Below are positions 1-64,000 of a stretch of DNA of 64,000 bases, in pieces. Location: assembly GCA_963665095.1 (NCBI GenBank), contig OY762069.1, positions 1,472,001 through 1,536,000 on the forward strand, written 5' to 3'. The stretch is from an uncultured Desulfobacter sp. (GTDB taxonomy: Bacteria > Desulfobacterota > Desulfobacteria > Desulfobacterales > Desulfobacteraceae). Under the pieces are notes generated by a model. That model had not been told where the DNA came from, did not search any database, and saw only the letters and a program-made list of their open reading frames with translations. Position numbers and translations under genes: made by a program. The first letter of the stretch is position 1. The number at the start of each line of letters is the position of its first letter.

Positions 1-1
1 T

Positions 2-43
2 GCGGCCGCCGCCAATGAGGTGGATGAAAAAATATTTGAATAA
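2..43 (+). CDS. 3' end of an upstream gene (partial, AAAANEVDEKIFE*)
   Basis: Open frame from the window edge ending in TAA at 41-43; too short to identify. Confidence 0.4.
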   Translation, partial: AAAANEVDEKIFE

Positions 44-129
44 CAGCCGTGGGCGGACCGGGCCTGTCAAACCCTAGGTTTCAACCCACAACAAAGCATG
101 CAAGGACCTTAACAACGTATTGGATCTTT
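40..129 (+). repeat. ~93-bp intergenic repeat, copy 1
   Basis: ATAACAGCCGTGGGC...AGGTTTCAACCCACAACAAAGCATG...AACAAC..ATTGGA; the 25-bp core 76-100 is identical to 13242-13266. Confidence 0.85.
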
Positions 130-135
130 AGCCAC

Positions 136-996
136 ATGCACCCGGATAAAGTCAAAAGAGAACAGGTAAAAAAACTCACAGATCTGCCCAACATCGGCAA
201 GGCCATGGAAGAAGACCTGGTTGATATTGGGATTACCGGGCCGGCACAGCTTAAAGGGGTGTCGGCCCTGGATCTGTATAAGACGCTTTGCAGACATCAA
301 AAGGCACAGCATGACCCTTGCGTACTGGATGTGTTCCTCTCCATCACCCGGTTTATGGCGGAAGACCCACCCCGTGCCTGGTGGAAATATACAGAAGAAA
401 GAAAAGCTTTCTGCGCCCGGGACCATCTGTTTGCCGTCACCGATATTTTCGGCAGGACAGCTGCATTTGAAAGGCTGATAAACAGCATTTCCAATAAATT
501 TGCCTCTGTGGAAATTATTGATCCATACGACGGCCACGCTTATGATTTTAACGATGAATCAGAAGCCTACGCCTGTTTTCAAAAAGAGATCGGCCTTCAA
601 AGTTACATTGAAAAGGTAAACGACCATCTTCTGGGAAGAAAAATTTTAAACCAGACCCTGCTGGGTTTCAGCGCAGGCGCATCTGCCATCTGGTCGGCAT
701 CACAACATCTTAAAACCTTTAAACACACAAAAGCGGTCTGTTTTTACAGCTCCCAGATCCGTCACCTGCTGGATGTAACGCCTGAAGTCCCTACAGTCCT
801 GTACTTTTCAAAAACGGAACCCTCCTATGATGTGGATGAGGTTATCGGTCAGTTGTCGAAAACTAATCATGTCACCTGCCACAAAACCCCCTACCAGCAT
901 GGATTCATGAATGAACACTCCCTGAACTTTGATCAGAACGGGTATGAAGCGTATCTGGCAAAGCTGAACAGAAAAAATTATGTTTACACCCTGTAA
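136..996 (+). CDS. Fusion: Cdd1/helix-hairpin-helix (mitomycin-resistance-like) domain + dienelactone hydrolase-family domain
   Basis: N-terminal LTDLPNIGKAM...HDPCVLDVF...WW motifs; C-terminal TDIFG, GFSAG nucleophile elbow and HGFMN. ATG 136 is preferred over GTG 49, which lies inside the repeat. Confidence 0.7.
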   Translation: MHPDKVKREQVKKLTDLPNIGKAMEEDLVDIGITGPAQLKGVSALDLYKTLCRHQKAQHDPCVLDVFLSITRFMAEDPPRAWWKYTEERKAFCARDHLFAVTDIFGRTAAFERLINSISNKFASVEIIDPYDGHAYDFNDESEAYACFQKEIGLQSYIEKVNDHLLGRKILNQTLLGFSAGASAIWSASQHLKTFKHTKAVCFYSSQIRHLLDVTPEVPTVLYFSKTEPSYDVDEVIGQLSKTNHVTCHKTPYQHGFMNEHSLNFDQNGYEAYLAKLNRKNYVYTL

Positions 997-1657
997 CAGA
1001 TCCTGACATTAAACTTCCTTGCCGGATTCCTTAATTTTCTTTTAATAACAAGCAATTAATTCCTTTCCAATTTTAAAGACCAGCCAATAAAAATTTTACA
1101 ATCCTAAAAGTCTATCCGTGCAGCTGTGCCCCGTAAAACAGGACTTTTTTCTTCATGTTTCATTATTGCAGCGCAGTGGTACCCGCAAAAAAATTGAAAA
1201 ATCGTCTAATCTCAATAGTGCTACAAATTTGTAATATAAAAATACAATTTTTTACTTGACCCTGAATCACACAGAGGACTATTCGATAGTTGAACGATGT
1301 TCTACAACCAAACAACCTTCTACTGAGAGGTGATCATGGGGTAAAGGGGCACCGGATACATACAACGGTTCTAAACTGCCGCCCGGCATCAACCGCGGGG
1401 AAAAAGCCGCTTTTTTCTACTGATGGAAGTAAACCCGGAAAGCTTCGGGCCTTTCAGAACAGTATCAGGCACAGTGCCGGATCACTGATCACTTCTTCTG
1501 CCTTTGTTCAGGCACAGACAAATTCACAAAACGCCTGCTTAGTTACAAGCAGTACATTCATGGTTTTCAAAACGTATTTATCGCGTCTTTCCGGTATGCT
1601 GCACTCTTTTTCAAATTACTGCATTAACCATGCTGACACTAGCATTGTTCAATGGCG

Positions 1658-1674
1658 CTGGTATGGTAATTGCT
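1658..1674 (+). promoter_or_regulatory. Sigma-54 (-24/-12) promoter
   Basis: CTGGTATGGTAATTGCT = GG-N10-GC with TGG and TTGC, about 75 bp before the operon start at 1748. Confidence 0.7.
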
Positions 1675-1747
1675 CTATTGGGATTCAGAATTTCCGCATG
1701 GCGGACACCCATTCAGGGTTTGCTCTTTTATATCAATGGAGGAAGTT

Positions 1748-2839
1748 ATGGGATTAAAAAAACTGGGAGGTTTGCTGTTCTCTTTCATTGGCTTGCTGTT
1801 AATTTTATCCGGGATGCCCCCGCCAGATCTTTATGCAGGAAACGGACGTCCCGTAATTGCAATAAAAAACGATCTGAACACTGTGGCTGTAATTCCTGAA
1901 AAAACAAGGATTGTAACTGCAGGGGAGTCTGGCGCTATTTTTCTAAGCGATGATGCCGGGACCCGCTGGATACAGGCAGACAGCGGCACCCTGGCCGCCC
2001 TTTTTTCCATCTCATTTCCGGATGGAACCAACGGCTGGATCTCAGGCCGAAACGGGCTTATCCTGAGCTCCCGCGATGCCGGTATGACTTGGAATAAACA
2101 GGAAACCGGTCTTTCCACTCATCTTTTCTCCATTGATTTTCATGATTCAGCCAATGGGTTTGCAGCCGGTGACTGGGGAAAAATCATCAGAACCCGTGAC
2201 TGTGGCACAACCTGGCAAGACGTCTCTTTGGAAGAAGACATTATCCTCTATGGCATTGTCATGCTGGATGTACAAAGCGCCTGCGTAGTCGGAGAGATGG
2301 GCAGGATTTTTCTCACGGACAACAGCGGGGAAACCTGGAAGGAAGCAGCATCTCCTGTTCAATCAACACTTTTTTGTATCAGCCGGGATAAATCCAGCCT
2401 TTGTGCAGCAGGCCTGGACGGCGCCATCATCTATTCAACCGATTGTGGCGCCACATGGCAGCAGGCGAAAACTTTCACCCAAACAGCTATTTACGGCATC
2501 AGCCTTTCTAACGGTACCGCCCTTGCCGCAGGACAGGCCGGTACCGCTTTGATCTCCGGCGATTGTGGCATGACCTGGCAGGCCTTGGAAGGGTCCGGGC
2601 AGAAACGCGCCTTCTGGCTCGGTGCGGCCTGCTTAAGCCGTTGGGACACGGGAGGGGTTACCGGCACCGTATGCGGCGCCGGGGGATTGACCGCACAGGT
2701 GACAGACAGTGCCATTCTTTGGGCTGATGATCCGTCAACGTCTCAGAACGGGACAATACCGGTAAAAGCAGCTGATTCAAAAAAATCTTCACCACCTGAG
2801 ATGACCACAGACAAAAACGGGAGGGCATCAGATGAATAA
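1748..2839 (+). CDS. YCF48-related / BNR-repeat beta-propeller protein
   Basis: Repeated SxDxGxTW motifs, signal-like N-terminus, RBS GGAGGA before ATG 1748. Confidence 0.85.
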   Translation: MGLKKLGGLLFSFIGLLLILSGMPPPDLYAGNGRPVIAIKNDLNTVAVIPEKTRIVTAGESGAIFLSDDAGTRWIQADSGTLAALFSISFPDGTNGWISGRNGLILSSRDAGMTWNKQETGLSTHLFSIDFHDSANGFAAGDWGKIIRTRDCGTTWQDVSLEEDIILYGIVMLDVQSACVVGEMGRIFLTDNSGETWKEAASPVQSTLFCISRDKSSLCAAGLDGAIIYSTDCGATWQQAKTFTQTAIYGISLSNGTALAAGQAGTALISGDCGMTWQALEGSGQKRAFWLGAACLSRWDTGGVTGTVCGAGGLTAQVTDSAILWADDPSTSQNGTIPVKAADSKKSSPPEMTTDKNGRASDE

Positions 2840-5108
2840 GCATGTGCAATCAGAATCGCATTGTATCCGGTTCATTCTCCACCACCGCATTTGGTTTCTG
2901 GCCGCTTTTCTGCTGGTCACGGCGTTCCTAGGCTATCAACTGCCAACCCTTTCCATCAGCAAAGAGGTGAATGTCCTGTTCCCGGCCCACCACCCCAACA
3001 TGGTGCTGGTTAAAAAGTTTAACAAGATGCTGGCCACCCCGGACAAGCTGATCTGCATTCTTGAGGTTAAAAACGGGGATATCTACACGCCTGACGCATT
3101 ATCAAAAATCCAGGCCCTGACCCGGGCCGTGCTGCAGCTGCCAGGCTGTGATGCCTCGGATATCAAATCCATTACCGAAACCAGTGTCAAGCACATGGAG
3201 GCAACGGCCTGGGGCGTGGAAACCAACCCGGTGATCTTTCCGGATCTTCCGGAAACAACAGAAGAGTTTCACCGCTTGCGCCAACGGGTGGAAACAGATG
3301 CAGGCATCCGGGGGGTCTATGTCTCCTATGACGGGACTGCAGCCACCATCATGGCCAAGTGGAAAAAAAAAGACAAGCTGGGTCTGTTACATGATGATCT
3401 GCAAAAAATTGCCAAGGCCCACACAGATGACAATTTCATGGTTCACTTTGCCGGGGCCCCGGCCCTTGGCGCCCACCTGATTCATCTCACCGGCCAGTTC
3501 AAGACGGCAGCACTCTGGATGGCAGCAGGGCTGCTCCTTTTGCCGGCCCTTTTCCTGCGCAGTGTTACAGGGGTGGTGCTGGCTTTTGCAAGCCTTGTTT
3601 TAAGCAGTGTCTGGGCGTTGGGGTTTGCTGCCGCAATCTCAGTTCCATTAAGCTTTCTAACCATTGTCTGGATTTTGTTTTTCATTGGCGTTACCACCGG
3701 GATGTCTGCATTTTGTTTCAGGTATTACAAGGCCTGTGCCGAACATGTTCCAGAAAAATCCAACACCTTGGAAACCGCCTTTGGCCACCTGTTTTCACCG
3801 GTGACGGCTGGATTCATTCTTACAGGTCTGTGTGCGTTGACCCTGTCCCTGTCTGATCCGGCCCTGCTCTGCCAGACCGGATACTTTGGGGTCTTTTTTG
3901 CTGTGGCAGGATTTTTTATTGTACTGGTATTCAACCCGGCAGTTCTCTCCTTTCTGCCCTTGCAAAAACCCTGCACGCCTGTAATCCGGTCGGCACCGGC
4001 AATCTCCCGGGTGACGGCGATTCTTATCATGACGGCCATAATCGCCGGCGGCGTGTTCAGCGCCAGGCAACTTGCCGTTGGTGACAATGAACCAGGCTCG
4101 GCCTTTTTCTTTCCTGACCACCCGTACTCAGTCGGGTTCTCACTCTTTAATGAAAAATTCATTGGCGGCTACAACATGACCATCGTGGCCGAAGGCCGCC
4201 GGAAAGGCGTATTAAATGATTTCCAGACCATGGAGCTGATCGGACAATTCCAGCACTACCTGGAAAATGAAACCGATGCCAGGGCCTGTATCTCCATTGC
4301 CATGATGATGAAGCTTCTGGCCAGGCTCTACCACGAAGGCAATCCCAAATGGGCATTAATCCCCAGGGACGAACAGGCCCGTTCCGCCCTGGGCGGGGCC
4401 ATTAAAATGGGGGGCACGGCCGGCCAATGGATGGATGATACCTGGACCAATGCCTCCATCCAGGCCATGTACGGCAGTGACGACTACTACCTGACCAAAT
4501 TGCGGACAGCCAAGGCCCGGCAGTTTATCAAGGATCACCCTTCGGACCGGGTGGACTTCAGGGTGTGCGCAGGATTCTTAAGTGTTATTGAGGCCATGGA
4601 TGATGCAGGCGCCAGGGCATTTTGGCAGTGCATATGGATGGCTGCAGGCCTTACGCTCATTGCGGGTCTTCTGGCCTTCCGACAGCCCGTGCCCGCTTTT
4701 GCCGGTCTGGCAGCCACCATAACGGCCCAGGCAGCCGCATTGATTTTCATGGCGGCCCAGGGCATTTGCATCAGCATTCACATGGTACCTGTGGCACCAC
4801 TTTGCCTTGGCTGGGGTGGCATGCTTGGCATCTGCCTTCTGGCACTCATGGAAAAAAGCAGGGCCGGCTTTACGGATTTAAAGACCAGGGCCTTTACAGG
4901 TCAGGTGCTTTTTCCCCTGGCCACTTTAGGCCTTGTCCCTGCAGCCATGCTGCTGCCCTGGGCTTTGACAGACTTCAAGTTCATGGCTGAAAGCGCACAA
5001 CTCATTGTTTTTTTCACACTCGCACAATTTGTCACGTTAAGCATTACCCTGTTTTGTCTTGCAGATTTGAATAGATCGTCAGGCGCAGTAAACAAAAATT
5101 ACACATAA
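2832..5108 (+). CDS. MMPL/RND-family transporter
   Basis: Two-fold repeat of TM1 + large periplasmic loop + TM bundle; typical YCF48/DUF1302/DUF1329 context. Confidence 0.8.
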   Translation: MNKHVQSESHCIRFILHHRIWFLAAFLLVTAFLGYQLPTLSISKEVNVLFPAHHPNMVLVKKFNKMLATPDKLICILEVKNGDIYTPDALSKIQALTRAVLQLPGCDASDIKSITETSVKHMEATAWGVETNPVIFPDLPETTEEFHRLRQRVETDAGIRGVYVSYDGTAATIMAKWKKKDKLGLLHDDLQKIAKAHTDDNFMVHFAGAPALGAHLIHLTGQFKTAALWMAAGLLLLPALFLRSVTGVVLAFASLVLSSVWALGFAAAISVPLSFLTIVWILFFIGVTTGMSAFCFRYYKACAEHVPEKSNTLETAFGHLFSPVTAGFILTGLCALTLSLSDPALLCQTGYFGVFFAVAGFFIVLVFNPAVLSFLPLQKPCTPVIRSAPAISRVTAILIMTAIIAGGVFSARQLAVGDNEPGSAFFFPDHPYSVGFSLFNEKFIGGYNMTIVAEGRRKGVLNDFQTMELIGQFQHYLENETDARACISIAMMMKLLARLYHEGNPKWALIPRDEQARSALGGAIKMGGTAGQWMDDTWTNASIQAMYGSDDYYLTKLRTAKARQFIKDHPSDRVDFRVCAGFLSVIEAMDDAGARAFWQCIWMAAGLTLIAGLLAFRQPVPAFAGLAATITAQAAALIFMAAQGICISIHMVPVAPLCLGWGGMLGICLLALMEKSRAGFTDLKTRAFTGQVLFPLATLGLVPAAMLLPWALTDFKFMAESAQLIVFFTLAQFVTLSITLFCLADLNRSSGAVNKNYT

Positions 5109-5126
5109 AAACGTAAAGGGGGAAAC

Positions 5127-6842
5127 ATGAACGTCAACAAAGCGGTAAAATGGATATGGATGTCCTTGATTCTGGTCATATTTTCCTGTCCAGGTGTCTG
5201 GTCCATGTCGCTGAATGAGTCAGGGACCCTTAATATCACCGGCAAGTTTGAAACCAGAAATGCCTTCAGAACGGAAGATTCCGACAGTAACAGATGGCCT
5301 GAGGCGAAGGCCGGCGACATGGTTCAGCAGCGCAATACCCTGCAGCTGGAGCTGGACCATGATTTGGGTGAATTAGGCAGCTCCGGGGTCCTGGTCAAAT
5401 ACCATCTTGTGGGAAGGGCCTGGTACGACGGCATATTTGATTACGGTCCATCTGTCTGGCAAAATGCAAGACAGACCAATGATACCATCAAAGACGATAT
5501 TGACGATTACAAATGGGACCTGGACCTGCGGGAAGGCTACACGGACATCTCGGCAGGCAAGGTATTTTTCAGAATCGGCCGCCAGAATCTTGCCTGGGGT
5601 GAAACCGATGCCAAAAGGCTTCTGGACGGGATCAATCCCCTGGACAATACCACCCCGTTCCTGAAACTGGATGACCGGCGCATTCCCTTGTGGATGCTGC
5701 GCAGCACCTACAATTTGGGCACCCACGGCTTTCTTTCCAACCTGAATATTGAAGGTTTTGTTTCACCCTGCTTCGGCAGCATGGCTGACCGGGTGGGGCC
5801 CACAACACCTGCAGGATCGCCCTACTCCTATGGGGAAAACATCCCCTCTGACGAAGTGATTAACGGATCCGGCATCGGTCTTTACAGGGAGATCAACGGG
5901 CCCACCAGCGATCTGGAAGACTCCCGCTGGGGGTTCCGTTTAGGGGGCGTTGTTTCAAACAACTTAGGTTTTACCCTGGCCCACTACAAAAGCTATCAGG
6001 ACACGGCACTGCCGGTTCTCAAAAGAAACAACAAACAGACCTTTGCCAACTCCAGCAACCAGGCCACCTATGCCGGGCTTATTTCAGGCTCCACGAATCC
6101 GGCCGTGGTAGGTGCCACCGCCGCAGCACTTGCCGGAGGATCTCCTTCAGGCATGTCTGCAGAACAGATCGCAACGCTGAACGCCCTGGGCAGCATGAGC
6201 ATTTTTCCTGAAAGCTTCACCCAGGAGATGGTGTACAACCCCATCAAGGTTACCGGCGGCAGCATCAATTACTGGGTGGAACCCCTTGATTTTGTGCTGC
6301 GCAGTGAGGTGGCCTATGTGCATGACCAGGCTTTTTTCTCAAAAGATGCCAACCTGAACATGATACTGGACTCCGACCACCTGGTCTCCACCCTGTCAAA
6401 GGACGGTTACCTGCCCACCTCGGATGTGATCAAGTTTGCCGTGGGCGTGGACAAAATGTTCTGGATCCGGCCCCTGAACCCCAATGTGCGGTTCACCCTG
6501 ATTGCCCAGTATTTCGGGTCCTATATCCGGGATTATGATGACAGCTTCTGCCTGCCCCTGACCAATCCCGACACCCAGGACTATGACCAGGTCAAACGGT
6601 ATGAACAGGCTTTTACGCTCAATCTGCAGACCACATACCGCAACGGCACGGTCAAGCCGGAGCTGTCCGTCCAATATGACCCCAGGGGCAACTGGGCCAT
6701 CCAGCCCTCCCTGGAACTGGAGAAAAACATGTGGCGGTTCAAAATTGAGGCCACCATCGGCGAAGCCAACACCATGACCGGAACGGGTGCGGCCCGGGAC
6801 AAGGATGAAATCGCCTTTACCATTGGCTGGCTGTTGCGTTAA
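5127..6842 (+). CDS. DUF1302-family outer-membrane protein
   Basis: Signal peptide, LREGY...RIGRQNLAWGETD...LLDGINPLD, RIPLWM motifs, amphipathic C-terminal beta strand. Confidence 0.8.
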   Translation: MNVNKAVKWIWMSLILVIFSCPGVWSMSLNESGTLNITGKFETRNAFRTEDSDSNRWPEAKAGDMVQQRNTLQLELDHDLGELGSSGVLVKYHLVGRAWYDGIFDYGPSVWQNARQTNDTIKDDIDDYKWDLDLREGYTDISAGKVFFRIGRQNLAWGETDAKRLLDGINPLDNTTPFLKLDDRRIPLWMLRSTYNLGTHGFLSNLNIEGFVSPCFGSMADRVGPTTPAGSPYSYGENIPSDEVINGSGIGLYREINGPTSDLEDSRWGFRLGGVVSNNLGFTLAHYKSYQDTALPVLKRNNKQTFANSSNQATYAGLISGSTNPAVVGATAAALAGGSPSGMSAEQIATLNALGSMSIFPESFTQEMVYNPIKVTGGSINYWVEPLDFVLRSEVAYVHDQAFFSKDANLNMILDSDHLVSTLSKDGYLPTSDVIKFAVGVDKMFWIRPLNPNVRFTLIAQYFGSYIRDYDDSFCLPLTNPDTQDYDQVKRYEQAFTLNLQTTYRNGTVKPELSVQYDPRGNWAIQPSLELEKNMWRFKIEATIGEANTMTGTGAARDKDEIAFTIGWLLR

Positions 6843-6947
6843 GCCCCGGACAGATTACAGGGGGGACCGCTTAAAAACAAAACGGCTTTTAAAAAAAAAT
6901 TATGCAACGGTTTATCGGATTAATTTATTACCAGGAGGAAAGAATCA

Positions 6948-8246
6948 ATGAAACAGTTTAAGACCTTGATATGGATCACCATCCTTTTGACAGGGATGGC
7001 TCTTTTGGCCGGCCCTGCCCCTGCAGATGAGGTCATTACGGCGGATAACTGGCAGAAAATCCAAGGCATGGTGCCGGACACGGTGCTGGAGTGGGTCAAA
7101 AAAGGAGATACCACCATCACCATCGTGGATGAACTGGCATTTGACACCGCAAAAATCATGAATGCTCCCGAGTTCGTGGCTGAAAATAAACTAAATGAGG
7201 GCAAATATGCGGTAAAAGACGGCTCCATTGTCTATGCCGACACCGGCAAAACAGCCGGTTTCATCTCAGGCCTGCCTTTTCCAGGGGAACTTTCCCCCAA
7301 AGACCCGGATGCCTTTCACAAGCTTTGCTACAACCGGTATTACAACCTGCACCGCATCGGTTCCATCCGGTTTGTATTTCTAGGCGAAATGGTGGGCCGG
7401 AAATCGGGCATGGAAAAAAGGGTACTGGGCAATTTCCTGAACTACTCCTTTGACGGATATGCCCCCCAGAAAGATGTCCCCAACCCGGACAATATCATGT
7501 TCATGTCCATCAACAACATCACCTCCCCCTATGACATGAAAGGGGTGGCATCCATGATGTGGCGTCACCGGGGCACCCAGAAAGACATGTGCTACAACTT
7601 TCTGCCCGGTACCAGACGTGTGCGGCGCGGCAGTCCCGCCGGAAGATCTGACGCCTTTGCCGGCTCCGATCTCACCCTGGACGACCAGGGCGGATACCAG
7701 GGCCAGATGGCAGCCATGAATACCCGGCTCATCGAAGAAAAAGTGGCGCTGGTGCCCTGGGTTGATGTCAAGCCCGTGCCGGTGACCCAGAATGAGGCAG
7801 GTGAGTGGGTTACGGGCAAAGATGCGCCCCTGCTGGACATCGGTTTCAGGAAAGAGGGCTGGAAAGGCGCGCCCTGGTCCATGCCGGGGCTTAAATACGT
7901 CAAACGGACGGTTTGGGTGGGGGAGATGATTTCAAAAGATCCCAGCTATAACTACGGTTTAAGCCATATGTGGTGTGACAAAGAGACCGGCATGGCCTGT
8001 TACAAGGTCAATTACGACCGCAAAAAAGAGTATTGGAAAACCATGATTCTGGGCCTTGCCGCCTTTGCGGCAAAAGACAACCCCGACAATGCCTGGTTTG
8101 AGATGGGGTCAACCCTGATTGTGGATGACAGAAGAGACCATGCCACGGTCATTGAGCAGGTAACCCCTGAATATCCCTACGTCTTTTTTGCCCAAAATGC
8201 GTTGAACGATTTTTCCCTGGCAGGGTTTAACAAGTACTGCAAATAA
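6948..8246 (+). CDS. DUF1329-family periplasmic protein (lipoprotein-sorting-like)
   Basis: Signal peptide, ITADNW, GLPFP, PGTRRVRR, YDRKKEYWKT motifs. Confidence 0.85.
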   Translation: MKQFKTLIWITILLTGMALLAGPAPADEVITADNWQKIQGMVPDTVLEWVKKGDTTITIVDELAFDTAKIMNAPEFVAENKLNEGKYAVKDGSIVYADTGKTAGFISGLPFPGELSPKDPDAFHKLCYNRYYNLHRIGSIRFVFLGEMVGRKSGMEKRVLGNFLNYSFDGYAPQKDVPNPDNIMFMSINNITSPYDMKGVASMMWRHRGTQKDMCYNFLPGTRRVRRGSPAGRSDAFAGSDLTLDDQGGYQGQMAAMNTRLIEEKVALVPWVDVKPVPVTQNEAGEWVTGKDAPLLDIGFRKEGWKGAPWSMPGLKYVKRTVWVGEMISKDPSYNYGLSHMWCDKETGMACYKVNYDRKKEYWKTMILGLAAFAAKDNPDNAWFEMGSTLIVDDRRDHATVIEQVTPEYPYVFFAQNALNDFSLAGFNKYCK

Positions 8247-8253
8247 CCCGGAT

Positions 8254-8287
8254 CATCCGGCCCGGGGCATCTGCTCCGGGCCGGATG
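8254..8287 (+). terminator. GC-rich stem-loop after the DUF1329 gene
   Basis: CATCCGGCCCGGGGCA / TGCTCCGGGCCGGATG inverted repeat; no clean U-tract. Confidence 0.5.
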
Positions 8288-8333
8288 CCAGGGTTGCCCA
8301 AACAACACCGGGAATTTTTTTAAATAAAATTTT

Positions 8334-9695
8334 ATGAAAAAAACCGTTTTGTACATATTATTCTGTTTGCTTTTTTTAATTCCAAGGGCCGGAGCTCAAA
8401 CGGTCTCCATCACCCGCGCCCTTGAACTGATGCAGCAGAATAACGACACCCTTAAAGGGGAAAAGGCCAAAGTTCAAGCGGCCGCCTATAAATTAAAAGA
8501 GGCCAAAGGCCTTAAATACCCCTCTTTGTCCATCATGGGCAGTTATGTCCACCTCAATGAGGATCTCGAACTTCACCTCAACGAATACAGAGACAAGGCA
8601 GCAGGCCTTTTGCAGATTACGCCCTCCATGCTGGGCAGCTGGGACATCAAAGTCCAGGACCAGGATTTTGGCCTTATCGCCGCTAACCTGTCCTGGCCGT
8701 TGTATACCGGTGGAAAAATCACATCCGCCATAAAAGCGGCAGGATTTGAAACCCGAATCGCAAAAGTTGAGACCACCCAGACCGAGAACCGCCTGATCTG
8801 CATTCTGGTAGACAGGTACTACCTGCTCAAACTGACCCAGGAGGCGCTAAAAGTCCGGCAGCGCGCCCTTGAGACCTGCCGGGCCCACCTGTTCAATGCC
8901 CGGAAACTGGAAAAACAGGGGATGATCGCCGCGGTTGAAACAATGCAGGCTCAGACAGCTGTGTCTGATGCCCAAAGGGAAACCGCAGCCGCCCTGAAAG
9001 ATATTGAGCTTGCCAGGGCCGCATTAACCGGTGTCATCGGAAAACAAGACTTAACCATTCATCACTTAAGCTCACCTTTGTTTGAATTTTCACTGGAGCA
9101 CGATCTTGATTATTACAAACAGCAGGCCAAAGACAATTATCCTACCATTGTCAAGGCAGGGTTGATGAAAAAGCTGGTCGAACAGAATCAAAAAGTGCAG
9201 CAGGCAGGCTTTCTGCCCCAGATTGCACTTTTGGGAAGCAGAAACTTATACACGGACAATCTGGTGCTGGATGAGTGCAATTATGAATGGTTTATAGGCT
9301 TAGGAATGACCCTGTCACTGTTCAACGGCATGCAGGACGTAAACCGGGTCAGACGCTCCCAGGCCCAGATCATAAGCATCTCCCGTCAAAAAAAACAGGC
9401 AAAAAAGGATATTCAGGTCCTGGTGGAAAAATATTACCTGGAAATTTTAAAATACAAGGAGCAGTACCAGGCCCTGGAAACAGATCTGGATGCGGCCAGG
9501 GAGCTTCTGCGGACCCGGAACCGCTCCTTTGCCGAAGGATTGTCGGACTCGGTACAGGTGGCTGATGCAAGCCTTTACCTGTCCGCCATTGAACTGAAAC
9601 GGCTCAAAGCTTTGTACGGCATGGATATAACCCTTGCAAGGCTTCTGGAACTAGGCGGGCAAAGCAGCTATTTTACCCGGTACGCCGATCAATAA
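8334..9695 (+). CDS. TolC-family outer-membrane efflux protein
   Basis: Signal peptide, two OEP repeats (YPSLS...WPLYTGG; FLPQI...LFNG). Confidence 0.9.
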   Translation: MKKTVLYILFCLLFLIPRAGAQTVSITRALELMQQNNDTLKGEKAKVQAAAYKLKEAKGLKYPSLSIMGSYVHLNEDLELHLNEYRDKAAGLLQITPSMLGSWDIKVQDQDFGLIAANLSWPLYTGGKITSAIKAAGFETRIAKVETTQTENRLICILVDRYYLLKLTQEALKVRQRALETCRAHLFNARKLEKQGMIAAVETMQAQTAVSDAQRETAAALKDIELARAALTGVIGKQDLTIHHLSSPLFEFSLEHDLDYYKQQAKDNYPTIVKAGLMKKLVEQNQKVQQAGFLPQIALLGSRNLYTDNLVLDECNYEWFIGLGMTLSLFNGMQDVNRVRRSQAQIISISRQKKQAKKDIQVLVEKYYLEILKYKEQYQALETDLDAARELLRTRNRSFAEGLSDSVQVADASLYLSAIELKRLKALYGMDITLARLLELGGQSSYFTRYADQ

Positions 9696-9719
9696 GGGGT
9701 AAGGGGCATATTTATAAAG

Positions 9720-10706
9720 ATGAAAAAAGACTTTATTTCCCTATTCATAACGCTTTTATTTGCGGCGGCCATTGTCGGTCTTTCTCTGTGGTATTTTCAA
9801 CAGCCTGAAATCCGGTATCTGCAGGGACAGGCCGAGGCCACCCAGATTAATGTGGCATCCAAGGTGCCGGGACGGATTAAAACCATTTATGTGCAGGAGG
9901 GGGACTTTGTTCAAAAAGGCACCTTGCTTATAGAGATGGAAAGCGATGAGATCGATGCCCGGCTCAGGCAGGCAACAGCCGCCAGGGACGCCGCCCTTGC
10001 CCAGCTGGATAAAGCCAATGCCGGAACCCGGAAAGAGCAGATTCAAAGTGCCTGGAACCTGTGGCAGCAGGCAAAGGCCGCAGCCGTGCTTGCCCAGAAC
10101 ACCTGGGATCGGGTGAATAACTTATATAAAGACAAGGTGGTGCCGGCCCAGAAAAAAGATGAGGTCTTCACCCGGATGCAGGCAGCCCAACAGCAGGAAC
10201 AAGCCGCCTTTTCTCAATACAAAATGGCCAAAAACGGGGCGCGCAGTGAAGACAAACAGGCGGCCCGGGCCTTTGTTGCCAAAGCCGAAGCCGCCATTGA
10301 AGAGATTGAATCCCATAAAAGAGAAACTTATGTGTATGCGCCGGCACTTGGAGAAATCGAAGAAATCATCCCCAACCAGGGAGAAATTGTAACCGCCGGT
10401 TTTCCCGTGGTTCATCTGGTTGACCTCAAAGATATCCGGGTGATCTTCAACATCAGAGAGGACAAGCTGGGCCGGTTTCAAATGGGCTCCGAATTCACAG
10501 CATTTATCCCCGCCCTGGACAACCGGGAAGTGATGCTCAAAGTTAAACACATGGCGGTCCAGGCAGATTTTGCCACCTGGCATGCCACCAGCGCCACAGG
10601 CGACTTTGACCGCAAAACCTTTGAGGTCAAGGCATATCCAGTCAGCGAGGTTGAGAATCTACGCCCCGGCATGAGTGTGCTGGTCAAAGAAGAGACAAAA
10701 AAATGA
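9720..10706 (+). CDS. HlyD-family membrane fusion protein
   Basis: N-terminal TM, VASKVPGRI lipoyl half-motif, long alpha-hairpin, LRPGMSV. Confidence 0.9.
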   Translation: MKKDFISLFITLLFAAAIVGLSLWYFQQPEIRYLQGQAEATQINVASKVPGRIKTIYVQEGDFVQKGTLLIEMESDEIDARLRQATAARDAALAQLDKANAGTRKEQIQSAWNLWQQAKAAAVLAQNTWDRVNNLYKDKVVPAQKKDEVFTRMQAAQQQEQAAFSQYKMAKNGARSEDKQAARAFVAKAEAAIEEIESHKRETYVYAPALGEIEEIIPNQGEIVTAGFPVVHLVDLKDIRVIFNIREDKLGRFQMGSEFTAFIPALDNREVMLKVKHMAVQADFATWHATSATGDFDRKTFEVKAYPVSEVENLRPGMSVLVKEETKK

Positions 10707-11872
10707 AGCTGGGATTTATAGCGGTATTCACAGATGAATTAAGGCTGATATCAGGCCTGCCCCGGCATGTTGTGTTTACCCTTGCCCTGCCCCTCTTTCT
10801 GTTTATCTTTTTTAGCTGTCTGTTCCAGACCGGCATCCCCCGGGATCTGCCTGTGGCCCTGGTTGATTCAGATAACAGTGCGTCATCAAGAATGCTCTGC
10901 CGCATGATCGACAATGGCCCCCACATCCGGCTGACCACCAGATACCAAGGGACATTTCAGGCAAAGGCAGCCATGCAGCACCAGGATATCTATGGTGTGA
11001 TCGAAATCGGTCCTGATTTTGAGAAAAATCTTCTAAAGGGGCTGCAAAATGAGGTGGTCTGCTATACCAACAACCAGTTCATCACCCCGGCAGGACTCAT
11101 TAAAAAAGATTTTTCCAGTGCCCTAGGCACGTTTTCAGCAGGGCTTAACTTAAAAAAAAGGCTGCTTGGCAACCAATCGCCCCAGCAGGCGGCCAACAGC
11201 ATTCAGCCTGTGGTCATTGACCCACATGTGCTGTTCAACCCCTATACCAATTACGCCTACTATCTGCTGCCTGCCATGCTGCCCATGATGTTCCAGATGG
11301 TGATCATGATCCTTACCATCAATGTACTTGGCACACCATTGAAAAACAACCTGGGCCGGCAGTGGTATAAAAGGGGCAACCAAAATGGCTGGGCCGCTCT
11401 TTGGGGAAAGCTTCTGCCCTATACCATCTATTTTATTTTCATGGGTATCTGGATGAATCTTTTGTTGTTTAATGCAATGAAGATCCCGTCCCGGGCACCG
11501 TTAAGCCAGAAGATATTGTTCACGATATTTGTCATTCTGATCTACCAGTTAACGGCCGCAGCCTTTGTGGGCGTTTCAAAAAACCTTCGATGCGCCCTGA
11601 CCTTTGGCGGAGGCTATGCCGCCATCGCCTTTTCCTTTGCCGCCTATACCTTCCCTGTTGAGGGGTTGCCCCACGCCATTCAAGCCCTGGCCCAGTTGTT
11701 TCCTTTTACCCACTATATGACCTTCTTCACCAACCGGGCCATCCGGGGCGTTCCCATCCAGCTGACCCTCTCTTCACTCATGGGACTTGTCGCATACCTG
11801 ATCCTGTTTCTGGCAACATTTCCCCTTTTTATAAACCGCTTAAAAAAGGGAGCGTATGAAAAAGATATATAA
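10703..11872 (+). CDS. ABC-2 type transporter permease
   Basis: PVALVDSDNS..SR periplasmic motif, FNP..NY..YLLP, C-terminal TM bundle. Confidence 0.85.
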   Translation: MKLGFIAVFTDELRLISGLPRHVVFTLALPLFLFIFFSCLFQTGIPRDLPVALVDSDNSASSRMLCRMIDNGPHIRLTTRYQGTFQAKAAMQHQDIYGVIEIGPDFEKNLLKGLQNEVVCYTNNQFITPAGLIKKDFSSALGTFSAGLNLKKRLLGNQSPQQAANSIQPVVIDPHVLFNPYTNYAYYLLPAMLPMMFQMVIMILTINVLGTPLKNNLGRQWYKRGNQNGWAALWGKLLPYTIYFIFMGIWMNLLLFNAMKIPSRAPLSQKILFTIFVILIYQLTAAAFVGVSKNLRCALTFGGGYAAIAFSFAAYTFPVEGLPHAIQALAQLFPFTHYMTFFTNRAIRGVPIQLTLSSLMGLVAYLILFLATFPLFINRLKKGAYEKDI

Positions 11873-13082
11873 CAGCTGTATGGGGCATGCCCATGCCTTT
11901 GTGCATGCACTGGCATCTGAATTCAGGTATTTTTATTCGGATAAACCCGTACTTGTTTCCTTCGTCGGTGTGGCAGTCGTGATATTTACCCTTTATGCCT
12001 ATTGCTATTCCCATCAGACCCTGCCGGAATTAGGTGTGGTGGTGGTGGATTATGACAATACACCCACCAGCCGGAAATTTCTGCGCATGGTCCAGGCCTC
12101 AAATGATATGACCCTTTGCGGCGTTGAAACCGATCTGATCAGTGCCCAAAGGCAGGTGCTGGCATCCCGGGCCAGAGGAATTATCGTGATTCCGGAACAC
12201 TTTTCCAAGGATCTGGTCAAAAACCAGCAGGTGCATGTTTCGGTTTATGCTGATGGTGCCTACTTGCTCTATTACAAGCAGATTTTAACCGCCATAAAAG
12301 AGATTGCAGCCTATTTTAACGCCGGCATCCAGATCAAAAAAAAGATGCTTGACGGCAACACCGCAAAACAGGCCTCTAATGCCGTACAACCGGTTCTGGG
12401 CAAAACCGTGGATCTGTACAACCCGGGGTCCGGTTACGGCACCTTCCTGATGCCTGTAATCCTGGTCATTGTCCTGCAGACAACCATGCTAAACGCCATG
12501 GGGATACTTGGGGGGACCCTGTCAGAAGCCGGCAGTCTTACCACGGTCTATCCCAACGCGGCCCGCAGGTTTGGAACCCTTCCCGTGGTTCTGGGCAAGG
12601 CTTGCGCCTATGTTCTGACAGGCTTGTGCCTGGTGGTCTTTTTCGTAAGCATCGTCCTGCCGGGGTTTAAAATCCCTGTACGAACCAACATGCTTGCCAC
12701 CATTGTTTTCATGGTTCCATATCTTTTGTCTGTGGCCTGTTTAGGCCTGTTTCTGCTGACATTTTTCCAAAAACGGGAAACCGCTGTAGCAGTGATCATG
12801 TTCACCTCCATCCCTGCCCTGATGCTGACCGGCATTTCCTGGCCGGACCAGGATATTCCCGCAACGCTTGCCATTTTAAGACACCTTATCCCCTCTACTC
12901 CGGGAACAAAGGGCTTTGTTAGCCTGACCCAGATGGGAGCGGATTTTACCATTATCAAGGACACCTGGGTTCAGCTGTGGGGACTTTTCCTGTTCTACTT
13001 CATCCTGGCGGCCCTGTCCCTGAAGCGGTTGTGGATACTTGAGCTTGAAACGAAAACCGGTTTATCTTTAAAGTATCAATAA
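11856..13082 (+). CDS. ABC-2 type transporter permease
   Basis: VVVDYDNTPTSR, YNPGSGYGTFLMP, GISWP motifs. Confidence 0.85.
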   Translation: MKKIYNSCMGHAHAFVHALASEFRYFYSDKPVLVSFVGVAVVIFTLYAYCYSHQTLPELGVVVVDYDNTPTSRKFLRMVQASNDMTLCGVETDLISAQRQVLASRARGIIVIPEHFSKDLVKNQQVHVSVYADGAYLLYYKQILTAIKEIAAYFNAGIQIKKKMLDGNTAKQASNAVQPVLGKTVDLYNPGSGYGTFLMPVILVIVLQTTMLNAMGILGGTLSEAGSLTTVYPNAARRFGTLPVVLGKACAYVLTGLCLVVFFVSIVLPGFKIPVRTNMLATIVFMVPYLLSVACLGLFLLTFFQKRETAVAVIMFTSIPALMLTGISWPDQDIPATLAILRHLIPSTPGTKGFVSLTQMGADFTIIKDTWVQLWGLFLFYFILAALSLKRLWILELETKTGLSLKYQ

Positions 13083-13205
13083 TCTGTGTTATGAAGGATA
13101 CAACCCAGCGCCCAATGTTACATCCGGCATTTATACTTCTAAACGTACCCCCACAGGTGCGACAGCCTTTTTAAAGCTTCTTTCTGGTTTCCGGGCAAAC
13201 CCATA

Positions 13206-13390
13206 ATAACAGCCATGGGCTGACCTTGACTGTCAACACCCAGGTTTCAACCCACAACAAAGCATGAAGGGATCTGAACAACAAATTGGACTTTTCATAT
13301 AACGGCCACGGGCCGGCCTGACATATCATCTGCCAGGCTTCGACCCAAAACAAAAATTGAAAGTATCTCAACAACTTAACGAGACTTTCT
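13206..13390 (+). repeat. ~93-bp intergenic repeat, two tandem copies (13206-13298 and diverged 13299-13390)
   Basis: Units start ATAACAGCC/ATAACGGCC exactly 93 bp apart and share AGG(T/C)TTC(A/G)ACCCA.AACAAA and AACAAC; they align with 40-129. Confidence 0.8.
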
Positions 13391-13442
13391 TGTAAAAAGA
13401 AATAGAAAGAAAATGTCATTAAACAAAAGGGGAGATGCAAGC

Positions 13443-13805
13443 ATGATAAAAAAAATTGAAAGTCCATCAATTCTTGAGTCCGCCGGCAACAAACCCAAAA
13501 AAATCGAAGAGTTCATCGGTTGTGTCAACTCCGGGACATCAGAGATCAGCATTGCCCGGATGACAAGCCCCTACGGGTGGGTGGAACCGGGCCAGACACC
13601 GAAGTTTGATGAATATACCCTGGTGCTCAAAGGCATGCTTCGGGTGGAGACCCAAGACGGCATCACAGATGTGAAAGAAGGCCAGGCCGTAATCGTTCCG
13701 GCAGGCCAGTGGGTTCAGTACAGCACCCCGGAAGCGGAAGGGGCGCAGTATATTGCCGTATGCCGGCCGGCATTCACACCGGATACGGTCAACAGAGATG
13801 AATAA
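13443..13805 (+). CDS. Cupin-domain protein (EutQ-like)
   Basis: KPKKIEEFIG, GWVEPGQTPKFDEYTLVLKG, YSTP motifs; RBS GGGGAG. Confidence 0.8.
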   Translation: MIKKIESPSILESAGNKPKKIEEFIGCVNSGTSEISIARMTSPYGWVEPGQTPKFDEYTLVLKGMLRVETQDGITDVKEGQAVIVPAGQWVQYSTPEAEGAQYIAVCRPAFTPDTVNRDE

Positions 13806-13827
13806 GGGGGGCCGGACAGGGAGACTC

Positions 13828-14655
13828 TTATTCCGAAACAGAAGTAAAGACAGGTGGTAAAGGCTGTACCGGACCTGTTTTAAAATTATTTTCTGTGGCC
13901 GTCGCCCTAAGGCTTTTGATACGATCCATGGCTTCGGGATGGCTGTTGAAATAGTGTGTAACCCCTTTAAAGGTAGCGCCTGGTTCCGGTGCCATGGCCC
14001 TGAAAAATTCATCTGCCCCGCCCACATGCCCGTAATAGCAGTTAAGAATCTGAAGCGCTGACAGGTCTGCCATATTTTCCCTGTCCCTGGAGTAGAAGGC
14101 CATATTCAAATCCACGGTGGGGGCCAGGAAACGGGTGATATCCGATCCCGCACCGGTTAAAATGGCGGCAACCGCTGTCATCACAAGGCTTCGTCCCATT
14201 CCTTTCAAGTGATCCCTGTTTTTGAAATGGCCCAGTTCATGGGCCAGGACAAAACAGAGCCCGTTTTCACTTTTCACCTTGGACAGCAGCCCTTTAAAAA
14301 CGACAATCCGTCCTCCGGGAAGGGCTACGGCATTTGCAATGTCAGACGCCACCAGAAACACATCCAGAGGATAAGAGATCCCGGCACAGGCGACAAGTTT
14401 ATCGGTCAGTTCCTGAAGCAGGGCCTGTTCCGGGGTGTTTCCCACAGTACACTCCGGCGGGCAGAATGTCGCAAAAATTTTGGCTTCGACCTCCGGAGAA
14501 ATAAAATCCGCTGCAAAATCAACAAACTGGCCGGCTGCCCAGAAGAGTGTCAAAAGGCAGATGGTGATCCCGGCAAAAAGGAGAAAAAACTCTTTTAACG
14601 GATGCTCATGGGACACATTGCTGTTTTCTTCGGGCAAGACTGGTCGATATTCCAT
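13828..14655 (-). CDS. M48-family zinc metallopeptidase
   Basis: NAVALPGG, HELGH, YSRDRENMAD, SHP motifs; N-terminal TM. Confidence 0.9.
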   Translation of the reverse strand: MEYRPVLPEENSNVSHEHPLKEFFLLFAGITICLLTLFWAAGQFVDFAADFISPEVEAKIFATFCPPECTVGNTPEQALLQELTDKLVACAGISYPLDVFLVASDIANAVALPGGRIVVFKGLLSKVKSENGLCFVLAHELGHFKNRDHLKGMGRSLVMTAVAAILTGAGSDITRFLAPTVDLNMAFYSRDRENMADLSALQILNCYYGHVGGADEFFRAMAPEPGATFKGVTHYFNSHPEAMDRIKSLRATATENNFKTGPVQPLPPVFTSVSE

Positions 14656-15002
14656 AATATTTTTTACCACAACAGTGAAACGTTTAAATCAGCTCTGGTT
14701 TCCGGTTAGTTCACTTCAAAAGGGATACAGCTGTGCCGTAAATGGCTGTTATTGTTTTACCTGGGATCTCTTCAGTGTTGCTTAAAAGCAGTGCCTCTCC
14801 TTGAGTTGATTTTTCTGAATTTGCCTGGGGTTATTCCCCCTGCACCAAGCCGGACTGGCGGATGTATAAATATAAAAAAATTCTTCCAGTCCATGGCCAA
14901 ACCGCTCAAGCAGCTGTTGACATTTTTAAAGACAATTATGAATGAACATCTTTTTTTTAGCAATATATCAATTGCTTGTAAAGAAGTGTAATTCTGCTTT
15001 GT

Positions 15003-15282
15003 CTATATTGGCATTTTCATATTTGCCAAATCCATGTTGTAACGGTCTTTGGGACTGAAAACAATATGATCCAGAACGGCAATACCTATGGTTCTGACCG
15101 CCTTCTGGAGCTGCCGGGTCAGTTTGATATCAGCCCGCCCCGGGGTCGTGTCACCCGACGGCTGGTTATGGGCCAGGATCACCGCTGAGGTCCGGTCTGT
15201 TACGGAATCGGCAAAAACATCTTTGCACCATCTTTTCCCGGGGACGCACCTGTTTGGGAATATCAGACCGTTGTCTGGGCAT
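15003..15282 (-). pseudogene. radC: radC (JAB/MPN) pseudogene with a large internal deletion
   Basis: Minus strand reads MPRQRSDIPKQVRPREKMVQ (RadC N-terminus), then out of frame KDVFADSVTDRTSAVILAHNQPSGD...D..LT...GIAVLDHIVF (JAB C-terminus); the HxH motif is degraded to HNQ. Confidence 0.8.
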
Positions 15283-15363
15283 GGGAAACGCCTGTTATTT
15301 TATCCAGTCACAGAAGCGATTGACCTTATCCCGCTTCCTCAGCCATTTTTTACGCGTTATCAC

Positions 15364-16713
15364 TTAATTGGCATCGACAAGTTTCCACTCTTTCAACCGA
15401 CTATAAGCATACTGACTGTATTTGTTGGACGCGTAGTTAACCTGTTTGATATATGAGATGTACTTGTCAGCTGCTTCGTTTTTCCGGCCGGCTTTGTCCA
15501 GGGCGAATCCCTGGTAAAAAGTCACCTGGGGGTTCCCCGGTAACCGCTTATCGCAGGTGGTAAAATCATCATAGGCCTTTATGTGTTTTTGTAAGTTTAA
15601 ATTGGCAAGCCCTGAAAGATAATACCCCTGGCTTTCTCCGGGATACAACTGCTTGGCCAGTCCTGCATGAAGCGCTGCATCCTTGGCTTTTTCCCTGAGC
15701 AGCATACACTTTGCCATCATCACCTGGGCGGTATAATCCGTATCTCTTATCTTGAGTGCAGATAAAAATGCCTGCTCAGCCTTTTCATACTGCTCTTTGG
15801 CTAAAAATTTATCCCCTTCCTGGAGTTTGGCGATCATGGGCCTGATCTTTCGCAGATCTGCAGTGTGATCCATATAACGCTCCCGGTACAGGCTGCGGGA
15901 ATGTGTGTCCAGGTACATTTCAGCATCCCGTTTACGGGCCATCTCCACACGCTCCCGGCTCATGGGGTGGGTGGCAAACAGCATTTCCACTGAGCTGGAC
16001 TGGGCTGAATGCAAGGACGCCAGCATATCCATAAGTCCTAAAAAGCCCTGGGAGCTGTATCCGGAGCGTGTCATGTAGAGATGCCCTAAGGCATCGGCCT
16101 CCCGCTCGTTATTCCTGGAGTATTTTGACAGGAACAGTCCCTGGCCCAGGGAACCCAGTTGCTGGGTCACCCTGCCCATCCCACTTCCCTGGGTCTCGGC
16201 GATGGCAGACAGGCCTGTCAACAGAACCGATGATATCTGGCCTTTTGACTGCTGCTCTGCGGTGTGCCTGGCATTGACATGGCCAAGTTCATGACCTAAA
16301 AGCGAAGCAAGTTCCGCCTCATTGTCAAGCTCCAGCAAGATACCGCGGGTCGCAGCTATGGAGCCGCCCGGAAAGGCATAGGCATTAATATAGGTGGCAT
16401 TGACCACATGGAAATTGTAGGGCATGTCAGACCGGTGTACATGGGAAAGCATGCCTTTGCCCACCTGAGAGATATACTGATTTAAACGGTTGTCCTGGCT
16501 GACGCCATAGTCCGAGGAAAACTGAAACCCGGATTGCTGCCTGTCTATCTCAATCTCCTGTTCCCGGCTCATGAGCATAAGCTGTTTGTGGCCGGTGACC
16601 GGGTCAATGGCACATCCGTGGAAAAGGCTGTGCCCTGCCCCCAATAAGGAGACTGATGCACACCCCTTTAAAAAATCCCGCCGTGTAATTCGGATTTTTT
16701 CAAGTTGCTTCAT
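15364..16713 (-). CDS. Tat-exported M48 metalloprotease lipoprotein with TPR repeats (BepA/YfgC-like)
   Basis: TRRDFLK Tat motif, FHGC lipobox, NAYAFPGG, HELGH, YSRNNEREAD, THP, C-terminal TPR-like helices. Confidence 0.9.
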   Translation of the reverse strand: MKQLEKIRITRRDFLKGCASVSLLGAGHSLFHGCAIDPVTGHKQLMLMSREQEIEIDRQQSGFQFSSDYGVSQDNRLNQYISQVGKGMLSHVHRSDMPYNFHVVNATYINAYAFPGGSIAATRGILLELDNEAELASLLGHELGHVNARHTAEQQSKGQISSVLLTGLSAIAETQGSGMGRVTQQLGSLGQGLFLSKYSRNNEREADALGHLYMTRSGYSSQGFLGLMDMLASLHSAQSSSVEMLFATHPMSRERVEMARKRDAEMYLDTHSRSLYRERYMDHTADLRKIRPMIAKLQEGDKFLAKEQYEKAEQAFLSALKIRDTDYTAQVMMAKCMLLREKAKDAALHAGLAKQLYPGESQGYYLSGLANLNLQKHIKAYDDFTTCDKRLPGNPQVTFYQGFALDKAGRKNEAADKYISYIKQVNYASNKYSQYAYSRLKEWKLVDAN

Positions 16714-16870
16714 ACCAAATCCAGCCTGTGTTTAAAAAGTTATCGTTAATGCAAGTATACCTTTGCCGGATATTAACGGTCAATCCCCATGGATTTTCCG
16801 TAAAAAATGATTATATTCCATGAACCATTTCCGGCGTCACAAGTTACGGCCCAAAAAAAATGAGGTGACC

Positions 16871-17404
16871 ATGTTTATAGACCTGTTGCAGAAAAGAAGA
16901 AGCATCCGTAAGTTTGAAGACAAACCTGTATCCCTTGAACACAGGGATTTTCTCATTGAAGCGGCTTTAAGATCGCCCAGCGGCCGCGGTATCAACCCCT
17001 GGCACTTTGTTGTGGTGGAGGATAAAGAACACATTGAAAAACTATCCCGGTCCAAGCCCCATGGGGCTGGATTTCTAAAAAACGCGCCCCTGGTTATTGC
17101 GGTGTGTGCCGACACCACAAAAACAGATATATGGGTTGAAGACAGTGCCATTGTGGCGACCATCATCCATCTGGCAGCCCAGGATCTTGGCCTTGGCTCC
17201 TGCTGGGTACAGATGCGGCTTCGCACCCACGAGGACGGCTGTTCCTGTTCCGACTATATTTCGAACGTCCTCAACCTGCCAAAGCATTTTGAAGTCGAGG
17301 CTGTCATCGGGATCGGTTACCCGGCCGAGCAGAAAAAAGGGCATGCTGCAGAGACCCTGCTGTATAATAAGGTGAGTTATGAACAGTTTGGCCGGACAGC
17401 TTAA
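16871..17404 (+). CDS. Nitroreductase-family protein
   Basis: RRSIRKF, SPSG..PWHF, GLGSCWV, IGYP; RBS GAGGTG. Confidence 0.9.
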   Translation: MFIDLLQKRRSIRKFEDKPVSLEHRDFLIEAALRSPSGRGINPWHFVVVEDKEHIEKLSRSKPHGAGFLKNAPLVIAVCADTTKTDIWVEDSAIVATIIHLAAQDLGLGSCWVQMRLRTHEDGCSCSDYISNVLNLPKHFEVEAVIGIGYPAEQKKGHAAETLLYNKVSYEQFGRTA

Positions 17405-17784
17405 CCTCTCAGATTCATGATAATTCATCCTTTTCCAGGGCGGATGGCACACGCCGACTGCCCTGGTCGGATCTAACCGGTTCAGCCCGGAACTGCCCTT
17501 TCTGCCAGACCATATTTCATTGATAAAGCCAGACTATCAGAACTTTCCCTGCTTTCTGAGAAAAATATATTTAAAACAGTCAAAGAGGCCCCCTGATTCT
17601 CCGCATACACAAACAAAGACCATTTTTTCCTTGACAGGCACTATGGCTATAAAATAACTATATAGCATCCCAAACGTAACTAATATGTGATTTTGACTCT
17701 GGATGTATACCTGCTTCTTCCGGGACAGTCCCCGGGAAAAGTGAATATAACAACAAAACCATCTTTCTAAGGAGGAGATTGTCC

Positions 17785-19113
17785 ATGGAACAGGCAAAAT
17801 CACAGGTAGCCCCCCTTTCCGTCCAGGTCTGGGCCAAATTTCTGATCATGAGTGCTGTCGGCATTTTTTCTTTTTTCATCACATTTACCCTGGGGAACCG
17901 GGAGACCTTTCTGGTCAACCATATTGCCATAGCACTCAAGGGGAAGCTTGATCCATATGTCTATTCCTACATCATGATTCTGGCTGCCTGCGGGATTGTA
18001 GATCTTTATGTCCGCAGGGGCAGATTTTTTAAAGACACGGTCAATATGGTCCTCTCCTTAACCAAAATATCAGGGTTTATTGTCATTATCTGCGTGGTGA
18101 TGGGCATGGGACCGGAAGTTATCTTAAACCAGAGCGTGGGGCCTTTTGTATTAAAAAAACTGGTATTCCCCATATCCATAACCATTCCCGTAGCTGCCCT
18201 GTTTCTACCCTTTCTTCTGGATTTTGGACTGATTGATTTCTGCGGTGTGTTGATGCGCCCCATCATGCGCCCGCTGTTCAATGCCCCGGGGCGTTCGGCT
18301 GTGATCGCGGTCAGTGCATTTCTAGGCAACTTCTCCATCGGCCATATTGCCGTGGACAGTTTGTATAAAGAGGGGAAATTAACCGACCGGGAGGCCGCTA
18401 TTATCGGGACAGGATTTTGTACGGCCTCGGTGGCGTTTCTCATGGTCCTTGCCAACCTGCTCGACCTGATGGACCATTGGAATTTTTATTTCTGGTCCTC
18501 GTTTCTGATCACCATGGCCGTGACCGGTATCAGCGTCCGGATCCCCCCCTTATCCCGCAAACCATTGACATACTATCCCGGCGTCACCCCCCAGCCGGAA
18601 AAAATATACAACAGCGATCTGTTGAAACATGCATTTCTGGAAGGACTCAGAGTGACGGCGGAATCAGACGCCCTTGTCAACCGGGTGGGATTTATCATGA
18701 AGGAAAGTATGCTGATTGTCATGGGATTTATCAACGGCGTGATGCTTTTTGGTGTTGCCGGCATTCTGCTCAATGAATACACAAGTTTCTTCCAGTACCT
18801 GGGCTATATTTTCTACCCCTTTCTCAAGCTGGTACAGATTCCTGATATCGGGGTGGCCATGAAGGCTGCCGGGATCTCGTTTCTGGACATTCTTCTGCCG
18901 GCCCTGATCGGTTCCAAGGCAGATCTTGCCATCCAGACCCGTTACCTTATCGCAACCGTGTCGGTGTCAGGCATTATATTTTTAGGCGCGTTCATCCCCT
19001 GCATTTTGTCCACAAATATCCCTGTTAAATTTTCGGAGCTGGCCGTATTATGGCTGCAGCGTGTTGTTTTGACCATCCTTTTGGCCGGCGGTGTGGCGTT
19101 GATTTACTTTTAG
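17785..19113 (+). CDS. YjiH-family membrane transporter (nucleoside-recognition gate domain)
   Basis: LLDFGLIDF.G..MRPIMRPLF..PGRSA, REAAIIGTGF; multi-TM; RBS AAGGAGG. Confidence 0.8.
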   Translation: MEQAKSQVAPLSVQVWAKFLIMSAVGIFSFFITFTLGNRETFLVNHIAIALKGKLDPYVYSYIMILAACGIVDLYVRRGRFFKDTVNMVLSLTKISGFIVIICVVMGMGPEVILNQSVGPFVLKKLVFPISITIPVAALFLPFLLDFGLIDFCGVLMRPIMRPLFNAPGRSAVIAVSAFLGNFSIGHIAVDSLYKEGKLTDREAAIIGTGFCTASVAFLMVLANLLDLMDHWNFYFWSSFLITMAVTGISVRIPPLSRKPLTYYPGVTPQPEKIYNSDLLKHAFLEGLRVTAESDALVNRVGFIMKESMLIVMGFINGVMLFGVAGILLNEYTSFFQYLGYIFYPFLKLVQIPDIGVAMKAAGISFLDILLPALIGSKADLAIQTRYLIATVSVSGIIFLGAFIPCILSTNIPVKFSELAVLWLQRVVLTILLAGGVALIYF

Positions 19114-19224
19114 GCGGGTTCAGTTCTCCTGGTGTAAAAATAGTATAAACGTGGACAGCCCCGTACAAAAACTGGTAAAAAAAAACACTCAACAACGCAT
19201 ATTTGAAAGGAATCACAAGGCACA

Positions 19225-20148
19225 TTGAAACCCATAGAACAAATTGCCATTTTCGGGGCCGGCGCCATGGGGGCGGCATATGCCGCTCTTTTTACGGACA
19301 ACTCAAACCTGCAAGTCTGTTTTTCAGCAAGAGGAGAACGGTTTTACCGCCTTGACGGGGCCACCATCAACGTCAATGGCCGGGATTACAAAATTCCCGT
19401 GGTGCATCCGGACCGGGTCAAGGCCCCCTTTAATCTGGTGCTGGTGGCCCTGAAGCACCACCACCTGACAGAACCGGTAATCAAAGATATCAACGCCCTG
19501 ACGGAACCTGACACCCTGATCCTTTCCGTGATGAACGGGCTTGAAAGTGAAAAGCTGGTGGGCAGGGTCTGTGGAGAAGACAAAATTGTCCCGGCCATTG
19601 CCGTGGGCATTGATGCAGTCCATGAAAACAACCGGTTTACCTTTGCCAATCCGGGTAAAATCATATTCGGTAATGACCCGACCCTTGAAAATGCGGATGA
19701 CACACTCCGGTTAAAGCGTGTGAAAACAGCCCTGGATAAGGCAGGCATCCCCAATGAGATCACGCCGGATATTTTAAGAACCATGTGGTGGAAATTCATG
19801 GTCAATGTAGGCGTTAACCAGTCGTCTGCCGTGCTTGGGGCTCCCTACGGCGTTTTCCAGAGCCGGCCTGCCGCACGGGAGCTGATGATCTCTTTGATGC
19901 AGGAAGTGGTCAATCTTGCCCACCATAAAGGGATCAACCTTCAGCCATCCGACATTGACCAGTGGGTGGAAGTACTCCACACCCTGAGCCCGGAAGGCAA
20001 GACCTCCATGCTCCAGGACATGGAGGCAAAAAGAAAAACCGAGGTGGAGATCTTTGCAGGCTCTGTGGTAGCCATGGGCAAAGAGGCGGGCATTCCCACG
20101 CCGGTGAACCAGACATTTCTCAATCTGATCCAGGTGTTGGAAGCCTGA
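19225..20148 (+). CDS. panE: 2-dehydropantoate 2-reductase (ketopantoate reductase family)
   Basis: GAGAMG, NGL, WWKFMVN, TSMLQD...TEVE, IPTPVN; TTG start. Confidence 0.85.
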   Translation: MKPIEQIAIFGAGAMGAAYAALFTDNSNLQVCFSARGERFYRLDGATINVNGRDYKIPVVHPDRVKAPFNLVLVALKHHHLTEPVIKDINALTEPDTLILSVMNGLESEKLVGRVCGEDKIVPAIAVGIDAVHENNRFTFANPGKIIFGNDPTLENADDTLRLKRVKTALDKAGIPNEITPDILRTMWWKFMVNVGVNQSSAVLGAPYGVFQSRPAARELMISLMQEVVNLAHHKGINLQPSDIDQWVEVLHTLSPEGKTSMLQDMEAKRKTEVEIFAGSVVAMGKEAGIPTPVNQTFLNLIQVLEA

Positions 20149-20182
20149 AAAAAGCCCGGGCCGTGCATAAACAGGCCCGGGC
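20148..20182 (-). terminator. Intrinsic terminator between convergent panE and cooS
   Basis: GCCCGGGCC-N11-GGCCCGGGC stem with an A-run on its left (U-tract on the minus strand). Confidence 0.7.
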
Positions 20183-20202
20183 CGGTTAAATTTTCAACCG
20201 TA

Positions 20203-22164
20203 TCAGGCTGTCAGCTCCCGCCTGTCCGACATATCCACAAGCACGCGTTCCCTGGCCTTGTCAATGCCCAGTTGAGCGCGCTTTTTATCGATATGGGCAA
20301 TCATCAGGCGTGCAATCTCCTGGGGATCCACAGCCATCCCCCATTTTCCAAAACCAAACCCCTCCATCTGGTTGAACAGGTAATCGTGGTACCGGGTCTC
20401 CTGGACAATGGGAAATCCCACCCCAAACACCGTATAGACCCCGGAGGCAACAAAGTAGTGGCCAATGGCCAGCGCTTTTTCGCTCATCCACTCCGGTGCA
20501 CAGCCGGCCGCCGGAAGATCGGCGATACTGTTACCAAGGCCACCGGCTTTGACCATGGCCGTGGCAGCAATCAGAATGCGGGTGTTGTCCACACAGGAGC
20601 CAAGTCCGAGAACCGGGGGCATGCCCACGGTTTCGCAGACCTCTGCCAGGCCCGGGCCGGCCAGGGCTGCAGCTTCCGGCACCAGAAAGCCTGCCTTGGC
20701 AAGGGCAATTTGCGAACACCCTGTCTGGAGAACCAGAACGTCATTTTTGATCAGTTCCCTGACCACTTCCACGTGAACGGCATCCTGCTTCACTTTAGGA
20801 TTAGTACACCCCACAACCCCGGCAACGCCGCGGATTCTTCCGTTAATGATATTTTCATTCAAAGGCGAGTAGCTTCCCCTGAAACTTCCACCCAGCATAT
20901 ATTCAATGTATTCATGGGTAAACCCGTGAATGCCTGCTTTGCTCTGGGACGGAATCACCACGGGAACAGAACGGGTGCTGAACCGGGAGATGGCCCTTGC
21001 CAGAATTTCGTCCGTACATTTGCGCGGGTCTTTTTCTTCGAACTCCACATGGCTTGCCCCTTCAATCCGGCACCGCGGGTTGGTCGTGATCAAATGTGTA
21101 TCATAGGCCTTGGCAACGGTGGCAAGGCCCTGTTTGATGCATTGAATATCCACAACCATGGCATCAACGGCGCCAGTGACCAGAACCGCCTCCGTGGAAC
21201 TGAAATTACCGGCATGGGGAACGCCATGCCGGGACATCATCTCCGCACCTGAGCAGCACATCCCCACAAGATTAATGCCGGCAGCGCCTTTTTGTGTTGC
21301 CTGGTCTATGAAAAACGGATCATTGACCCCGGCAAGAATGGCTTCGAACATGGCCGGTTCATGTCCGTGAACAATAATGTTGACATGGTCTTTTTTCAAT
21401 ACCCCCATGTTTACCTCGGCCTGGATGGGAACCGGGGTGCCGAACATAATGTCAGACAACTCGGTGGCCACCATGGAACCGCCCCACCCGTCCGCTAACG
21501 CAGTCCTTGTAATCTGTTTGGTCAGGTTCCCGTACTCCTGGTCACATCCAATATGGGTCCGGCTCATCATCTCCATGATCTCCCGCATGGATCCCCTTGG
21601 CACAACCCCGTGCTTTCTCCAGGTGTTCAATGTCTCTTCCGGGGCTAACCGTGTTAAAGGCATCTCACCATCAGTAGCAGTAAACGTCTTCTCAAGTTCA
21701 TCGCAAAGATCCCTGCCAACCTCTTCAATTGTCCGGTCCCGGACCTCAACGCCCAAAGAGGTAGCAAGAGTCTCAAGTTTTCGGACATCCTTTATGCCGA
21801 AGTCAAGCACGTTATCTTCCACCACCTCTCTAAACAGTTTAAGGATATGCATGCCATGGTCATTATGGGAGGCACATCCAGAGGCAACCATCCTGCCAAA
21901 ATTTCTGGCCATGATGGTATCAATGGTGGCACCGCAAATACCAACCTTTTTATAAGGATCCTTGGGATTCAACCGGCAGGGCCCCATAAAGCAGTGCTTG
22001 CAGCAGGCAGAATCAGCCCCGATGGGACAGGCCTTCATCTCCTGCCCTCTGTCCAAGGCAATAGACACATTGTCCTGCCTTGCTTTTTCAAGCATCTGGG
22101 CGGTTGCATCGCAAGTCGTCAGATCCGATGGCGCCGCTTGAACTTTTTGGTTTGTTTTTTCCAT
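20203..22164 (-). CDS. cooS: Anaerobic Ni,Fe carbon monoxide dehydrogenase catalytic subunit
   Basis: CPIGADSACCKHCFMGPC D/B-cluster ligands; C-cluster motifs HGH, GMCC, DIQC, GCTN, TGC, GSCVD; EWMSEKA; RBS AGGAGG. Confidence 0.95.
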   Translation of the reverse strand: MEKTNQKVQAAPSDLTTCDATAQMLEKARQDNVSIALDRGQEMKACPIGADSACCKHCFMGPCRLNPKDPYKKVGICGATIDTIMARNFGRMVASGCASHNDHGMHILKLFREVVEDNVLDFGIKDVRKLETLATSLGVEVRDRTIEEVGRDLCDELEKTFTATDGEMPLTRLAPEETLNTWRKHGVVPRGSMREIMEMMSRTHIGCDQEYGNLTKQITRTALADGWGGSMVATELSDIMFGTPVPIQAEVNMGVLKKDHVNIIVHGHEPAMFEAILAGVNDPFFIDQATQKGAAGINLVGMCCSGAEMMSRHGVPHAGNFSSTEAVLVTGAVDAMVVDIQCIKQGLATVAKAYDTHLITTNPRCRIEGASHVEFEEKDPRKCTDEILARAISRFSTRSVPVVIPSQSKAGIHGFTHEYIEYMLGGSFRGSYSPLNENIINGRIRGVAGVVGCTNPKVKQDAVHVEVVRELIKNDVLVLQTGCSQIALAKAGFLVPEAAALAGPGLAEVCETVGMPPVLGLGSCVDNTRILIAATAMVKAGGLGNSIADLPAAGCAPEWMSEKALAIGHYFVASGVYTVFGVGFPIVQETRYHDYLFNQMEGFGFGKWGMAVDPQEIARLMIAHIDKKRAQLGIDKARERVLVDMSDRRELTA

Positions 22165-22325
22165 GAATTCCTCCTGTGTTAAGTCAGGGCGAAGGCTTTG
22201 GGGTATGCCGACACCTGTTGGGGTTCCCCTAATTCAATGAGCCCTTCCACTGAAGAAGACACTTGTATACAGCTGTTTTATTCATATTAGGTTTTCAGTG
22301 GGAGGGTCTTCAGGAAAAATTTCAT

Positions 22326-22340
22326 TCAAGCCATATGCCA
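22326..22340 (-). promoter_or_regulatory. Candidate sigma-54 promoter for cooS
   Basis: Minus strand TGGCATATGGCTTGA = GG-N10-GA (TTGA variant of the -12 box), about 160 bp upstream of cooS. Confidence 0.5.
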
Positions 22341-22645
22341 CAATGTGTCACACAGACCCTTTTATGGAAAAAAATTGAAGACAACATAACGATTAATGTT
22401 TACGCTCAGACATGAAAAGGTATTTGATTATTGTGGGTTACGAAATATGGATAACAAGACTGGCCTCATCCTGGATCATAAGATTTTCTTTTTAAAATAC
22501 CGCATAAGGAAAAGGCACTGGTGTCTCAAAGGCAAAATTTAATACAATTACGTATCTCTTCCATTTAAACGATACAATTATCAACGATACGGATGTGTAT
22601 CATTTAACACCCGGTCAACAGTTTTAAAATCACTTAATTTGATGG

Positions 22646-23302
22646 TCATCGACCCAGCTGCCAGTCTGTCTCTCCGGTGCGGGCATCATCAATACCCTTT
22701 GCCACCATTTTTTCCAGTGCTTCATAGGGCCTTGCACCGACCAGCCGCCGGGCACCCATGATAAAGGTCGGGGCAGCCACAAGTTCCAGTTTTCCTGCCG
22801 CCTCCCAATCCAGATCCACGCGACCGGCGTAGGTTCGAAGGTCGATGACCCTCTCCCCTTGTTCCATATCCAGTCCGGCAGCAGCCATCAGGTCCATGAC
22901 CACCTCGTTTTTCGCGATATTGCGCCCTTCAACGAAATACGCCTTAAAAGCTTTATCCTGGAACAAGGCGCCTTTACCGCAATCCTGTGCCCAGAGCCCT
23001 GCTTCCTGGGCCAGACGGGAATTGTAAACCATCTTACCGTCACCAAAGGGCAAACCAAATTTTTGAGCCGTAGCTTTAAGGCTTGCGGTTACCTGCTCTG
23101 CTGTGACCAGAAGGCCTTTTTTTTCAAGGACCTCGACCATTGAAAGACCCTGGTCCGGGACATCCGTTTGCAAAGGATAAGCCCGCCACTTTACCTGGAC
23201 ATCAAACTTTTCTTTTATTTTCTCAATACTCCCGGCACTGAAGTAGCACCAGGGTCAGATATAGTCTGAAAAAATTTCCAGACACAGGGGAGATGAAACC
23301 AT
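22646..23302 (-). CDS. DsbA/FrnE-family thiol oxidoreductase selenoprotein (UxxC), 218 aa
   Basis: ATG 23302 reads MVSSPLCLEIFSDYI-TGA-PWCYF and continues in frame into ORF 22646..23173. TGA (23257-23255) sits at the first Cys of the DxxCPWCY motif; SECIS-like hairpin just downstream; cis-Pro loop APTF. Confidence 0.9.
23223..23241 (-). promoter_or_regulatory. Bacterial SECIS-like hairpin
   Basis: Minus strand UCAGUGC-CGGGA-GUAUUGA 7-bp stem with a G-rich loop, starting 13 nt 3' of the in-frame UGA. Confidence 0.7.
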
Positions 23303-23347
23303 ATTTTTCTCTTCTTAATTATTCTCTTATTTTAAATGTGGGTGGTT

Positions 23348-25090
23348 TCAGGCAGATTGAAGTTTTCGATACAAAGTGGGAAGACTGATGCCCAACTCCT
23401 TTGCCGCTTCCTTTTTGCCCTGGACCGTATTCGGATGGTTGGCCAGTGCCTCTTGTATCACCTGATACTCAAAATTTTTAAGCCGGGCTGTCAATGTTGT
23501 CTCTGATACCCGGGGCCTGGCTGAGACAATGGCCGGCGGCAGACTTTCGGGCAGTATCCGGTCTGTTTTTTCCATATTCACGGCATATTCGATGGCATTT
23601 TGAAGCTCCCGGGCATTGCCCGGCCAGGCATAGCTGATAAGAATCAGGCCGGCCCCTTTTGAAAACCCTTGAAGCCCCCTGCCAGTTTCCCTGTTGTACT
23701 TGTTCAGGAAATGGCGGGATAATACCGGAATATCTTCTTTTCTATCACGCAGAGGGGGAATGGTCAGCGGCATCACGTTCAACCTGAAGAACAGATCTTC
23801 TCTGAACAGCCCCTGTTTCTGCATGGTATTTAGATCCCGGTTTGTGGCGGCAATCACCCGGACATCCACAGTAATGGGATTGACCCCGCCGACCCGCTCA
23901 ACCGTCTTGTCCTGGAGAACCCGCAGAAGTTTGGCCTGCATGTGCAGCGGCATATCCCCGATTTCATCCAGAAAAATAGTGCCGCCGGCGGCAATTTCAA
24001 ATTTCCCCGGTCTTCCGCCCTTCCTGGCCCCTGAAAAGGCCCCGTCCTCATACCCGAACAGTTCACTTTCAAGCAGGGTTTCAGGGATGGCCGCACAGTT
24101 TATGGTAATAAAGGGAAAAGGGCTTCTTTTGCCAGCACTGTGAATGGCCCGGGCAAACAGCTCCTTTCCTGTGCCGCTCTCCCCTAAAATCAATACCGTG
24201 GAGTCGGTTCCAGCCAGTTTGGCCGCATATTTCTTTTGTTCGAGCATGGTGGGACTGGTGCCGTGGATGTCGTCCGGGGTCGTCTCCACCTGTCTTTCAG
24301 AGTACTCATATACCACAGAGTGCATTTTTTTTATGTTCTCAATGGAAATTACGGCACTGACCACGTTTTCATCCATCATCACAGGCTGGCCGGACAAAAG
24401 GCACTGGGCGGACGGGTTGAGCAAAGGGGTGGAGGCCATGCGCACCAAGGGTTCCCCTTTAAAAATTGGGGAAAAATCGGTTGTGGGAAGATAATTTTTC
24501 AAAGGAGTTTTCGCATAGGTGCCGGGCAGGCGTAAAGTCTCCATGGCATGCTGGTTGGCCTGGCGGATGGCACCATCCGGATCAACGATAATAATACCTG
24601 TATCCATGAAGTTGATAACCGCATCATACTGGTTTTTCATAATCTGCTCCTGGGCCAGGAGACGAACCAGCCGGATTTCGCTGGAGACCAGACTGGCCAT
24701 CTCTCCAAGAAAATCAAGAAGGGCTGCTGTATTGCCCAAAAGCCGGTCCTTCTGGGCCTGGGTATAGGCCACCATCACAATGATGCCGATGATTTCATTG
24801 TTATACTCAATGGTCCGGACAATCTCTGCGGTTTCCGGACAGTTCCCCTGATGAGGGCACCCCTGGCACAGTTCGTTGAAACCAGGGTTTGACAGGATCA
24901 CCACCTTTTTTTTAATGGCGCCTTTGACAAAATCGTGATTTACCCTGATGCCGCGTTTTTCAAGAAAGGTCCGGCTTGTGGCCACCAAGTTAAAGGCCTC
25001 ATCAATAAAGGCCACATCCATTTCCATGGCAGAGGCAATGGCGTCCACCACACACTGGGCCGTTTCTCTGATTTGTTCAAGCTTTGTCAT
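23348..25090 (-). CDS. Sigma-54-dependent transcriptional activator (sensor-PAS-AAA+-HTH)
   Basis: GESGTGKE, ESELFG..GAFSGA, FLDEIG, WPGNAREL, C-terminal LGISLPTLYRK HTH. Confidence 0.95.
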   Translation of the reverse strand: MTKLEQIRETAQCVVDAIASAMEMDVAFIDEAFNLVATSRTFLEKRGIRVNHDFVKGAIKKKVVILSNPGFNELCQGCPHQGNCPETAEIVRTIEYNNEIIGIIVMVAYTQAQKDRLLGNTAALLDFLGEMASLVSSEIRLVRLLAQEQIMKNQYDAVINFMDTGIIIVDPDGAIRQANQHAMETLRLPGTYAKTPLKNYLPTTDFSPIFKGEPLVRMASTPLLNPSAQCLLSGQPVMMDENVVSAVISIENIKKMHSVVYEYSERQVETTPDDIHGTSPTMLEQKKYAAKLAGTDSTVLILGESGTGKELFARAIHSAGKRSPFPFITINCAAIPETLLESELFGYEDGAFSGARKGGRPGKFEIAAGGTIFLDEIGDMPLHMQAKLLRVLQDKTVERVGGVNPITVDVRVIAATNRDLNTMQKQGLFREDLFFRLNVMPLTIPPLRDRKEDIPVLSRHFLNKYNRETGRGLQGFSKGAGLILISYAWPGNARELQNAIEYAVNMEKTDRILPESLPPAIVSARPRVSETTLTARLKNFEYQVIQEALANHPNTVQGKKEAAKELGISLPTLYRKLQSA

Positions 25091-25466
25091 GGTCCGGTCA
25101 TATATTATAGGGTCTTTAGTATTTCAGATTTCCTTCATGTGGCGCCGACCTTATCATATTCAAGAAATTTTAACAACTTACTATTTATAAATGAGAAACA
25201 CTGCTTGAATCAATGTTTCTCAGACGTTTAAAGCTCCTAATACCCAATTGAGTCCTTTAAATTTATTAAAATTGATAAAAAGTGGTTTTTCCTTTGCGTG
25301 GATATTGCGAACCACTTGATCAAATCTACTATTAATAATCACCTAACTATAAAACCGGTCATTGCACCTGGGACCAATTTTATGTAATGGTATTATTTTG
25401 CGGACCTTTTTGGCAAAACACATAAGAGACATGCAATATTATTGAAATCGAGAAGGAGTCCATACC

Positions 25467-26717
25467 ATGTCCACCCAGTCTTATCTTGCCACGGATGATC
25501 CTGAACTTGCCTGGCTGGTCCAGGCTGAAGAATCCAGACTTGAAAACACCTTAAACCTGATAGCCGCCGAGAGCCACTGTCCGCATTCCATTTACGAGGT
25601 CATGGGATCGGTTCTAAACACCAAGACCATTGAAGGATACCCTGGAAACAGGTTTCATGCCGGGTGCGTCAATGCAGACCGGATTGAAGAGATCGCCGTT
25701 GAACGGGCAAAAAAACTGTTTGGTGCGGAATATGCCAATGTACAGCCACATTCAGGAAGCAGCGCGAACATTGCTGTTTACTTCTCAGTCCTCAAGGTCG
25801 GGGATAAGATTCTGTCCATGAGTCTGCCCCACGGGGGACATCTCTCCCACGGACATAAAGCATCCATGACCAGCAAGTGTTTTGATTTTGCCCACTACCG
25901 GGTCAATCCGGAAACCGAACGTATTGATTACGACCGGGTGCGGGAGACCGCCCTTGAGTTCAAACCCAGAATGGTAGTGGCCGGTGCCAGTTCCTACCCC
26001 CGCCTTATTGATTATAAAACCATGGCCGAAATCGCCAGGGAGGTGAATGCCTATCTCATGGTGGACATGGCCCATCTTGGCGGCCTTGTTGCCGGCAAGG
26101 CAATTCCAAGCCCTGTGCCCCATGCTGATTTTGTGACCTTCACCTGTTACAAAACCATGGCGGGCGGCAGAGGCGGCGTGATCCTGTGCAAAGAGAAATA
26201 TGCCCAAACTATCAACCACGGGGTTTTCCCCGGATGCCAGGGCACCAGTGCCGTGAACCTTATTGCCGCAAAGGCATTGATTTTCAAACTAGCTGAAAAA
26301 CAGTCCTTTATTGATTTGCAGAAAACCACACTGGAAAACGCCAGGGCTTTGAGCAAGGCTTTCCGGGATCTTGGCTACCGGATTGTTACCGGCGGAACAG
26401 ACAACCACCAGGTAGTCATGGACGTAAGCGGCAAGGGCATCACAGGCAAAGAGGCTGAAGACCGCCTGGAAGCCGCAGGCATCATCATGAACCGCAACGT
26501 GGTGCCCTCCGATGAAAACAGCCCGGGCAAAGTCAGCGGCATCCGCCTTGGCACCAGCGCTCTGGCAGCAAGAGGCATGGGGCCGGACAAAATGGCGGAA
26601 ATCGCCGTACTCATGGATACAGCCATGATGAAGTCGCACCTGAATGATGCCATGAAAAAGGTCAAAGCTGAAGTGCTCCAGCTGTGCCAAACCTTTCCTT
26701 TAAAAAAAGAATTTTAA
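25467..26717 (+). CDS. glyA: Serine hydroxymethyltransferase-family PLP enzyme (divergent)
   Basis: LNLIAAE, EGYPG, NVQPHSGS, GGHLSHG, DMAH, GGTDNH, SGIRLGT; the PLP-lysine motif is atypical (TFTCYKT). Confidence 0.85.
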   Translation: MSTQSYLATDDPELAWLVQAEESRLENTLNLIAAESHCPHSIYEVMGSVLNTKTIEGYPGNRFHAGCVNADRIEEIAVERAKKLFGAEYANVQPHSGSSANIAVYFSVLKVGDKILSMSLPHGGHLSHGHKASMTSKCFDFAHYRVNPETERIDYDRVRETALEFKPRMVVAGASSYPRLIDYKTMAEIAREVNAYLMVDMAHLGGLVAGKAIPSPVPHADFVTFTCYKTMAGGRGGVILCKEKYAQTINHGVFPGCQGTSAVNLIAAKALIFKLAEKQSFIDLQKTTLENARALSKAFRDLGYRIVTGGTDNHQVVMDVSGKGITGKEAEDRLEAAGIIMNRNVVPSDENSPGKVSGIRLGTSALAARGMGPDKMAEIAVLMDTAMMKSHLNDAMKKVKAEVLQLCQTFPLKKEF

Positions 26718-26958
26718 CCGGATTACTCCAATTGGCTTGTGACGTCCTTTTTCAGGCCGTCGCTAGCCAATTTTTCAAATTCTTTAAAAAAAGGTTTTCC
26801 CAGAACGCTACCCACCCAACCTGCAAGGCTATAATCATCTGCCCTACCCCTTTATCCTCCAGTGTAAATAAAAATCCATATTGACTACACCCGTGAATTG
26901 TTTTAGCCATTGAAAGTAAAAAGACAGCACCACCATCGTTAACCAGACCGGCTGAGCC

Positions 26959-27561
26959 ATGGACCAGGAAAAGCACACATTTGCCTTAACCGCCTTAAAT
27001 CATTATGGAAATATTCCCCGTCATCAGTGGGATGAACTCACTGCGTTCATTAAAGAATCCGTCTTGAAAAAAAACGACTATTTTGTGATGCAGGGAACCC
27101 GGCCAAAACAGATGGCAATTATTGTTTCCGGTATTCTTCGGGTTTTTTGTGTCACGGACTCCGGCGAAGAAAAGACGCTGTCATTTCGAACCAAGGGACA
27201 ACTTGTAGCAGCGTTTACACCCTTTCTTGAAAATAAAGAGTCCTGGTATTCCATTGAGGCACTGACAGACTGCTGCCTGCTGCATTACCCCATACAAGAC
27301 TTTCATCGGCTGATGGCTGCCCACACCTGCTGGCGGGAACTGTATCTGAACTATATTGTGCGTCTTTATACGGAAAAAGAGGACCGGGAGCGCTCCTTTC
27401 TCATGGAAGATGCCAAAACGCGCTACCTGCAATTCAGACAAAAGCATCCTGAAATTGAAAAAGAGATCCACCAATTCCACATCGCCTCATTCCTAGGCAT
27501 TTCTCCGGTCTCCTTAAGCCGGATCCGGGCCGCCTTAAAAAAATCCGATCAATTAACATAG
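26959..27561 (+). CDS. Crp/Fnr-family transcriptional regulator
   Basis: cNMP-binding-like N-terminus and IASFLGISPVSLSRIR HTH. Confidence 0.9.
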   Translation: MDQEKHTFALTALNHYGNIPRHQWDELTAFIKESVLKKNDYFVMQGTRPKQMAIIVSGILRVFCVTDSGEEKTLSFRTKGQLVAAFTPFLENKESWYSIEALTDCCLLHYPIQDFHRLMAAHTCWRELYLNYIVRLYTEKEDRERSFLMEDAKTRYLQFRQKHPEIEKEIHQFHIASFLGISPVSLSRIRAALKKSDQLT

Positions 27562-27710
27562 GTTAATTACATCCCCTTCTTATCCGCACATTATATTTCC
27601 TGACCAAACCCTAACGAACCATGAAGTGACACCGGCAGCACCATACCGCCATCTTATACCGACAGCGGGCGGCCTATCTTCCAACCAGTTACGTGTTGAG
27701 CAGGAGAGAT

Positions 27711-28688
27711 ATGAAAAAAGCGTTTATCACAGGGGCCACCGGATTCATCGGGCTGAATCTGATTGAGCTTCTTTTACAGGATCAATGGGAGGTCACAGCC
27801 TTACATCTTCCTGGCGAAGATCTGACCTATCTGTCCCGCTACCAGGTGAGCCTGGCACCGGGCAACATCCTGGACTATCCCTCACTTCAGGCCGCCTTAA
27901 GTGAAGATCACGACGTGGTCTTTCATCTGGCCGGGGATACCACTACCTGGAAAAAACATGCGGATCGGCAGTTCGACATCAATGTCAACGGTACCATCAA
28001 CATGTGCAAAGCAGCCCATGAAAAAAAAGTGTCCCGCTTTGTGCTGACCTCATCAAGCTCGGCCTACGGCATTCACAAGGAAAGGCTTTCGGAATCCACT
28101 GTGTCCAATGCCCTTGAAACAGGTATCAGCTACCATAAAACCAAATACCTGTCCGAGGTGGAACTTAAAAAATTTGTGGATAACGGCCTTGATGCGGTGA
28201 TCGTGAACCCCTGCAACCTGATCGGGCCCTATGATGTCAGAAACTGGTCCCAGCTGATCATCAATGTCTGTAAGGGCAAGATGCCGGGATATCCGCCCGG
28301 AGGTGGGACCTTTGCCCATGTCAGGGACATTGCAAAGGCCCACATGGCAGCCGCAGAAAAGGGCAAAACCGGAGAGAACTACCTTTTAGGCGGCATCGAA
28401 GCCCCCTTCAAAGCAGTCATTGATGACATTTTAAGGATAACGGGCAGTCCCCTGTCTTTAAAACCGATTTCAAAGACCAAGTTGCGGCTGGCCATGGGAC
28501 TATCCTCAGTCCAGGCGGCATTTAGCGGAAAGGAGCCGCTGCTCACCTATCCCAAATACCGACGGCTTGTGGAAACATTGCGATGCGACAGTTCAAAGGC
28601 GAAACAGGCGCTCGGATTCAGCACCACCCCCATCCCTGTGATGATAACGGACTGTTACCAGTGGCTTAAAGCTGAAAATTTTGTATGA
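27711..28688 (+). CDS. NAD-dependent epimerase/dehydratase (extended SDR, dihydroflavonol-reductase-like)
   Basis: TGATGFIG, FHLAG, TSS, YHKTK, HVRDIA; RBS AGGAG. Confidence 0.9.
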   Translation: MKKAFITGATGFIGLNLIELLLQDQWEVTALHLPGEDLTYLSRYQVSLAPGNILDYPSLQAALSEDHDVVFHLAGDTTTWKKHADRQFDINVNGTINMCKAAHEKKVSRFVLTSSSSAYGIHKERLSESTVSNALETGISYHKTKYLSEVELKKFVDNGLDAVIVNPCNLIGPYDVRNWSQLIINVCKGKMPGYPPGGGTFAHVRDIAKAHMAAAEKGKTGENYLLGGIEAPFKAVIDDILRITGSPLSLKPISKTKLRLAMGLSSVQAAFSGKEPLLTYPKYRRLVETLRCDSSKAKQALGFSTTPIPVMITDCYQWLKAENFV

Positions 28689-28737
28689 CGAAGTCTACCC
28701 CCATCACCCATAAACAATCAAACAGTGGAGAAACATC

Positions 28738-30444
28738 ATGAACGACACCCAGCAAGCAGTAAAAGTTGAAGGATGGCAGCTGATCAGTGATGCCTTAATC
28801 AAGGCGGGCGTTGAATATGTATTCGGACTGCCCGGAGAGAGCATCAGCCCGGTCCAGCGGGCCATTGAAGAGACGCCTATTAAAATTATCACCACCCGGC
28901 ATGAACAGGCCGCCACCTTCATGGCCGAAGCCTATGCAAAAATCACCCGCAAGACAGGGGTGGTGCTCGTGACCGTCGGGCCTGGCTTTACCAACACCAT
29001 TTCAGCCATGGTCACAGCCCAGCTCTACAATACCCCGCTGGTCCTGATTGCCGGCGGCCAGGGTCCCAACGCCTATGACAAATTAGGGCTGCAGGACATG
29101 CGCCAGGAGCCCATTATTGAATCCATTGTCAAACAAAGCTTTATCTGCCGGACGGCCCAACGCATTCCCGAATACATTGACATGGCGTTCAGGTGTGCTT
29201 CCCAGGGGCGCCCGGGGCCGGTGTTTTTAGAGCTGCCCATCAACGCCCTTGACGCGGAAGTGGCTGTGGAGACAGTTCCTGTGCCGTGTACCCGCAGCAA
29301 ATCCAGACCCTTTGACAAGGCGGATGCCAAAGCCATTATTGAAATGATCGCAGACAGCACAAAACCCGTCATTGTTGCAGGATCAGGCGCCCATTACTCA
29401 GATGCAGGCCAAGAGATCACCCAGTTGGCAGAACTGACAGGGATTCCGGTTTTCACGGCAAAGGCGGGCCGGGGCGTGGTGTCCGACACCCACCCCTTAT
29501 GCTTTGGCAATGGTTTGGGCATTGTCCCGGGCTGTGCCATGCCGGCGGCCATGGAAGCGGATCTGGTTCTTCTTCTGGGCACCCGGGTCTGTTTGTTCAT
29601 GGCCAACGGAAAGCTTTACAATCCAGCCGCCAAAATTATCCAGGTGGATATTGAACCAGAAGAGATCGGCCGCAACAAACAGATTGACCTGCCCGTATTC
29701 GGCGATGTGAAAGCCCTGGTGGCTGAATGCGTTGCCCAGATCACAGAAGATAAAAAAAATGAGGCCTTAAAAGCCAAATTCTCTGAATGGGTGGCCCATC
29801 TTGATACCCTGCATGAATCAGGCAAAGCCGTGAACCTGGAGACGATCCCAAAGGAAGGCAAATTCATCCATCCGGGATTTCTGGCCAACACGGTAAATGA
29901 GTTCATGAATCGTGAAGATGATGTGGTGGCAGCCGACGGCGGAGAGGCCCAGATCTGGATCTCGGTGGCAAGGACCTGCCTGCGCCCCTCAAACATTCTT
30001 GATCCAGGACTTTTCGGCTGCCTTGGCACAGGCATTCCCTACGCCATAGCCGCAAAGATCATCAACCCCAACCGCAGGGTCATGGTCTATATCGGGGACG
30101 GCTCCATGGGGTTCAACTTCATGGAGATCGAAACCTCCATCCGCATGGGGCTTCCCATCGTGATCCTCATCGACAACAACCGCAAGTGGGGCATGACCTC
30201 CAACAGTATGCAGATGCGGTTCAAGCACTACGTCCCCGGCACGGTGGAGCTGGGTAATCCCCCCTATCACGAGCTGGTGGAACGCCTGGGCGGAAAAGGT
30301 ATTCTGGTGGAGAAACCAGACCAGATCGTACCTGCCCTGGAAGAGGCGTTCAACGCAAGCGTTACCACCTGCATCAATGTAATGACCGATCCGGATATCA
30401 TCGGCCCCGGCACCCTGGCATTTGAGCTGTTGAAAGACCTTTAG
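28738..30444 (+). CDS. ThDP-dependent enzyme (acetolactate-synthase-like / 2-hydroxyacyl-CoA lyase family)
   Basis: RHEQAA catalytic Glu, GPGFTN, GRPGPV, GDGS...NN ThDP motif, PGLFGCLG. Confidence 0.85.
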   Translation: MNDTQQAVKVEGWQLISDALIKAGVEYVFGLPGESISPVQRAIEETPIKIITTRHEQAATFMAEAYAKITRKTGVVLVTVGPGFTNTISAMVTAQLYNTPLVLIAGGQGPNAYDKLGLQDMRQEPIIESIVKQSFICRTAQRIPEYIDMAFRCASQGRPGPVFLELPINALDAEVAVETVPVPCTRSKSRPFDKADAKAIIEMIADSTKPVIVAGSGAHYSDAGQEITQLAELTGIPVFTAKAGRGVVSDTHPLCFGNGLGIVPGCAMPAAMEADLVLLLGTRVCLFMANGKLYNPAAKIIQVDIEPEEIGRNKQIDLPVFGDVKALVAECVAQITEDKKNEALKAKFSEWVAHLDTLHESGKAVNLETIPKEGKFIHPGFLANTVNEFMNREDDVVAADGGEAQIWISVARTCLRPSNILDPGLFGCLGTGIPYAIAAKIINPNRRVMVYIGDGSMGFNFMEIETSIRMGLPIVILIDNNRKWGMTSNSMQMRFKHYVPGTVELGNPPYHELVERLGGKGILVEKPDQIVPALEEAFNASVTTCINVMTDPDIIGPGTLAFELLKDL

Positions 30445-30474
30445 GCCCTAAGTTGAATTAAAATCCGTCATTAA

Positions 30475-30500
30475 GTGCCCGTCTGCAGATGGACGGGCAC
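30475..30500 (+). terminator. Stem-loop after the ThDP enzyme gene
   Basis: GTGCCCGTC-N8-GACGGGCAC; lacks a U-tract. Confidence 0.4.
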
Positions 30501-30539
30501 CACACAAACCTAAAACCTTACCGGTAAAAAGGGGATCTT

Positions 30540-31475
30540 ATGGAAATATCAACGCTCACCCGTATTGTCACCCCCATGGGGATTGCTGTTATCATGCTGG
30601 GCATGGGAATGTCACTGACCCTTGATGATTTTAAAAGGGTATGGGTCCAGCCCAAACCTGTTTTTATCGGTATTATTCTGCAGATTATCGGCCTGCCACT
30701 GCTGGGTATAGCCTTTGTCTCCATCATTGGCCCGGATCCGGTGACGGCTGCCTCCATCATGATTTTATCCGCCTGCCCGGGCGGGGCCATCACCAACCTT
30801 GTCTCCTATATTTCAAGGGGGGATGCAGCGCTTTCGGTGAGCTTAACCAGCATTAACAGCTTTATCACCGTGTTGACCATACCCTTTATAACAGAATTTG
30901 CCGTGATCCATTATTTAGGTAAAGAAGCCGCCACAAATTTTAATATCGCCTTTGTCTCTTTGGGGATCATCTGTATTACCATCCCTCCCATTATTTCAGG
31001 GATGCTGATCAAACATAAATTTCCGGTGGGCGCTCAGAAATGCGAGCCCTGGGTCAGAAAAGGCACCATAGTTTTTATTTTATTTCTGGCAGGGGTTGCC
31101 TGTTACAGCGATTCAGACATATTATTAAACAACTATGGCAAACTTAGCGCATTGGCTTGTGCTTTGGCGTTTTCAAGTTTTTTCCTGGGCGGTACGGTGG
31201 GATTTCTGGCCCGCCTGCCCAGACGCCAGGTCTTAACCCTGTCCATTGAGGTGGGGCTTCACAACAGCGCCATGGCCATTGTCATTGCCATCAGTTTTCT
31301 GAATATGGTTGCTTTAGGGATTTTTTCAGGATTTTACCTGATTGTTGAATATCTGCTGTCAGGCCTGATCATGTACATGATGAACACCTCTTTGGGGTCA
31401 AAATTCCTGGGAACAGACAGCCTTGTGTGTCCGAAGGAGAACCACCGGGAAGTGAAACGCAACATGGAAATTTAA
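30540..31475 (+). CDS. Bile acid:sodium symporter (BASS) family transporter
   Basis: MLGMG.SL, CPGG..TN, GD.ALSVSLT, EVGLHNS. Confidence 0.9.
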   Translation: MEISTLTRIVTPMGIAVIMLGMGMSLTLDDFKRVWVQPKPVFIGIILQIIGLPLLGIAFVSIIGPDPVTAASIMILSACPGGAITNLVSYISRGDAALSVSLTSINSFITVLTIPFITEFAVIHYLGKEAATNFNIAFVSLGIICITIPPIISGMLIKHKFPVGAQKCEPWVRKGTIVFILFLAGVACYSDSDILLNNYGKLSALACALAFSSFFLGGTVGFLARLPRRQVLTLSIEVGLHNSAMAIVIAISFLNMVALGIFSGFYLIVEYLLSGLIMYMMNTSLGSKFLGTDSLVCPKENHREVKRNMEI

Positions 31476-31554
31476 GCGTATTCTTAGTTAAATGTCAGAC
31501 CGGCCATTGGAAAAAAGATAAATTAAAGCAAAAACCATTATCCTGTCAATCGCT

Positions 31555-32562
31555 GTGCTTATCGTCTTATCGGCCATCTCAGGCGTGCTGGTGATAAGAT
31601 CCTGGCAGCAGACCCCATATGGAAAGCTGCACCCTAATGCCGCGCTTTTATTAAAACTCATTCAATTCAAAAATGTGGATCTGTTCGAAGGAAATCCGCC
31701 CATCGACCAGGTCCGGAAACAAAGTGCAGGCAGTCGGGGTTTGCTGCAAAAATTCCCTGTAGATGTGGCCCTGATCCGTGATGATTTCCTGCCGGGCCCC
31801 ATTGGCAATATCCCATTCAGATGCTATTCATCACAAAAAAACTTGCGACCTCCTGTCATCATCTATTTTCACGGAGGCGGCTGGGCCTTAGGCTCCCTTG
31901 ATTCCCATGACAATATTTGCCGTTCCCTATCCAATAAAACTGGCTGCATGATTTTTTCCGTGGGTTATCACCTTGCGCCTGAGCATCCTTTCCCTGGTGC
32001 GTTAAACGATGCCTGGGCAGCCCTTTTATGGGTATGGCAGCATGGAGAAAAAAAACTGCATGCAGACACGTCAAAAATCATTGTGGCAGGTGACAGTGCC
32101 GGCGGCAACCTGGCCGCAGCAGTATCAATAATGGCAAGGGACAGGCAGGGACCTGCCATTGCCGCTCAGATACTGATCTATCCGGTTACCAACCCGTCAT
32201 CGATGAGGACCGAATCATATAAGCATTTTTCCAAAGGCTATTTTCTGACAAAATCATATATGAATCATTTCATATCAATGTATCTCCCTGACCCGGAAGT
32301 AAGAAAGAACCCGTATGCATCCCCGCTGATAGCCGATTCTTTCAAGGATCTGCCGCCGGCTATTGTGATTACAGCCCAGTTTGACCCACTCCGGGACGAA
32401 GGCGAACAATACGTTGAAAAATTGAAATATGCAAATATCCCTGTATCACACACCTGCTACAAAGGCATGATTCACGGATTTCTTTCCATGGATCGGATTT
32501 TTGGCGATGCCCAGCAGGCCGTGGACCATATCGCCATCCTTCTTAAGCCCTATCTGCAATAG
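31555..32562 (+). CDS. HSL-family alpha/beta hydrolase (lipase/esterase)
   Basis: HGGG, GDSAGG, DPLRDEG, HGF; start uncertain (see findings). Confidence 0.85.
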   Translation: MLIVLSAISGVLVIRSWQQTPYGKLHPNAALLLKLIQFKNVDLFEGNPPIDQVRKQSAGSRGLLQKFPVDVALIRDDFLPGPIGNIPFRCYSSQKNLRPPVIIYFHGGGWALGSLDSHDNICRSLSNKTGCMIFSVGYHLAPEHPFPGALNDAWAALLWVWQHGEKKLHADTSKIIVAGDSAGGNLAAAVSIMARDRQGPAIAAQILIYPVTNPSSMRTESYKHFSKGYFLTKSYMNHFISMYLPDPEVRKNPYASPLIADSFKDLPPAIVITAQFDPLRDEGEQYVEKLKYANIPVSHTCYKGMIHGFLSMDRIFGDAQQAVDHIAILLKPYLQ

Positions 32563-32579
32563 TGGATACCGGTTAAACT

Positions 32580-33350
32580 CCTGTTCGACAGTCATAGGTT
32601 TACAAAAACTCAAAAACAGCGCCAATAAAGGGATACGGCGATCGGCAAAAATGGCGTAGTGCCTACAAATTTAGGGGGTGGTTTGAATGGATTTGATCTT
32701 TTTATGAGGTGATATCTTCATTTTTTTGAATATGTTGCGCTGATTTGGAGTCAATTCTGTGTACTGTAGTATACGTCCATCTTTATGCAAAAATTTCCCC
32801 AGATGCAGGCGCTCGAGCTCGGCCCGCACCCGCGGCCAGGTCATGCCGGCCTCGAGTTCCGCGATCCTTACCAGCAGCAGGGCAAGCCAGCATAGCAGGA
32901 CATGGGATCTGATGCTGTCGTCCTTGGTATGGTAGACCGGCCTGAGGGACAGGGTTGATTTCAGTGTACGGAAAGCCCGCTCAACCTCCATTAGCTGTTT
33001 ATAGCCAAGGGCTACGTCTTCATCAGACAAACTTTGGTCGCTGTGCTTAAAAGATACTTGCCATCCAGCTTTTCGCATTGCCTGACCTTGGCTTTGTCCA
33101 CAGCGAGCTTCCCGGATTTCAACTCCTTGAGATACCTGCCCATGGACCGGTGGGCAAGCAGGGCATATTTTGCCTTGAGAAAGGATTTTTCCTGTAGCTT
33201 ACCCATAGCTTCCAGTTCAGCCTTGATCCGTTCCAGATTTCTTTCACGGACATGCTTGTCGTGTTCAGCCTGCTCTGGATTGTGTGCAACAACAAATCGG
33301 CGTTTCCCGCTACCCCCTCCGACATAGACCTCTTTAATATGAAGGTTCTC
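32580..33350 (-). mobile_element. IS1634-family remnant (3' part of the transposase, frameshifted)
   Basis: RFVVAHNP..A..D, LDGKYLLS, YKQLMEVERAFRTLKS.L.LRPVYH...HVLLCWLALL; one-base frameshift near 33043; IR-like CCTGTTCGACAG at ~32580. Confidence 0.8.
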
Positions 33351-33807
33351 TCCAGGTTGACCTGGTGGCAGATCCCGGAGTTGGGCGGAACCACCCTGAA
33401 GTTATCAAAGCTTGCCTGGGCCCATTTTAAAAGCCGGTAGTGCTCCTCATTGCGCTCATACTCTTTGGCCACATTCTTCTGCCGGCAATCCAGGGTGCCG
33501 TGGAAATCCACCTGAACGAAATGGTCCACCACCAGCTCCACCGGAATCATGGGGTTGACCAGGGAAGGGTCTTTGCCTGCTTCGGCCAGGGCATCACATC
33601 GCTGGAGGAGGCGTGACCGCCAGCAGATTTGCGCAACAGATTTTCCACGAGCACCCGGATGGAAAACGGCAGCCTGGCCAGTTCAGCCCCAGCCTTTACA
33701 TCCAGATGATGAAGGTTATAAAATAGACAGGTCTGATCACCGACCTGGATCTCATCCATAAAATCATCCGCATTTAAGACGGTAGAATTGCCTTCACTGG
33801 TCCCCAT
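33350..33807 (-). pseudogene. acnA: Aconitate hydratase A 5' fragment, internally deleted and truncated
   Basis: RLPFSIRVLVENLLR, then DALAEAGKDP..VNPMIPVELVVDH.VQVD...EYERN.E.Y..LKW...F.NFRVVPP..GICHQVNLE; RBS AAGGAG. Confidence 0.85.
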
Positions 33808-33986
33808 TTATTGTCTCCTTACCTGGTTTAATTTCCGGGTTTAATTACCGGGCTTCAGGCAATGCCTGTTTTTTTATCTGCTGTTTTCCTGTTTATAATT
33901 TTATCCGCCTTTGACTTGATTGGATTGGATTGACTGGCTGAATCGATTGGTGAAATTGGTAATTTTCATTCTTTCGAATTCTTAAG

Positions 33987-35516
33987 ACTCAACTTTCGGG
34001 ATTCGTTGAGACAGACTGCAGACCAGCCAACTCATTGAATTTATAACATAAAAACTTGTAGAGCCCAGCTGTTTGATATATAATAAATTCGCTAAAAAAA
34101 TACAATAATATCAAACAGTAAGGGCTCACATGATACATACCAATATTGAAACAAAAACTCAAACAGACATTCAGATTTTAGGCAAAATTGATGACTTTTT
34201 CAGCAAATTTTCCATTGCTACATCTTTGCACCGATGTGGTGTCCGAAAACGTCATGGATATAGTGTCCGTTCATTGATTATGGCTATATTTACATTACCA
34301 TTCCTGCAAAAAGATTTCTTTAGGGGAATTGTAATCAATGACGACTTGTCATTTGGTAAAGACGCTGCATATGAAGTTCTCAAGGGTGGGAACTCTAACT
34401 GGCGGCGCTTACTTTTGTCTGTTGGTATCAAACTGTACCATTTTTTCGATCCATTAACCGATGAAAATCGTGAATCGGTACTGATCGCCGATGATAGCCC
34501 TTATGATCGCTCCCGGTCAAAAAAAGTCGAGCTTCTTTCAAGGGTATGGGATCATAGCACTGGTAAATTTATCAAGGGATTCAGAATGCTGACACTCTGC
34601 TGGTCAGATGGGCCAGTTGTCTGCCGTTAGATTTTTGTCTTCTGTCCTCCTCAGATGCCAAAAAGCATCTTTGTGAAAATCAAAAAATCATGGATAAAAG
34701 ATGCACCGCATGGAAACGAAGGCAAGAGGCTATAATTACAGCACCCGAGAATCTGGAAGCCATGGTCAAACGGGTTCTGGCTACAGGCGTTCGTGCAAAA
34801 CATATATTGATGGATAGCTGGTTTATGATGCCCGCCACAGTTACAGCATTAAGCAAATACATTAATGTTGTGGGGATGGTGAAGAAACATCAAAAATTCA
34901 TTATGAATTCAACGGGAATTGGGTGGATGTGAAAGCGATCTACCGGCAACTCAAAAAGCGTCGTGGTCGGGCAAAGCTCCTGGCAAGTACCATCGTTACT
35001 CTGAAGGGTGGATTGTCTGCCAGGCTTGTTTTTGTGCGCGACCGGCGCAAGAAGGACTGGTTGGTGTTACTCTCCACAGACCTTGAATTGTCAAATGAAG
35101 ACATCGTTCGAATTTATGGTAAACGCTGGGATATTGAGGTGTTGTTCAAAATGGCAAAACAGCATCTGAAGCTGGCAAAAGAGATGCAATGCCGAGACTA
35201 TGACGCCCTGGTGGCCCACACCACTATTGTTTTCATGCGATATATGTTTTTGGCCTATCAAAATCGAACCCAAACGGATGACAAGACCTTTGGAGAATTG
35301 TTCTATGCCTGCTGCGAGGAGGTCGCCGATATATCTTTTGTTGAAGCTCTTTACAGAATAATGATTATTGCCGGTGACCAGTTGAAAAAAATGGGTAACT
35401 ATTGTGAGCAGACCGCGACAGCGTTTTTTGATGCTGTTATGGGAACAACCCTCCAGCAATTCGGTTTTGTAGAAAATCGAAAGTTAGCTGGTAATTTTTA
35501 AACCCGAAAGTTGAGT
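33987..35516 (+). mobile_element. IS4-like (DDE) insertion sequence, 1530 bp, transposase frameshifted
   Basis: Perfect 14-bp terminal IRs ACTCAACTTTCGGG / CCCGAAAGTTGAGT enclosing transposase pieces. Confidence 0.9.
34130..35501 (+). pseudogene. IS4-like transposase split into three frames
   Basis: LIADDS, LMDSWF, YGKRWDIEVLFK (Y-R-E-K) motifs; single-base losses at ~34611 and ~34886. Confidence 0.85.
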
Positions 35517-35519
35517 TAT

Positions 35520-35548
35520 TTGACAAAACCTGTTTTGTTCTCCATTAT
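35520..35548 (+). promoter_or_regulatory. Sigma-70 promoter of the T-box/ileS transcript
   Basis: TTGACA-17 bp-CATTAT immediately before the leader. Confidence 0.65.
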
Positions 35549-35558
35549 TGATTCAATT

Positions 35559-35866
35559 GCGATGATGGAGAAGAGTAAAACACACGCTTTGTCACAAGAG
35601 AAGCTGCCCATTGGCTGGAAGGCGGCCGGCACAAGCCTGTTTGAAAATCACTCCTGAGCAGCCCGGGTGAACTTGTTTTTTTAACGCAAAACTAATCCGG
35701 GCCGTGTTGCCTGCGTCAAGGGTAAGGGGGATGATGGTCCCCTGATGAGTGCGGCATGGAATCGGATGTTTCATGACCGAAGTAAGGTGGTACCGCGGAA
35801 AACCTTTTGTTTTTCGTCCTTACATTGATTTAATGAAAGGATGAAAAACAAAAGGTTTTTTCTTTT
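35559..35866 (+). ncRNA. T-box riboswitch (Ile, AUC specifier)
   Basis: Stem I with AGAGA/GCUG-type motifs, specifier GAAA-AUC-A (35647-35649), T-box AAGGTGGTACCGCG (35784-35797), antiterminator partner TCGTCCTT, terminator with U-tract to 35866; directly upstream of ileS. Confidence 0.92.
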
Positions 35867-35902
35867 GCTTCGTCCGTAAACCTGTAAAGGAGCAATTACC
35901 TG

Positions 35903-38900
35903 ATGGCACCAGTACCTTCATCTGTCTCTTTCCCAAAGCTTGAGGAAGAGATCCTCAATTTCTGGAAAGAGAACCGGATTTTTGAGAAATCCCTTGAAAA
36001 AACCAAAGACAAACCACCCTATATCTTTTACGACGGCCCGCCCTTTGCCACAGGCATGCCCCACTACGGCCATATCCTGACCTCTTATATCAAGGACACC
36101 ATCCCGCGGTTTTTCACCATGCAGGGACGGTTTGTAGACCGCAGGTGGGGATGGGACTGCCATGGGCTTCCCATTGAGTACGAGATCGAAAAAAAACTTG
36201 GCATCAGCGGAAAACAGGCCATTGAAGCATACGGCATTGACCAGTTCAACCGGGCCTGCGCACAGATCGTTCTTAAATATGCCGACAGCTGGAAAAAGGT
36301 CATTGACCGCATCGGCCGGTGGGTGGATTTCAGCCGCCAGTACAGGACTATGGATCTTTCATATATGGAAAGCGTGATGTGGGTCTTCAAAACCCTTTAT
36401 GACAAGGGGCTGATCTATGAAAGCCTTAAAGTGGTTCCCTATTGCAACCGCTGCCAGACCCCTTTGTCCAACTTTGAGACCGGTCTGGATGACGCATACC
36501 GCCTCCGGGATGATCCTGCGGTGACCGTGGCTTTCAAGGACAGTACAGATCCTGAACTTTTCTATCTTGCATGGACAACGACACCATGGACCCTGCCCTC
36601 CAACCTGGCACTGGCCGTGAATCCGGACCTTGATTACTGCCTTGTGGAAAAGGAAAATTCCGGTAAGCTCATCCTTGCCGAGGCCCGGTTTAAAAGCTAT
36701 AGAAAACAGTTAGAAGAGGCGACCATAGTTAAACGCTTCAAGGGTGAGACCCTTGTGGGCCGCTCCTACTTACCCCTGTTTGATTTTGCAAAGGAGACGG
36801 TGGGAAACAGGCCTGAAAATGGTAACCGATTCACGATCCTTGCCGCCGACTATGTGGATGCTGAATCCGGGACAGGCATTGTTCATACCGCGCCAGCCTT
36901 TGGAGAAGAGGATTTTAACCTGTGCCGGGATGCAGGCATTGACCCCTTCGACCCTGTGGGTCCGGACGGATGCTTTACCCGGGATGCAGCCGCGCTTGAA
37001 GGAACAGACGTGTTCCAGGCCAACGCCCTGATCATCAGGCAGCTTAAAAAAAAGGGACAGGTGTTCTCACACGAAAGCTATCGCCACTCCTATCCCCATT
37101 GCTGGCGCTGTGACAATCCCTTGATCTACAGGACCATCAGTTCCTGGTATGTGAAGGTTACGGCATTTAAAGAGCTTATGTCTGAAAAAAACCGGAACAT
37201 CAACTGGATTCCCGATCATATCAAAGAGGGACGGTTCGGCAGGTGGCTGGAGGGTGCCAGGGACTGGGCCATCAGCCGGAACAGGTTCTGGGGCAGCCCC
37301 ATTCCGGTCTGGCGGTGTGACACATGCAACGCTGAATTTGTGCCGGGAAGTCTTGAGCAGCTGTCAAAAGCTGCGGGCCAAAAGGTTGCGGACTTGCACC
37401 GTCCGGACTGCGACAATATCCATTTCAGCTGTACCAAACCGGGATGCAAGGGCAAAATGGGCCGGGTTCCCGAGGTGCTGGACTGCTGGTTTGAATCCGG
37501 GGCCATGCCCTATGCCCAGGTCCATTTCCCCTTTGAAAACCACAATGGATTTGAACAGAACTTTCCTGCATCCTTTATCGTGGAGTACGTGGCACAGACT
37601 CGGGGCTGGTTTTACACTCTTATGGTGGAATCTGCTGCCATCATGGAAAAACACCCCTTTGAAAATGCCATCTGCCATGGAGTGATCCTGGCCGACGACG
37701 GCAGAAAGATGTCCAAGAGCCTGAAAAACTTCCCGGACCCCATGAAGGTGGTCCGGGCACACGGCAGTGACGGGTTGCGGATATACCTGCTCTCTTCGGC
37801 GGTGGTCAAAGGGGCGGATATTCGATTTTGTGAAAATGGGGTCAAGGACTCGGTTCGACGCTATCTGATCCCTTTATGGAACAGTTTCCATTTTTTTACC
37901 TCCTATGCGGAACTTGCCAAAGGATATACACCGGCTACCATTCAATTACCCGGCCCTGGGGCGAATATGGCGGACCGCCATATCCTAAGCGAGCTTGAAA
38001 CCCTGAAAATCGAAGTTGCACAGGCAACCGAAGCATATGCGCTGCCTAAATGCTACGCAAGGATTCTGGATTTTATCGAAACCCTGTCCGGCTGGTATAT
38101 CCGTAATAACCGGGAACGGTTCTGGGTGGATAAAATCAATCCGGACTCCGCTGCAGCTTTTAATACGCTTTACACGGTTTTGGTGGAGGCCTCACGCATA
38201 TGTGCACCTTTTATTCCTTTTACAACAGAGTACATTCATCGCCATTTAACTGAGGAATCGGTCCATTTAGCGGATTGGCCGACGCCTGTTCCCGGGCGGC
38301 TGGATGAAAAGCTGAACCAGGTGGTGGCCCAGGTCCGGGCTCTGATCGAAGGCGGGAGAAGTCTGCGGGAAAAGGCCCGGATCAACCTGAGACAGCCCCT
38401 GCTCTTTATCCGGGTTGCAGGCCTGCCAGAGAACGATCTTGAACAGTTTTCATCTCTGATCCGGCAGCAGCTCAACGTTAAAGAGATCCGGTTTGAGCAG
38501 GATGTGGAAAGTTTTGCTGAAATTGAAATCCGACTGAATGCCAAAACCCTGGGGCCTGTGCTTAAGCAGAATTTAAAAGAGGTGATGCAACAGGTTGCCG
38601 GCAACAAGTTTACCATGGATGATGAAGGCGGGCTGATGGTCGGCAGCCACCGAATTGACCAATCAGATTATGAAAAAAGATACTCAGCCCGCAATGATAA
38701 GGAAACCGTATGGTCAGGCCGGGGTCTTGAATTATCCCTTAATCTGGAGATTTCCCGGGAACTCAGACTTGAGGGGCTGGCCCGCAATCTTAACAGGACC
38801 ATCCAAGATGCCAGAAAAAAAATGGGCCTGGCTTATGACCAGAGAGTCGTGCTTTGCATTGAGGTGGATGGAAACTACAGCGACAGCCTTGCCACCCACA

Positions 38901-39019
38901 GGAAGTGGCTCATGGCCCAGGCTCTGGCAGAAAGGATTGAATTTTGTGTGCCAAATCCTTACGCCGAACTTAAAGATGAAGACGGCACATTGAAAATCCA
39001 GGTAATTCCTGTGGAATAA
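35903..39019 (+). CDS. ileS: Isoleucine--tRNA ligase, type 2 (IleRS2)
   Basis: DGPPFATGMPHYGH, GWDCHG, WTTTPWTLP, DWAISRNRFWG, KMSKS; 1038 aa without a C-terminal zinc finger. Confidence 0.95.
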   Translation: MAPVPSSVSFPKLEEEILNFWKENRIFEKSLEKTKDKPPYIFYDGPPFATGMPHYGHILTSYIKDTIPRFFTMQGRFVDRRWGWDCHGLPIEYEIEKKLGISGKQAIEAYGIDQFNRACAQIVLKYADSWKKVIDRIGRWVDFSRQYRTMDLSYMESVMWVFKTLYDKGLIYESLKVVPYCNRCQTPLSNFETGLDDAYRLRDDPAVTVAFKDSTDPELFYLAWTTTPWTLPSNLALAVNPDLDYCLVEKENSGKLILAEARFKSYRKQLEEATIVKRFKGETLVGRSYLPLFDFAKETVGNRPENGNRFTILAADYVDAESGTGIVHTAPAFGEEDFNLCRDAGIDPFDPVGPDGCFTRDAAALEGTDVFQANALIIRQLKKKGQVFSHESYRHSYPHCWRCDNPLIYRTISSWYVKVTAFKELMSEKNRNINWIPDHIKEGRFGRWLEGARDWAISRNRFWGSPIPVWRCDTCNAEFVPGSLEQLSKAAGQKVADLHRPDCDNIHFSCTKPGCKGKMGRVPEVLDCWFESGAMPYAQVHFPFENHNGFEQNFPASFIVEYVAQTRGWFYTLMVESAAIMEKHPFENAICHGVILADDGRKMSKSLKNFPDPMKVVRAHGSDGLRIYLLSSAVVKGADIRFCENGVKDSVRRYLIPLWNSFHFFTSYAELAKGYTPATIQLPGPGANMADRHILSELETLKIEVAQATEAYALPKCYARILDFIETLSGWYIRNNRERFWVDKINPDSAAAFNTLYTVLVEASRICAPFIPFTTEYIHRHLTEESVHLADWPTPVPGRLDEKLNQVVAQVRALIEGGRSLREKARINLRQPLLFIRVAGLPENDLEQFSSLIRQQLNVKEIRFEQDVESFAEIEIRLNAKTLGPVLKQNLKEVMQQVAGNKFTMDDEGGLMVGSHRIDQSDYEKRYSARNDKETVWSGRGLELSLNLEISRELRLEGLARNLNRTIQDARKKMGLAYDQRVVLCIEVDGNYSDSLATHRKWLMAQALAERIEFCVPNPYAELKDEDGTLKIQVIPVE

Positions 39020-39028
39020 AGGGTAAAT

Positions 39029-39085
39029 ATCACCCCCCGGGGGCAAGATGTCCTTCCCCCCGGAGGGTGATTTATTCCTTTTTTT
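39029..39085 (+). terminator. Intrinsic terminator between ileS and lon
   Basis: ATCACCCCCCGGGGG / CCCCCGGAGGGTGAT stem followed by a T-rich tract. Confidence 0.75.
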
Positions 39086-39094
39086 AAGGGTGGT

Positions 39095-41491
39095 TCAGGC
39101 TTCCGTGAAAACCGGGCTTACACCCATGTTTTCAGGAAGTGTGCCCAGCCGTAGTGTCTCGGATCTGGGCAGATCAATACCAATGGTTTCCCTGATCAGA
39201 TCCTCCACCGTATGAATTGTTACAAACGTTAATTGATCTCTGACGTCTTCGGGAATCTTGGTCAGGTCAACTTCATTCTCCTCCGGCAAAATAATTTTCT
39301 TTAATCCTGCCCGGTGGGCCGCCAGCACCTTTTCCTTGATGCCGCCCACAGGAAGGATGTGACCCCTTAATGTAATTTCCCCGGTCATGGCAAGGGATGG
39401 ATCAATCTTGCGGCCCAGGATCAGTGATGTGATGGCCGTAAACATGCCCACCCCGGCTGACGGCCCGTCCTTGGGCATAGCCCCTGCCGGGATATGAATA
39501 TGCAGATCGTTTTTCTGGAAGTCAAAATCCTTGAGGGCAAACGCCAGCCGGGACCTGAAAAGCCCCATGGATATAGTAGCCGACTCTTTCATCACCTCCC
39601 CGAGCTGACCGGTCAGGGTTAGTCGGCCGGTTCCGGGCATGTGGACCGCTTCAATAAAAAGGATCTCGCCGCCCATGGGTGTCCAGGCAAGGCCCGTTAC
39701 CACGCCGGGAGGACTATCCGCCTGGGCCACATCATGTCTTATCCTGACAGGGCCAAGTATCTGTTCCAAGGTCTCTTCAGTGACCATATACGGCTGCTCG
39801 GCTGTACCGGAAACAATTTTTCTGGACGCAAATCCAGCCACCTGGTCCAGCTGCTGGCGAAGCGCCCTGACACCTGCTTCAAGGGTATACTTATCAATGA
39901 TTGCTTTTAACGCATCCTCTGTGATCTCAAGTTGGGATTTTTTAATACCATGTTCATCAAACACTCGTTTCAGCAGATGGTCTTTGGCAATGCGCAGCTT
40001 TTCGCCCGCCGTATACCCGGAGACGTCGATCACCTCCATCCGATCCAGAAGCGGGGCCGGTATCCCTCTTTTATCATTGGCCGTTGCAATGAAGAATACG
40101 TCTGACAGATCATAGGGGACCTCCAGGTAATGATCGGAAAAACTTTTGTTCTGTTCGGGATCAAGAACCTCGAGCAGGGCGCTTGACGGGTCTCCATGGA
40201 ATGCCGAAACCAGCTTGTCCACTTCGTCCAGAACAAACACCGGGTTCTTTTCCCCTGCTTTTTTCATGCCCTGGATGATCCGCCCGGGCAGCGCACCCAC
40301 ATATGTTCTTCTATGGCCCCGGATCTCTGCCTCATCCCTGACACCGCCCAGGCTGATCCGGACATATTTTCTGTCCAGAGCTTTGGCAATGCCCGCTCCA
40401 AGACTTGTTTTCCCGGTGCCCGGAGGCCCGACCAACAGCAGGATAGAGCCCTGTTTTTCTTTTTTAAGCTTCATCACAGACAGGTGCTCAAGGATCCGTT
40501 CCTTTATTTTTTCCTGCCCGTGGTGATGGGCATTGAGCAGTTCTTCGGCATGGTCAATATCGATATCCTTATCTTTTGTGACCTGCCAAGGCAATGCCAC
40601 CAGAAAGTCAAGATAGTTTTTGATGACAGGGGTTTCATGACCGGCCTGCCCCTGCTCCTTTAATTTAGCCAACTCTTCCAGAGCTGCCTGCTCTACCTCC
40701 TCGGGCATACCGGCCTCTTTGATCAGGCGTGCATAATCTTTTTTGCCGGCGGACTCAGGTGCGTCTTCATCCAGCTCCCGGTGGATCTGTTTGAGCTGCT
40801 CTTTTAAAAAGGCCTTTCTGTATTTTTCATTGCTCTGCGCAGAAAATTTCTCCGCCATCTCAATCTGGAGAAGGATGGACGTCTTGTGCTTGAGAAGAAT
40901 GTCCATAAAAGCAATGCCCCTTTCCTTGAGAGAGTCGGTTTCAAGAAGCTGCTGTTTCTCTTTCATGGGAATGGGGATGAACGGCAGGAGATATCCCATG
41001 GTCTCAGGGATGGAATCCATCTGCCGGATGCGCTGGGCATAGGCTTCGGAGCCTTTGAACTGAACGGCTATGTCATGGGCGATATCCTTGATGTAATCCA
41101 GCATCTGCGCCTTACTTTTCAGGTCCATATCCTCATGGTCCGGTGCCGCTGTGACCGTGGCCGTAATCTGGCTGTCAGTTATATCAAGGGATTGAACAGC
41201 CACCCGTAAGCGTCCGCTGGTCCGGAACAGATCATGACCGCTTTTAGATGTGTGGGATTTTAACTCGATGAGCGTTCCTGTGGAAAAAAACGCCTCAGGC
41301 TCCAAAAGCCCTGGATTCCCCCCTTCTTTGACAGAAATGGCCACAGCCAGGTTTTCCCCCTGGTCCATGCGTTTTTTAAGCAGATTTCCCAGGGCTTTAT
41401 CGACCTCAATCTCAAGGGTTGATTCAGGGAACAATACAGTCCGGGTAACGGGTACGACAATATATGTTGAGGTTTCAAGTGTTGATACCAT
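39095..41491 (-). CDS. lon: ATP-dependent protease La
   Basis: LON N-domain, GPPGTGKT, GHRRTYVGALPG, PKDGPSAG catalytic Ser, GGIKEK. Confidence 0.95.
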   Translation of the reverse strand: MVSTLETSTYIVVPVTRTVLFPESTLEIEVDKALGNLLKKRMDQGENLAVAISVKEGGNPGLLEPEAFFSTGTLIELKSHTSKSGHDLFRTSGRLRVAVQSLDITDSQITATVTAAPDHEDMDLKSKAQMLDYIKDIAHDIAVQFKGSEAYAQRIRQMDSIPETMGYLLPFIPIPMKEKQQLLETDSLKERGIAFMDILLKHKTSILLQIEMAEKFSAQSNEKYRKAFLKEQLKQIHRELDEDAPESAGKKDYARLIKEAGMPEEVEQAALEELAKLKEQGQAGHETPVIKNYLDFLVALPWQVTKDKDIDIDHAEELLNAHHHGQEKIKERILEHLSVMKLKKEKQGSILLLVGPPGTGKTSLGAGIAKALDRKYVRISLGGVRDEAEIRGHRRTYVGALPGRIIQGMKKAGEKNPVFVLDEVDKLVSAFHGDPSSALLEVLDPEQNKSFSDHYLEVPYDLSDVFFIATANDKRGIPAPLLDRMEVIDVSGYTAGEKLRIAKDHLLKRVFDEHGIKKSQLEITEDALKAIIDKYTLEAGVRALRQQLDQVAGFASRKIVSGTAEQPYMVTEETLEQILGPVRIRHDVAQADSPPGVVTGLAWTPMGGEILFIEAVHMPGTGRLTLTGQLGEVMKESATISMGLFRSRLAFALKDFDFQKNDLHIHIPAGAMPKDGPSAGVGMFTAITSLILGRKIDPSLAMTGEITLRGHILPVGGIKEKVLAAHRAGLKKIILPEENEVDLTKIPEDVRDQLTFVTIHTVEDLIRETIGIDLPRSETLRLGTLPENMGVSPVFTEA

Positions 41492-41554
41492 TGATTTCTC
41501 CTTTTGGTGTCGGTTGAACGATGGTCATCAAGCATACAATAGGGATGATTTAAA

Positions 41555-41704
41555 TTAGTTCAATGAAAACTAACAATATTTCTTTTATATTCCTCAAACG
41601 GTTTCAGGTATCTGGGTACTAAAGATGTAAAACAATGCTTGGTGTAGGATTCTCGCCTTTATCTTGACAGAATAAACCATATCAATTAATTAAACGTTAA
41701 CTAA
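41555..41704. promoter_or_regulatory. Two palindromic operator-like sites TTA(G/A)TT-N7-AACTAA
   Basis: 41555-41573 TTAGTTcaatgaaAACTAA and 41686-41704 TTAATTaaacgttAACTAA, both flanked by AA and CA; the second follows TTGACA (41664) by 16 bp. Confidence 0.6.
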
Positions 41705-41730
41705 CAGTTTTACGCAAAACCGGAGGCGTT

Positions 41731-42141
41731 TTGGACAGGGAAGCGATATACGAAGTCATCAGAAAATTCAGCCGGCTGGGCCGGGAGTGCAGTCATGAGG
41801 TCTCTGAAAAACTGGAAGCTTGCGAACTTCAGGCCAATCAATTGGATTATTTGAAAATGATAGACCAAACCCTGGAAATGACCTGCTCAGAACTGGCCGC
41901 ACAGTTGCATATCACCAAACCTTCGGTCACCGGCATTGTCAACAAGCTCATGGATCTGGGCGTGGTTGAAAAATCACGCTGCACCAGGGATAAACGCATT
42001 CACTATATCAAGCTGACAGAAAAAGGCCGCAATATCACCCGTCTGGAATACCTTGCCCATCAGCGCATGGTGGACAGAATCCTGGAAGCCTTATCCGAAG
42101 AAGAAGTTCAAACCTTTATCCGGCTGACGCAAAAACTGTAA
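41731..42141 (+). CDS. MarR-family transcriptional regulator
   Basis: ELA..L.ITKPSVT..VNKL, DKR....LTEKG; RBS GGAGG + TTG. Confidence 0.9.
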   Translation: MDREAIYEVIRKFSRLGRECSHEVSEKLEACELQANQLDYLKMIDQTLEMTCSELAAQLHITKPSVTGIVNKLMDLGVVEKSRCTRDKRIHYIKLTEKGRNITRLEYLAHQRMVDRILEALSEEEVQTFIRLTQKL

Positions 42142-42328
42142 GCCTGGCAGGTTTCAGGTTCTGGTTCTGCAGAAATCTGGTACTGCCCTGCCCTCTCCTA
42201 TCAGGAAGAGCCAGGAGACGCATGCGGCTGCGTGGTTGCAGATCCGTACGGCTGTTACGTCTCATGCTGTTGCTGCTAACAGCAGGATTTTTTGTACGCT
42301 TGGTATTTATATCACGCCAGAGCCGGCA

Positions 42329-42664
42329 TCAGGCTAACGCATCGGTTTTGGCAGCCATGGCAAAATCATTTTTATGCAGGCCTTTTATTTTGTGGGTTGT
42401 CCACAACACTTCCACACGCCCCCAGTCCAGAACCAGTGTGGGATGATGATATTCGGCTTCAGCCAGCTCCCCGACCTGGTTTACAAAGGCAAGTGCCTGC
42501 TTGAAATTTTTAAACCGAAACACCCGCTTAAGGGTCTTGACTCCCTTCACCTCAATAATTTCCCAGTCCGGAACCTGACCTTTAAATACGGTTATCTCGT
42601 CTTCAGTCGCAACGGCACCTCCCTTTTCACAGGGAACACATTTATGAGTTATCAAACTTTCCAT
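42329..42664 (-). CDS. phhB: Pterin-4-alpha-carbinolamine dehydratase
   Basis: C.PC, F.NF..A..FVN.V..LAE...HHP, WTTH.I.GLH.NDF.MAAK.D; RBS GGAGG before ATG 42664. Confidence 0.9.
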   Translation of the reverse strand: MESLITHKCVPCEKGGAVATEDEITVFKGQVPDWEIIEVKGVKTLKRVFRFKNFKQALAFVNQVGELAEAEYHHPTLVLDWGRVEVLWTTHKIKGLHKNDFAMAAKTDALA

Positions 42665-42872
42665 AACAACCTCCATTGGATAGGGTTTTTGCCTCTTCAT
42701 ATTAGTATAATCAGTGATCCGGGGCTGTCACGGAATTTAAAATGCAGACAAGTTCGCTGCCGGCCAACCTATGCAATTCCAATGTAAATACAATGACATT
42801 GGGCCAATAGTAAAGATTGACAGAGCCAGATTGCCAAGCCGGCTCTGTCAATCCGATCCGGACGACTTGGTT

Positions 42873-43010
42873 TCAATCGTCCAACTGAGTAATTTCAAGG
42901 TTCATAAACTTGTACAAAGGCAGCGTCCGGGCAATTTCTTTGGCCTGGCTTTTGGATTCACATTGCCAAACTGTCCATGCGCCCGATTGGTCAGCCGAAA
43001 GATCCTCCAG
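42873..43010 (-). pseudogene. Start-less fragment resembling the C-terminus of muconolactone-isomerase-like small proteins
   Basis: LSADQSGAWTVWQCESKSQAKEIARTLPLYKFMNLEITQLDD*; no credible start codon. Confidence 0.35.
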
Positions 43011-43159
43011 GCTGGTGTAAAGATAATACCATGCTGTTTTGAAACGGCAAGGACAACCGTTATACAGGGCTTTTATTGTTGACCTGTATGGCTTAACAGA
43101 AGGGCGTGTTTTCCACTTAAGAAGTCCCGATCAGTGGTCGTAGATTGGGGGTAGGCGCA

Positions 43160-43180
43160 CGAATCCTGTCAGGCCCACCA
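43160..43180 (+). other. tRNA 3'-end fragment (att-site-like)
   Basis: CGAATCCTGTCAGGCCCACCA = half T-loop, 3' T-stem, acceptor strand, discriminator and CCA; no 5' tRNA part upstream. Confidence 0.55.
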
Positions 43181-43909
43181 CGAAACACAAAGGTTTCCAG
43201 ATCTATTTTTTCACCGTTGTCCGCATTTTTAAACTTCCAGCTTTCTGATCGTCATGATATCAACCCGCTGTGGTGGCGGTGTCTTTTCAGTCCTGACTGT
43301 AATGTCATCCTGTGAGATATTTTTTATCGATGCAATGAGTTCTTTTACTCTTGACCTGCAGAAGTTCCCCTGACAATTTCCCATGCCTGCTCGCGTTCTG
43401 CGTTTAACGGCATCTGTTGAACTAATCTCAATCCCCCTGGTAAAAGCATCTTTTATTTCAGCTTCTGTCACTTTTTCACATCTGCAGATAATGTGTTCTT
43501 CGGGATTTTCAGATTCAAGTTCACCTTTGAACTGTGAAGATTTATTGCGAATGATCGGTGGCCTGTTTGGGTTCCAATCTGCTTTTATCTTGGCGACAAC
43601 GCCATCTTCTATCAGCATATCTGTTACATAAGCTGCTATAGCTGGCGAACTTGTGAGTCCCGGAGAGTCGATCCCCACCAAGTGGTATACCCCTTTTTCA
43701 GTGCCGCGGTTGATAATTGTAGATTCCCGAAATAACCTGAACAAAAACCCGCCAAATTTTTCATATTAAATTGACAAAGTTCCATTTTTCTCAAATTATC
43801 CTGTACAGGTTCTGATCAAAGCATTCTGACAAAAATGAAAAGGGCGAAAAGCTTTGCAGAGCCTCGCCCTTAAGACCGGGATTTATAAAATCCCAAAACA
43901 ACCATAAAA

Positions 43910-44356
43910 ATGATAATAAAGGTCAAAGCTGATATCAAGCAAATTTTCAAGCAGGGCAAAAATTTTACATGGCCAAAACCGTCACGATGTCCACATTGCA
44001 ACGACTCCAGGCTGTGGGGACACGGCTTTGTACTCTCCTTTTTTGATGGATTTGATCAAGGGGTGTATTTGAAGCGATATCGCTGCCCCTATTGCAAAAC
44101 CGTATTCAAATTGAAGCCATATGGTTTTTTCAAGAGGTTCCAGGCCAGTATCTGGCAAATCCTTACCAGCATTATGAGTCGTCTATACACTGACCGGTAT
44201 CTGCCGGAACTCTCCTGGAACCGACAGCATTTTTGGTTTACTGCATTGAAACGAAATATAGCGGCCTACCTGTCCAACAGTTGGGACAAAGGTGTGGTTG
44301 CTGGTTTTATCAAGCTAATCGGTATGGGTAAAATCCCGGTTACCAGTTCAATTTAA
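43910..44356 (+). CDS. Transposon zinc-finger accessory protein (DUF6431-like)
   Basis: CPHC....LWGHG and RYRCPYC motifs. Confidence 0.75.
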   Translation: MIIKVKADIKQIFKQGKNFTWPKPSRCPHCNDSRLWGHGFVLSFFDGFDQGVYLKRYRCPYCKTVFKLKPYGFFKRFQASIWQILTSIMSRLYTDRYLPELSWNRQHFWFTALKRNIAAYLSNSWDKGVVAGFIKLIGMGKIPVTSSI

Positions 44357-44459
44357 CCATGGGGCTGGATCAGGTTTAAACCACCCTACCGAAGGCTGTG
44401 ATTTACCGAAGGATCATACTGTCATACAAGCCCTTAGAACCAAATTTTAAGGAGGAAGT

Positions 44460-45716
44460 ATGACAGAAAATCAGAAAAATGAGGTTGCCGTGTTCAGGTT
44501 TGGGGTCATTTGTGAATTTGTGACCGGAACAAATTTTGATTACGGTGAAAAAGAACGAATTTTACAGCAGAAGTGCGCCCGCAAATGGTCCATCCCGTAT
44601 TCTGGAAGGACCAGGCTTTCCAGAAGTACGATTCTGGGATGGGTCCGGCAGTATAACGGTCGAATAGAGTCTCTTTACCCCAAAGACCGTTCAGACCAGG
44701 GAAAATCAAGGGTATTCGATGACGAGACTGCATCTCAACTAATCAAACTCCGGTTAGACCAGCCTGATGCGACAGTCGATACATTGATCTGTTCACTTCA
44801 AAAAACTACATGCCAGACATACAGTCCATCCAGTGTATACCGTTTTTTACGCGGCCGGGGGCTAATGAACACGGCCCGGCCAGAGGATAGAAGAAAGTTT
44901 GAAGCCCCGCACCCCAATGATATGTGGCAAAGCGACGTCATGCACGGCCCTACAGTCCTGGTTCAGGATAAGCAAAGAAAAACGTACCTGATTGCCATTA
45001 TGGACGATCATTCCAGGCTGGTTACGGCTGCAGGTTTTTATTTATCTGAGAATCTGAAGACCTATCTTATGGTGCTGGAGCAGGCTTTTTTGAGCCGTGG
45101 GCTTCCCCGCAAGCTGTATGTAGATAACGGTCCTGCGTTCAGATCCCATCATTTAAAATATGTAGCAGCGTCTCTGTCCATCGCTTTAATCCATGCAAGG
45201 CCATATAAGCCCCAGGGGAAAGGTAAAATCGAGCGCTGGTTCAGAACGGTTCGGCTTCAGTTTCTGCAAAGATTTACAGGTAAGACCCTGGATGATCTGA
45301 ATGGGGCATTTGAGAAGTGGCTTCATAATGAGTACCATCAGCGTAAACACAGCTCCACAGGCGAATCACCGTTTAAAAGATTTACCTCGGCCATGGAGTG
45401 CATCCGTACCGCCCCACCGGATCTGAAAGACCACTTCCGCAAAACCGCCCGGCGCAAGGTGGCAAAGGACCGAACCATAACCCTTGACGGCAACATGTTT
45501 GAGGCCCCGGTTGCGCTGATCGGCAGACATGTGGATGTAAAGTACCATGAGGACACCCCTTTGCAGGCTGAAGTTATCTATAAAGCAAAGTCTTATGGCT
45601 TGTTAACCCCGGTGGACCTTGCTGTGAACTGCCGGGTCAAGCGGCACCGCTGGAACGAAAATGATATCCGGATTATGCCTGAACCCTCAAATTACAAGGG
45701 AGGGCAACTGTTATGA
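44460..45716 (+). CDS. DDE transposase/integrase (rve + Mu-transposase C-terminal-like)
   Basis: WQSD, MDDHSR, YVDNG, GKIERWF, YHQRKHSS motifs. Confidence 0.92.
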   Translation: MTENQKNEVAVFRFGVICEFVTGTNFDYGEKERILQQKCARKWSIPYSGRTRLSRSTILGWVRQYNGRIESLYPKDRSDQGKSRVFDDETASQLIKLRLDQPDATVDTLICSLQKTTCQTYSPSSVYRFLRGRGLMNTARPEDRRKFEAPHPNDMWQSDVMHGPTVLVQDKQRKTYLIAIMDDHSRLVTAAGFYLSENLKTYLMVLEQAFLSRGLPRKLYVDNGPAFRSHHLKYVAASLSIALIHARPYKPQGKGKIERWFRTVRLQFLQRFTGKTLDDLNGAFEKWLHNEYHQRKHSSTGESPFKRFTSAMECIRTAPPDLKDHFRKTARRKVAKDRTITLDGNMFEAPVALIGRHVDVKYHEDTPLQAEVIYKAKSYGLLTPVDLAVNCRVKRHRWNENDIRIMPEPSNYKGGQLL

Positions 45717-46522
45717 GTGAAATGTATCGCACCTTTTTTGGCTTATCCAGGGAGGCCTTCCCGGCGCAGATAGAAATTAATGATATCCTGGTTACCCCGG
45801 AGGTCTCGGGCGTTAAAAATCGGATTGATTATTCCTTAAGACTTGGCTGCAGTGCGGTTATCACAGGGGATGTGGGCAGCGGAAAGTCCACCGCCTTAAG
45901 GTATGCCGCCTCATCCCTACACCCTTCGGAATACAAAGTCTTTTATGTTACGGCCTCAAGCGGTTCCATCATGGAACTTTACCGGCAGATTGTTGAAGAA
46001 CTGGGCATAGAGCGGACATCGACGTCCCGCGCTGTTATGATCTCCATTATTAAAAATGAAATACGTGAATTCGTCCTGGGAAAAAAGATCAAAACCGTTT
46101 TGATTATAGATGAGGCATCTCTGCTTCGCATGGAAGTCTTTGCCGAACTTCACACCCTGGTTCAATTTGAAAAAGACGCCATGCCCTGGCTGCCTGTGAT
46201 CCTTGCAGGTCAGCCGACATTGATAGATAAGCTTCAGTACCGGACGTCAATCCCGTTTGCATCCAGGATTGTGGCTAAAAGCCATCTGGATGGTCTGGAT
46301 GTGGCTGGAATGAAAACTTACCTGATCCATCATTTAAAACTATGCGGTGTTGACACCAACTTTTTTTCTGACCAGGCGGTGACTGCGATTCATCAAGGCT
46401 CCGGCGGCCTTTTACGAAAGGCGAATAATCTTGCCAGAGGCTCATTGATTGCTGCTGCGGCAGAAAAATCAATGACGGTATCTGCAGAGCATGTCCGCAT
46501 TGCTTCATCGGAGATTTTTTAA
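45713..46522 (+). CDS. ExeA-family AAA+ ATPase (transposition helper)
   Basis: GDVGSGKS Walker A, IIDEA Walker B, LAGQP; ATGA overlap with the transposase. Confidence 0.9.
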   Translation: MSEMYRTFFGLSREAFPAQIEINDILVTPEVSGVKNRIDYSLRLGCSAVITGDVGSGKSTALRYAASSLHPSEYKVFYVTASSGSIMELYRQIVEELGIERTSTSRAVMISIIKNEIREFVLGKKIKTVLIIDEASLLRMEVFAELHTLVQFEKDAMPWLPVILAGQPTLIDKLQYRTSIPFASRIVAKSHLDGLDVAGMKTYLIHHLKLCGVDTNFFSDQAVTAIHQGSGGLLRKANNLARGSLIAAAAEKSMTVSAEHVRIASSEIF

Positions 46523-48433
46523 GAAAAAACAGCCATAGAGCAGAATATTACGATTTCGGTGAAACGGAGCCGGGCTCTGCTGAGGAGCAACCTGGTAAGG
46601 GATAGCCGGAAGCAGGCAGCATTGAATAATGCGCCAGGGGAAGTGGGGATTACCTGCTTCCCCTTTCTGCTTTATTCAAGCTGTTCTGCCTATGCCTTAA
46701 AAACCTACTGAGAAGGAGCGCAGCGACTTCTGTAGCTGTCTTAAATAATATGGAAAAGATTTAATCTGTTCAAAATAATTAGAAAATTTAAGTCAGGATA
46801 AAATGCGACTCAACAATAATAAAATCACCTGTTTCAGACATTGCCCTGATACCTGAAAACGTGGTTAATGAACGTTTGATATCAAACCCCGGAACCGAGA
46901 GTCTGGCTTTTTCGATAATGACTTCTAACGCTTTGGACGTCGTATCCGTATCAACCGGCAAAAATAGATCCTCGGCATCCGGTCCGATCATAAGGTTTGC
47001 ATGAACGGTTGGCGTTACCAAGATTCCCTTTCCCTTTGGCCCAGGCGCTTGAAAGATAACCTTGTCAGCCATATGTGCCTGGTCTTTTCCCAATAATAGA
47101 TATTGACCTTTACGTGGCTTAATGGTCAAAGGATCACCTAAAATTGCGGCTATTTTTCCACTGGCAAGTCCTGCAGCGTTGATAATATTTTTCGTTTCGT
47201 AGGTTCTGTTTACAGTTGTTACTTTAAAGCCTTCCAAATTTTTCTTTATATCTTCAACACCTTCTGAAAATTTAAATTCTACACCATTTGCAATGGCATT
47301 TTCAGACAGCGCTATTGTGAATTCATATGGTGAGGTGATTCCAATACTTGGAATGTACACGCCACCTAAGACTTCTGGATTGACATAAGGTAATAATTCA
47401 AGCATCTCTTCCCGGGACTTCATCACCATATCGGTTTGACCGACTTTTATGCCGTTTTCAATTTGTCTGTCTATGGTTTTAAAATCCTCCTCTTCAAAGG
47501 CCAGCATCACCCCGCCAGTCGATTTATATCCAAAATGCAATTCTGACTCTAACTGTTTATACATGGCATTACCCTTTATACACAGCTCCCCTTTGAGTGT
47601 GCCGTACTTACCCGCGTAACCGCCATGTACAATCCCGCTATTGGCCTTTGATGCGCCTAATGAGACATCGGATTCTTTCTCAAAGAGTGCGATGGATACG
47701 TTGCTGTATTTTGATAGGTTCCTTGCAATTGCGCATCCCACAACGCCTCCACCAATAATTATGATGTCATACATAAATTTCTTCCTCGCTTAAAATAGAA
47801 TCGTGTCTACTGGTGCCCTGAAATAGGCCTTTTTAACATACAACAGCATCATCTATCAAAACGTAACTATTCACCCTGATCCGCCATCAGGTTACCATCT
47901 GCAGCGTTGGCTGCAAGGCAAAAGGCTTGCTGAGTATACGTATACACCTCTAAGGGTGTGATCAGGGAAAAATTTTTGTTTCCACAGGGATATTGAATTC
48001 CTTAAAAATCACGGTGACCAGATCAATGGCTGGTCCTCCAGATGATCGCCCAACCATTTAGAAAAGAACCATGAAGTGAACTGAGTGATTAGATCATTCA
48101 TCCCGCAGCAGACAAGGATGTGTCAACCCTTCATTCTTTCACCCAAGGCAATAGCCTTATCCTTCTCGTCAGATTAAAGCCAATTAGAGAGGACATACTT
48201 TTAATAATAGTGTTGGGTTTTGAATTCACACCGGGTCCATTCCGATAATGATGTAGTCATCTGGTTCTGAGTTGATATTTTGCTCTCTTTTGTATTCTAA
48301 AATTTTCATTGTAAAGGTTTGCATACTCCATTTCAGAAACCATTATTGGGTTGATAATTGAATTTGAAGTTAGTATAGGACAACTATTTGATCATGAAAT
48401 GTAGTTGTTCAAATTTGAGAAAAAATTGTTAAT

Positions 48434-50035
48434 ATGATGATGCATATAAATCCGACCACGACAGAAACAGATGAACTACCAATCATTCCCATTGTTGATA
48501 TTTTTGCCGGCCCGGGGGGGTTGGGAGAAGGTTTCTCCGCTTTTCAATACAAAAATAATAATATTTTTAAAATTGTGTTTTCCGTCGAGAAGGACTTTTT
48601 CGCACACCAGACTTTAATGTTGAGAAGCTTTTTAAGGAATTTTGGTAAAAACAAATTTCCTGATGAATACTACGCATTCATTAGAGGAGAAATATCACTT
48701 GAAGATTTATACTCAGCGTTTCCCAAAGAAAGTGATTTGGCCCAAGGTGAAGCCTGTCACGGGACTTTGGGTGAAATTGATCAGTCGAAATTGGACAATA
48801 AAATAACTAAGGCCATTAATGGGGTTAAAAACTGGGTGCTAATCGGAGGTCCGCCGTGCCAAGCCTACTCAACAGTCGGTAGGTCTCGAAATAAGGGTAA
48901 ACAAGAGTATGTCCCCGAAAAAGATGATAAGCATTTTTTATATAAGGAATACCTTAGAATAATTGCGCACAACTGGCCTGCTGTTTTTATAATGGAGAAT
49001 GTAAAGGGGATCTTATCTTCAAAAATAAAGGGGAATTTAATTTTTCCTCATATTTTGTCTGATTTGAAAGATCCTGCACGGGCATTTAATAATGGAACGG
49101 GAGAAAAACAATATAAATATAAAATTTTTTCTTTAGCAAAGCCTCCAGATAGTGGTAGTGTTCAAGGCTTTCCTGTGTATAAAAATGTCCAAGATTATAT
49201 CATAAAAAGTGAAGAATATGGGATTCCTCAAACAAGGCATAGAGTTATTCTGCTTGGCATAAGAGAAGACTGTTTTAAAGAGAATCCCTCTATCCTCAAA
49301 AAATCCAAGCCAGTTTCTGTAAAGAAAATTATAGGGGGGTTACCGAAGCTCCGGAGTGGATTTTCAAGGGGAAAAGATTCTGGAACTCGATGGCTTAACT
49401 GGCTGTCCAAAATTCCTGAAAATCCATGGGTTATAGAAAAATCAGGTAACGAACTCAATCAAAAAATCAGGAGACAAATTGTTACAGATGTAAAAAAAAT
49501 CAAACTACCTAAACACGGAAGGGGTGGTGAGTATATTCCTTGCCGTGTGGCAGTTGATTGTCTCCAGGATTGGTACCTGGATCCAAAAATAAAGGGCGTA
49601 TGTAACAGTACAACCAGGGGGCATATGGATACAGATCTTTATCGGTATTTTTATGCAGCATGTTTTTCAAAAGTTAAAAAGAACGCCCCTGTACTTTCAA
49701 AATTCCCCGACAGTCTGCTTCCAAATCATAAAAATGCCCAAAGACCCAGCAAGCACGGAAATTTTGCAGATCGTTTCAGAGTTCAGGTCAGTTCAAGACC
49801 CTCAACCACGATTATGAGCCATATTGCCAAGGATGGGCATTACTACATACATTATGACCCCAGACAATGCAGGAGTCTCACTGTAAGAGAGGCTGCAAGA
49901 CTACAGACTTTTCCAGATAATTATTTTTTTTGTGGTGCAAGAACTCAACAATACACACAGGTTGGCAATGCGGTCCCCCCATTTCTGGCCTGCCAAATTG
50001 CCGAAGTCGTATTTAAAGTGCTTTTTAAAAGATGA
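48434..50035 (+). CDS. dcm: DNA (cytosine-5)-methyltransferase
   Basis: Motifs I FAGPGG, IV GGPPCQ, VI ENV, VIII QTRHR, IX REAARLQTFP, X GNAVPP. Confidence 0.95.
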   Translation: MMMHINPTTTETDELPIIPIVDIFAGPGGLGEGFSAFQYKNNNIFKIVFSVEKDFFAHQTLMLRSFLRNFGKNKFPDEYYAFIRGEISLEDLYSAFPKESDLAQGEACHGTLGEIDQSKLDNKITKAINGVKNWVLIGGPPCQAYSTVGRSRNKGKQEYVPEKDDKHFLYKEYLRIIAHNWPAVFIMENVKGILSSKIKGNLIFPHILSDLKDPARAFNNGTGEKQYKYKIFSLAKPPDSGSVQGFPVYKNVQDYIIKSEEYGIPQTRHRVILLGIREDCFKENPSILKKSKPVSVKKIIGGLPKLRSGFSRGKDSGTRWLNWLSKIPENPWVIEKSGNELNQKIRRQIVTDVKKIKLPKHGRGGEYIPCRVAVDCLQDWYLDPKIKGVCNSTTRGHMDTDLYRYFYAACFSKVKKNAPVLSKFPDSLLPNHKNAQRPSKHGNFADRFRVQVSSRPSTTIMSHIAKDGHYYIHYDPRQCRSLTVREAARLQTFPDNYFFCGARTQQYTQVGNAVPPFLACQIAEVVFKVLFKR

Positions 50036-50460
50036 TGGCTGAAATGGATAACTTATCAAAAGAAAAACGCAGTTGGAATATGGCTCAAATTACAGCTGCA
50101 AATACAAAGCCGGAAATTAAAGTTCGATCCATTTTGCATAGAGCAGGTTTCCGTTTTCGGCTACATAGAAAAGACCTACCAGGAAGGCCTGATATTGTTC
50201 TGCCAAAATACAATACTGCTATTTTCGTACACGGATGCTTCTGGCACAGGCACTTCGGATGCAAATTTGCCTATTTCCCCAAATCCAGGATCGAATTCTG
50301 GAAGGAAAAATTTGAAAAGACGGTCAAAAGGGATGAATTCGTTCAAATAGAGTTAAAAAAAGCTGGTTGGCGGGTGATTGTCGTATGGGAATGTGAAATC
50401 AAATCGAATGACATTGAGTCAAAACTTAAATCATTAATATTGAATAGGGACGACAACTGA
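50032..50460 (+). CDS. vsr: Very-short-patch repair endonuclease
   Basis: RSWNM...NTKPE, LPGRPD, FVHGCFWH, VWEC. Confidence 0.95.
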   Translation: MMAEMDNLSKEKRSWNMAQITAANTKPEIKVRSILHRAGFRFRLHRKDLPGRPDIVLPKYNTAIFVHGCFWHRHFGCKFAYFPKSRIEFWKEKFEKTVKRDEFVQIELKKAGWRVIVVWECEIKSNDIESKLKSLILNRDDN

Positions 50461-52310
50461 CACTTTCACCGATACAAAATCAAATCGTTCAATCTCCTGC
50501 AGGAAATATGCTTCTTGTAAAAGCCGGGCCTGGTACAGGTAAAACCTACAGCCTGATTGAAAGAATAAAATATCTTGTGGAACATGAAAAGTTGGAACCG
50601 GCTGTTCAGCTTCTCATTCTAAGTTTTTCCGTTGCCGCCGCTCAGGAAATAAAAGGCAGACTTCAACAGGCTGTAGAAAAACAAAGCTTTGATGATGAAC
50701 TGTTATATGTAAATATTCGAACCTTCGACTCCTTTGCATCCGGCTTCATGTATAGCTGGGACCCTGATATAAAACTTGAAGATAAAAACTACGAATCCCG
50801 AATTAAAATGGCAACGGAGTTGATCAACAATGTGGAGGGAGCTGGAGCTCGTCTGAAAAGTTACAGGCATATCATGATTGACGAGATTCAAGATCTGGTT
50901 GGGCCCAGAGCCTTGTTCAGCCTATCAATTATTAAAACAGCAGAATGTGGGTTTACGCTATTTGGTGACCCTGCTCAATCAATTTATAATTTTTTAAGAA
51001 AAGACGATCAGGAAGGCCTTACTTCGGACGAGTTTATTCTTAATGTCAAAAAAGCGTATCCAAAAACAAATGAGATCAATCTTCTTAAAAATTACAGAGT
51101 CGGCGACAATATAGAACTTCGGAGTATCGCAGAAGGAGGGAGGCAAAAACTTCTGGCCTGCACTCCGAACGAAGCATATTTTTATTTAAAAAATATATTT
51201 TCTGATTTAAAAGATTTTGGGAACATTAACGATATAACCCTGCCCTCAGATTTGCATACTTCAAAAACCGCGGTGCTATGCAGGACAAATGGGCAGGCCC
51301 TTCTTGCCGCAGGGCAGTTTTTTAAAAAAAACGGAAGATTTTTTATAAAAAGATCGGAAGAAGAAGCCTGCATCCAACCATGGATTGGCCGTCTATTGTT
51401 TAACTGGCACAGCCAGGTGATTAAAAAACAGGAATTTATCAAGTCTCTTTCCGAACTTGGGCATTCATTTTTTGTACAAGCAGATTCAATTTGGTCAGAT
51501 TTGGTAAGGCTTACGAAAACCAATGGAAATGCTGTTTCAGCTGTCACATTAAGAAGGATTTTGCTTGAGGGCGACTGTTTTGCCATTGATGAGTTCAGTC
51601 CTGGGCCTGATGAAGTAATAATTTCATCCATTCACCGTTCCAAAGGCAGAGAGTTCGATAACGTTGTCCTTGTTGTAAAAGAAGATATAAGGGAAGAGGA
51701 TTTTCTTGATGAAGGCCGGGTACTGTTTGTTGGTTTGACCCGGGCACAAAAGCAGCTTTTCAAGTTATCAGAAAGAGGGGGTGCTGGGCTAAAAAAAGTT
51801 CGGGAACGGTGGATCCGTATCATGTCTAACAGACAGGGAAACCTTTTGTTAACAGCAATTGAACTTGGAATTTCTGGCGATATCGATATTCATTCGCCAG
51901 TCTGTTTAAAATTTTTTGATTATGATTTAGATGAAATAAAACAGGGGCAGACTGATATTTGGAGTAAAGTCAGACGGGGGAGCGCCGTCCGGCTGAAATA
52001 TTGGGAATGTCAAAACGGAATACCTGTTTATTCAGTGGAAGTGGAGATTGATCATAATTTTATTGCCCTTTCCTGGACAACGATACATTTCGGGAGTGAA
52101 ATTCGAAAAATCCTTCAGGAAATAACCCAAAGAGGAGTTATCAAAAAATTTCCTACCGAGATAACCGATGTCTGGGTGAAAGATATAGTTACTGAGGTGG
52201 GAAACTTAGGACATGAAGACATTCCCCGTTCTATTCTGATTTCAGGGGTGTGGCTTGGGATAAGGATTCAGGGGCTGGGAAACTGTAGAGAGTGGAGGGA
52301 GATGAATTGA
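50457..52310 (+). CDS. UvrD/REP-like SF1 helicase with a C-terminal extension
   Basis: AGPGTGKT, IDEIQD, GDPAQSIY, NYR, SIHRSKGREFD, VGLTRA. The Q-motif LSPIQ lies upstream of ATG 50508, implying a CTG start at 50457. Confidence 0.85.
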   Translation: MTLSPIQNQIVQSPAGNMLLVKAGPGTGKTYSLIERIKYLVEHEKLEPAVQLLILSFSVAAAQEIKGRLQQAVEKQSFDDELLYVNIRTFDSFASGFMYSWDPDIKLEDKNYESRIKMATELINNVEGAGARLKSYRHIMIDEIQDLVGPRALFSLSIIKTAECGFTLFGDPAQSIYNFLRKDDQEGLTSDEFILNVKKAYPKTNEINLLKNYRVGDNIELRSIAEGGRQKLLACTPNEAYFYLKNIFSDLKDFGNINDITLPSDLHTSKTAVLCRTNGQALLAAGQFFKKNGRFFIKRSEEEACIQPWIGRLLFNWHSQVIKKQEFIKSLSELGHSFFVQADSIWSDLVRLTKTNGNAVSAVTLRRILLEGDCFAIDEFSPGPDEVIISSIHRSKGREFDNVVLVVKEDIREEDFLDEGRVLFVGLTRAQKQLFKLSERGGAGLKKVRERWIRIMSNRQGNLLLTAIELGISGDIDIHSPVCLKFFDYDLDEIKQGQTDIWSKVRRGSAVRLKYWECQNGIPVYSVEVEIDHNFIALSWTTIHFGSEIRKILQEITQRGVIKKFPTEITDVWVKDIVTEVGNLGHEDIPRSILISGVWLGIRIQGLGNCREWREMN

Positions 52311-53993
52311 ATAATCATGTTAATGCAAGAAATGATTTGATCAATTACCTGAAACGGGATCAGTTTGGCCCTTATGGCGGTGAAGTAGAGGAATTACCTG
52401 AAAACCCACTTAGAAGATATATGGTCGGTATACTTCATCCTCAGGGCAGTACGTTCACAGAAGCAAAAAATGACGGCGGTGTAGGTGGAGAATCCGGTAC
52501 TAAAGCAGATGACACAGAAATGGGCCTGAGTATGAGTAACACTCTTGCGCCATCCAGTTTCGGGCTTAGTTTCGCCTGTTCTAATGAAATAGACGCAGTT
52601 GAGGTATACGTCTCTGCCGGTAAGTATTTGCCAGCAGAAATTAGTCACATGGAAGCTGACAGCTCTCCGGACGGAAATAAAACAGTAAAGTGGAAAAGAG
52701 AAGATATCCGATGGTCCGGCCCGATTTTTATTAACGAAGCTGGAGATCAGAAAAAGTTACTCTTTGGTGAATGTCTGACAATAAGAGCCAGAGTCCGATC
52801 TGTTGATAAATTCGGAAAAAGATCTGTGACTCTTTCTGTAGTTAATGAGCAAAAATGTTCAGCAGACAGCAGGCAAAAAGACCGTGCGTTACGCAGCTTT
52901 TTTCAGGTTGCGTTTGGAGCCGTCAGCCTTGATGAAAAATTTCCTTTTGTCAATCGAACAACCGGGATAACTGACTCTTCTGTTTCAGAAGAAAATGCCC
53001 TGCGTCTTATTTATAGAAATATTCATACTTATGCGGTTGGGCATGGCTGCTCTGCTGACTGGGAAAAAGATTCTGAAAAAGAAAGATGCCGAAGCGTTTT
53101 TTCAAGTTTTGTTCCAACACATACTGTTTACCCTATGATTCAACCCAAGGATTACGGCCTTCCAGAGTACAGTCTTAAAGAAATATCAGAGAGTTCACTC
53201 CCAGATCTCCAGAGTCTGTTATCAGTTATACCGGAAAGTTATTCGTATTGGATTGAAGATCTTGAAAAGCAGATTCCAGCTCTGGATAAAAACCTCCAGC
53301 CTCAGGCTAAGGAGCATATTCGATTGTGTTGTGAAGCCTCAAACCGGATTCGTAATGGAATAGATCTGCTGGGAGAAGATGAAATGGTATTTTCTGCTTT
53401 TATATTAATGCATAAAGCTATGTTGCAGCAGGTTGCAAGATCTCAATGGATCAAAAACAATTATCCGGAAGAAGGTCCTCAGTTAACTAATGAACATGCC
53501 TGGTATCCATTTCAGATTGCTTTTATTTTGCAGAATCTGCCATCGTTGGTAGATCCTGGTTCAGATGACAGGAATACAGTTGATTTGTTGTGGTTTCCTA
53601 CAGGCGGCGGAAAAACCGAAGCATATCTGGGGATTATTGCTTTTATGCTTTTTTTCAGGCGATTGAGAAGCCTTAAAAAAGGGGGAAATGGAGGCGGAAC
53701 ATCGGCACTGATGCGATATACACTTCGATTGCTTACAGTGGATCAGTTTTACAGGGCGGCTCTTCTGATATGTGCATGTGAAACAATTCGACAGGATGCT
53801 TCCGTTTCCATCGCGGGTACGGCACCGATAAGTATCGGGCTGTGGGTTGGATCCGAAGCATGCCCCAATACCCGAAAAGATGCACGGGAAAAACTTGAAG
53901 CTATTAAAAAAGGCCATGACGCAGGCGAATCAGGCGATCCCCTGAAGATTAAACAATGCCCGTGGTGCGGAACCGAAATAATCCCTTCAGATT

Positions 53994-55310
53994 CAGTAGT
54001 GTCCGGTTAGGTTGTTGCATATAAAAAACATCTAAAATTATTCAAAAAAACGTCATTTTTATGTTGACAAATGTGCGTATAAATTTTTGCGCGCCTTGAA
54101 AAATTTTATCAAGGAGCCCAAATGACGCGCATTTCAATTACCAAAGCCACAATACAGTCCCTGAATTTTGACAAGTTTCGTGACCCTCTGATAAGGTCGT
54201 TTCCACAAGCACCAGAATTGAAATCTCGAGGAGACCGACCGTTAAAAATGACATTCGAAGACCAGATAAATGCCCTGATTTATTTCCATCTGCAGGAACA
54301 CAAATCAGCCCGGCATTTAGTCCAAGATCTCAAGGAAAATATTTTTGCCAAAGAACATATTGCTCCGGAAGGCGGTATCAGCCGCAGTAGCTTTTGCGAA
54401 GCAGTCAACCACCGAGGGCTTGAACAACTGCAATTTTTGTTCGAAGACCTTTATAAACAGGCTGTTGGGTGTCTACCAAAGGAGCATGCTGAGTTGGGCG
54501 ATCTGGTATCCATTGACGGCAGTCTTATAAATGCTGTTCTTTCAATGCATTGGGCCAACTACAGGAAAGGAAGCAAGAAAGCCAAAGCACATTGCGGATT
54601 TGATATTAATCACGGCATTCCAAACAAAATATTTCTGACAGAGGGCAATGGAGCTGAGCGTCCTTTTGTTCCAAAGATACTTTCCAAAGGGCAAACCGGT
54701 GTCATGGATCGTGGTTATCAATCACATCACGATTTTGATCTGCTTCAGGCGCAGGGCAAGCATTTTGTTTGCCGTATAAAAGCCAAAACAACCAGAACGG
54801 TAATTGATACTCACGAAGTCAACGCTGACAGTTACATCTTTTATGACGCTCTGGTTCTTCTTGGCACTCCGAATCAAAACCAGACGAAAATGCCGGTTCG
54901 GGTTGTTGGCTATAAAATTGCCGGTGTGAAATACTATGTGGCAACGGACAGGCATGATTTAACAGCAGAACAAATAGCGACCGTTTATAAACTCCGGTGG
55001 ACCATTGAAGATTTTTTCAAATGGTGGAAAGAGCACCTGAAAGTTTACCACCTCATTGCCCGTAGTGAATATGGCCTCATGGTGCAAATCCTTAGTGGCC
55101 TCATCACGTACCTGTTGCTGGCAATCTATTGCCGAGACGAATTTAACGAGAAGGTTTCTGTTAAAAGGGTTCGACAGCTAAGAACAGCCATCTTGAATGA
55201 TCTGATCGAGCAGAACCAGGGTGTGACTGAGGGTTTAAACAGAGACAATATTGTCAAAGATCAAAAAATCACAAGTACAGCGCAAGCAAAAACCTAACCG
55301 GACACTACTG
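53994..55310 (+). mobile_element. IS4-family insertion sequence, 1317 bp, intact
   Basis: Perfect 20-bp IRs CAGTAGTGTCCGGTTAGGTT and 9-bp TSD CTTCAGATT (53985-53993, 55311-55319). Confidence 0.97.
54122..55297 (+). CDS. IS4-family transposase
   Basis: IDGS, MDRGY, YKLRWTIEDFFK.WK (YREK) motifs. Confidence 0.95.
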   Translation: MTRISITKATIQSLNFDKFRDPLIRSFPQAPELKSRGDRPLKMTFEDQINALIYFHLQEHKSARHLVQDLKENIFAKEHIAPEGGISRSSFCEAVNHRGLEQLQFLFEDLYKQAVGCLPKEHAELGDLVSIDGSLINAVLSMHWANYRKGSKKAKAHCGFDINHGIPNKIFLTEGNGAERPFVPKILSKGQTGVMDRGYQSHHDFDLLQAQGKHFVCRIKAKTTRTVIDTHEVNADSYIFYDALVLLGTPNQNQTKMPVRVVGYKIAGVKYYVATDRHDLTAEQIATVYKLRWTIEDFFKWWKEHLKVYHLIARSEYGLMVQILSGLITYLLLAIYCRDEFNEKVSVKRVRQLRTAILNDLIEQNQGVTEGLNRDNIVKDQKITSTAQAKT

Positions 55311-56783
55311 CTTCAGATTATGAAATTCCTGATAAAGTGAATCCCATGAGGATAAACTGTCCGAATTCAAAATGTAATTTTAATGAGGGCCTTCCCATCT
55401 GGCTGATAGATACGGATGTCTATCATTTTCGACCATCTTTGATAATTGGGACTGCTGATAAATTTGCCAGAATTCCATGGGTTAAAGAAGCCGGGAATAT
55501 TTTTGGATGTGACGGGAAATCAGAGCCCCCCGAGTTGATTATTCAGGACGAGCTCCATCTGATATCCGGGCCCTTGGGCACGCTTGCCGGCCTGTATGAA
55601 ACCGCTGTTGACAAGTTATGCTGTTCAAAAGACGGTTTCGGACCGAAGATAATTGCCTCAACTGCAACCATCCGCAATGCAGAAAGGCAGGTTAAAGACT
55701 TATTTTGCAGGAAAGTGGCCCAGTTTCCTCCTGCCGGACTTAATTACAATAATTCTTTTTTTGCCAAGGAGGACAGAAATGCCCCGGGAAGAATTTATGC
55801 CGGTGTTTTCACTCCAGGTACGAGCCCTACAACGGCCTTGGTAAGAACATTTGGTATTCTTCTGCACGGAGGGAAAAAAATTGAATACGATGATGGTGTC
55901 AGAGATGCTTACTGGACTTTGATGGGGTATTTTAACAGTTTGCGAGAACTTGGCGGGGCCAGTGTGCAGGTGGAAGACGATGTCAATGATTACCTCAAAG
56001 TCTGTGCAGAAAGGGACGGAGACAAGAATGATTACAGAATGGTTCAATATAAAAAAGAGCTGACAGGCAGAGTCCCTTCTGCTGAATTGGATGAGATTAG
56101 ACTGGGATTGTCAAACTCTTTTCCCGATGAAACCTGTTATGACGCAGTATTGGCAACAAATATGATTTCCGTCGGATTGGATGTCCCCCGTTTGGGGGTA
56201 ATGGCCGTTGTAGGGCAGCCTAAATCTACTTCGGAATATATACAGGCAACCAGCCGTATAGGCCGGCGTTTTCCCGGGCTCGTTGTTGTATTATACAACT
56301 GGACTAGATCTCGTGATAGATCTCACTATGAACGGTTTAATGCTTATCATTCGAAACTATACAGCGAAGTCGAGGCGACAAGCGTTACCCCTTTTTCTTC
56401 AAGAGCCAGGGACAGGGGGCTTCATGCCGTAGTGATAAGCCTTGTCCGGCACCTGATCCCCAGTATGAGGGATAATTCCGCTGCCGTGGAATTTAAAGGG
56501 AACTCTGACGCAGTTAAACAGATGGTAAAATATATTCTTGAGCGAGTGAACAATATAGATGACAAAGAAACATTTGATACAAAAAAAGCTCTGGAAGAAA
56601 TTCTTGATAAATGGGACAGACTCGCTCTTGACGGAGACCTTGAATATCAAAAAAAGGGAATAAAAGATGTCAGGTCTCTTATGATTCCAATAGAAAAAAT
56701 AAAATTAGACTCCAATTCATTTGGCACACTTAATTCACTGCGAAATATTGATCCGGCTGCAGGATTGAAACTGGAGGGGTAGC

Positions 56784-58499
56784 ATGAGTTCAATTGGAGA
56801 AATACAAAGAAGTCAGTTGATTACAACCTATGGGATTGGTTCTATTTATGATGCCCGTGACTATTCTGTTATCATTGCCTGCCAGGATGACTGGGAGATA
56901 AAGAATACAGAAATTATTTATGAAGAACGTCTCCAGAAAAAGCTTGGCAAGGAATATTTTAGACAGCCTGGTGTTATCGAAAATATTCCCACTATTCCTT
57001 CATATAGATTTCCGGAATGGGTTTTCTGTCCAAAATGTAAAAGTTTAAGACATATTCGCAAACTTAATGAAAGAAAACAAAAAAAGTGCGCTATATGCAA
57101 GGTAAACTATGTTCCTGCAAGGTTTATAATTGCTTGTGAAAATGGGCATTTGAGCGATTTCCCATGGGAATGGTGGGTTCATGAAGGAGAAATTTGCGAG
57201 ACTCCCAAGCTAAAAATTCATACGACCGGCAGCACAACTTCACTGGCAGGGATAAGTGTTAGCTGTGAGAATTGCCCAGCGTCCCGTACGCTTGAGGGGA
57301 TTTTTGGTCGATACGCATTAAAAGGATTCAAGTGTTTTGGAAAAAAACCATGGATGGGTCCTTATGAGAAAGGTGAAGAGTGTTCAGAATCGCCAAGGGT
57401 TCTACAGCGTGGTTCGGCCAGCGTTTATTATTCCCAGACGGAATCTGCCATCTCAATCCCCCCATACTCTGAAAGAATTCATGATTTTTTAAGGCAGTTT
57501 GATGACGACCTTGAATATATCCCGGAAAACTTATTAGAAAAATGGCTGGAAGGCAAGATGGAAAAAACCGGTGAACGGTTTGATATGGAAGCTTTGCTCA
57601 AAGCAGTAAAATTTAGAAAAGATCCGGATAAAAATAAAAATCAACATGACTCTGATTTACGGCAGGCTGAATACGAAGCGTTGTGCAATCCTGGGAAGAT
57701 GGATCCGGCAAATGAATTTGCTGCTGAACAGGGCAGTGTCCCAATAATGTACAAAGAACAAATTTCAAAAATTGTTCTGGTACATCGGCTGCGAGAAGTG
57801 AAGGTCTTAACAGGATTTAACCGAATCATCCCTGACAATGGTAAGACCGCTCCTATAAGTAAAAAAGAACAAAATTGGCTGCCTGCCGCCGAAATGAAAG
57901 GCGAGGGAATTTTTATAGAACTTGCGAGCCGCTCGATGGAGAAATGGGTTTCAAATTGTAGCTCTCAAATTTCAAACAGGATTAAAAAACTTGAAAAGAA
58001 TAGACAGACACTGCTTGAACATAACAAGGTTTGGACGGTTGAGCATACTGTTACACCTCAGTTTTTAATCCTGCATACATTGGCTCATATTCTTATCCAG
58101 CAGTTGATCCTTGACTGTGGATATTCCAGTTCTTCTCTGAGAGAACGGCTTTATTACAGCGATGGCAGAAAAGGGCAAAAAAAGATGAACGGTTTTTTGA
58201 TTTATACTGCTACTTCTGATTCAGAAGGAAGTTTAGGGGGGCTTGTTAGACAAGGAGAACTTTCCCGTTTTACAGCTGTTTTGAATAAATCCTTTGAAAA
58301 TGCGCGCTGGTGTTCAAGTGACCCACTGTGCATAGAATCAGAAGGACAGGGTAATAATTCGTTAAATCTTGCTGCATGCCATTCCTGCTGTCTTCTTCCG
58401 GAAACTTCATGTGAATATCGAAATTCTTACCTGGATCGTGGAGTAGTAGTCGGATTAGGAGACGCTTCAACACAAGGATTTTTCCCTGAAATTTTATAA
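56784..58499 (+). CDS. drmB: DISARM DrmB-like DUF1998 protein
   Basis: RSQLITTYGIG, ARFIIAC..GHL.DFPW, RLREV..L.GF.R, GEGIF, LHTLAH, SSLRER, EGSLGGL, CSSDPLC, AACHSC..LPETSCE. Confidence 0.92.
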   Translation: MSSIGEIQRSQLITTYGIGSIYDARDYSVIIACQDDWEIKNTEIIYEERLQKKLGKEYFRQPGVIENIPTIPSYRFPEWVFCPKCKSLRHIRKLNERKQKKCAICKVNYVPARFIIACENGHLSDFPWEWWVHEGEICETPKLKIHTTGSTTSLAGISVSCENCPASRTLEGIFGRYALKGFKCFGKKPWMGPYEKGEECSESPRVLQRGSASVYYSQTESAISIPPYSERIHDFLRQFDDDLEYIPENLLEKWLEGKMEKTGERFDMEALLKAVKFRKDPDKNKNQHDSDLRQAEYEALCNPGKMDPANEFAAEQGSVPIMYKEQISKIVLVHRLREVKVLTGFNRIIPDNGKTAPISKKEQNWLPAAEMKGEGIFIELASRSMEKWVSNCSSQISNRIKKLEKNRQTLLEHNKVWTVEHTVTPQFLILHTLAHILIQQLILDCGYSSSSLRERLYYSDGRKGQKKMNGFLIYTATSDSEGSLGGLVRQGELSRFTAVLNKSFENARWCSSDPLCIESEGQGNNSLNLAACHSCCLLPETSCEYRNSYLDRGVVVGLGDASTQGFFPEIL

Positions 58500-58520
58500 A
58501 CAAAATCGAAGGCTTTTAAA

Positions 58521-60260
58521 ATGGCAAAGATGATACCGAACTTTATTCATCCTGACTGTAAAAGCAACGCTGAAAAATTAATATTCCAAAAATTTAGCGC
58601 TGAGTTGTCGGATAACTATTCGGTACTGCATTCACTTGGAATTGCTAAACATGGTGGAAAATTACGAGGAGAGATTGATTTCGTAGTTGTGTGTCCCAAG
58701 GGTATTCTCTGTATTGAAGTAAAGGGGGGCAGAATAAAACAGGAAAACGGAATTTGGTATTTTACAAACAAATTTGGTGAATCTTTTGCAAAAAAAGAAT
58801 CGCCTTTTGAGCAGGCATCTTCTGGAATGTATGCTCTACGAAAAGGGCTGGAAAAAAAGTTCGGCTGGAATTCGCCGCAATGTCAATCTATTTTAGGTTA
58901 TTGTGTCTTCTTTCCTGATCAGAAATTCTCACTGGAATCCCCGGAATGGGATCTTAATCGACTTATTGATGAAAAAAAATTAACAGAATCAATCTCAACC
59001 CTGATAGAGATGCAATATAATTATTCCATGGAGGAAATAGCGCGGATTACAGGAAAGAAAAATTTCCCTTTTATGTCCCAATCTGAAGTAAGCCTTTTGT
59101 TAAGATATCTTAGGCCGAATTTTGAAAAAATTCCTTCACTGTCATCTATAATTCAAGAAAACCACCGACATCTGCTTAAAATGACAGAGGAGCAGTTTGA
59201 CATACTGGACCAGTTGGCGGCCAATGACCGCATACTGATTCAAGGTGGCGCAGGCACAGGCAAAACGGTTCTTGCCGCCGAAAAAGCCCGTCGAGAAATT
59301 CAGAAAGGCAAACGTGTGCTCTACCTGTGTTATAACAAGCTTCTGGCTACCCATATCCAAGCCAGTTTCCAGGACGAAATAAAACATGGCTTAATAGAAA
59401 TCAACACCCTGCATAGCTATGCAAAAAAAATAATTAAAAATGCCGGACTTGCTTTGCGGCTGAATGAGAATACAGACGAGGATCTTTTCAGAGAAAAGTA
59501 CCCTGATGTTTTTGAGCAGGCAGTTGTTGAATTGTTTGAGGCGCCGCCTTTTGATATCTGCATTGTTGATGAGGGACAAGATTTAAGATTCGAAGCTTAT
59601 ATAAAAATGATAGACTGGCTTATCGAGGGCGGTATCCAGAATGGAAGATGGGTGTGGTTTGAAGATAGCCAACAGAATATTTTTAATGTCGGCGTCATTG
59701 ACGGTATTTCTATAGTTGAAGAAAGCAGACCCGTTGTCTGCCAGTTGACCAGGAACTGTAGAAACACAAAACCAATAAGCATCTTTAACAGTTTAACCAC
59801 AGGTGTCCCAAAACAGAAATGCCTCGTAAACAAGGGCCTGAAAGTCGATTCAACTTTTTTTAGAAGTAAAAAGCATCAACAGAAACTTCTGGAGAATCTC
59901 TTGCAAAAACTTTTGGGGGGAGGCATTGTGGCTGAAGACATTGTTTTATTGTCTCCATTTACAAAACAAAAATCCGTTTTAGATAATTTAGACTCAATTG
60001 CCGGGATGACGCTGAAAGAATATCCTGCACAGAAATCCAATCACTCTAAAATCCTTCAATATACAACTGTTCAGAAATTTAAAGGTTTGGAATCAAAAGT
60101 GGTGATTGTTACTGATATACTGAAATTAAAAGAATCTGTTGCTAAAAGTATCAACTATGTTGCGTTCTCCAGAGCAACTTCTTATCTTCAAGTGCTTATG
60201 CATGAAAGCACAGAAAAGGACTATGGCGACCTTGCATTTGAATTTGCATTGAGAGATTAA
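58521..60260 (+). CDS. NERD nuclease domain fused to an SF1 helicase-like ATPase
   Basis: SNAE, EIDFVVV....ILCIEVKGG (PD-(D/E)xK-type NERD), GGAGTGKT, DEGQD, NCRNT, FKGLES, YVAFSRA. Confidence 0.9.
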   Translation: MAKMIPNFIHPDCKSNAEKLIFQKFSAELSDNYSVLHSLGIAKHGGKLRGEIDFVVVCPKGILCIEVKGGRIKQENGIWYFTNKFGESFAKKESPFEQASSGMYALRKGLEKKFGWNSPQCQSILGYCVFFPDQKFSLESPEWDLNRLIDEKKLTESISTLIEMQYNYSMEEIARITGKKNFPFMSQSEVSLLLRYLRPNFEKIPSLSSIIQENHRHLLKMTEEQFDILDQLAANDRILIQGGAGTGKTVLAAEKARREIQKGKRVLYLCYNKLLATHIQASFQDEIKHGLIEINTLHSYAKKIIKNAGLALRLNENTDEDLFREKYPDVFEQAVVELFEAPPFDICIVDEGQDLRFEAYIKMIDWLIEGGIQNGRWVWFEDSQQNIFNVGVIDGISIVEESRPVVCQLTRNCRNTKPISIFNSLTTGVPKQKCLVNKGLKVDSTFFRSKKHQQKLLENLLQKLLGGGIVAEDIVLLSPFTKQKSVLDNLDSIAGMTLKEYPAQKSNHSKILQYTTVQKFKGLESKVVIVTDILKLKESVAKSINYVAFSRATSYLQVLMHESTEKDYGDLAFEFALRD

Positions 60261-60277
60261 AATATATTCGAGGGCAG

Positions 60278-63200
60278 ATGTCAGAAATCAAAATAATTTA
60301 TGATCTCCAGAGATTCACAAATGAAATCGATTCTCTTTATCAACTGATTGCAGAAGAACAAGGTCGGTGTCTTGCAAATTATGAGCATGTTGGGCGGACT
60401 GTACCTGAGCGGATTTCATTTGAAGAGATTGATTTAAGTCCTCTTAAAAACAGACTGCTGTCCGTTCATAAGACTCTTGAATATAAGGGAAGGTTTTTAT
60501 CTCCCCAAAGAGCCCGAAAGGCCCGAATCATAGCTATCGGCGGGATATGTGAACTCATTAAAGATGGGTATGTCGGTAAGTTTTGGGACCTTTACAGAAG
60601 TCATATTGGTGAAGATAACCGAGGTTTCGTATATGACAAAATATGGGCTAAAGGGTTTAAGGAATCTGGAATTGAATTGATTCAGGGAGAGAGGAGGGAA
60701 TTTGTTCAAACCCTTGTCATGGAAAGTGGGGTGCCGAAGGAGAGAACAGGAGATATAATTTCCTTTTTTGAAATTTACTGGCGATACTTGAGGCCTATGG
60801 ACGTAAAGGAAATTATTTCAGATTTAAATGAGAATTCATATCTTTCTTTTCGCAAAGTGCCAAGGCTGGAACGTAGTAAACTAAAAAAACTGTCAGAAAA
60901 TGCTTCAGAATATACAAGAGCATTTGTAAGGGCTGTAGACAGGTTGACTGCGGTATTTGATTTCATCTCTGAATCTGAAAAAATTCATGGCGGAAATGTA
61001 AGAGAGTTTGCAAACGAAATTTTTAAGGGAACAGGCATTCATCCTTTTAGTTTTCTTCGTAATCACGAACAGCTCGAACTCTTGTATAAAAAACTGCTTG
61101 GGTATGTTACACCCTCAAAATTTAAAAAAATTATAGAAACTAAACCTCCCAATACCCTCATCACCACGCCTGATGGGAAAAAGATAAAAGCGCACCAGTA
61201 TCACAATATTATTTTTGGAGAACATTTACTGGAAAACGCATTATTTTTTTGTGTGCCCGATAAAAATTTTGATCTAAAAAAATTGAAATCGATTCAACAT
61301 AATAGAATTGAAAAGTTCGGCAATTCAGTGTTACTGAAATCGAATGCTGATATTATTCCACGGGTTAATTCGTCTTTAAGAAATGACCTCGTTAATACTT
61401 TTTATTTCAATAAGGAAAAATGTGGAAATATTTTTTATTTCCGAGATATATCTGGATGCAGCATACACCTTAAAACTTCAGATAAAAAAGTTAATGATTT
61501 CATATATGGTGATGATGGATTCTCTGGTAATTGTTTTTTGATGGCAGAAAAAAAGAATGATACGATTTCCCTCCATCTTAAGGTAAAGACCTTACGATTA
61601 TTGTGCAGGGGGCTTCGAGATAAAAATATCCTGTTTAAAATTCCTGAATATAATTTGCTTATTCATGAAGGAAGGTGTGATCCAACAGGCTTGGCAAGAT
61701 GTTCAGAAAGAAGGTTCCCCATAGAAAACCCCCAACCCGGCAATATAGAAATCCAGGCAACAAAAATTAATAAGCATGGAGGAGACGCCCCTGTCTTTTT
61801 AAGCAACGGAGGCAAGGCTTCGATATTAGAGTGTCTGGATGATGTAATGCTTTTTCATGCAGGCTCTGGATATCGTATCCGGCCCAAAAAGGCTGGTCAA
61901 GGCTACTCAATCGGTGGAGACAGTTTCTTTCTGTTTTGCTCAGAAGCTGTGTTGCAAAAACGTGTTAGAAAAGCAAACCTCAGGATTGAAAAGTCAATAA
62001 AATATGGAAAATATTTTGTTTCTCTTATTGTCTGGAAAGACACCAGTTTACCCTGTTCTTTCTCTATTGAAAATAATATCGGTGATAATATCACATGGAA
62101 ATTTGAAAAGTGTGTCAATTTTAATATTTGGGTGGAGAAAAAAAAGAAGGACCGCGCAACTCATCTTAAATTTAATGGATACCAGGGTCAGCACCCGAAT
62201 AACTTTGAACTCAAGATATATCCTTTCCCCTCGATTGAATATCAGAAAACATTGTTTTGGAGTATTTCTTTGAATGACTGCTCACCGTATATCATAGAAG
62301 TGGGAAATTGTTGTCAGGATGAGCACAAAAAATCATGTTTTTATGAGAACTATTTAAGTGAGCTGTTAATGCCGGTTTGGAGTGGACAAAAACCAAGCAA
62401 TACAAAAGTTGAGATAGCATTGTGTACACTTGATTTTGTTTTTTCCATGACCCAATTTTATCTATTGCCTGATATAGCCATCAAGCTTCCCGAAGCTGTT
62501 CGATTAAACGACGAATTTAAGATCAAAGTATTATGGGGAGAAAATCAGAAGTGCCAGGATGTTCTTTTAAAAAATAGAAGAGGCAGAAGTCTTGTCACAG
62601 CAGGATTTCAATTCAAAAACAATTCGTGGCAGATATTTAAAAAGCGTCATATTTCAGATTTTTTAATCCCAGATGTTGATACCGTCGTCAGAATAGAAGC
62701 CGAACAGCCTCTTAGAAGTATATTGTTGGGTAATCGCGAACGGCTATATAAAGAGCGTCTAAGAGATTTGAAAGTTACAGAATTAGCCGAATATGACCTG
62801 CTTGTCGTAGAGCCGGGTAATAATATCCCTTCTGTTTCAGTAAATGGCATAGCGTATAATGATTCTTTTGTAAAAAATGATTTCGGGGTATGGTCTTTAC
62901 CTCTTGGTGCAATGCCAGGTCTTAACCAATTTCAAAATTCAATAATAATCAACGCCGGAGATGAAAGTTCCACGTTTAATATTTTCTGTCCAATGACAAT
63001 TAGGAATATCTGTTTTGATGATAGTCTTTTTTGCAATGCTTTGAGCGGGAAATGTTCTTTTGCGGGTCCGAATGGATCCGAAATAGTAATTCGTGTTTAT
63101 CCTGAGAAAGATAAAAAAGAAGATATATTTTTAGAAAAAAAATATGTGGCACCTGGGATGCAAGATGTTGACATTGATTTCTCACTTGATCTACCTGTTT

Positions 63201-63574
63201 TTGAAGAATTTTTGCCAGATCAACTTTTTGTTAGTGTCTTTTATTCTAATGAAAAAGGTGGATTAATTGAGTATGAAAAGTCGTTTTGTGTTAGTTCAGA
63301 ACGACACTTATGTAAAACAAAGTTTCATAAAATAAAACAAAGAATAGATCAGGACCTCAAGGAACACAAAACATATTCTGCCAAACGCCTTCTCGAATTG
63401 GCTGCTCCTTATGTCCCCGGTTTCCAGGAAAAATGGTTTAACGTTCAATGGAACAGGGTTTGGGGTGAGTATATTAGGAAAACTTTAGATTCGGCAGCAT
63501 CTCAGATTACGACAATTCTCAAAGAAAACTATCTGATTGATTTTACAGGTGATGAATACAATGGGAAAAAGTGA
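60278..63574 (+). CDS. Large hypothetical protein (1098 aa), defence-operon member
   Basis: Long ORF, RBS GAGGG, 17 bp after the NERD gene; no confidently recognisable catalytic motif. Confidence 0.85.
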   Translation: MSEIKIIYDLQRFTNEIDSLYQLIAEEQGRCLANYEHVGRTVPERISFEEIDLSPLKNRLLSVHKTLEYKGRFLSPQRARKARIIAIGGICELIKDGYVGKFWDLYRSHIGEDNRGFVYDKIWAKGFKESGIELIQGERREFVQTLVMESGVPKERTGDIISFFEIYWRYLRPMDVKEIISDLNENSYLSFRKVPRLERSKLKKLSENASEYTRAFVRAVDRLTAVFDFISESEKIHGGNVREFANEIFKGTGIHPFSFLRNHEQLELLYKKLLGYVTPSKFKKIIETKPPNTLITTPDGKKIKAHQYHNIIFGEHLLENALFFCVPDKNFDLKKLKSIQHNRIEKFGNSVLLKSNADIIPRVNSSLRNDLVNTFYFNKEKCGNIFYFRDISGCSIHLKTSDKKVNDFIYGDDGFSGNCFLMAEKKNDTISLHLKVKTLRLLCRGLRDKNILFKIPEYNLLIHEGRCDPTGLARCSERRFPIENPQPGNIEIQATKINKHGGDAPVFLSNGGKASILECLDDVMLFHAGSGYRIRPKKAGQGYSIGGDSFFLFCSEAVLQKRVRKANLRIEKSIKYGKYFVSLIVWKDTSLPCSFSIENNIGDNITWKFEKCVNFNIWVEKKKKDRATHLKFNGYQGQHPNNFELKIYPFPSIEYQKTLFWSISLNDCSPYIIEVGNCCQDEHKKSCFYENYLSELLMPVWSGQKPSNTKVEIALCTLDFVFSMTQFYLLPDIAIKLPEAVRLNDEFKIKVLWGENQKCQDVLLKNRRGRSLVTAGFQFKNNSWQIFKKRHISDFLIPDVDTVVRIEAEQPLRSILLGNRERLYKERLRDLKVTELAEYDLLVVEPGNNIPSVSVNGIAYNDSFVKNDFGVWSLPLGAMPGLNQFQNSIIINAGDESSTFNIFCPMTIRNICFDDSLFCNALSGKCSFAGPNGSEIVIRVYPEKDKKEDIFLEKKYVAPGMQDVDIDFSLDLPVFEEFLPDQLFVSVFYSNEKGGLIEYEKSFCVSSERHLCKTKFHKIKQRIDQDLKEHKTYSAKRLLELAAPYVPGFQEKWFNVQWNRVWGEYIRKTLDSAASQITTILKENYLIDFTGDEYNGKK

Positions 63575-64000
63575 TAACCTTGATGCAAAAAAAGCATGTT
63601 TTGAGAGCTTGCTTTCGGAAATGCCTTGGAATGATTTAGTCAGCGTAATAAAATTCGAGGGTAAACTAAAAAAAGGCGGTTTTCGTCTTAACTCTAAAAA
63701 TCGTAATGTAATTCAAGCAAACTTGATTCCAAAATGTTTGGCAAACCAAGAGTTGCAGTTCTCTTTTTTTAAGACATGGTTTAATGCTAAATCAGAATAT
63801 TTTGATTTGCTCGAGCCTTTTTTTAATTCTGAAAAACATGATGAACTGATTAAAAATTTAGAATTAGAAAATGGATTTTATACCTTTGATGATGAGTATT
63901 TTTTAAAATTTTTAAAAATATTAAAAGCGAATGATGTCGAAAAATTCATTATGTTAAGTCCAATCCACTTTACTGAGATGCAGAAATCTATTCTTTTGAG
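63561..64000 (+). CDS. Hypothetical protein, 5' part (runs off the window)
   Basis: MGKSDNLDAKKACFESLLSEMPW... open to the window end; overlaps the previous stop by 14 nt; RBS AGGTGA. Confidence 0.75.
   Translation, partial: MGKSDNLDAKKACFESLLSEMPWNDLVSVIKFEGKLKKGGFRLNSKNRNVIQANLIPKCLANQELQFSFFKTWFNAKSEYFDLLEPFFNSEKHDELIKNLELENGFYTFDDEYFLKFLKILKANDVEKFIMLSPIHFTEMQKSILL

Follow-up and report, generated by a model that had tools for sequence, protein, structure and literature searches.

Class 2 DISARM, according to two sources, has the order drmE-drmA-drmB-drmC-drmMII (PMC9252829; 10.1101/2021.12.28.474362). 5′ overhangs activate DrmAB, and DrmC is not essential (PMC9142583). Druantia type III comprises DruH and DruE, the latter a single-chain YprA helicase fused to DUF1998 and often carrying a PLD, and DruH has been regarded as confined to this type. 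According to a 2026 preprint, DruH creates 5′ overhangs by trimming 3′ ends, and defence depends on its N-terminal residues Arg22, Lys28 and Glu64 (10.64898/2026.05.13.724313). DruE and ssDNA/ATP bind at the C-terminal helical domain of DruH. The role of DruH is disputed, the protein being regarded as a scaffold without catalytic domain, an ssDNA binder, a dimer-dependent nuclease or a protein sensor.

The 64,000-nucleotide stretch of uncultured Desulfobacter sp. DNA analysed here (the window) holds an operon with the gene order dcm-vsr-uvrD-drmA-drmB-NERD/SF1 helicase-1098 aa-396 aa. Similarly to DISARM class 2, the operon encodes a DrmA of the short form (NF038325), in which an acidic loop occupies the position of the trigger loop, as well as a separate DrmB and a DrmMII-like C5 methylase. 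In contrast to that class, it lacks DrmC and DrmE, adds the UvrD, NERD-SF1, 1098-aa and 396-aa genes, and has a methylase of variable position; in small trees, its DrmAB for the most part branch separately. The operon differs from DISARM class 1 in having no SNF2 DrmD and no adenine methylase DrmMI. The PADLOC definitions of DISARM classes 1 and 2 did not call the operon as a full system. A YprA-family helicase beside a ~1100-aa protein with helical, beta-rich and helical parts, together with an N-terminal motif match, recalls Druantia type III. In contrast to the latter, DrmA and DrmB are split, no DruE model matches, four or more extra genes are present, and the probable homology to Druantia III DruH covers ~130 residues only, with a much shorter C-terminal domain. 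The operon shares a YprA-like helicase, a GajB-like UvrD and a methylase with ARMADA type II, whereas the SNF2 BrxHII-like protein, PglX-like methylase, fused YprA-DUF1998-Vsr and RelE-fused UvrD of ARMADA are not seen here (10.1101/2025.09.15.676423). A YprA-family helicase with a NERD nuclease is likewise found in TALON, whose ARMADA-like fused helicase, TPR-CSD and TBP genes are not seen here (10.1101/2025.09.15.676423). DrmAB with a cytosine methylase and extra helicase(s) occurs in a SAR11 DISARM-like operon, where DrmC is lacking (PMC13712998), and in Tiamat type III-C, which has a GHL ATPase (10.64898/2026.09.30.754977). The passages considered name no DruH-like or coiled-coil gene in either, and PMC13712998 mentions in passing a DrmC-less arrangement of DrmMII and helicases. 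A literature search for a DruH-like gene in a DISARM operon found none. DISARM-like operons without DrmC but with extra helicases thus have precedent in print; the probable DruH link is new.

Organization of the operon

The earlier note had described at least eight co-oriented, coupled genes in AT-rich DNA, including drmA, drmB, two extra SF1 helicases, a NERD nuclease and Vsr, with no phospholipase D-type gene after drmB and no drmD or drmE, and all of this was reproduced. All 8/8 ORFs lie on the + strand (Table 1). The dcm/vsr, vsr/uvrD and uvrD/drmA junctions are overlaps (−4) of ATGA, CTGA and TTGA, respectively, and are followed by spacings of +1 (drmA/drmB), +21 (drmB/NERD), +17 (NERD/1098 aa) and −14 (1098 aa/last gene). 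Without the IS, the operon has a GC content of 0.390 vs 0.487 for the genome, an equally low value being reached in 11 of 1379 genome windows of 15 kb. The operon ends 751 bases beyond the window, and an IS with istA/istB-like genes lies 3′ of the 396-aa gene. A promoter scan 5′ of the operon returned 4 sites vs 2.7 ± 1.6 expected and is uninformative, and no RNA run is present among the sequencing runs listed.

Table 1 Features of the operon, in window positions.
Feature	Positions	Strand	Basis
dcm, C5-cytosine methyltransferase, DrmMII-like, 533 aa	48434..50035	+	PF00145, TIGR00675, PADLOC DrmMII PDLC02649
vsr, very-short-patch mismatch endonuclease, 142 aa	50032..50460	+	PF03852, TIGR00632 over cut-off
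uvrD, GajB/ArmD-like SF1 helicase, 617 aa, core gene	50457..52310	+	PF00580, GajB models
drmA 5′ part: TTG start, acidic loop, Walker A	52307..53993	+	NF038325, 427 bits
IS4-family element, transposase 54122-55297	53994..55310	+	PF01609
drmA 3′ part: DExH box, RecA2, C-terminal helices	55311..56782	+	NF038325, 569 bits
drmB, DUF1998/MZB partner of DrmA, 571 aa	56784..58499	+	NF038324, PF09369
NERD PD-(D/E)xK nuclease–SF1 helicase fusion, 579 aa	58521..60260	+	PF08378 + SF1 matches
1098-aa protein: helical N-terminal domain (probable DruH/YjiT homologue), long beta-rich middle, short helical C-terminus	60278..63574	+	hhalign, Atlas lead, periodicity
396-aa all-helical protein, central coiled coil, core gene	63561..64000, on to window-equivalent 64751	+	orthologues

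The best PADLOC model of dcm, DrmMII, scored 293 bits. Vsr likely repairs T:G mismatches arising from 5mC deamination. The CTG start of uvrD aligns with the Met of its orthologues, and a start at the in-frame ATG 50508 is ruled out by this alignment and by the Lys codon that replaces it in run X3. Among the 25 places listed, run X3 carries 9 synonymous and 12 non-synonymous substitutions in uvrD and 1 and 3 in vsr, counts too few to claim selection. UvrD Walker A and B are invariant in 6/6 orthologues.

Both DrmA halves match NF038325, and DrmB scores 509 bits over a NF038324 cut-off of 240. In this genome drmA is broken by the IS4 element, which has inverted repeats of 18 bp and a target duplication of 9 bp, and without which drmA is an open frame of 1049 codons. 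The element has 14 further matches in the genome (84–99.9%) and is absent from near-identical contigs of runs X3 and X5, from two other studies. The perfect repeats, the target duplication and these IS-free contigs exclude an assembly artefact or old decay. The IS-free copy in near-identical DNA thus offers a naturally intact operon for tests. All 4/4 intact DrmA orthologues score at or above the NF038325 cut-off of 950 (950–1004 bits). The acidic loop of DrmA (~37 aa), a putative autoinhibitory trigger loop, is flanked by the motifs that also bracket residues 176–232 of 7S9V.

The motif HxKxxxxD is absent from the 9 operon translations examined. The best genome match to the drmC model NF038319 scores 65 bits vs a cut-off of 133 and lies 1.27 Mb from the locus. 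For DrmD, 0/15 genome matches to NF038317 exceed the cut-off and none is near the locus; DrmMI has no match in the operon, and the genome, which is 97% complete, has no NF038316 (DrmE) match. The suggestion that drmC or drmE lies just past position 64000 is rejected, the downstream DNA holding the end of the 396-aa gene and then the IS, with neither gene over cut-off genome-wide. Residues E18, E51, D53, E66 and K68 and Walker A/B of the NERD protein are invariant in 9/9, and we consider the protein a reasonably likely candidate for the cutter in place of DrmC.

Conservation of the six-gene core

The core from uvrD to the 396-aa gene keeps the same order in five lineages, which include distantly related microbes, with protein identities of 21–70%. 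All six core genes are found in seven loci, representing four lineages plus the window, with GC contents of 32–55%. In the 13 loci fetched by alignment of the 1098-aa protein, NERD lies directly upstream of the 1098-aa gene in 11/11 loci with enough DNA, drmB precedes NERD in 10/10, uvrD and drmA are adjacent in 8/8 and the coiled-coil gene is downstream in 8/8 informative loci. The extra genes are thus conserved neighbours, and a conserved, distinct DrmAB-based system with three helicases and without DrmC, DrmD and DrmE is supported.

The reading as restriction-modification-like is weaker than the earlier note had claimed: dcm and vsr are present here, but neither is a fixed part of the system, the two being moved or replaced between loci. 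The dcm gene is accessory. Its orthologues in loci L005 and L007 show 48–50% identity; the methylase is found downstream in L007, and upstream in L005 as in the window. Across the five lineages the orthologue is present in three, replaced in one and not visible in one; L008–L010 and L013 carry an unrelated EcoRII-type RM set in its place.

Spread of the system is patchy (1/101 relatives, 1/401 phylum genomes and 1/167 genomes of the phylum of L005, each 1 being the seed genome). One branch of the DrmB tree holds 6/7 core loci (support 98/99) and one branch of a quick DrmA tree holds 5/6 (SH-aLRT 100), L005 having no resolved placement in either. The system is rare, the 1098-aa family amounting to ~110 representatives when clustered at 50%. 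Searches of plasmids gave no match for the 1098-aa protein, P0047, P0065, P0052 or NERD (E 1e-40), no viral contig matched, and the PADLOC DruH model PDLC00045 was found in 0 of the 401 phylum genomes.

The 1098-aa and 396-aa proteins

The 1098-aa protein, noted earlier as unknown, indeed matches no Pfam, PADLOC or NCBIfam model, but by profile-profile comparison its N-terminal domain is probably a remote homologue of DruH. No PADLOC DruH model matches the protein or 40 relatives, nor is there an NCBIfam DruH match, while YjiT, which is DruH3, matches 11 DruH models. The ESM Atlas returned YjiT_N for the 1098-aa protein with a score < 0.9, a lead only. Against the single YjiT sequence hhalign gave 51% and with full-length profiles 71–78%. 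The N-terminal profiles of the 1098-aa family and Druantia III DruH/YjiT align at 88% (E 2.8e-6, 126 columns), a pairwise match over ~130 of 1098 residues that is below the usual 95% bar. Controls gave ≤ 0.34% (40 column shuffles), ≤ 12% (40 block shuffles) and ≤ 0.85% (five unrelated profiles). By subfamily, the closest alone reached 70%, S2 2% and S4 0.6%. The best 15 DruH-HMM domain matches among 112 family proteins all fall within model positions 48–220. E92 lies opposite the invariant DruH Glu in 3/3 printed alignments and R45 opposite a conserved Arg in 2/3; within the family, R45 is conserved in 44/76, E92 in 54/76, K95 in 53/76 and E149 in 64/76 proteins. Mapped onto the Pseudomonas numbering by spacing, R45 and E92 would be the counterparts of DruH Arg22 and Glu64. 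Periodicity points to a beta-rich region at 400–1000 followed by a short helical end of ~90 aa, vs ~300 in DruH, whose family is characterized by six Ig-like domains and a helical C-terminal domain. No sequence alignment with DruH extends beyond the N-terminal domain. Sequence searches of the PDB with the 1098-aa family returned nothing, profiles A1 and A2 missing the DruH chain 9tud_A.

Orthologues of the 396-aa protein occur at 22–30% identity in five other loci, and homologue searches with it returned 1 and 3 proteins. Alone it gives weak, compositional matches on the coiled coil. Since these are restricted to the coiled-coil stretch and scattered over many families, its identification as DruC, LmuB or JetC is rejected as compositional. 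It does not match DruH, and an Atlas lead to DUF2325 (0.76–0.82) is too weak.

Proposed mechanism and alternative readings

The operon very probably defends against phages. In the proposed mechanism, the operon would sense DNA structure: the probably DruH-like 1098-aa protein would engage phage DNA that is forked or resected, exposing 5′ single-stranded overhangs. DrmAB would load at these and translocate, while the NERD nuclease-helicase would stand in for the missing DrmC by degrading the DNA. UvrD may be a helper motor, the coiled-coil 396-aa protein a linker or regulator, and 5mC a partial self mark whose deamination Vsr would repair, each of these being a weak assignment. This whole model, a six-gene DrmAB defence operon with a DruH-like primer, a DrmAB sensor-motor and a NERD effector, is slightly favoured. 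End-processing by the 1098-aa protein is a tentative assignment, the other roles considered being sensor or scaffold. The still more tentative form of the proposal is a DISARM-Druantia hybrid, in which a DruH-family 3′-5′ exonuclease/sensor would generate the 5′ overhangs needed to license DrmAB, with the NERD helicase-nuclease as dedicated effector.

The same defence operon could instead use the 1098-aa protein, of DruH ancestry or not, as a non-catalytic sensor or scaffold that recognizes protein via beta-sandwich repeats, with the UvrD or NERD enzyme making the DrmAB overhang. Two DruH papers prefer such roles. The position equivalent to Lys28 holds no basic residue, with the Pseudomonas numbering mapped by spacing alone, and identity falls from 40–55% in the N-terminal region to 25–30% in the middle and 15–22% at the C-terminus, indicating fast divergence. 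However, the most conserved domain is the N-terminal one, with charged residues, where the defence-essential residues of DruH lie, and we regard this alternative as rather unlikely. Less probable again are two modules in one operon, dcm-uvrD-drmA-drmB (cf. Tiamat type III-C) and an independent NERD/1098-aa/coiled-coil system. A cytosine methylase, GajB, DrmA and DrmB stand beside a Tiamat-like protein elsewhere (10.64898/2026.09.30.754977), the synteny covers the fetched loci of a family with ~80 more distant members, and the last two genes track DrmB identity poorly (rho 0.33 for 1098 aa and −0.11 for 396 aa), with rho taken from 15 non-independent pairs that are near-saturated for these two proteins. 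In contrast, NERD tracks DrmB (rho 0.80), the invariable drmB-NERD order comes with gaps of 15–51 bases in five tabulated loci, and none of the fetched loci has the 3′ trio without DrmAB.

A DNA-repair cluster of Vsr, UvrD and a MrfA/YprA-like helicase, with no defence role, is very improbable. Vsr, UvrD and YprA-family helicases do have repair roles (10.1101/2025.09.15.676423), but against this reading stand the split DrmA/DrmB layout, the DrmA scores at the cut-off, the patchy spread and low GC, the defence neighbours of L008 (an EcoRII-type RM and SIR2 + HerA), the IS break and, in run X9, a 1098-aa gene carrying a 4-base insertion.

Two questions on DISARM are which nuclease destroys the DNA, DrmC often being missing as well as dispensable, and where the 5′ overhang trigger originates, and the operon offers an in-operon candidate for each. 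If the DISARM-Druantia hybrid is true, the trigger-maker, sensor and cutter of DISARM-type immunity would be united in one six-gene operon, and DruH-like proteins would serve YprA helicases from each of the two main branches of the defence tree. The DruH family would be broader with a relative next to DrmAB, which would also help to settle the disputed role of DruH.

Organization of the operon

The eight co-oriented genes that the earlier note had placed at 48434-64000 were borne out, together with one insertion sequence (IS) lying among them, and all the claimed gene junctions were confirmed. The operon DNA is indeed AT-rich, with a GC content of 0.390 against 0.487 for the genome, a value equally low in 11 of 1379 15-kb genome windows. 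The uvrD gene starts at the CTG at 50457-50459, which is coupled to the vsr stop and has a GGGA ribosome site just upstream; gene callers limited to ATG, GTG or TTG starts cut the protein by 17 aa. Neither drmC nor drmE, which the earlier note had considered might lie just past 64000, was found there, and models for DrmC, DrmE and DrmD gave no match over cut-off in the whole genome (97% complete). Instead, the 396-aa gene is followed by an IS with istA/istB-like genes, named by look and not by family scan, and then by unrelated genes. In this IS the istA/istB-like genes are preceded by two additional ORFs, one of 188 aa bearing CxxC motifs and one of 128 aa, neither with an NCBIfam match. Upstream of the operon, an FAD-dependent oxidoreductase gene is split by an IS of 3.1 kb that contains an rve transposase, an AAA ATPase and a 148-aa ORF and recurs in the genome in at least 13 more near-identical copies.

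Features of the operon, its surroundings and related loci
Feature	Position	Strand
BFD-like 2Fe-2S part of oxidoreductase gene	43229-43744	
3.1-kb IS	43718-46817	
DAO part of oxidoreductase gene	46788-47774	
dcm	48434-50035	+
vsr	50032-50460	+
uvrD	50457-52310	+
drmA (IS included)	52307-56782	+
IS4-family element in drmA	53994-55310	
drmB	56784-58499	+
NERD/SF1	58521-60260	+
1098-aa gene	60278-63574	+
396-aa gene	63561 to window-equivalent 64751	+
IS after operon (region running past window end)	L002:4998-8060	
Defence island	L008:14699-23081	
uvrD in two frames	L011:391-2257	
Divergent drmA-drmB pair	L055:6209-11325	

The IS4-family element within drmA displays 18-bp inverted repeats and a 9-bp target duplication and has 14 further matches elsewhere in the genome. 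When the element is removed, drmA reads as a single open frame of 1049 codons that includes Walker A, DExH and motif VI. Exactly the 1326 bases of the IS region are missing, at full depth, from contigs of two sequencing runs, X3 (study P2) and X5 (study P3), and no other difference occurs across the aligned parts of the X5 contig; the comparison covers four of 12 listed runs, one of which may be the window's own source. From these exact IS-free contigs we infer that drmA was disrupted recently, so the system is likely inactive in the window genome and intact in near-identical DNA. In one contig of run X9 the 1098-aa gene carries 4 inserted bases at window 61678 (codon 467), possibly a second independent loss of the system. 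The 25 substitutions listed for X3 cluster in vsr and uvrD (50219-51995), with no listed change elsewhere in the operon, a pattern suggestive of a recombined tract.

Conservation of the six-gene core

The 1098-aa protein has seven close database proteins, and a profile search with its family gave 110 representatives. Among 13 fetched loci, of which L006 and L009 are too short for upstream reading, NERD lies directly upstream of the 1098-aa gene in 11/11 with enough DNA, drmB precedes NERD in 10/10, uvrD-drmA is present in 8/8 and the 396-aa gene follows the 1098-aa gene in 8/8. All six genes are held by seven loci. L010, L012 and L013 share 99.9% identity, and L008 resembles them at 88%, so the six-gene loci represent four lineages plus the window; identities between lineages are 38-66% for DrmB and 29-39% for the 1098-aa protein. 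The L005 genome holds the complete set, vsr there preceding dcm. In L007 the orthologous methylase (50%) lies downstream, L008-L010 and L013 carry instead an unrelated one, accompanied by vsr and an EcoRII-type nuclease, and the sequence of L015 stops before methylase status can be read. Gene order thus upholds uvrD and NERD as conserved neighbours of the 1098-aa gene, the search seed, and not dcm, which is moved or replaced. The core is the run from uvrD to the 396-aa gene, with the methylase accessory. The 1098-aa family occurs in 1/101 relatives, 1/401 phylum genomes and 1/167 genomes of the L005 phylum, each time as the seed only. In L008 the six-gene core is part of a defence island, with an EcoRII-type RM set, vsr included, and a paired SIR2 and HerA after it. 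In L011, a contig otherwise 99.9% like L010, uvrD lies in two frames through mutation or assembly error.

DrmB exceeds the cut-off in 10/401 phylum genomes, the window genome included. Nine other drmB contexts were compared (eight over cut-off, one below; genome G363 was left out for its short contigs), with an HKD-motif ORF beside drmB in seven and no NERD, 1098-aa or 396-aa gene in any. In trees built without reference class 2 sequences, one branch unites 6/7 operon loci for DrmB (16 rows; 98/99) and 5/6 for DrmA (13 rows, quick tree; SH-aLRT 100), L005 being a long branch of uncertain placement in both. Beside a divergent drmA-drmB pair from the same bacterial family (L055), neither a methylase nor a PLD or any further defence gene was detected.

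Likeness of the 1098-aa protein to DruH

The 1098-aa protein has no match in Pfam, PADLOC or NCBIfam, and 40 relatives matched no defence family. It displays the motif W..GF...G...RREFVQTL..ESG.P, reminiscent of DruH, and ESM Atlas returned YjiT_N clusters at 0.87-0.88, as a lead only; E. coli YjiT itself scores as DruH3. Profile comparison of the 1098-aa family gave 51% with a single YjiT, 71-78% with a 10-sequence DruH alignment and 88% for the N-terminal comparison with DruH (E 2.8e-6, 126 columns). Controls reached at most 0.34% (40 column shuffles), 12% (40 block shuffles), 0.08% (reversed) and 0.85% (five other operon profiles). The near subfamily alone scored 70% and four others 36, 20, 2 and 0.6%. 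The match occupies the same position in both proteins, each of ~1100 aa, and by hydrophobic periodicity both are helical over 1-300 and built of strands in the middle, with a C-terminal helical end of ~90 aa in the 1098-aa protein versus ~300 in DruH. No alignment extends beyond the N-terminal domain, and sequence profiles of the family fail to retrieve the DruH chain 9tud_A although the library contains it. Homology of the N-terminal domain to DruH is, on balance, probable. Three long proteins (P0089, P0090, P0100; 1363-1911 aa) share this domain and end in S1 RNA-binding repeats.

In the available text of 10.64898/2026.05.13.724313, DruH is a 3'-5' exonuclease leaving 5' overhangs, with Arg22, Lys28 and Glu64 needed for defence, and its authors call the catalytic assignment speculative. 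The spacing in three DruH sequences (42-44 residues) suggests that Arg22 is the Arg of DGRPLY, Lys28 lies six residues further on and Glu64 is the Glu of AEW. E92 of the 1098-aa protein lies opposite that Glu in 3/3 printed alignments and R45 opposite that Arg in 2/3; they are kept in 54/76 and 44/76 family members, respectively, and no basic residue corresponds to Lys28. Accessible portions of other sources present DruH as a scaffold without catalytic domain (10.64898/2026.05.13.724758), an ATP-inhibited ssDNA binder acting via its C-terminal part (10.64898/2026.05.12.722862) or a protein sensor whose nuclease activity depends on dimerization (PMC13192584).

Relation to known systems and proposed mechanism

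Walker A and B of UvrD are invariant in 6/6 orthologues, as are E18, E51, D53, E66, K68 and the SF1 motifs of the NERD protein in 9/9. DrmB passes NF038324, and all four intact DrmA orthologues score at or above the cut-off of NF038325, the short-DrmA model, one of them exactly at that value. In DrmA an acidic loop of ~37 aa is bounded by the same motifs as the trigger loop (176-232) of Serratia DrmA 7S9V. The 396-aa protein is helical throughout, its middle forming a coiled coil and its end domains being conserved; its database matches are compositional, and one might guess at a linker or regulator.

The operon falls outside DISARM class 1, DISARM class 2 and Druantia III by the membership tests of each, DISARM being the system that it would work most like. 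As far as their available text goes, SAR11 combines DrmAB, a DrmMII-type methylase and helicases without DrmC (PMC13712998), Tiamat type III-C comprises a cytosine methylase, GajB, DrmA and DrmB, and Bell et al. (10.1101/2025.09.15.676423) mention 'many uncharacterized DISARM-like' classes without description. The terms 'NERD' and 'DruH' are absent from four supplements of the latter, its large table being covered in part, and nothing closer is described in the accessible parts of PMC10270631, PMC11090510, PMC9252829 and 10.1101/2025.09.30.679545. No report of a DrmAB operon containing a gene like DruH/YjiT was found in full-text literature comprising few subscription papers and leaving aside figures and bioRxiv supplements. 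The distinct DrmAB-based operon proposed earlier is real and conserved, and matches no system defined so far; its DrmC-less, extra-helicase theme is partly known, and the novelty lies in the fixed core of six genes and in a subunit that is probably DruH-like.

According to the portions available, 5' overhangs are where DrmAB loads, 5mC dampens its action and DrmC is not needed for activity (PMC9142583; 10.1101/2021.12.28.474362), and the GajB-like ArmD is essential in ARMADA II (10.1101/2025.09.15.676423). The sequence analysis establishes gene content, order, motifs and absences, and all functional steps are proposals. In the simplest mechanism the DruH-like protein would engage forked or resected phage DNA and expose 5' tails, on which DrmAB would then load and translocate, with strand degradation by the NERD helicase-nuclease. 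UvrD may assist, a helper role suggested because ArmD is essential. The methylase would provide a partial self mark, and Vsr would repair deamination of the methylated DNA.
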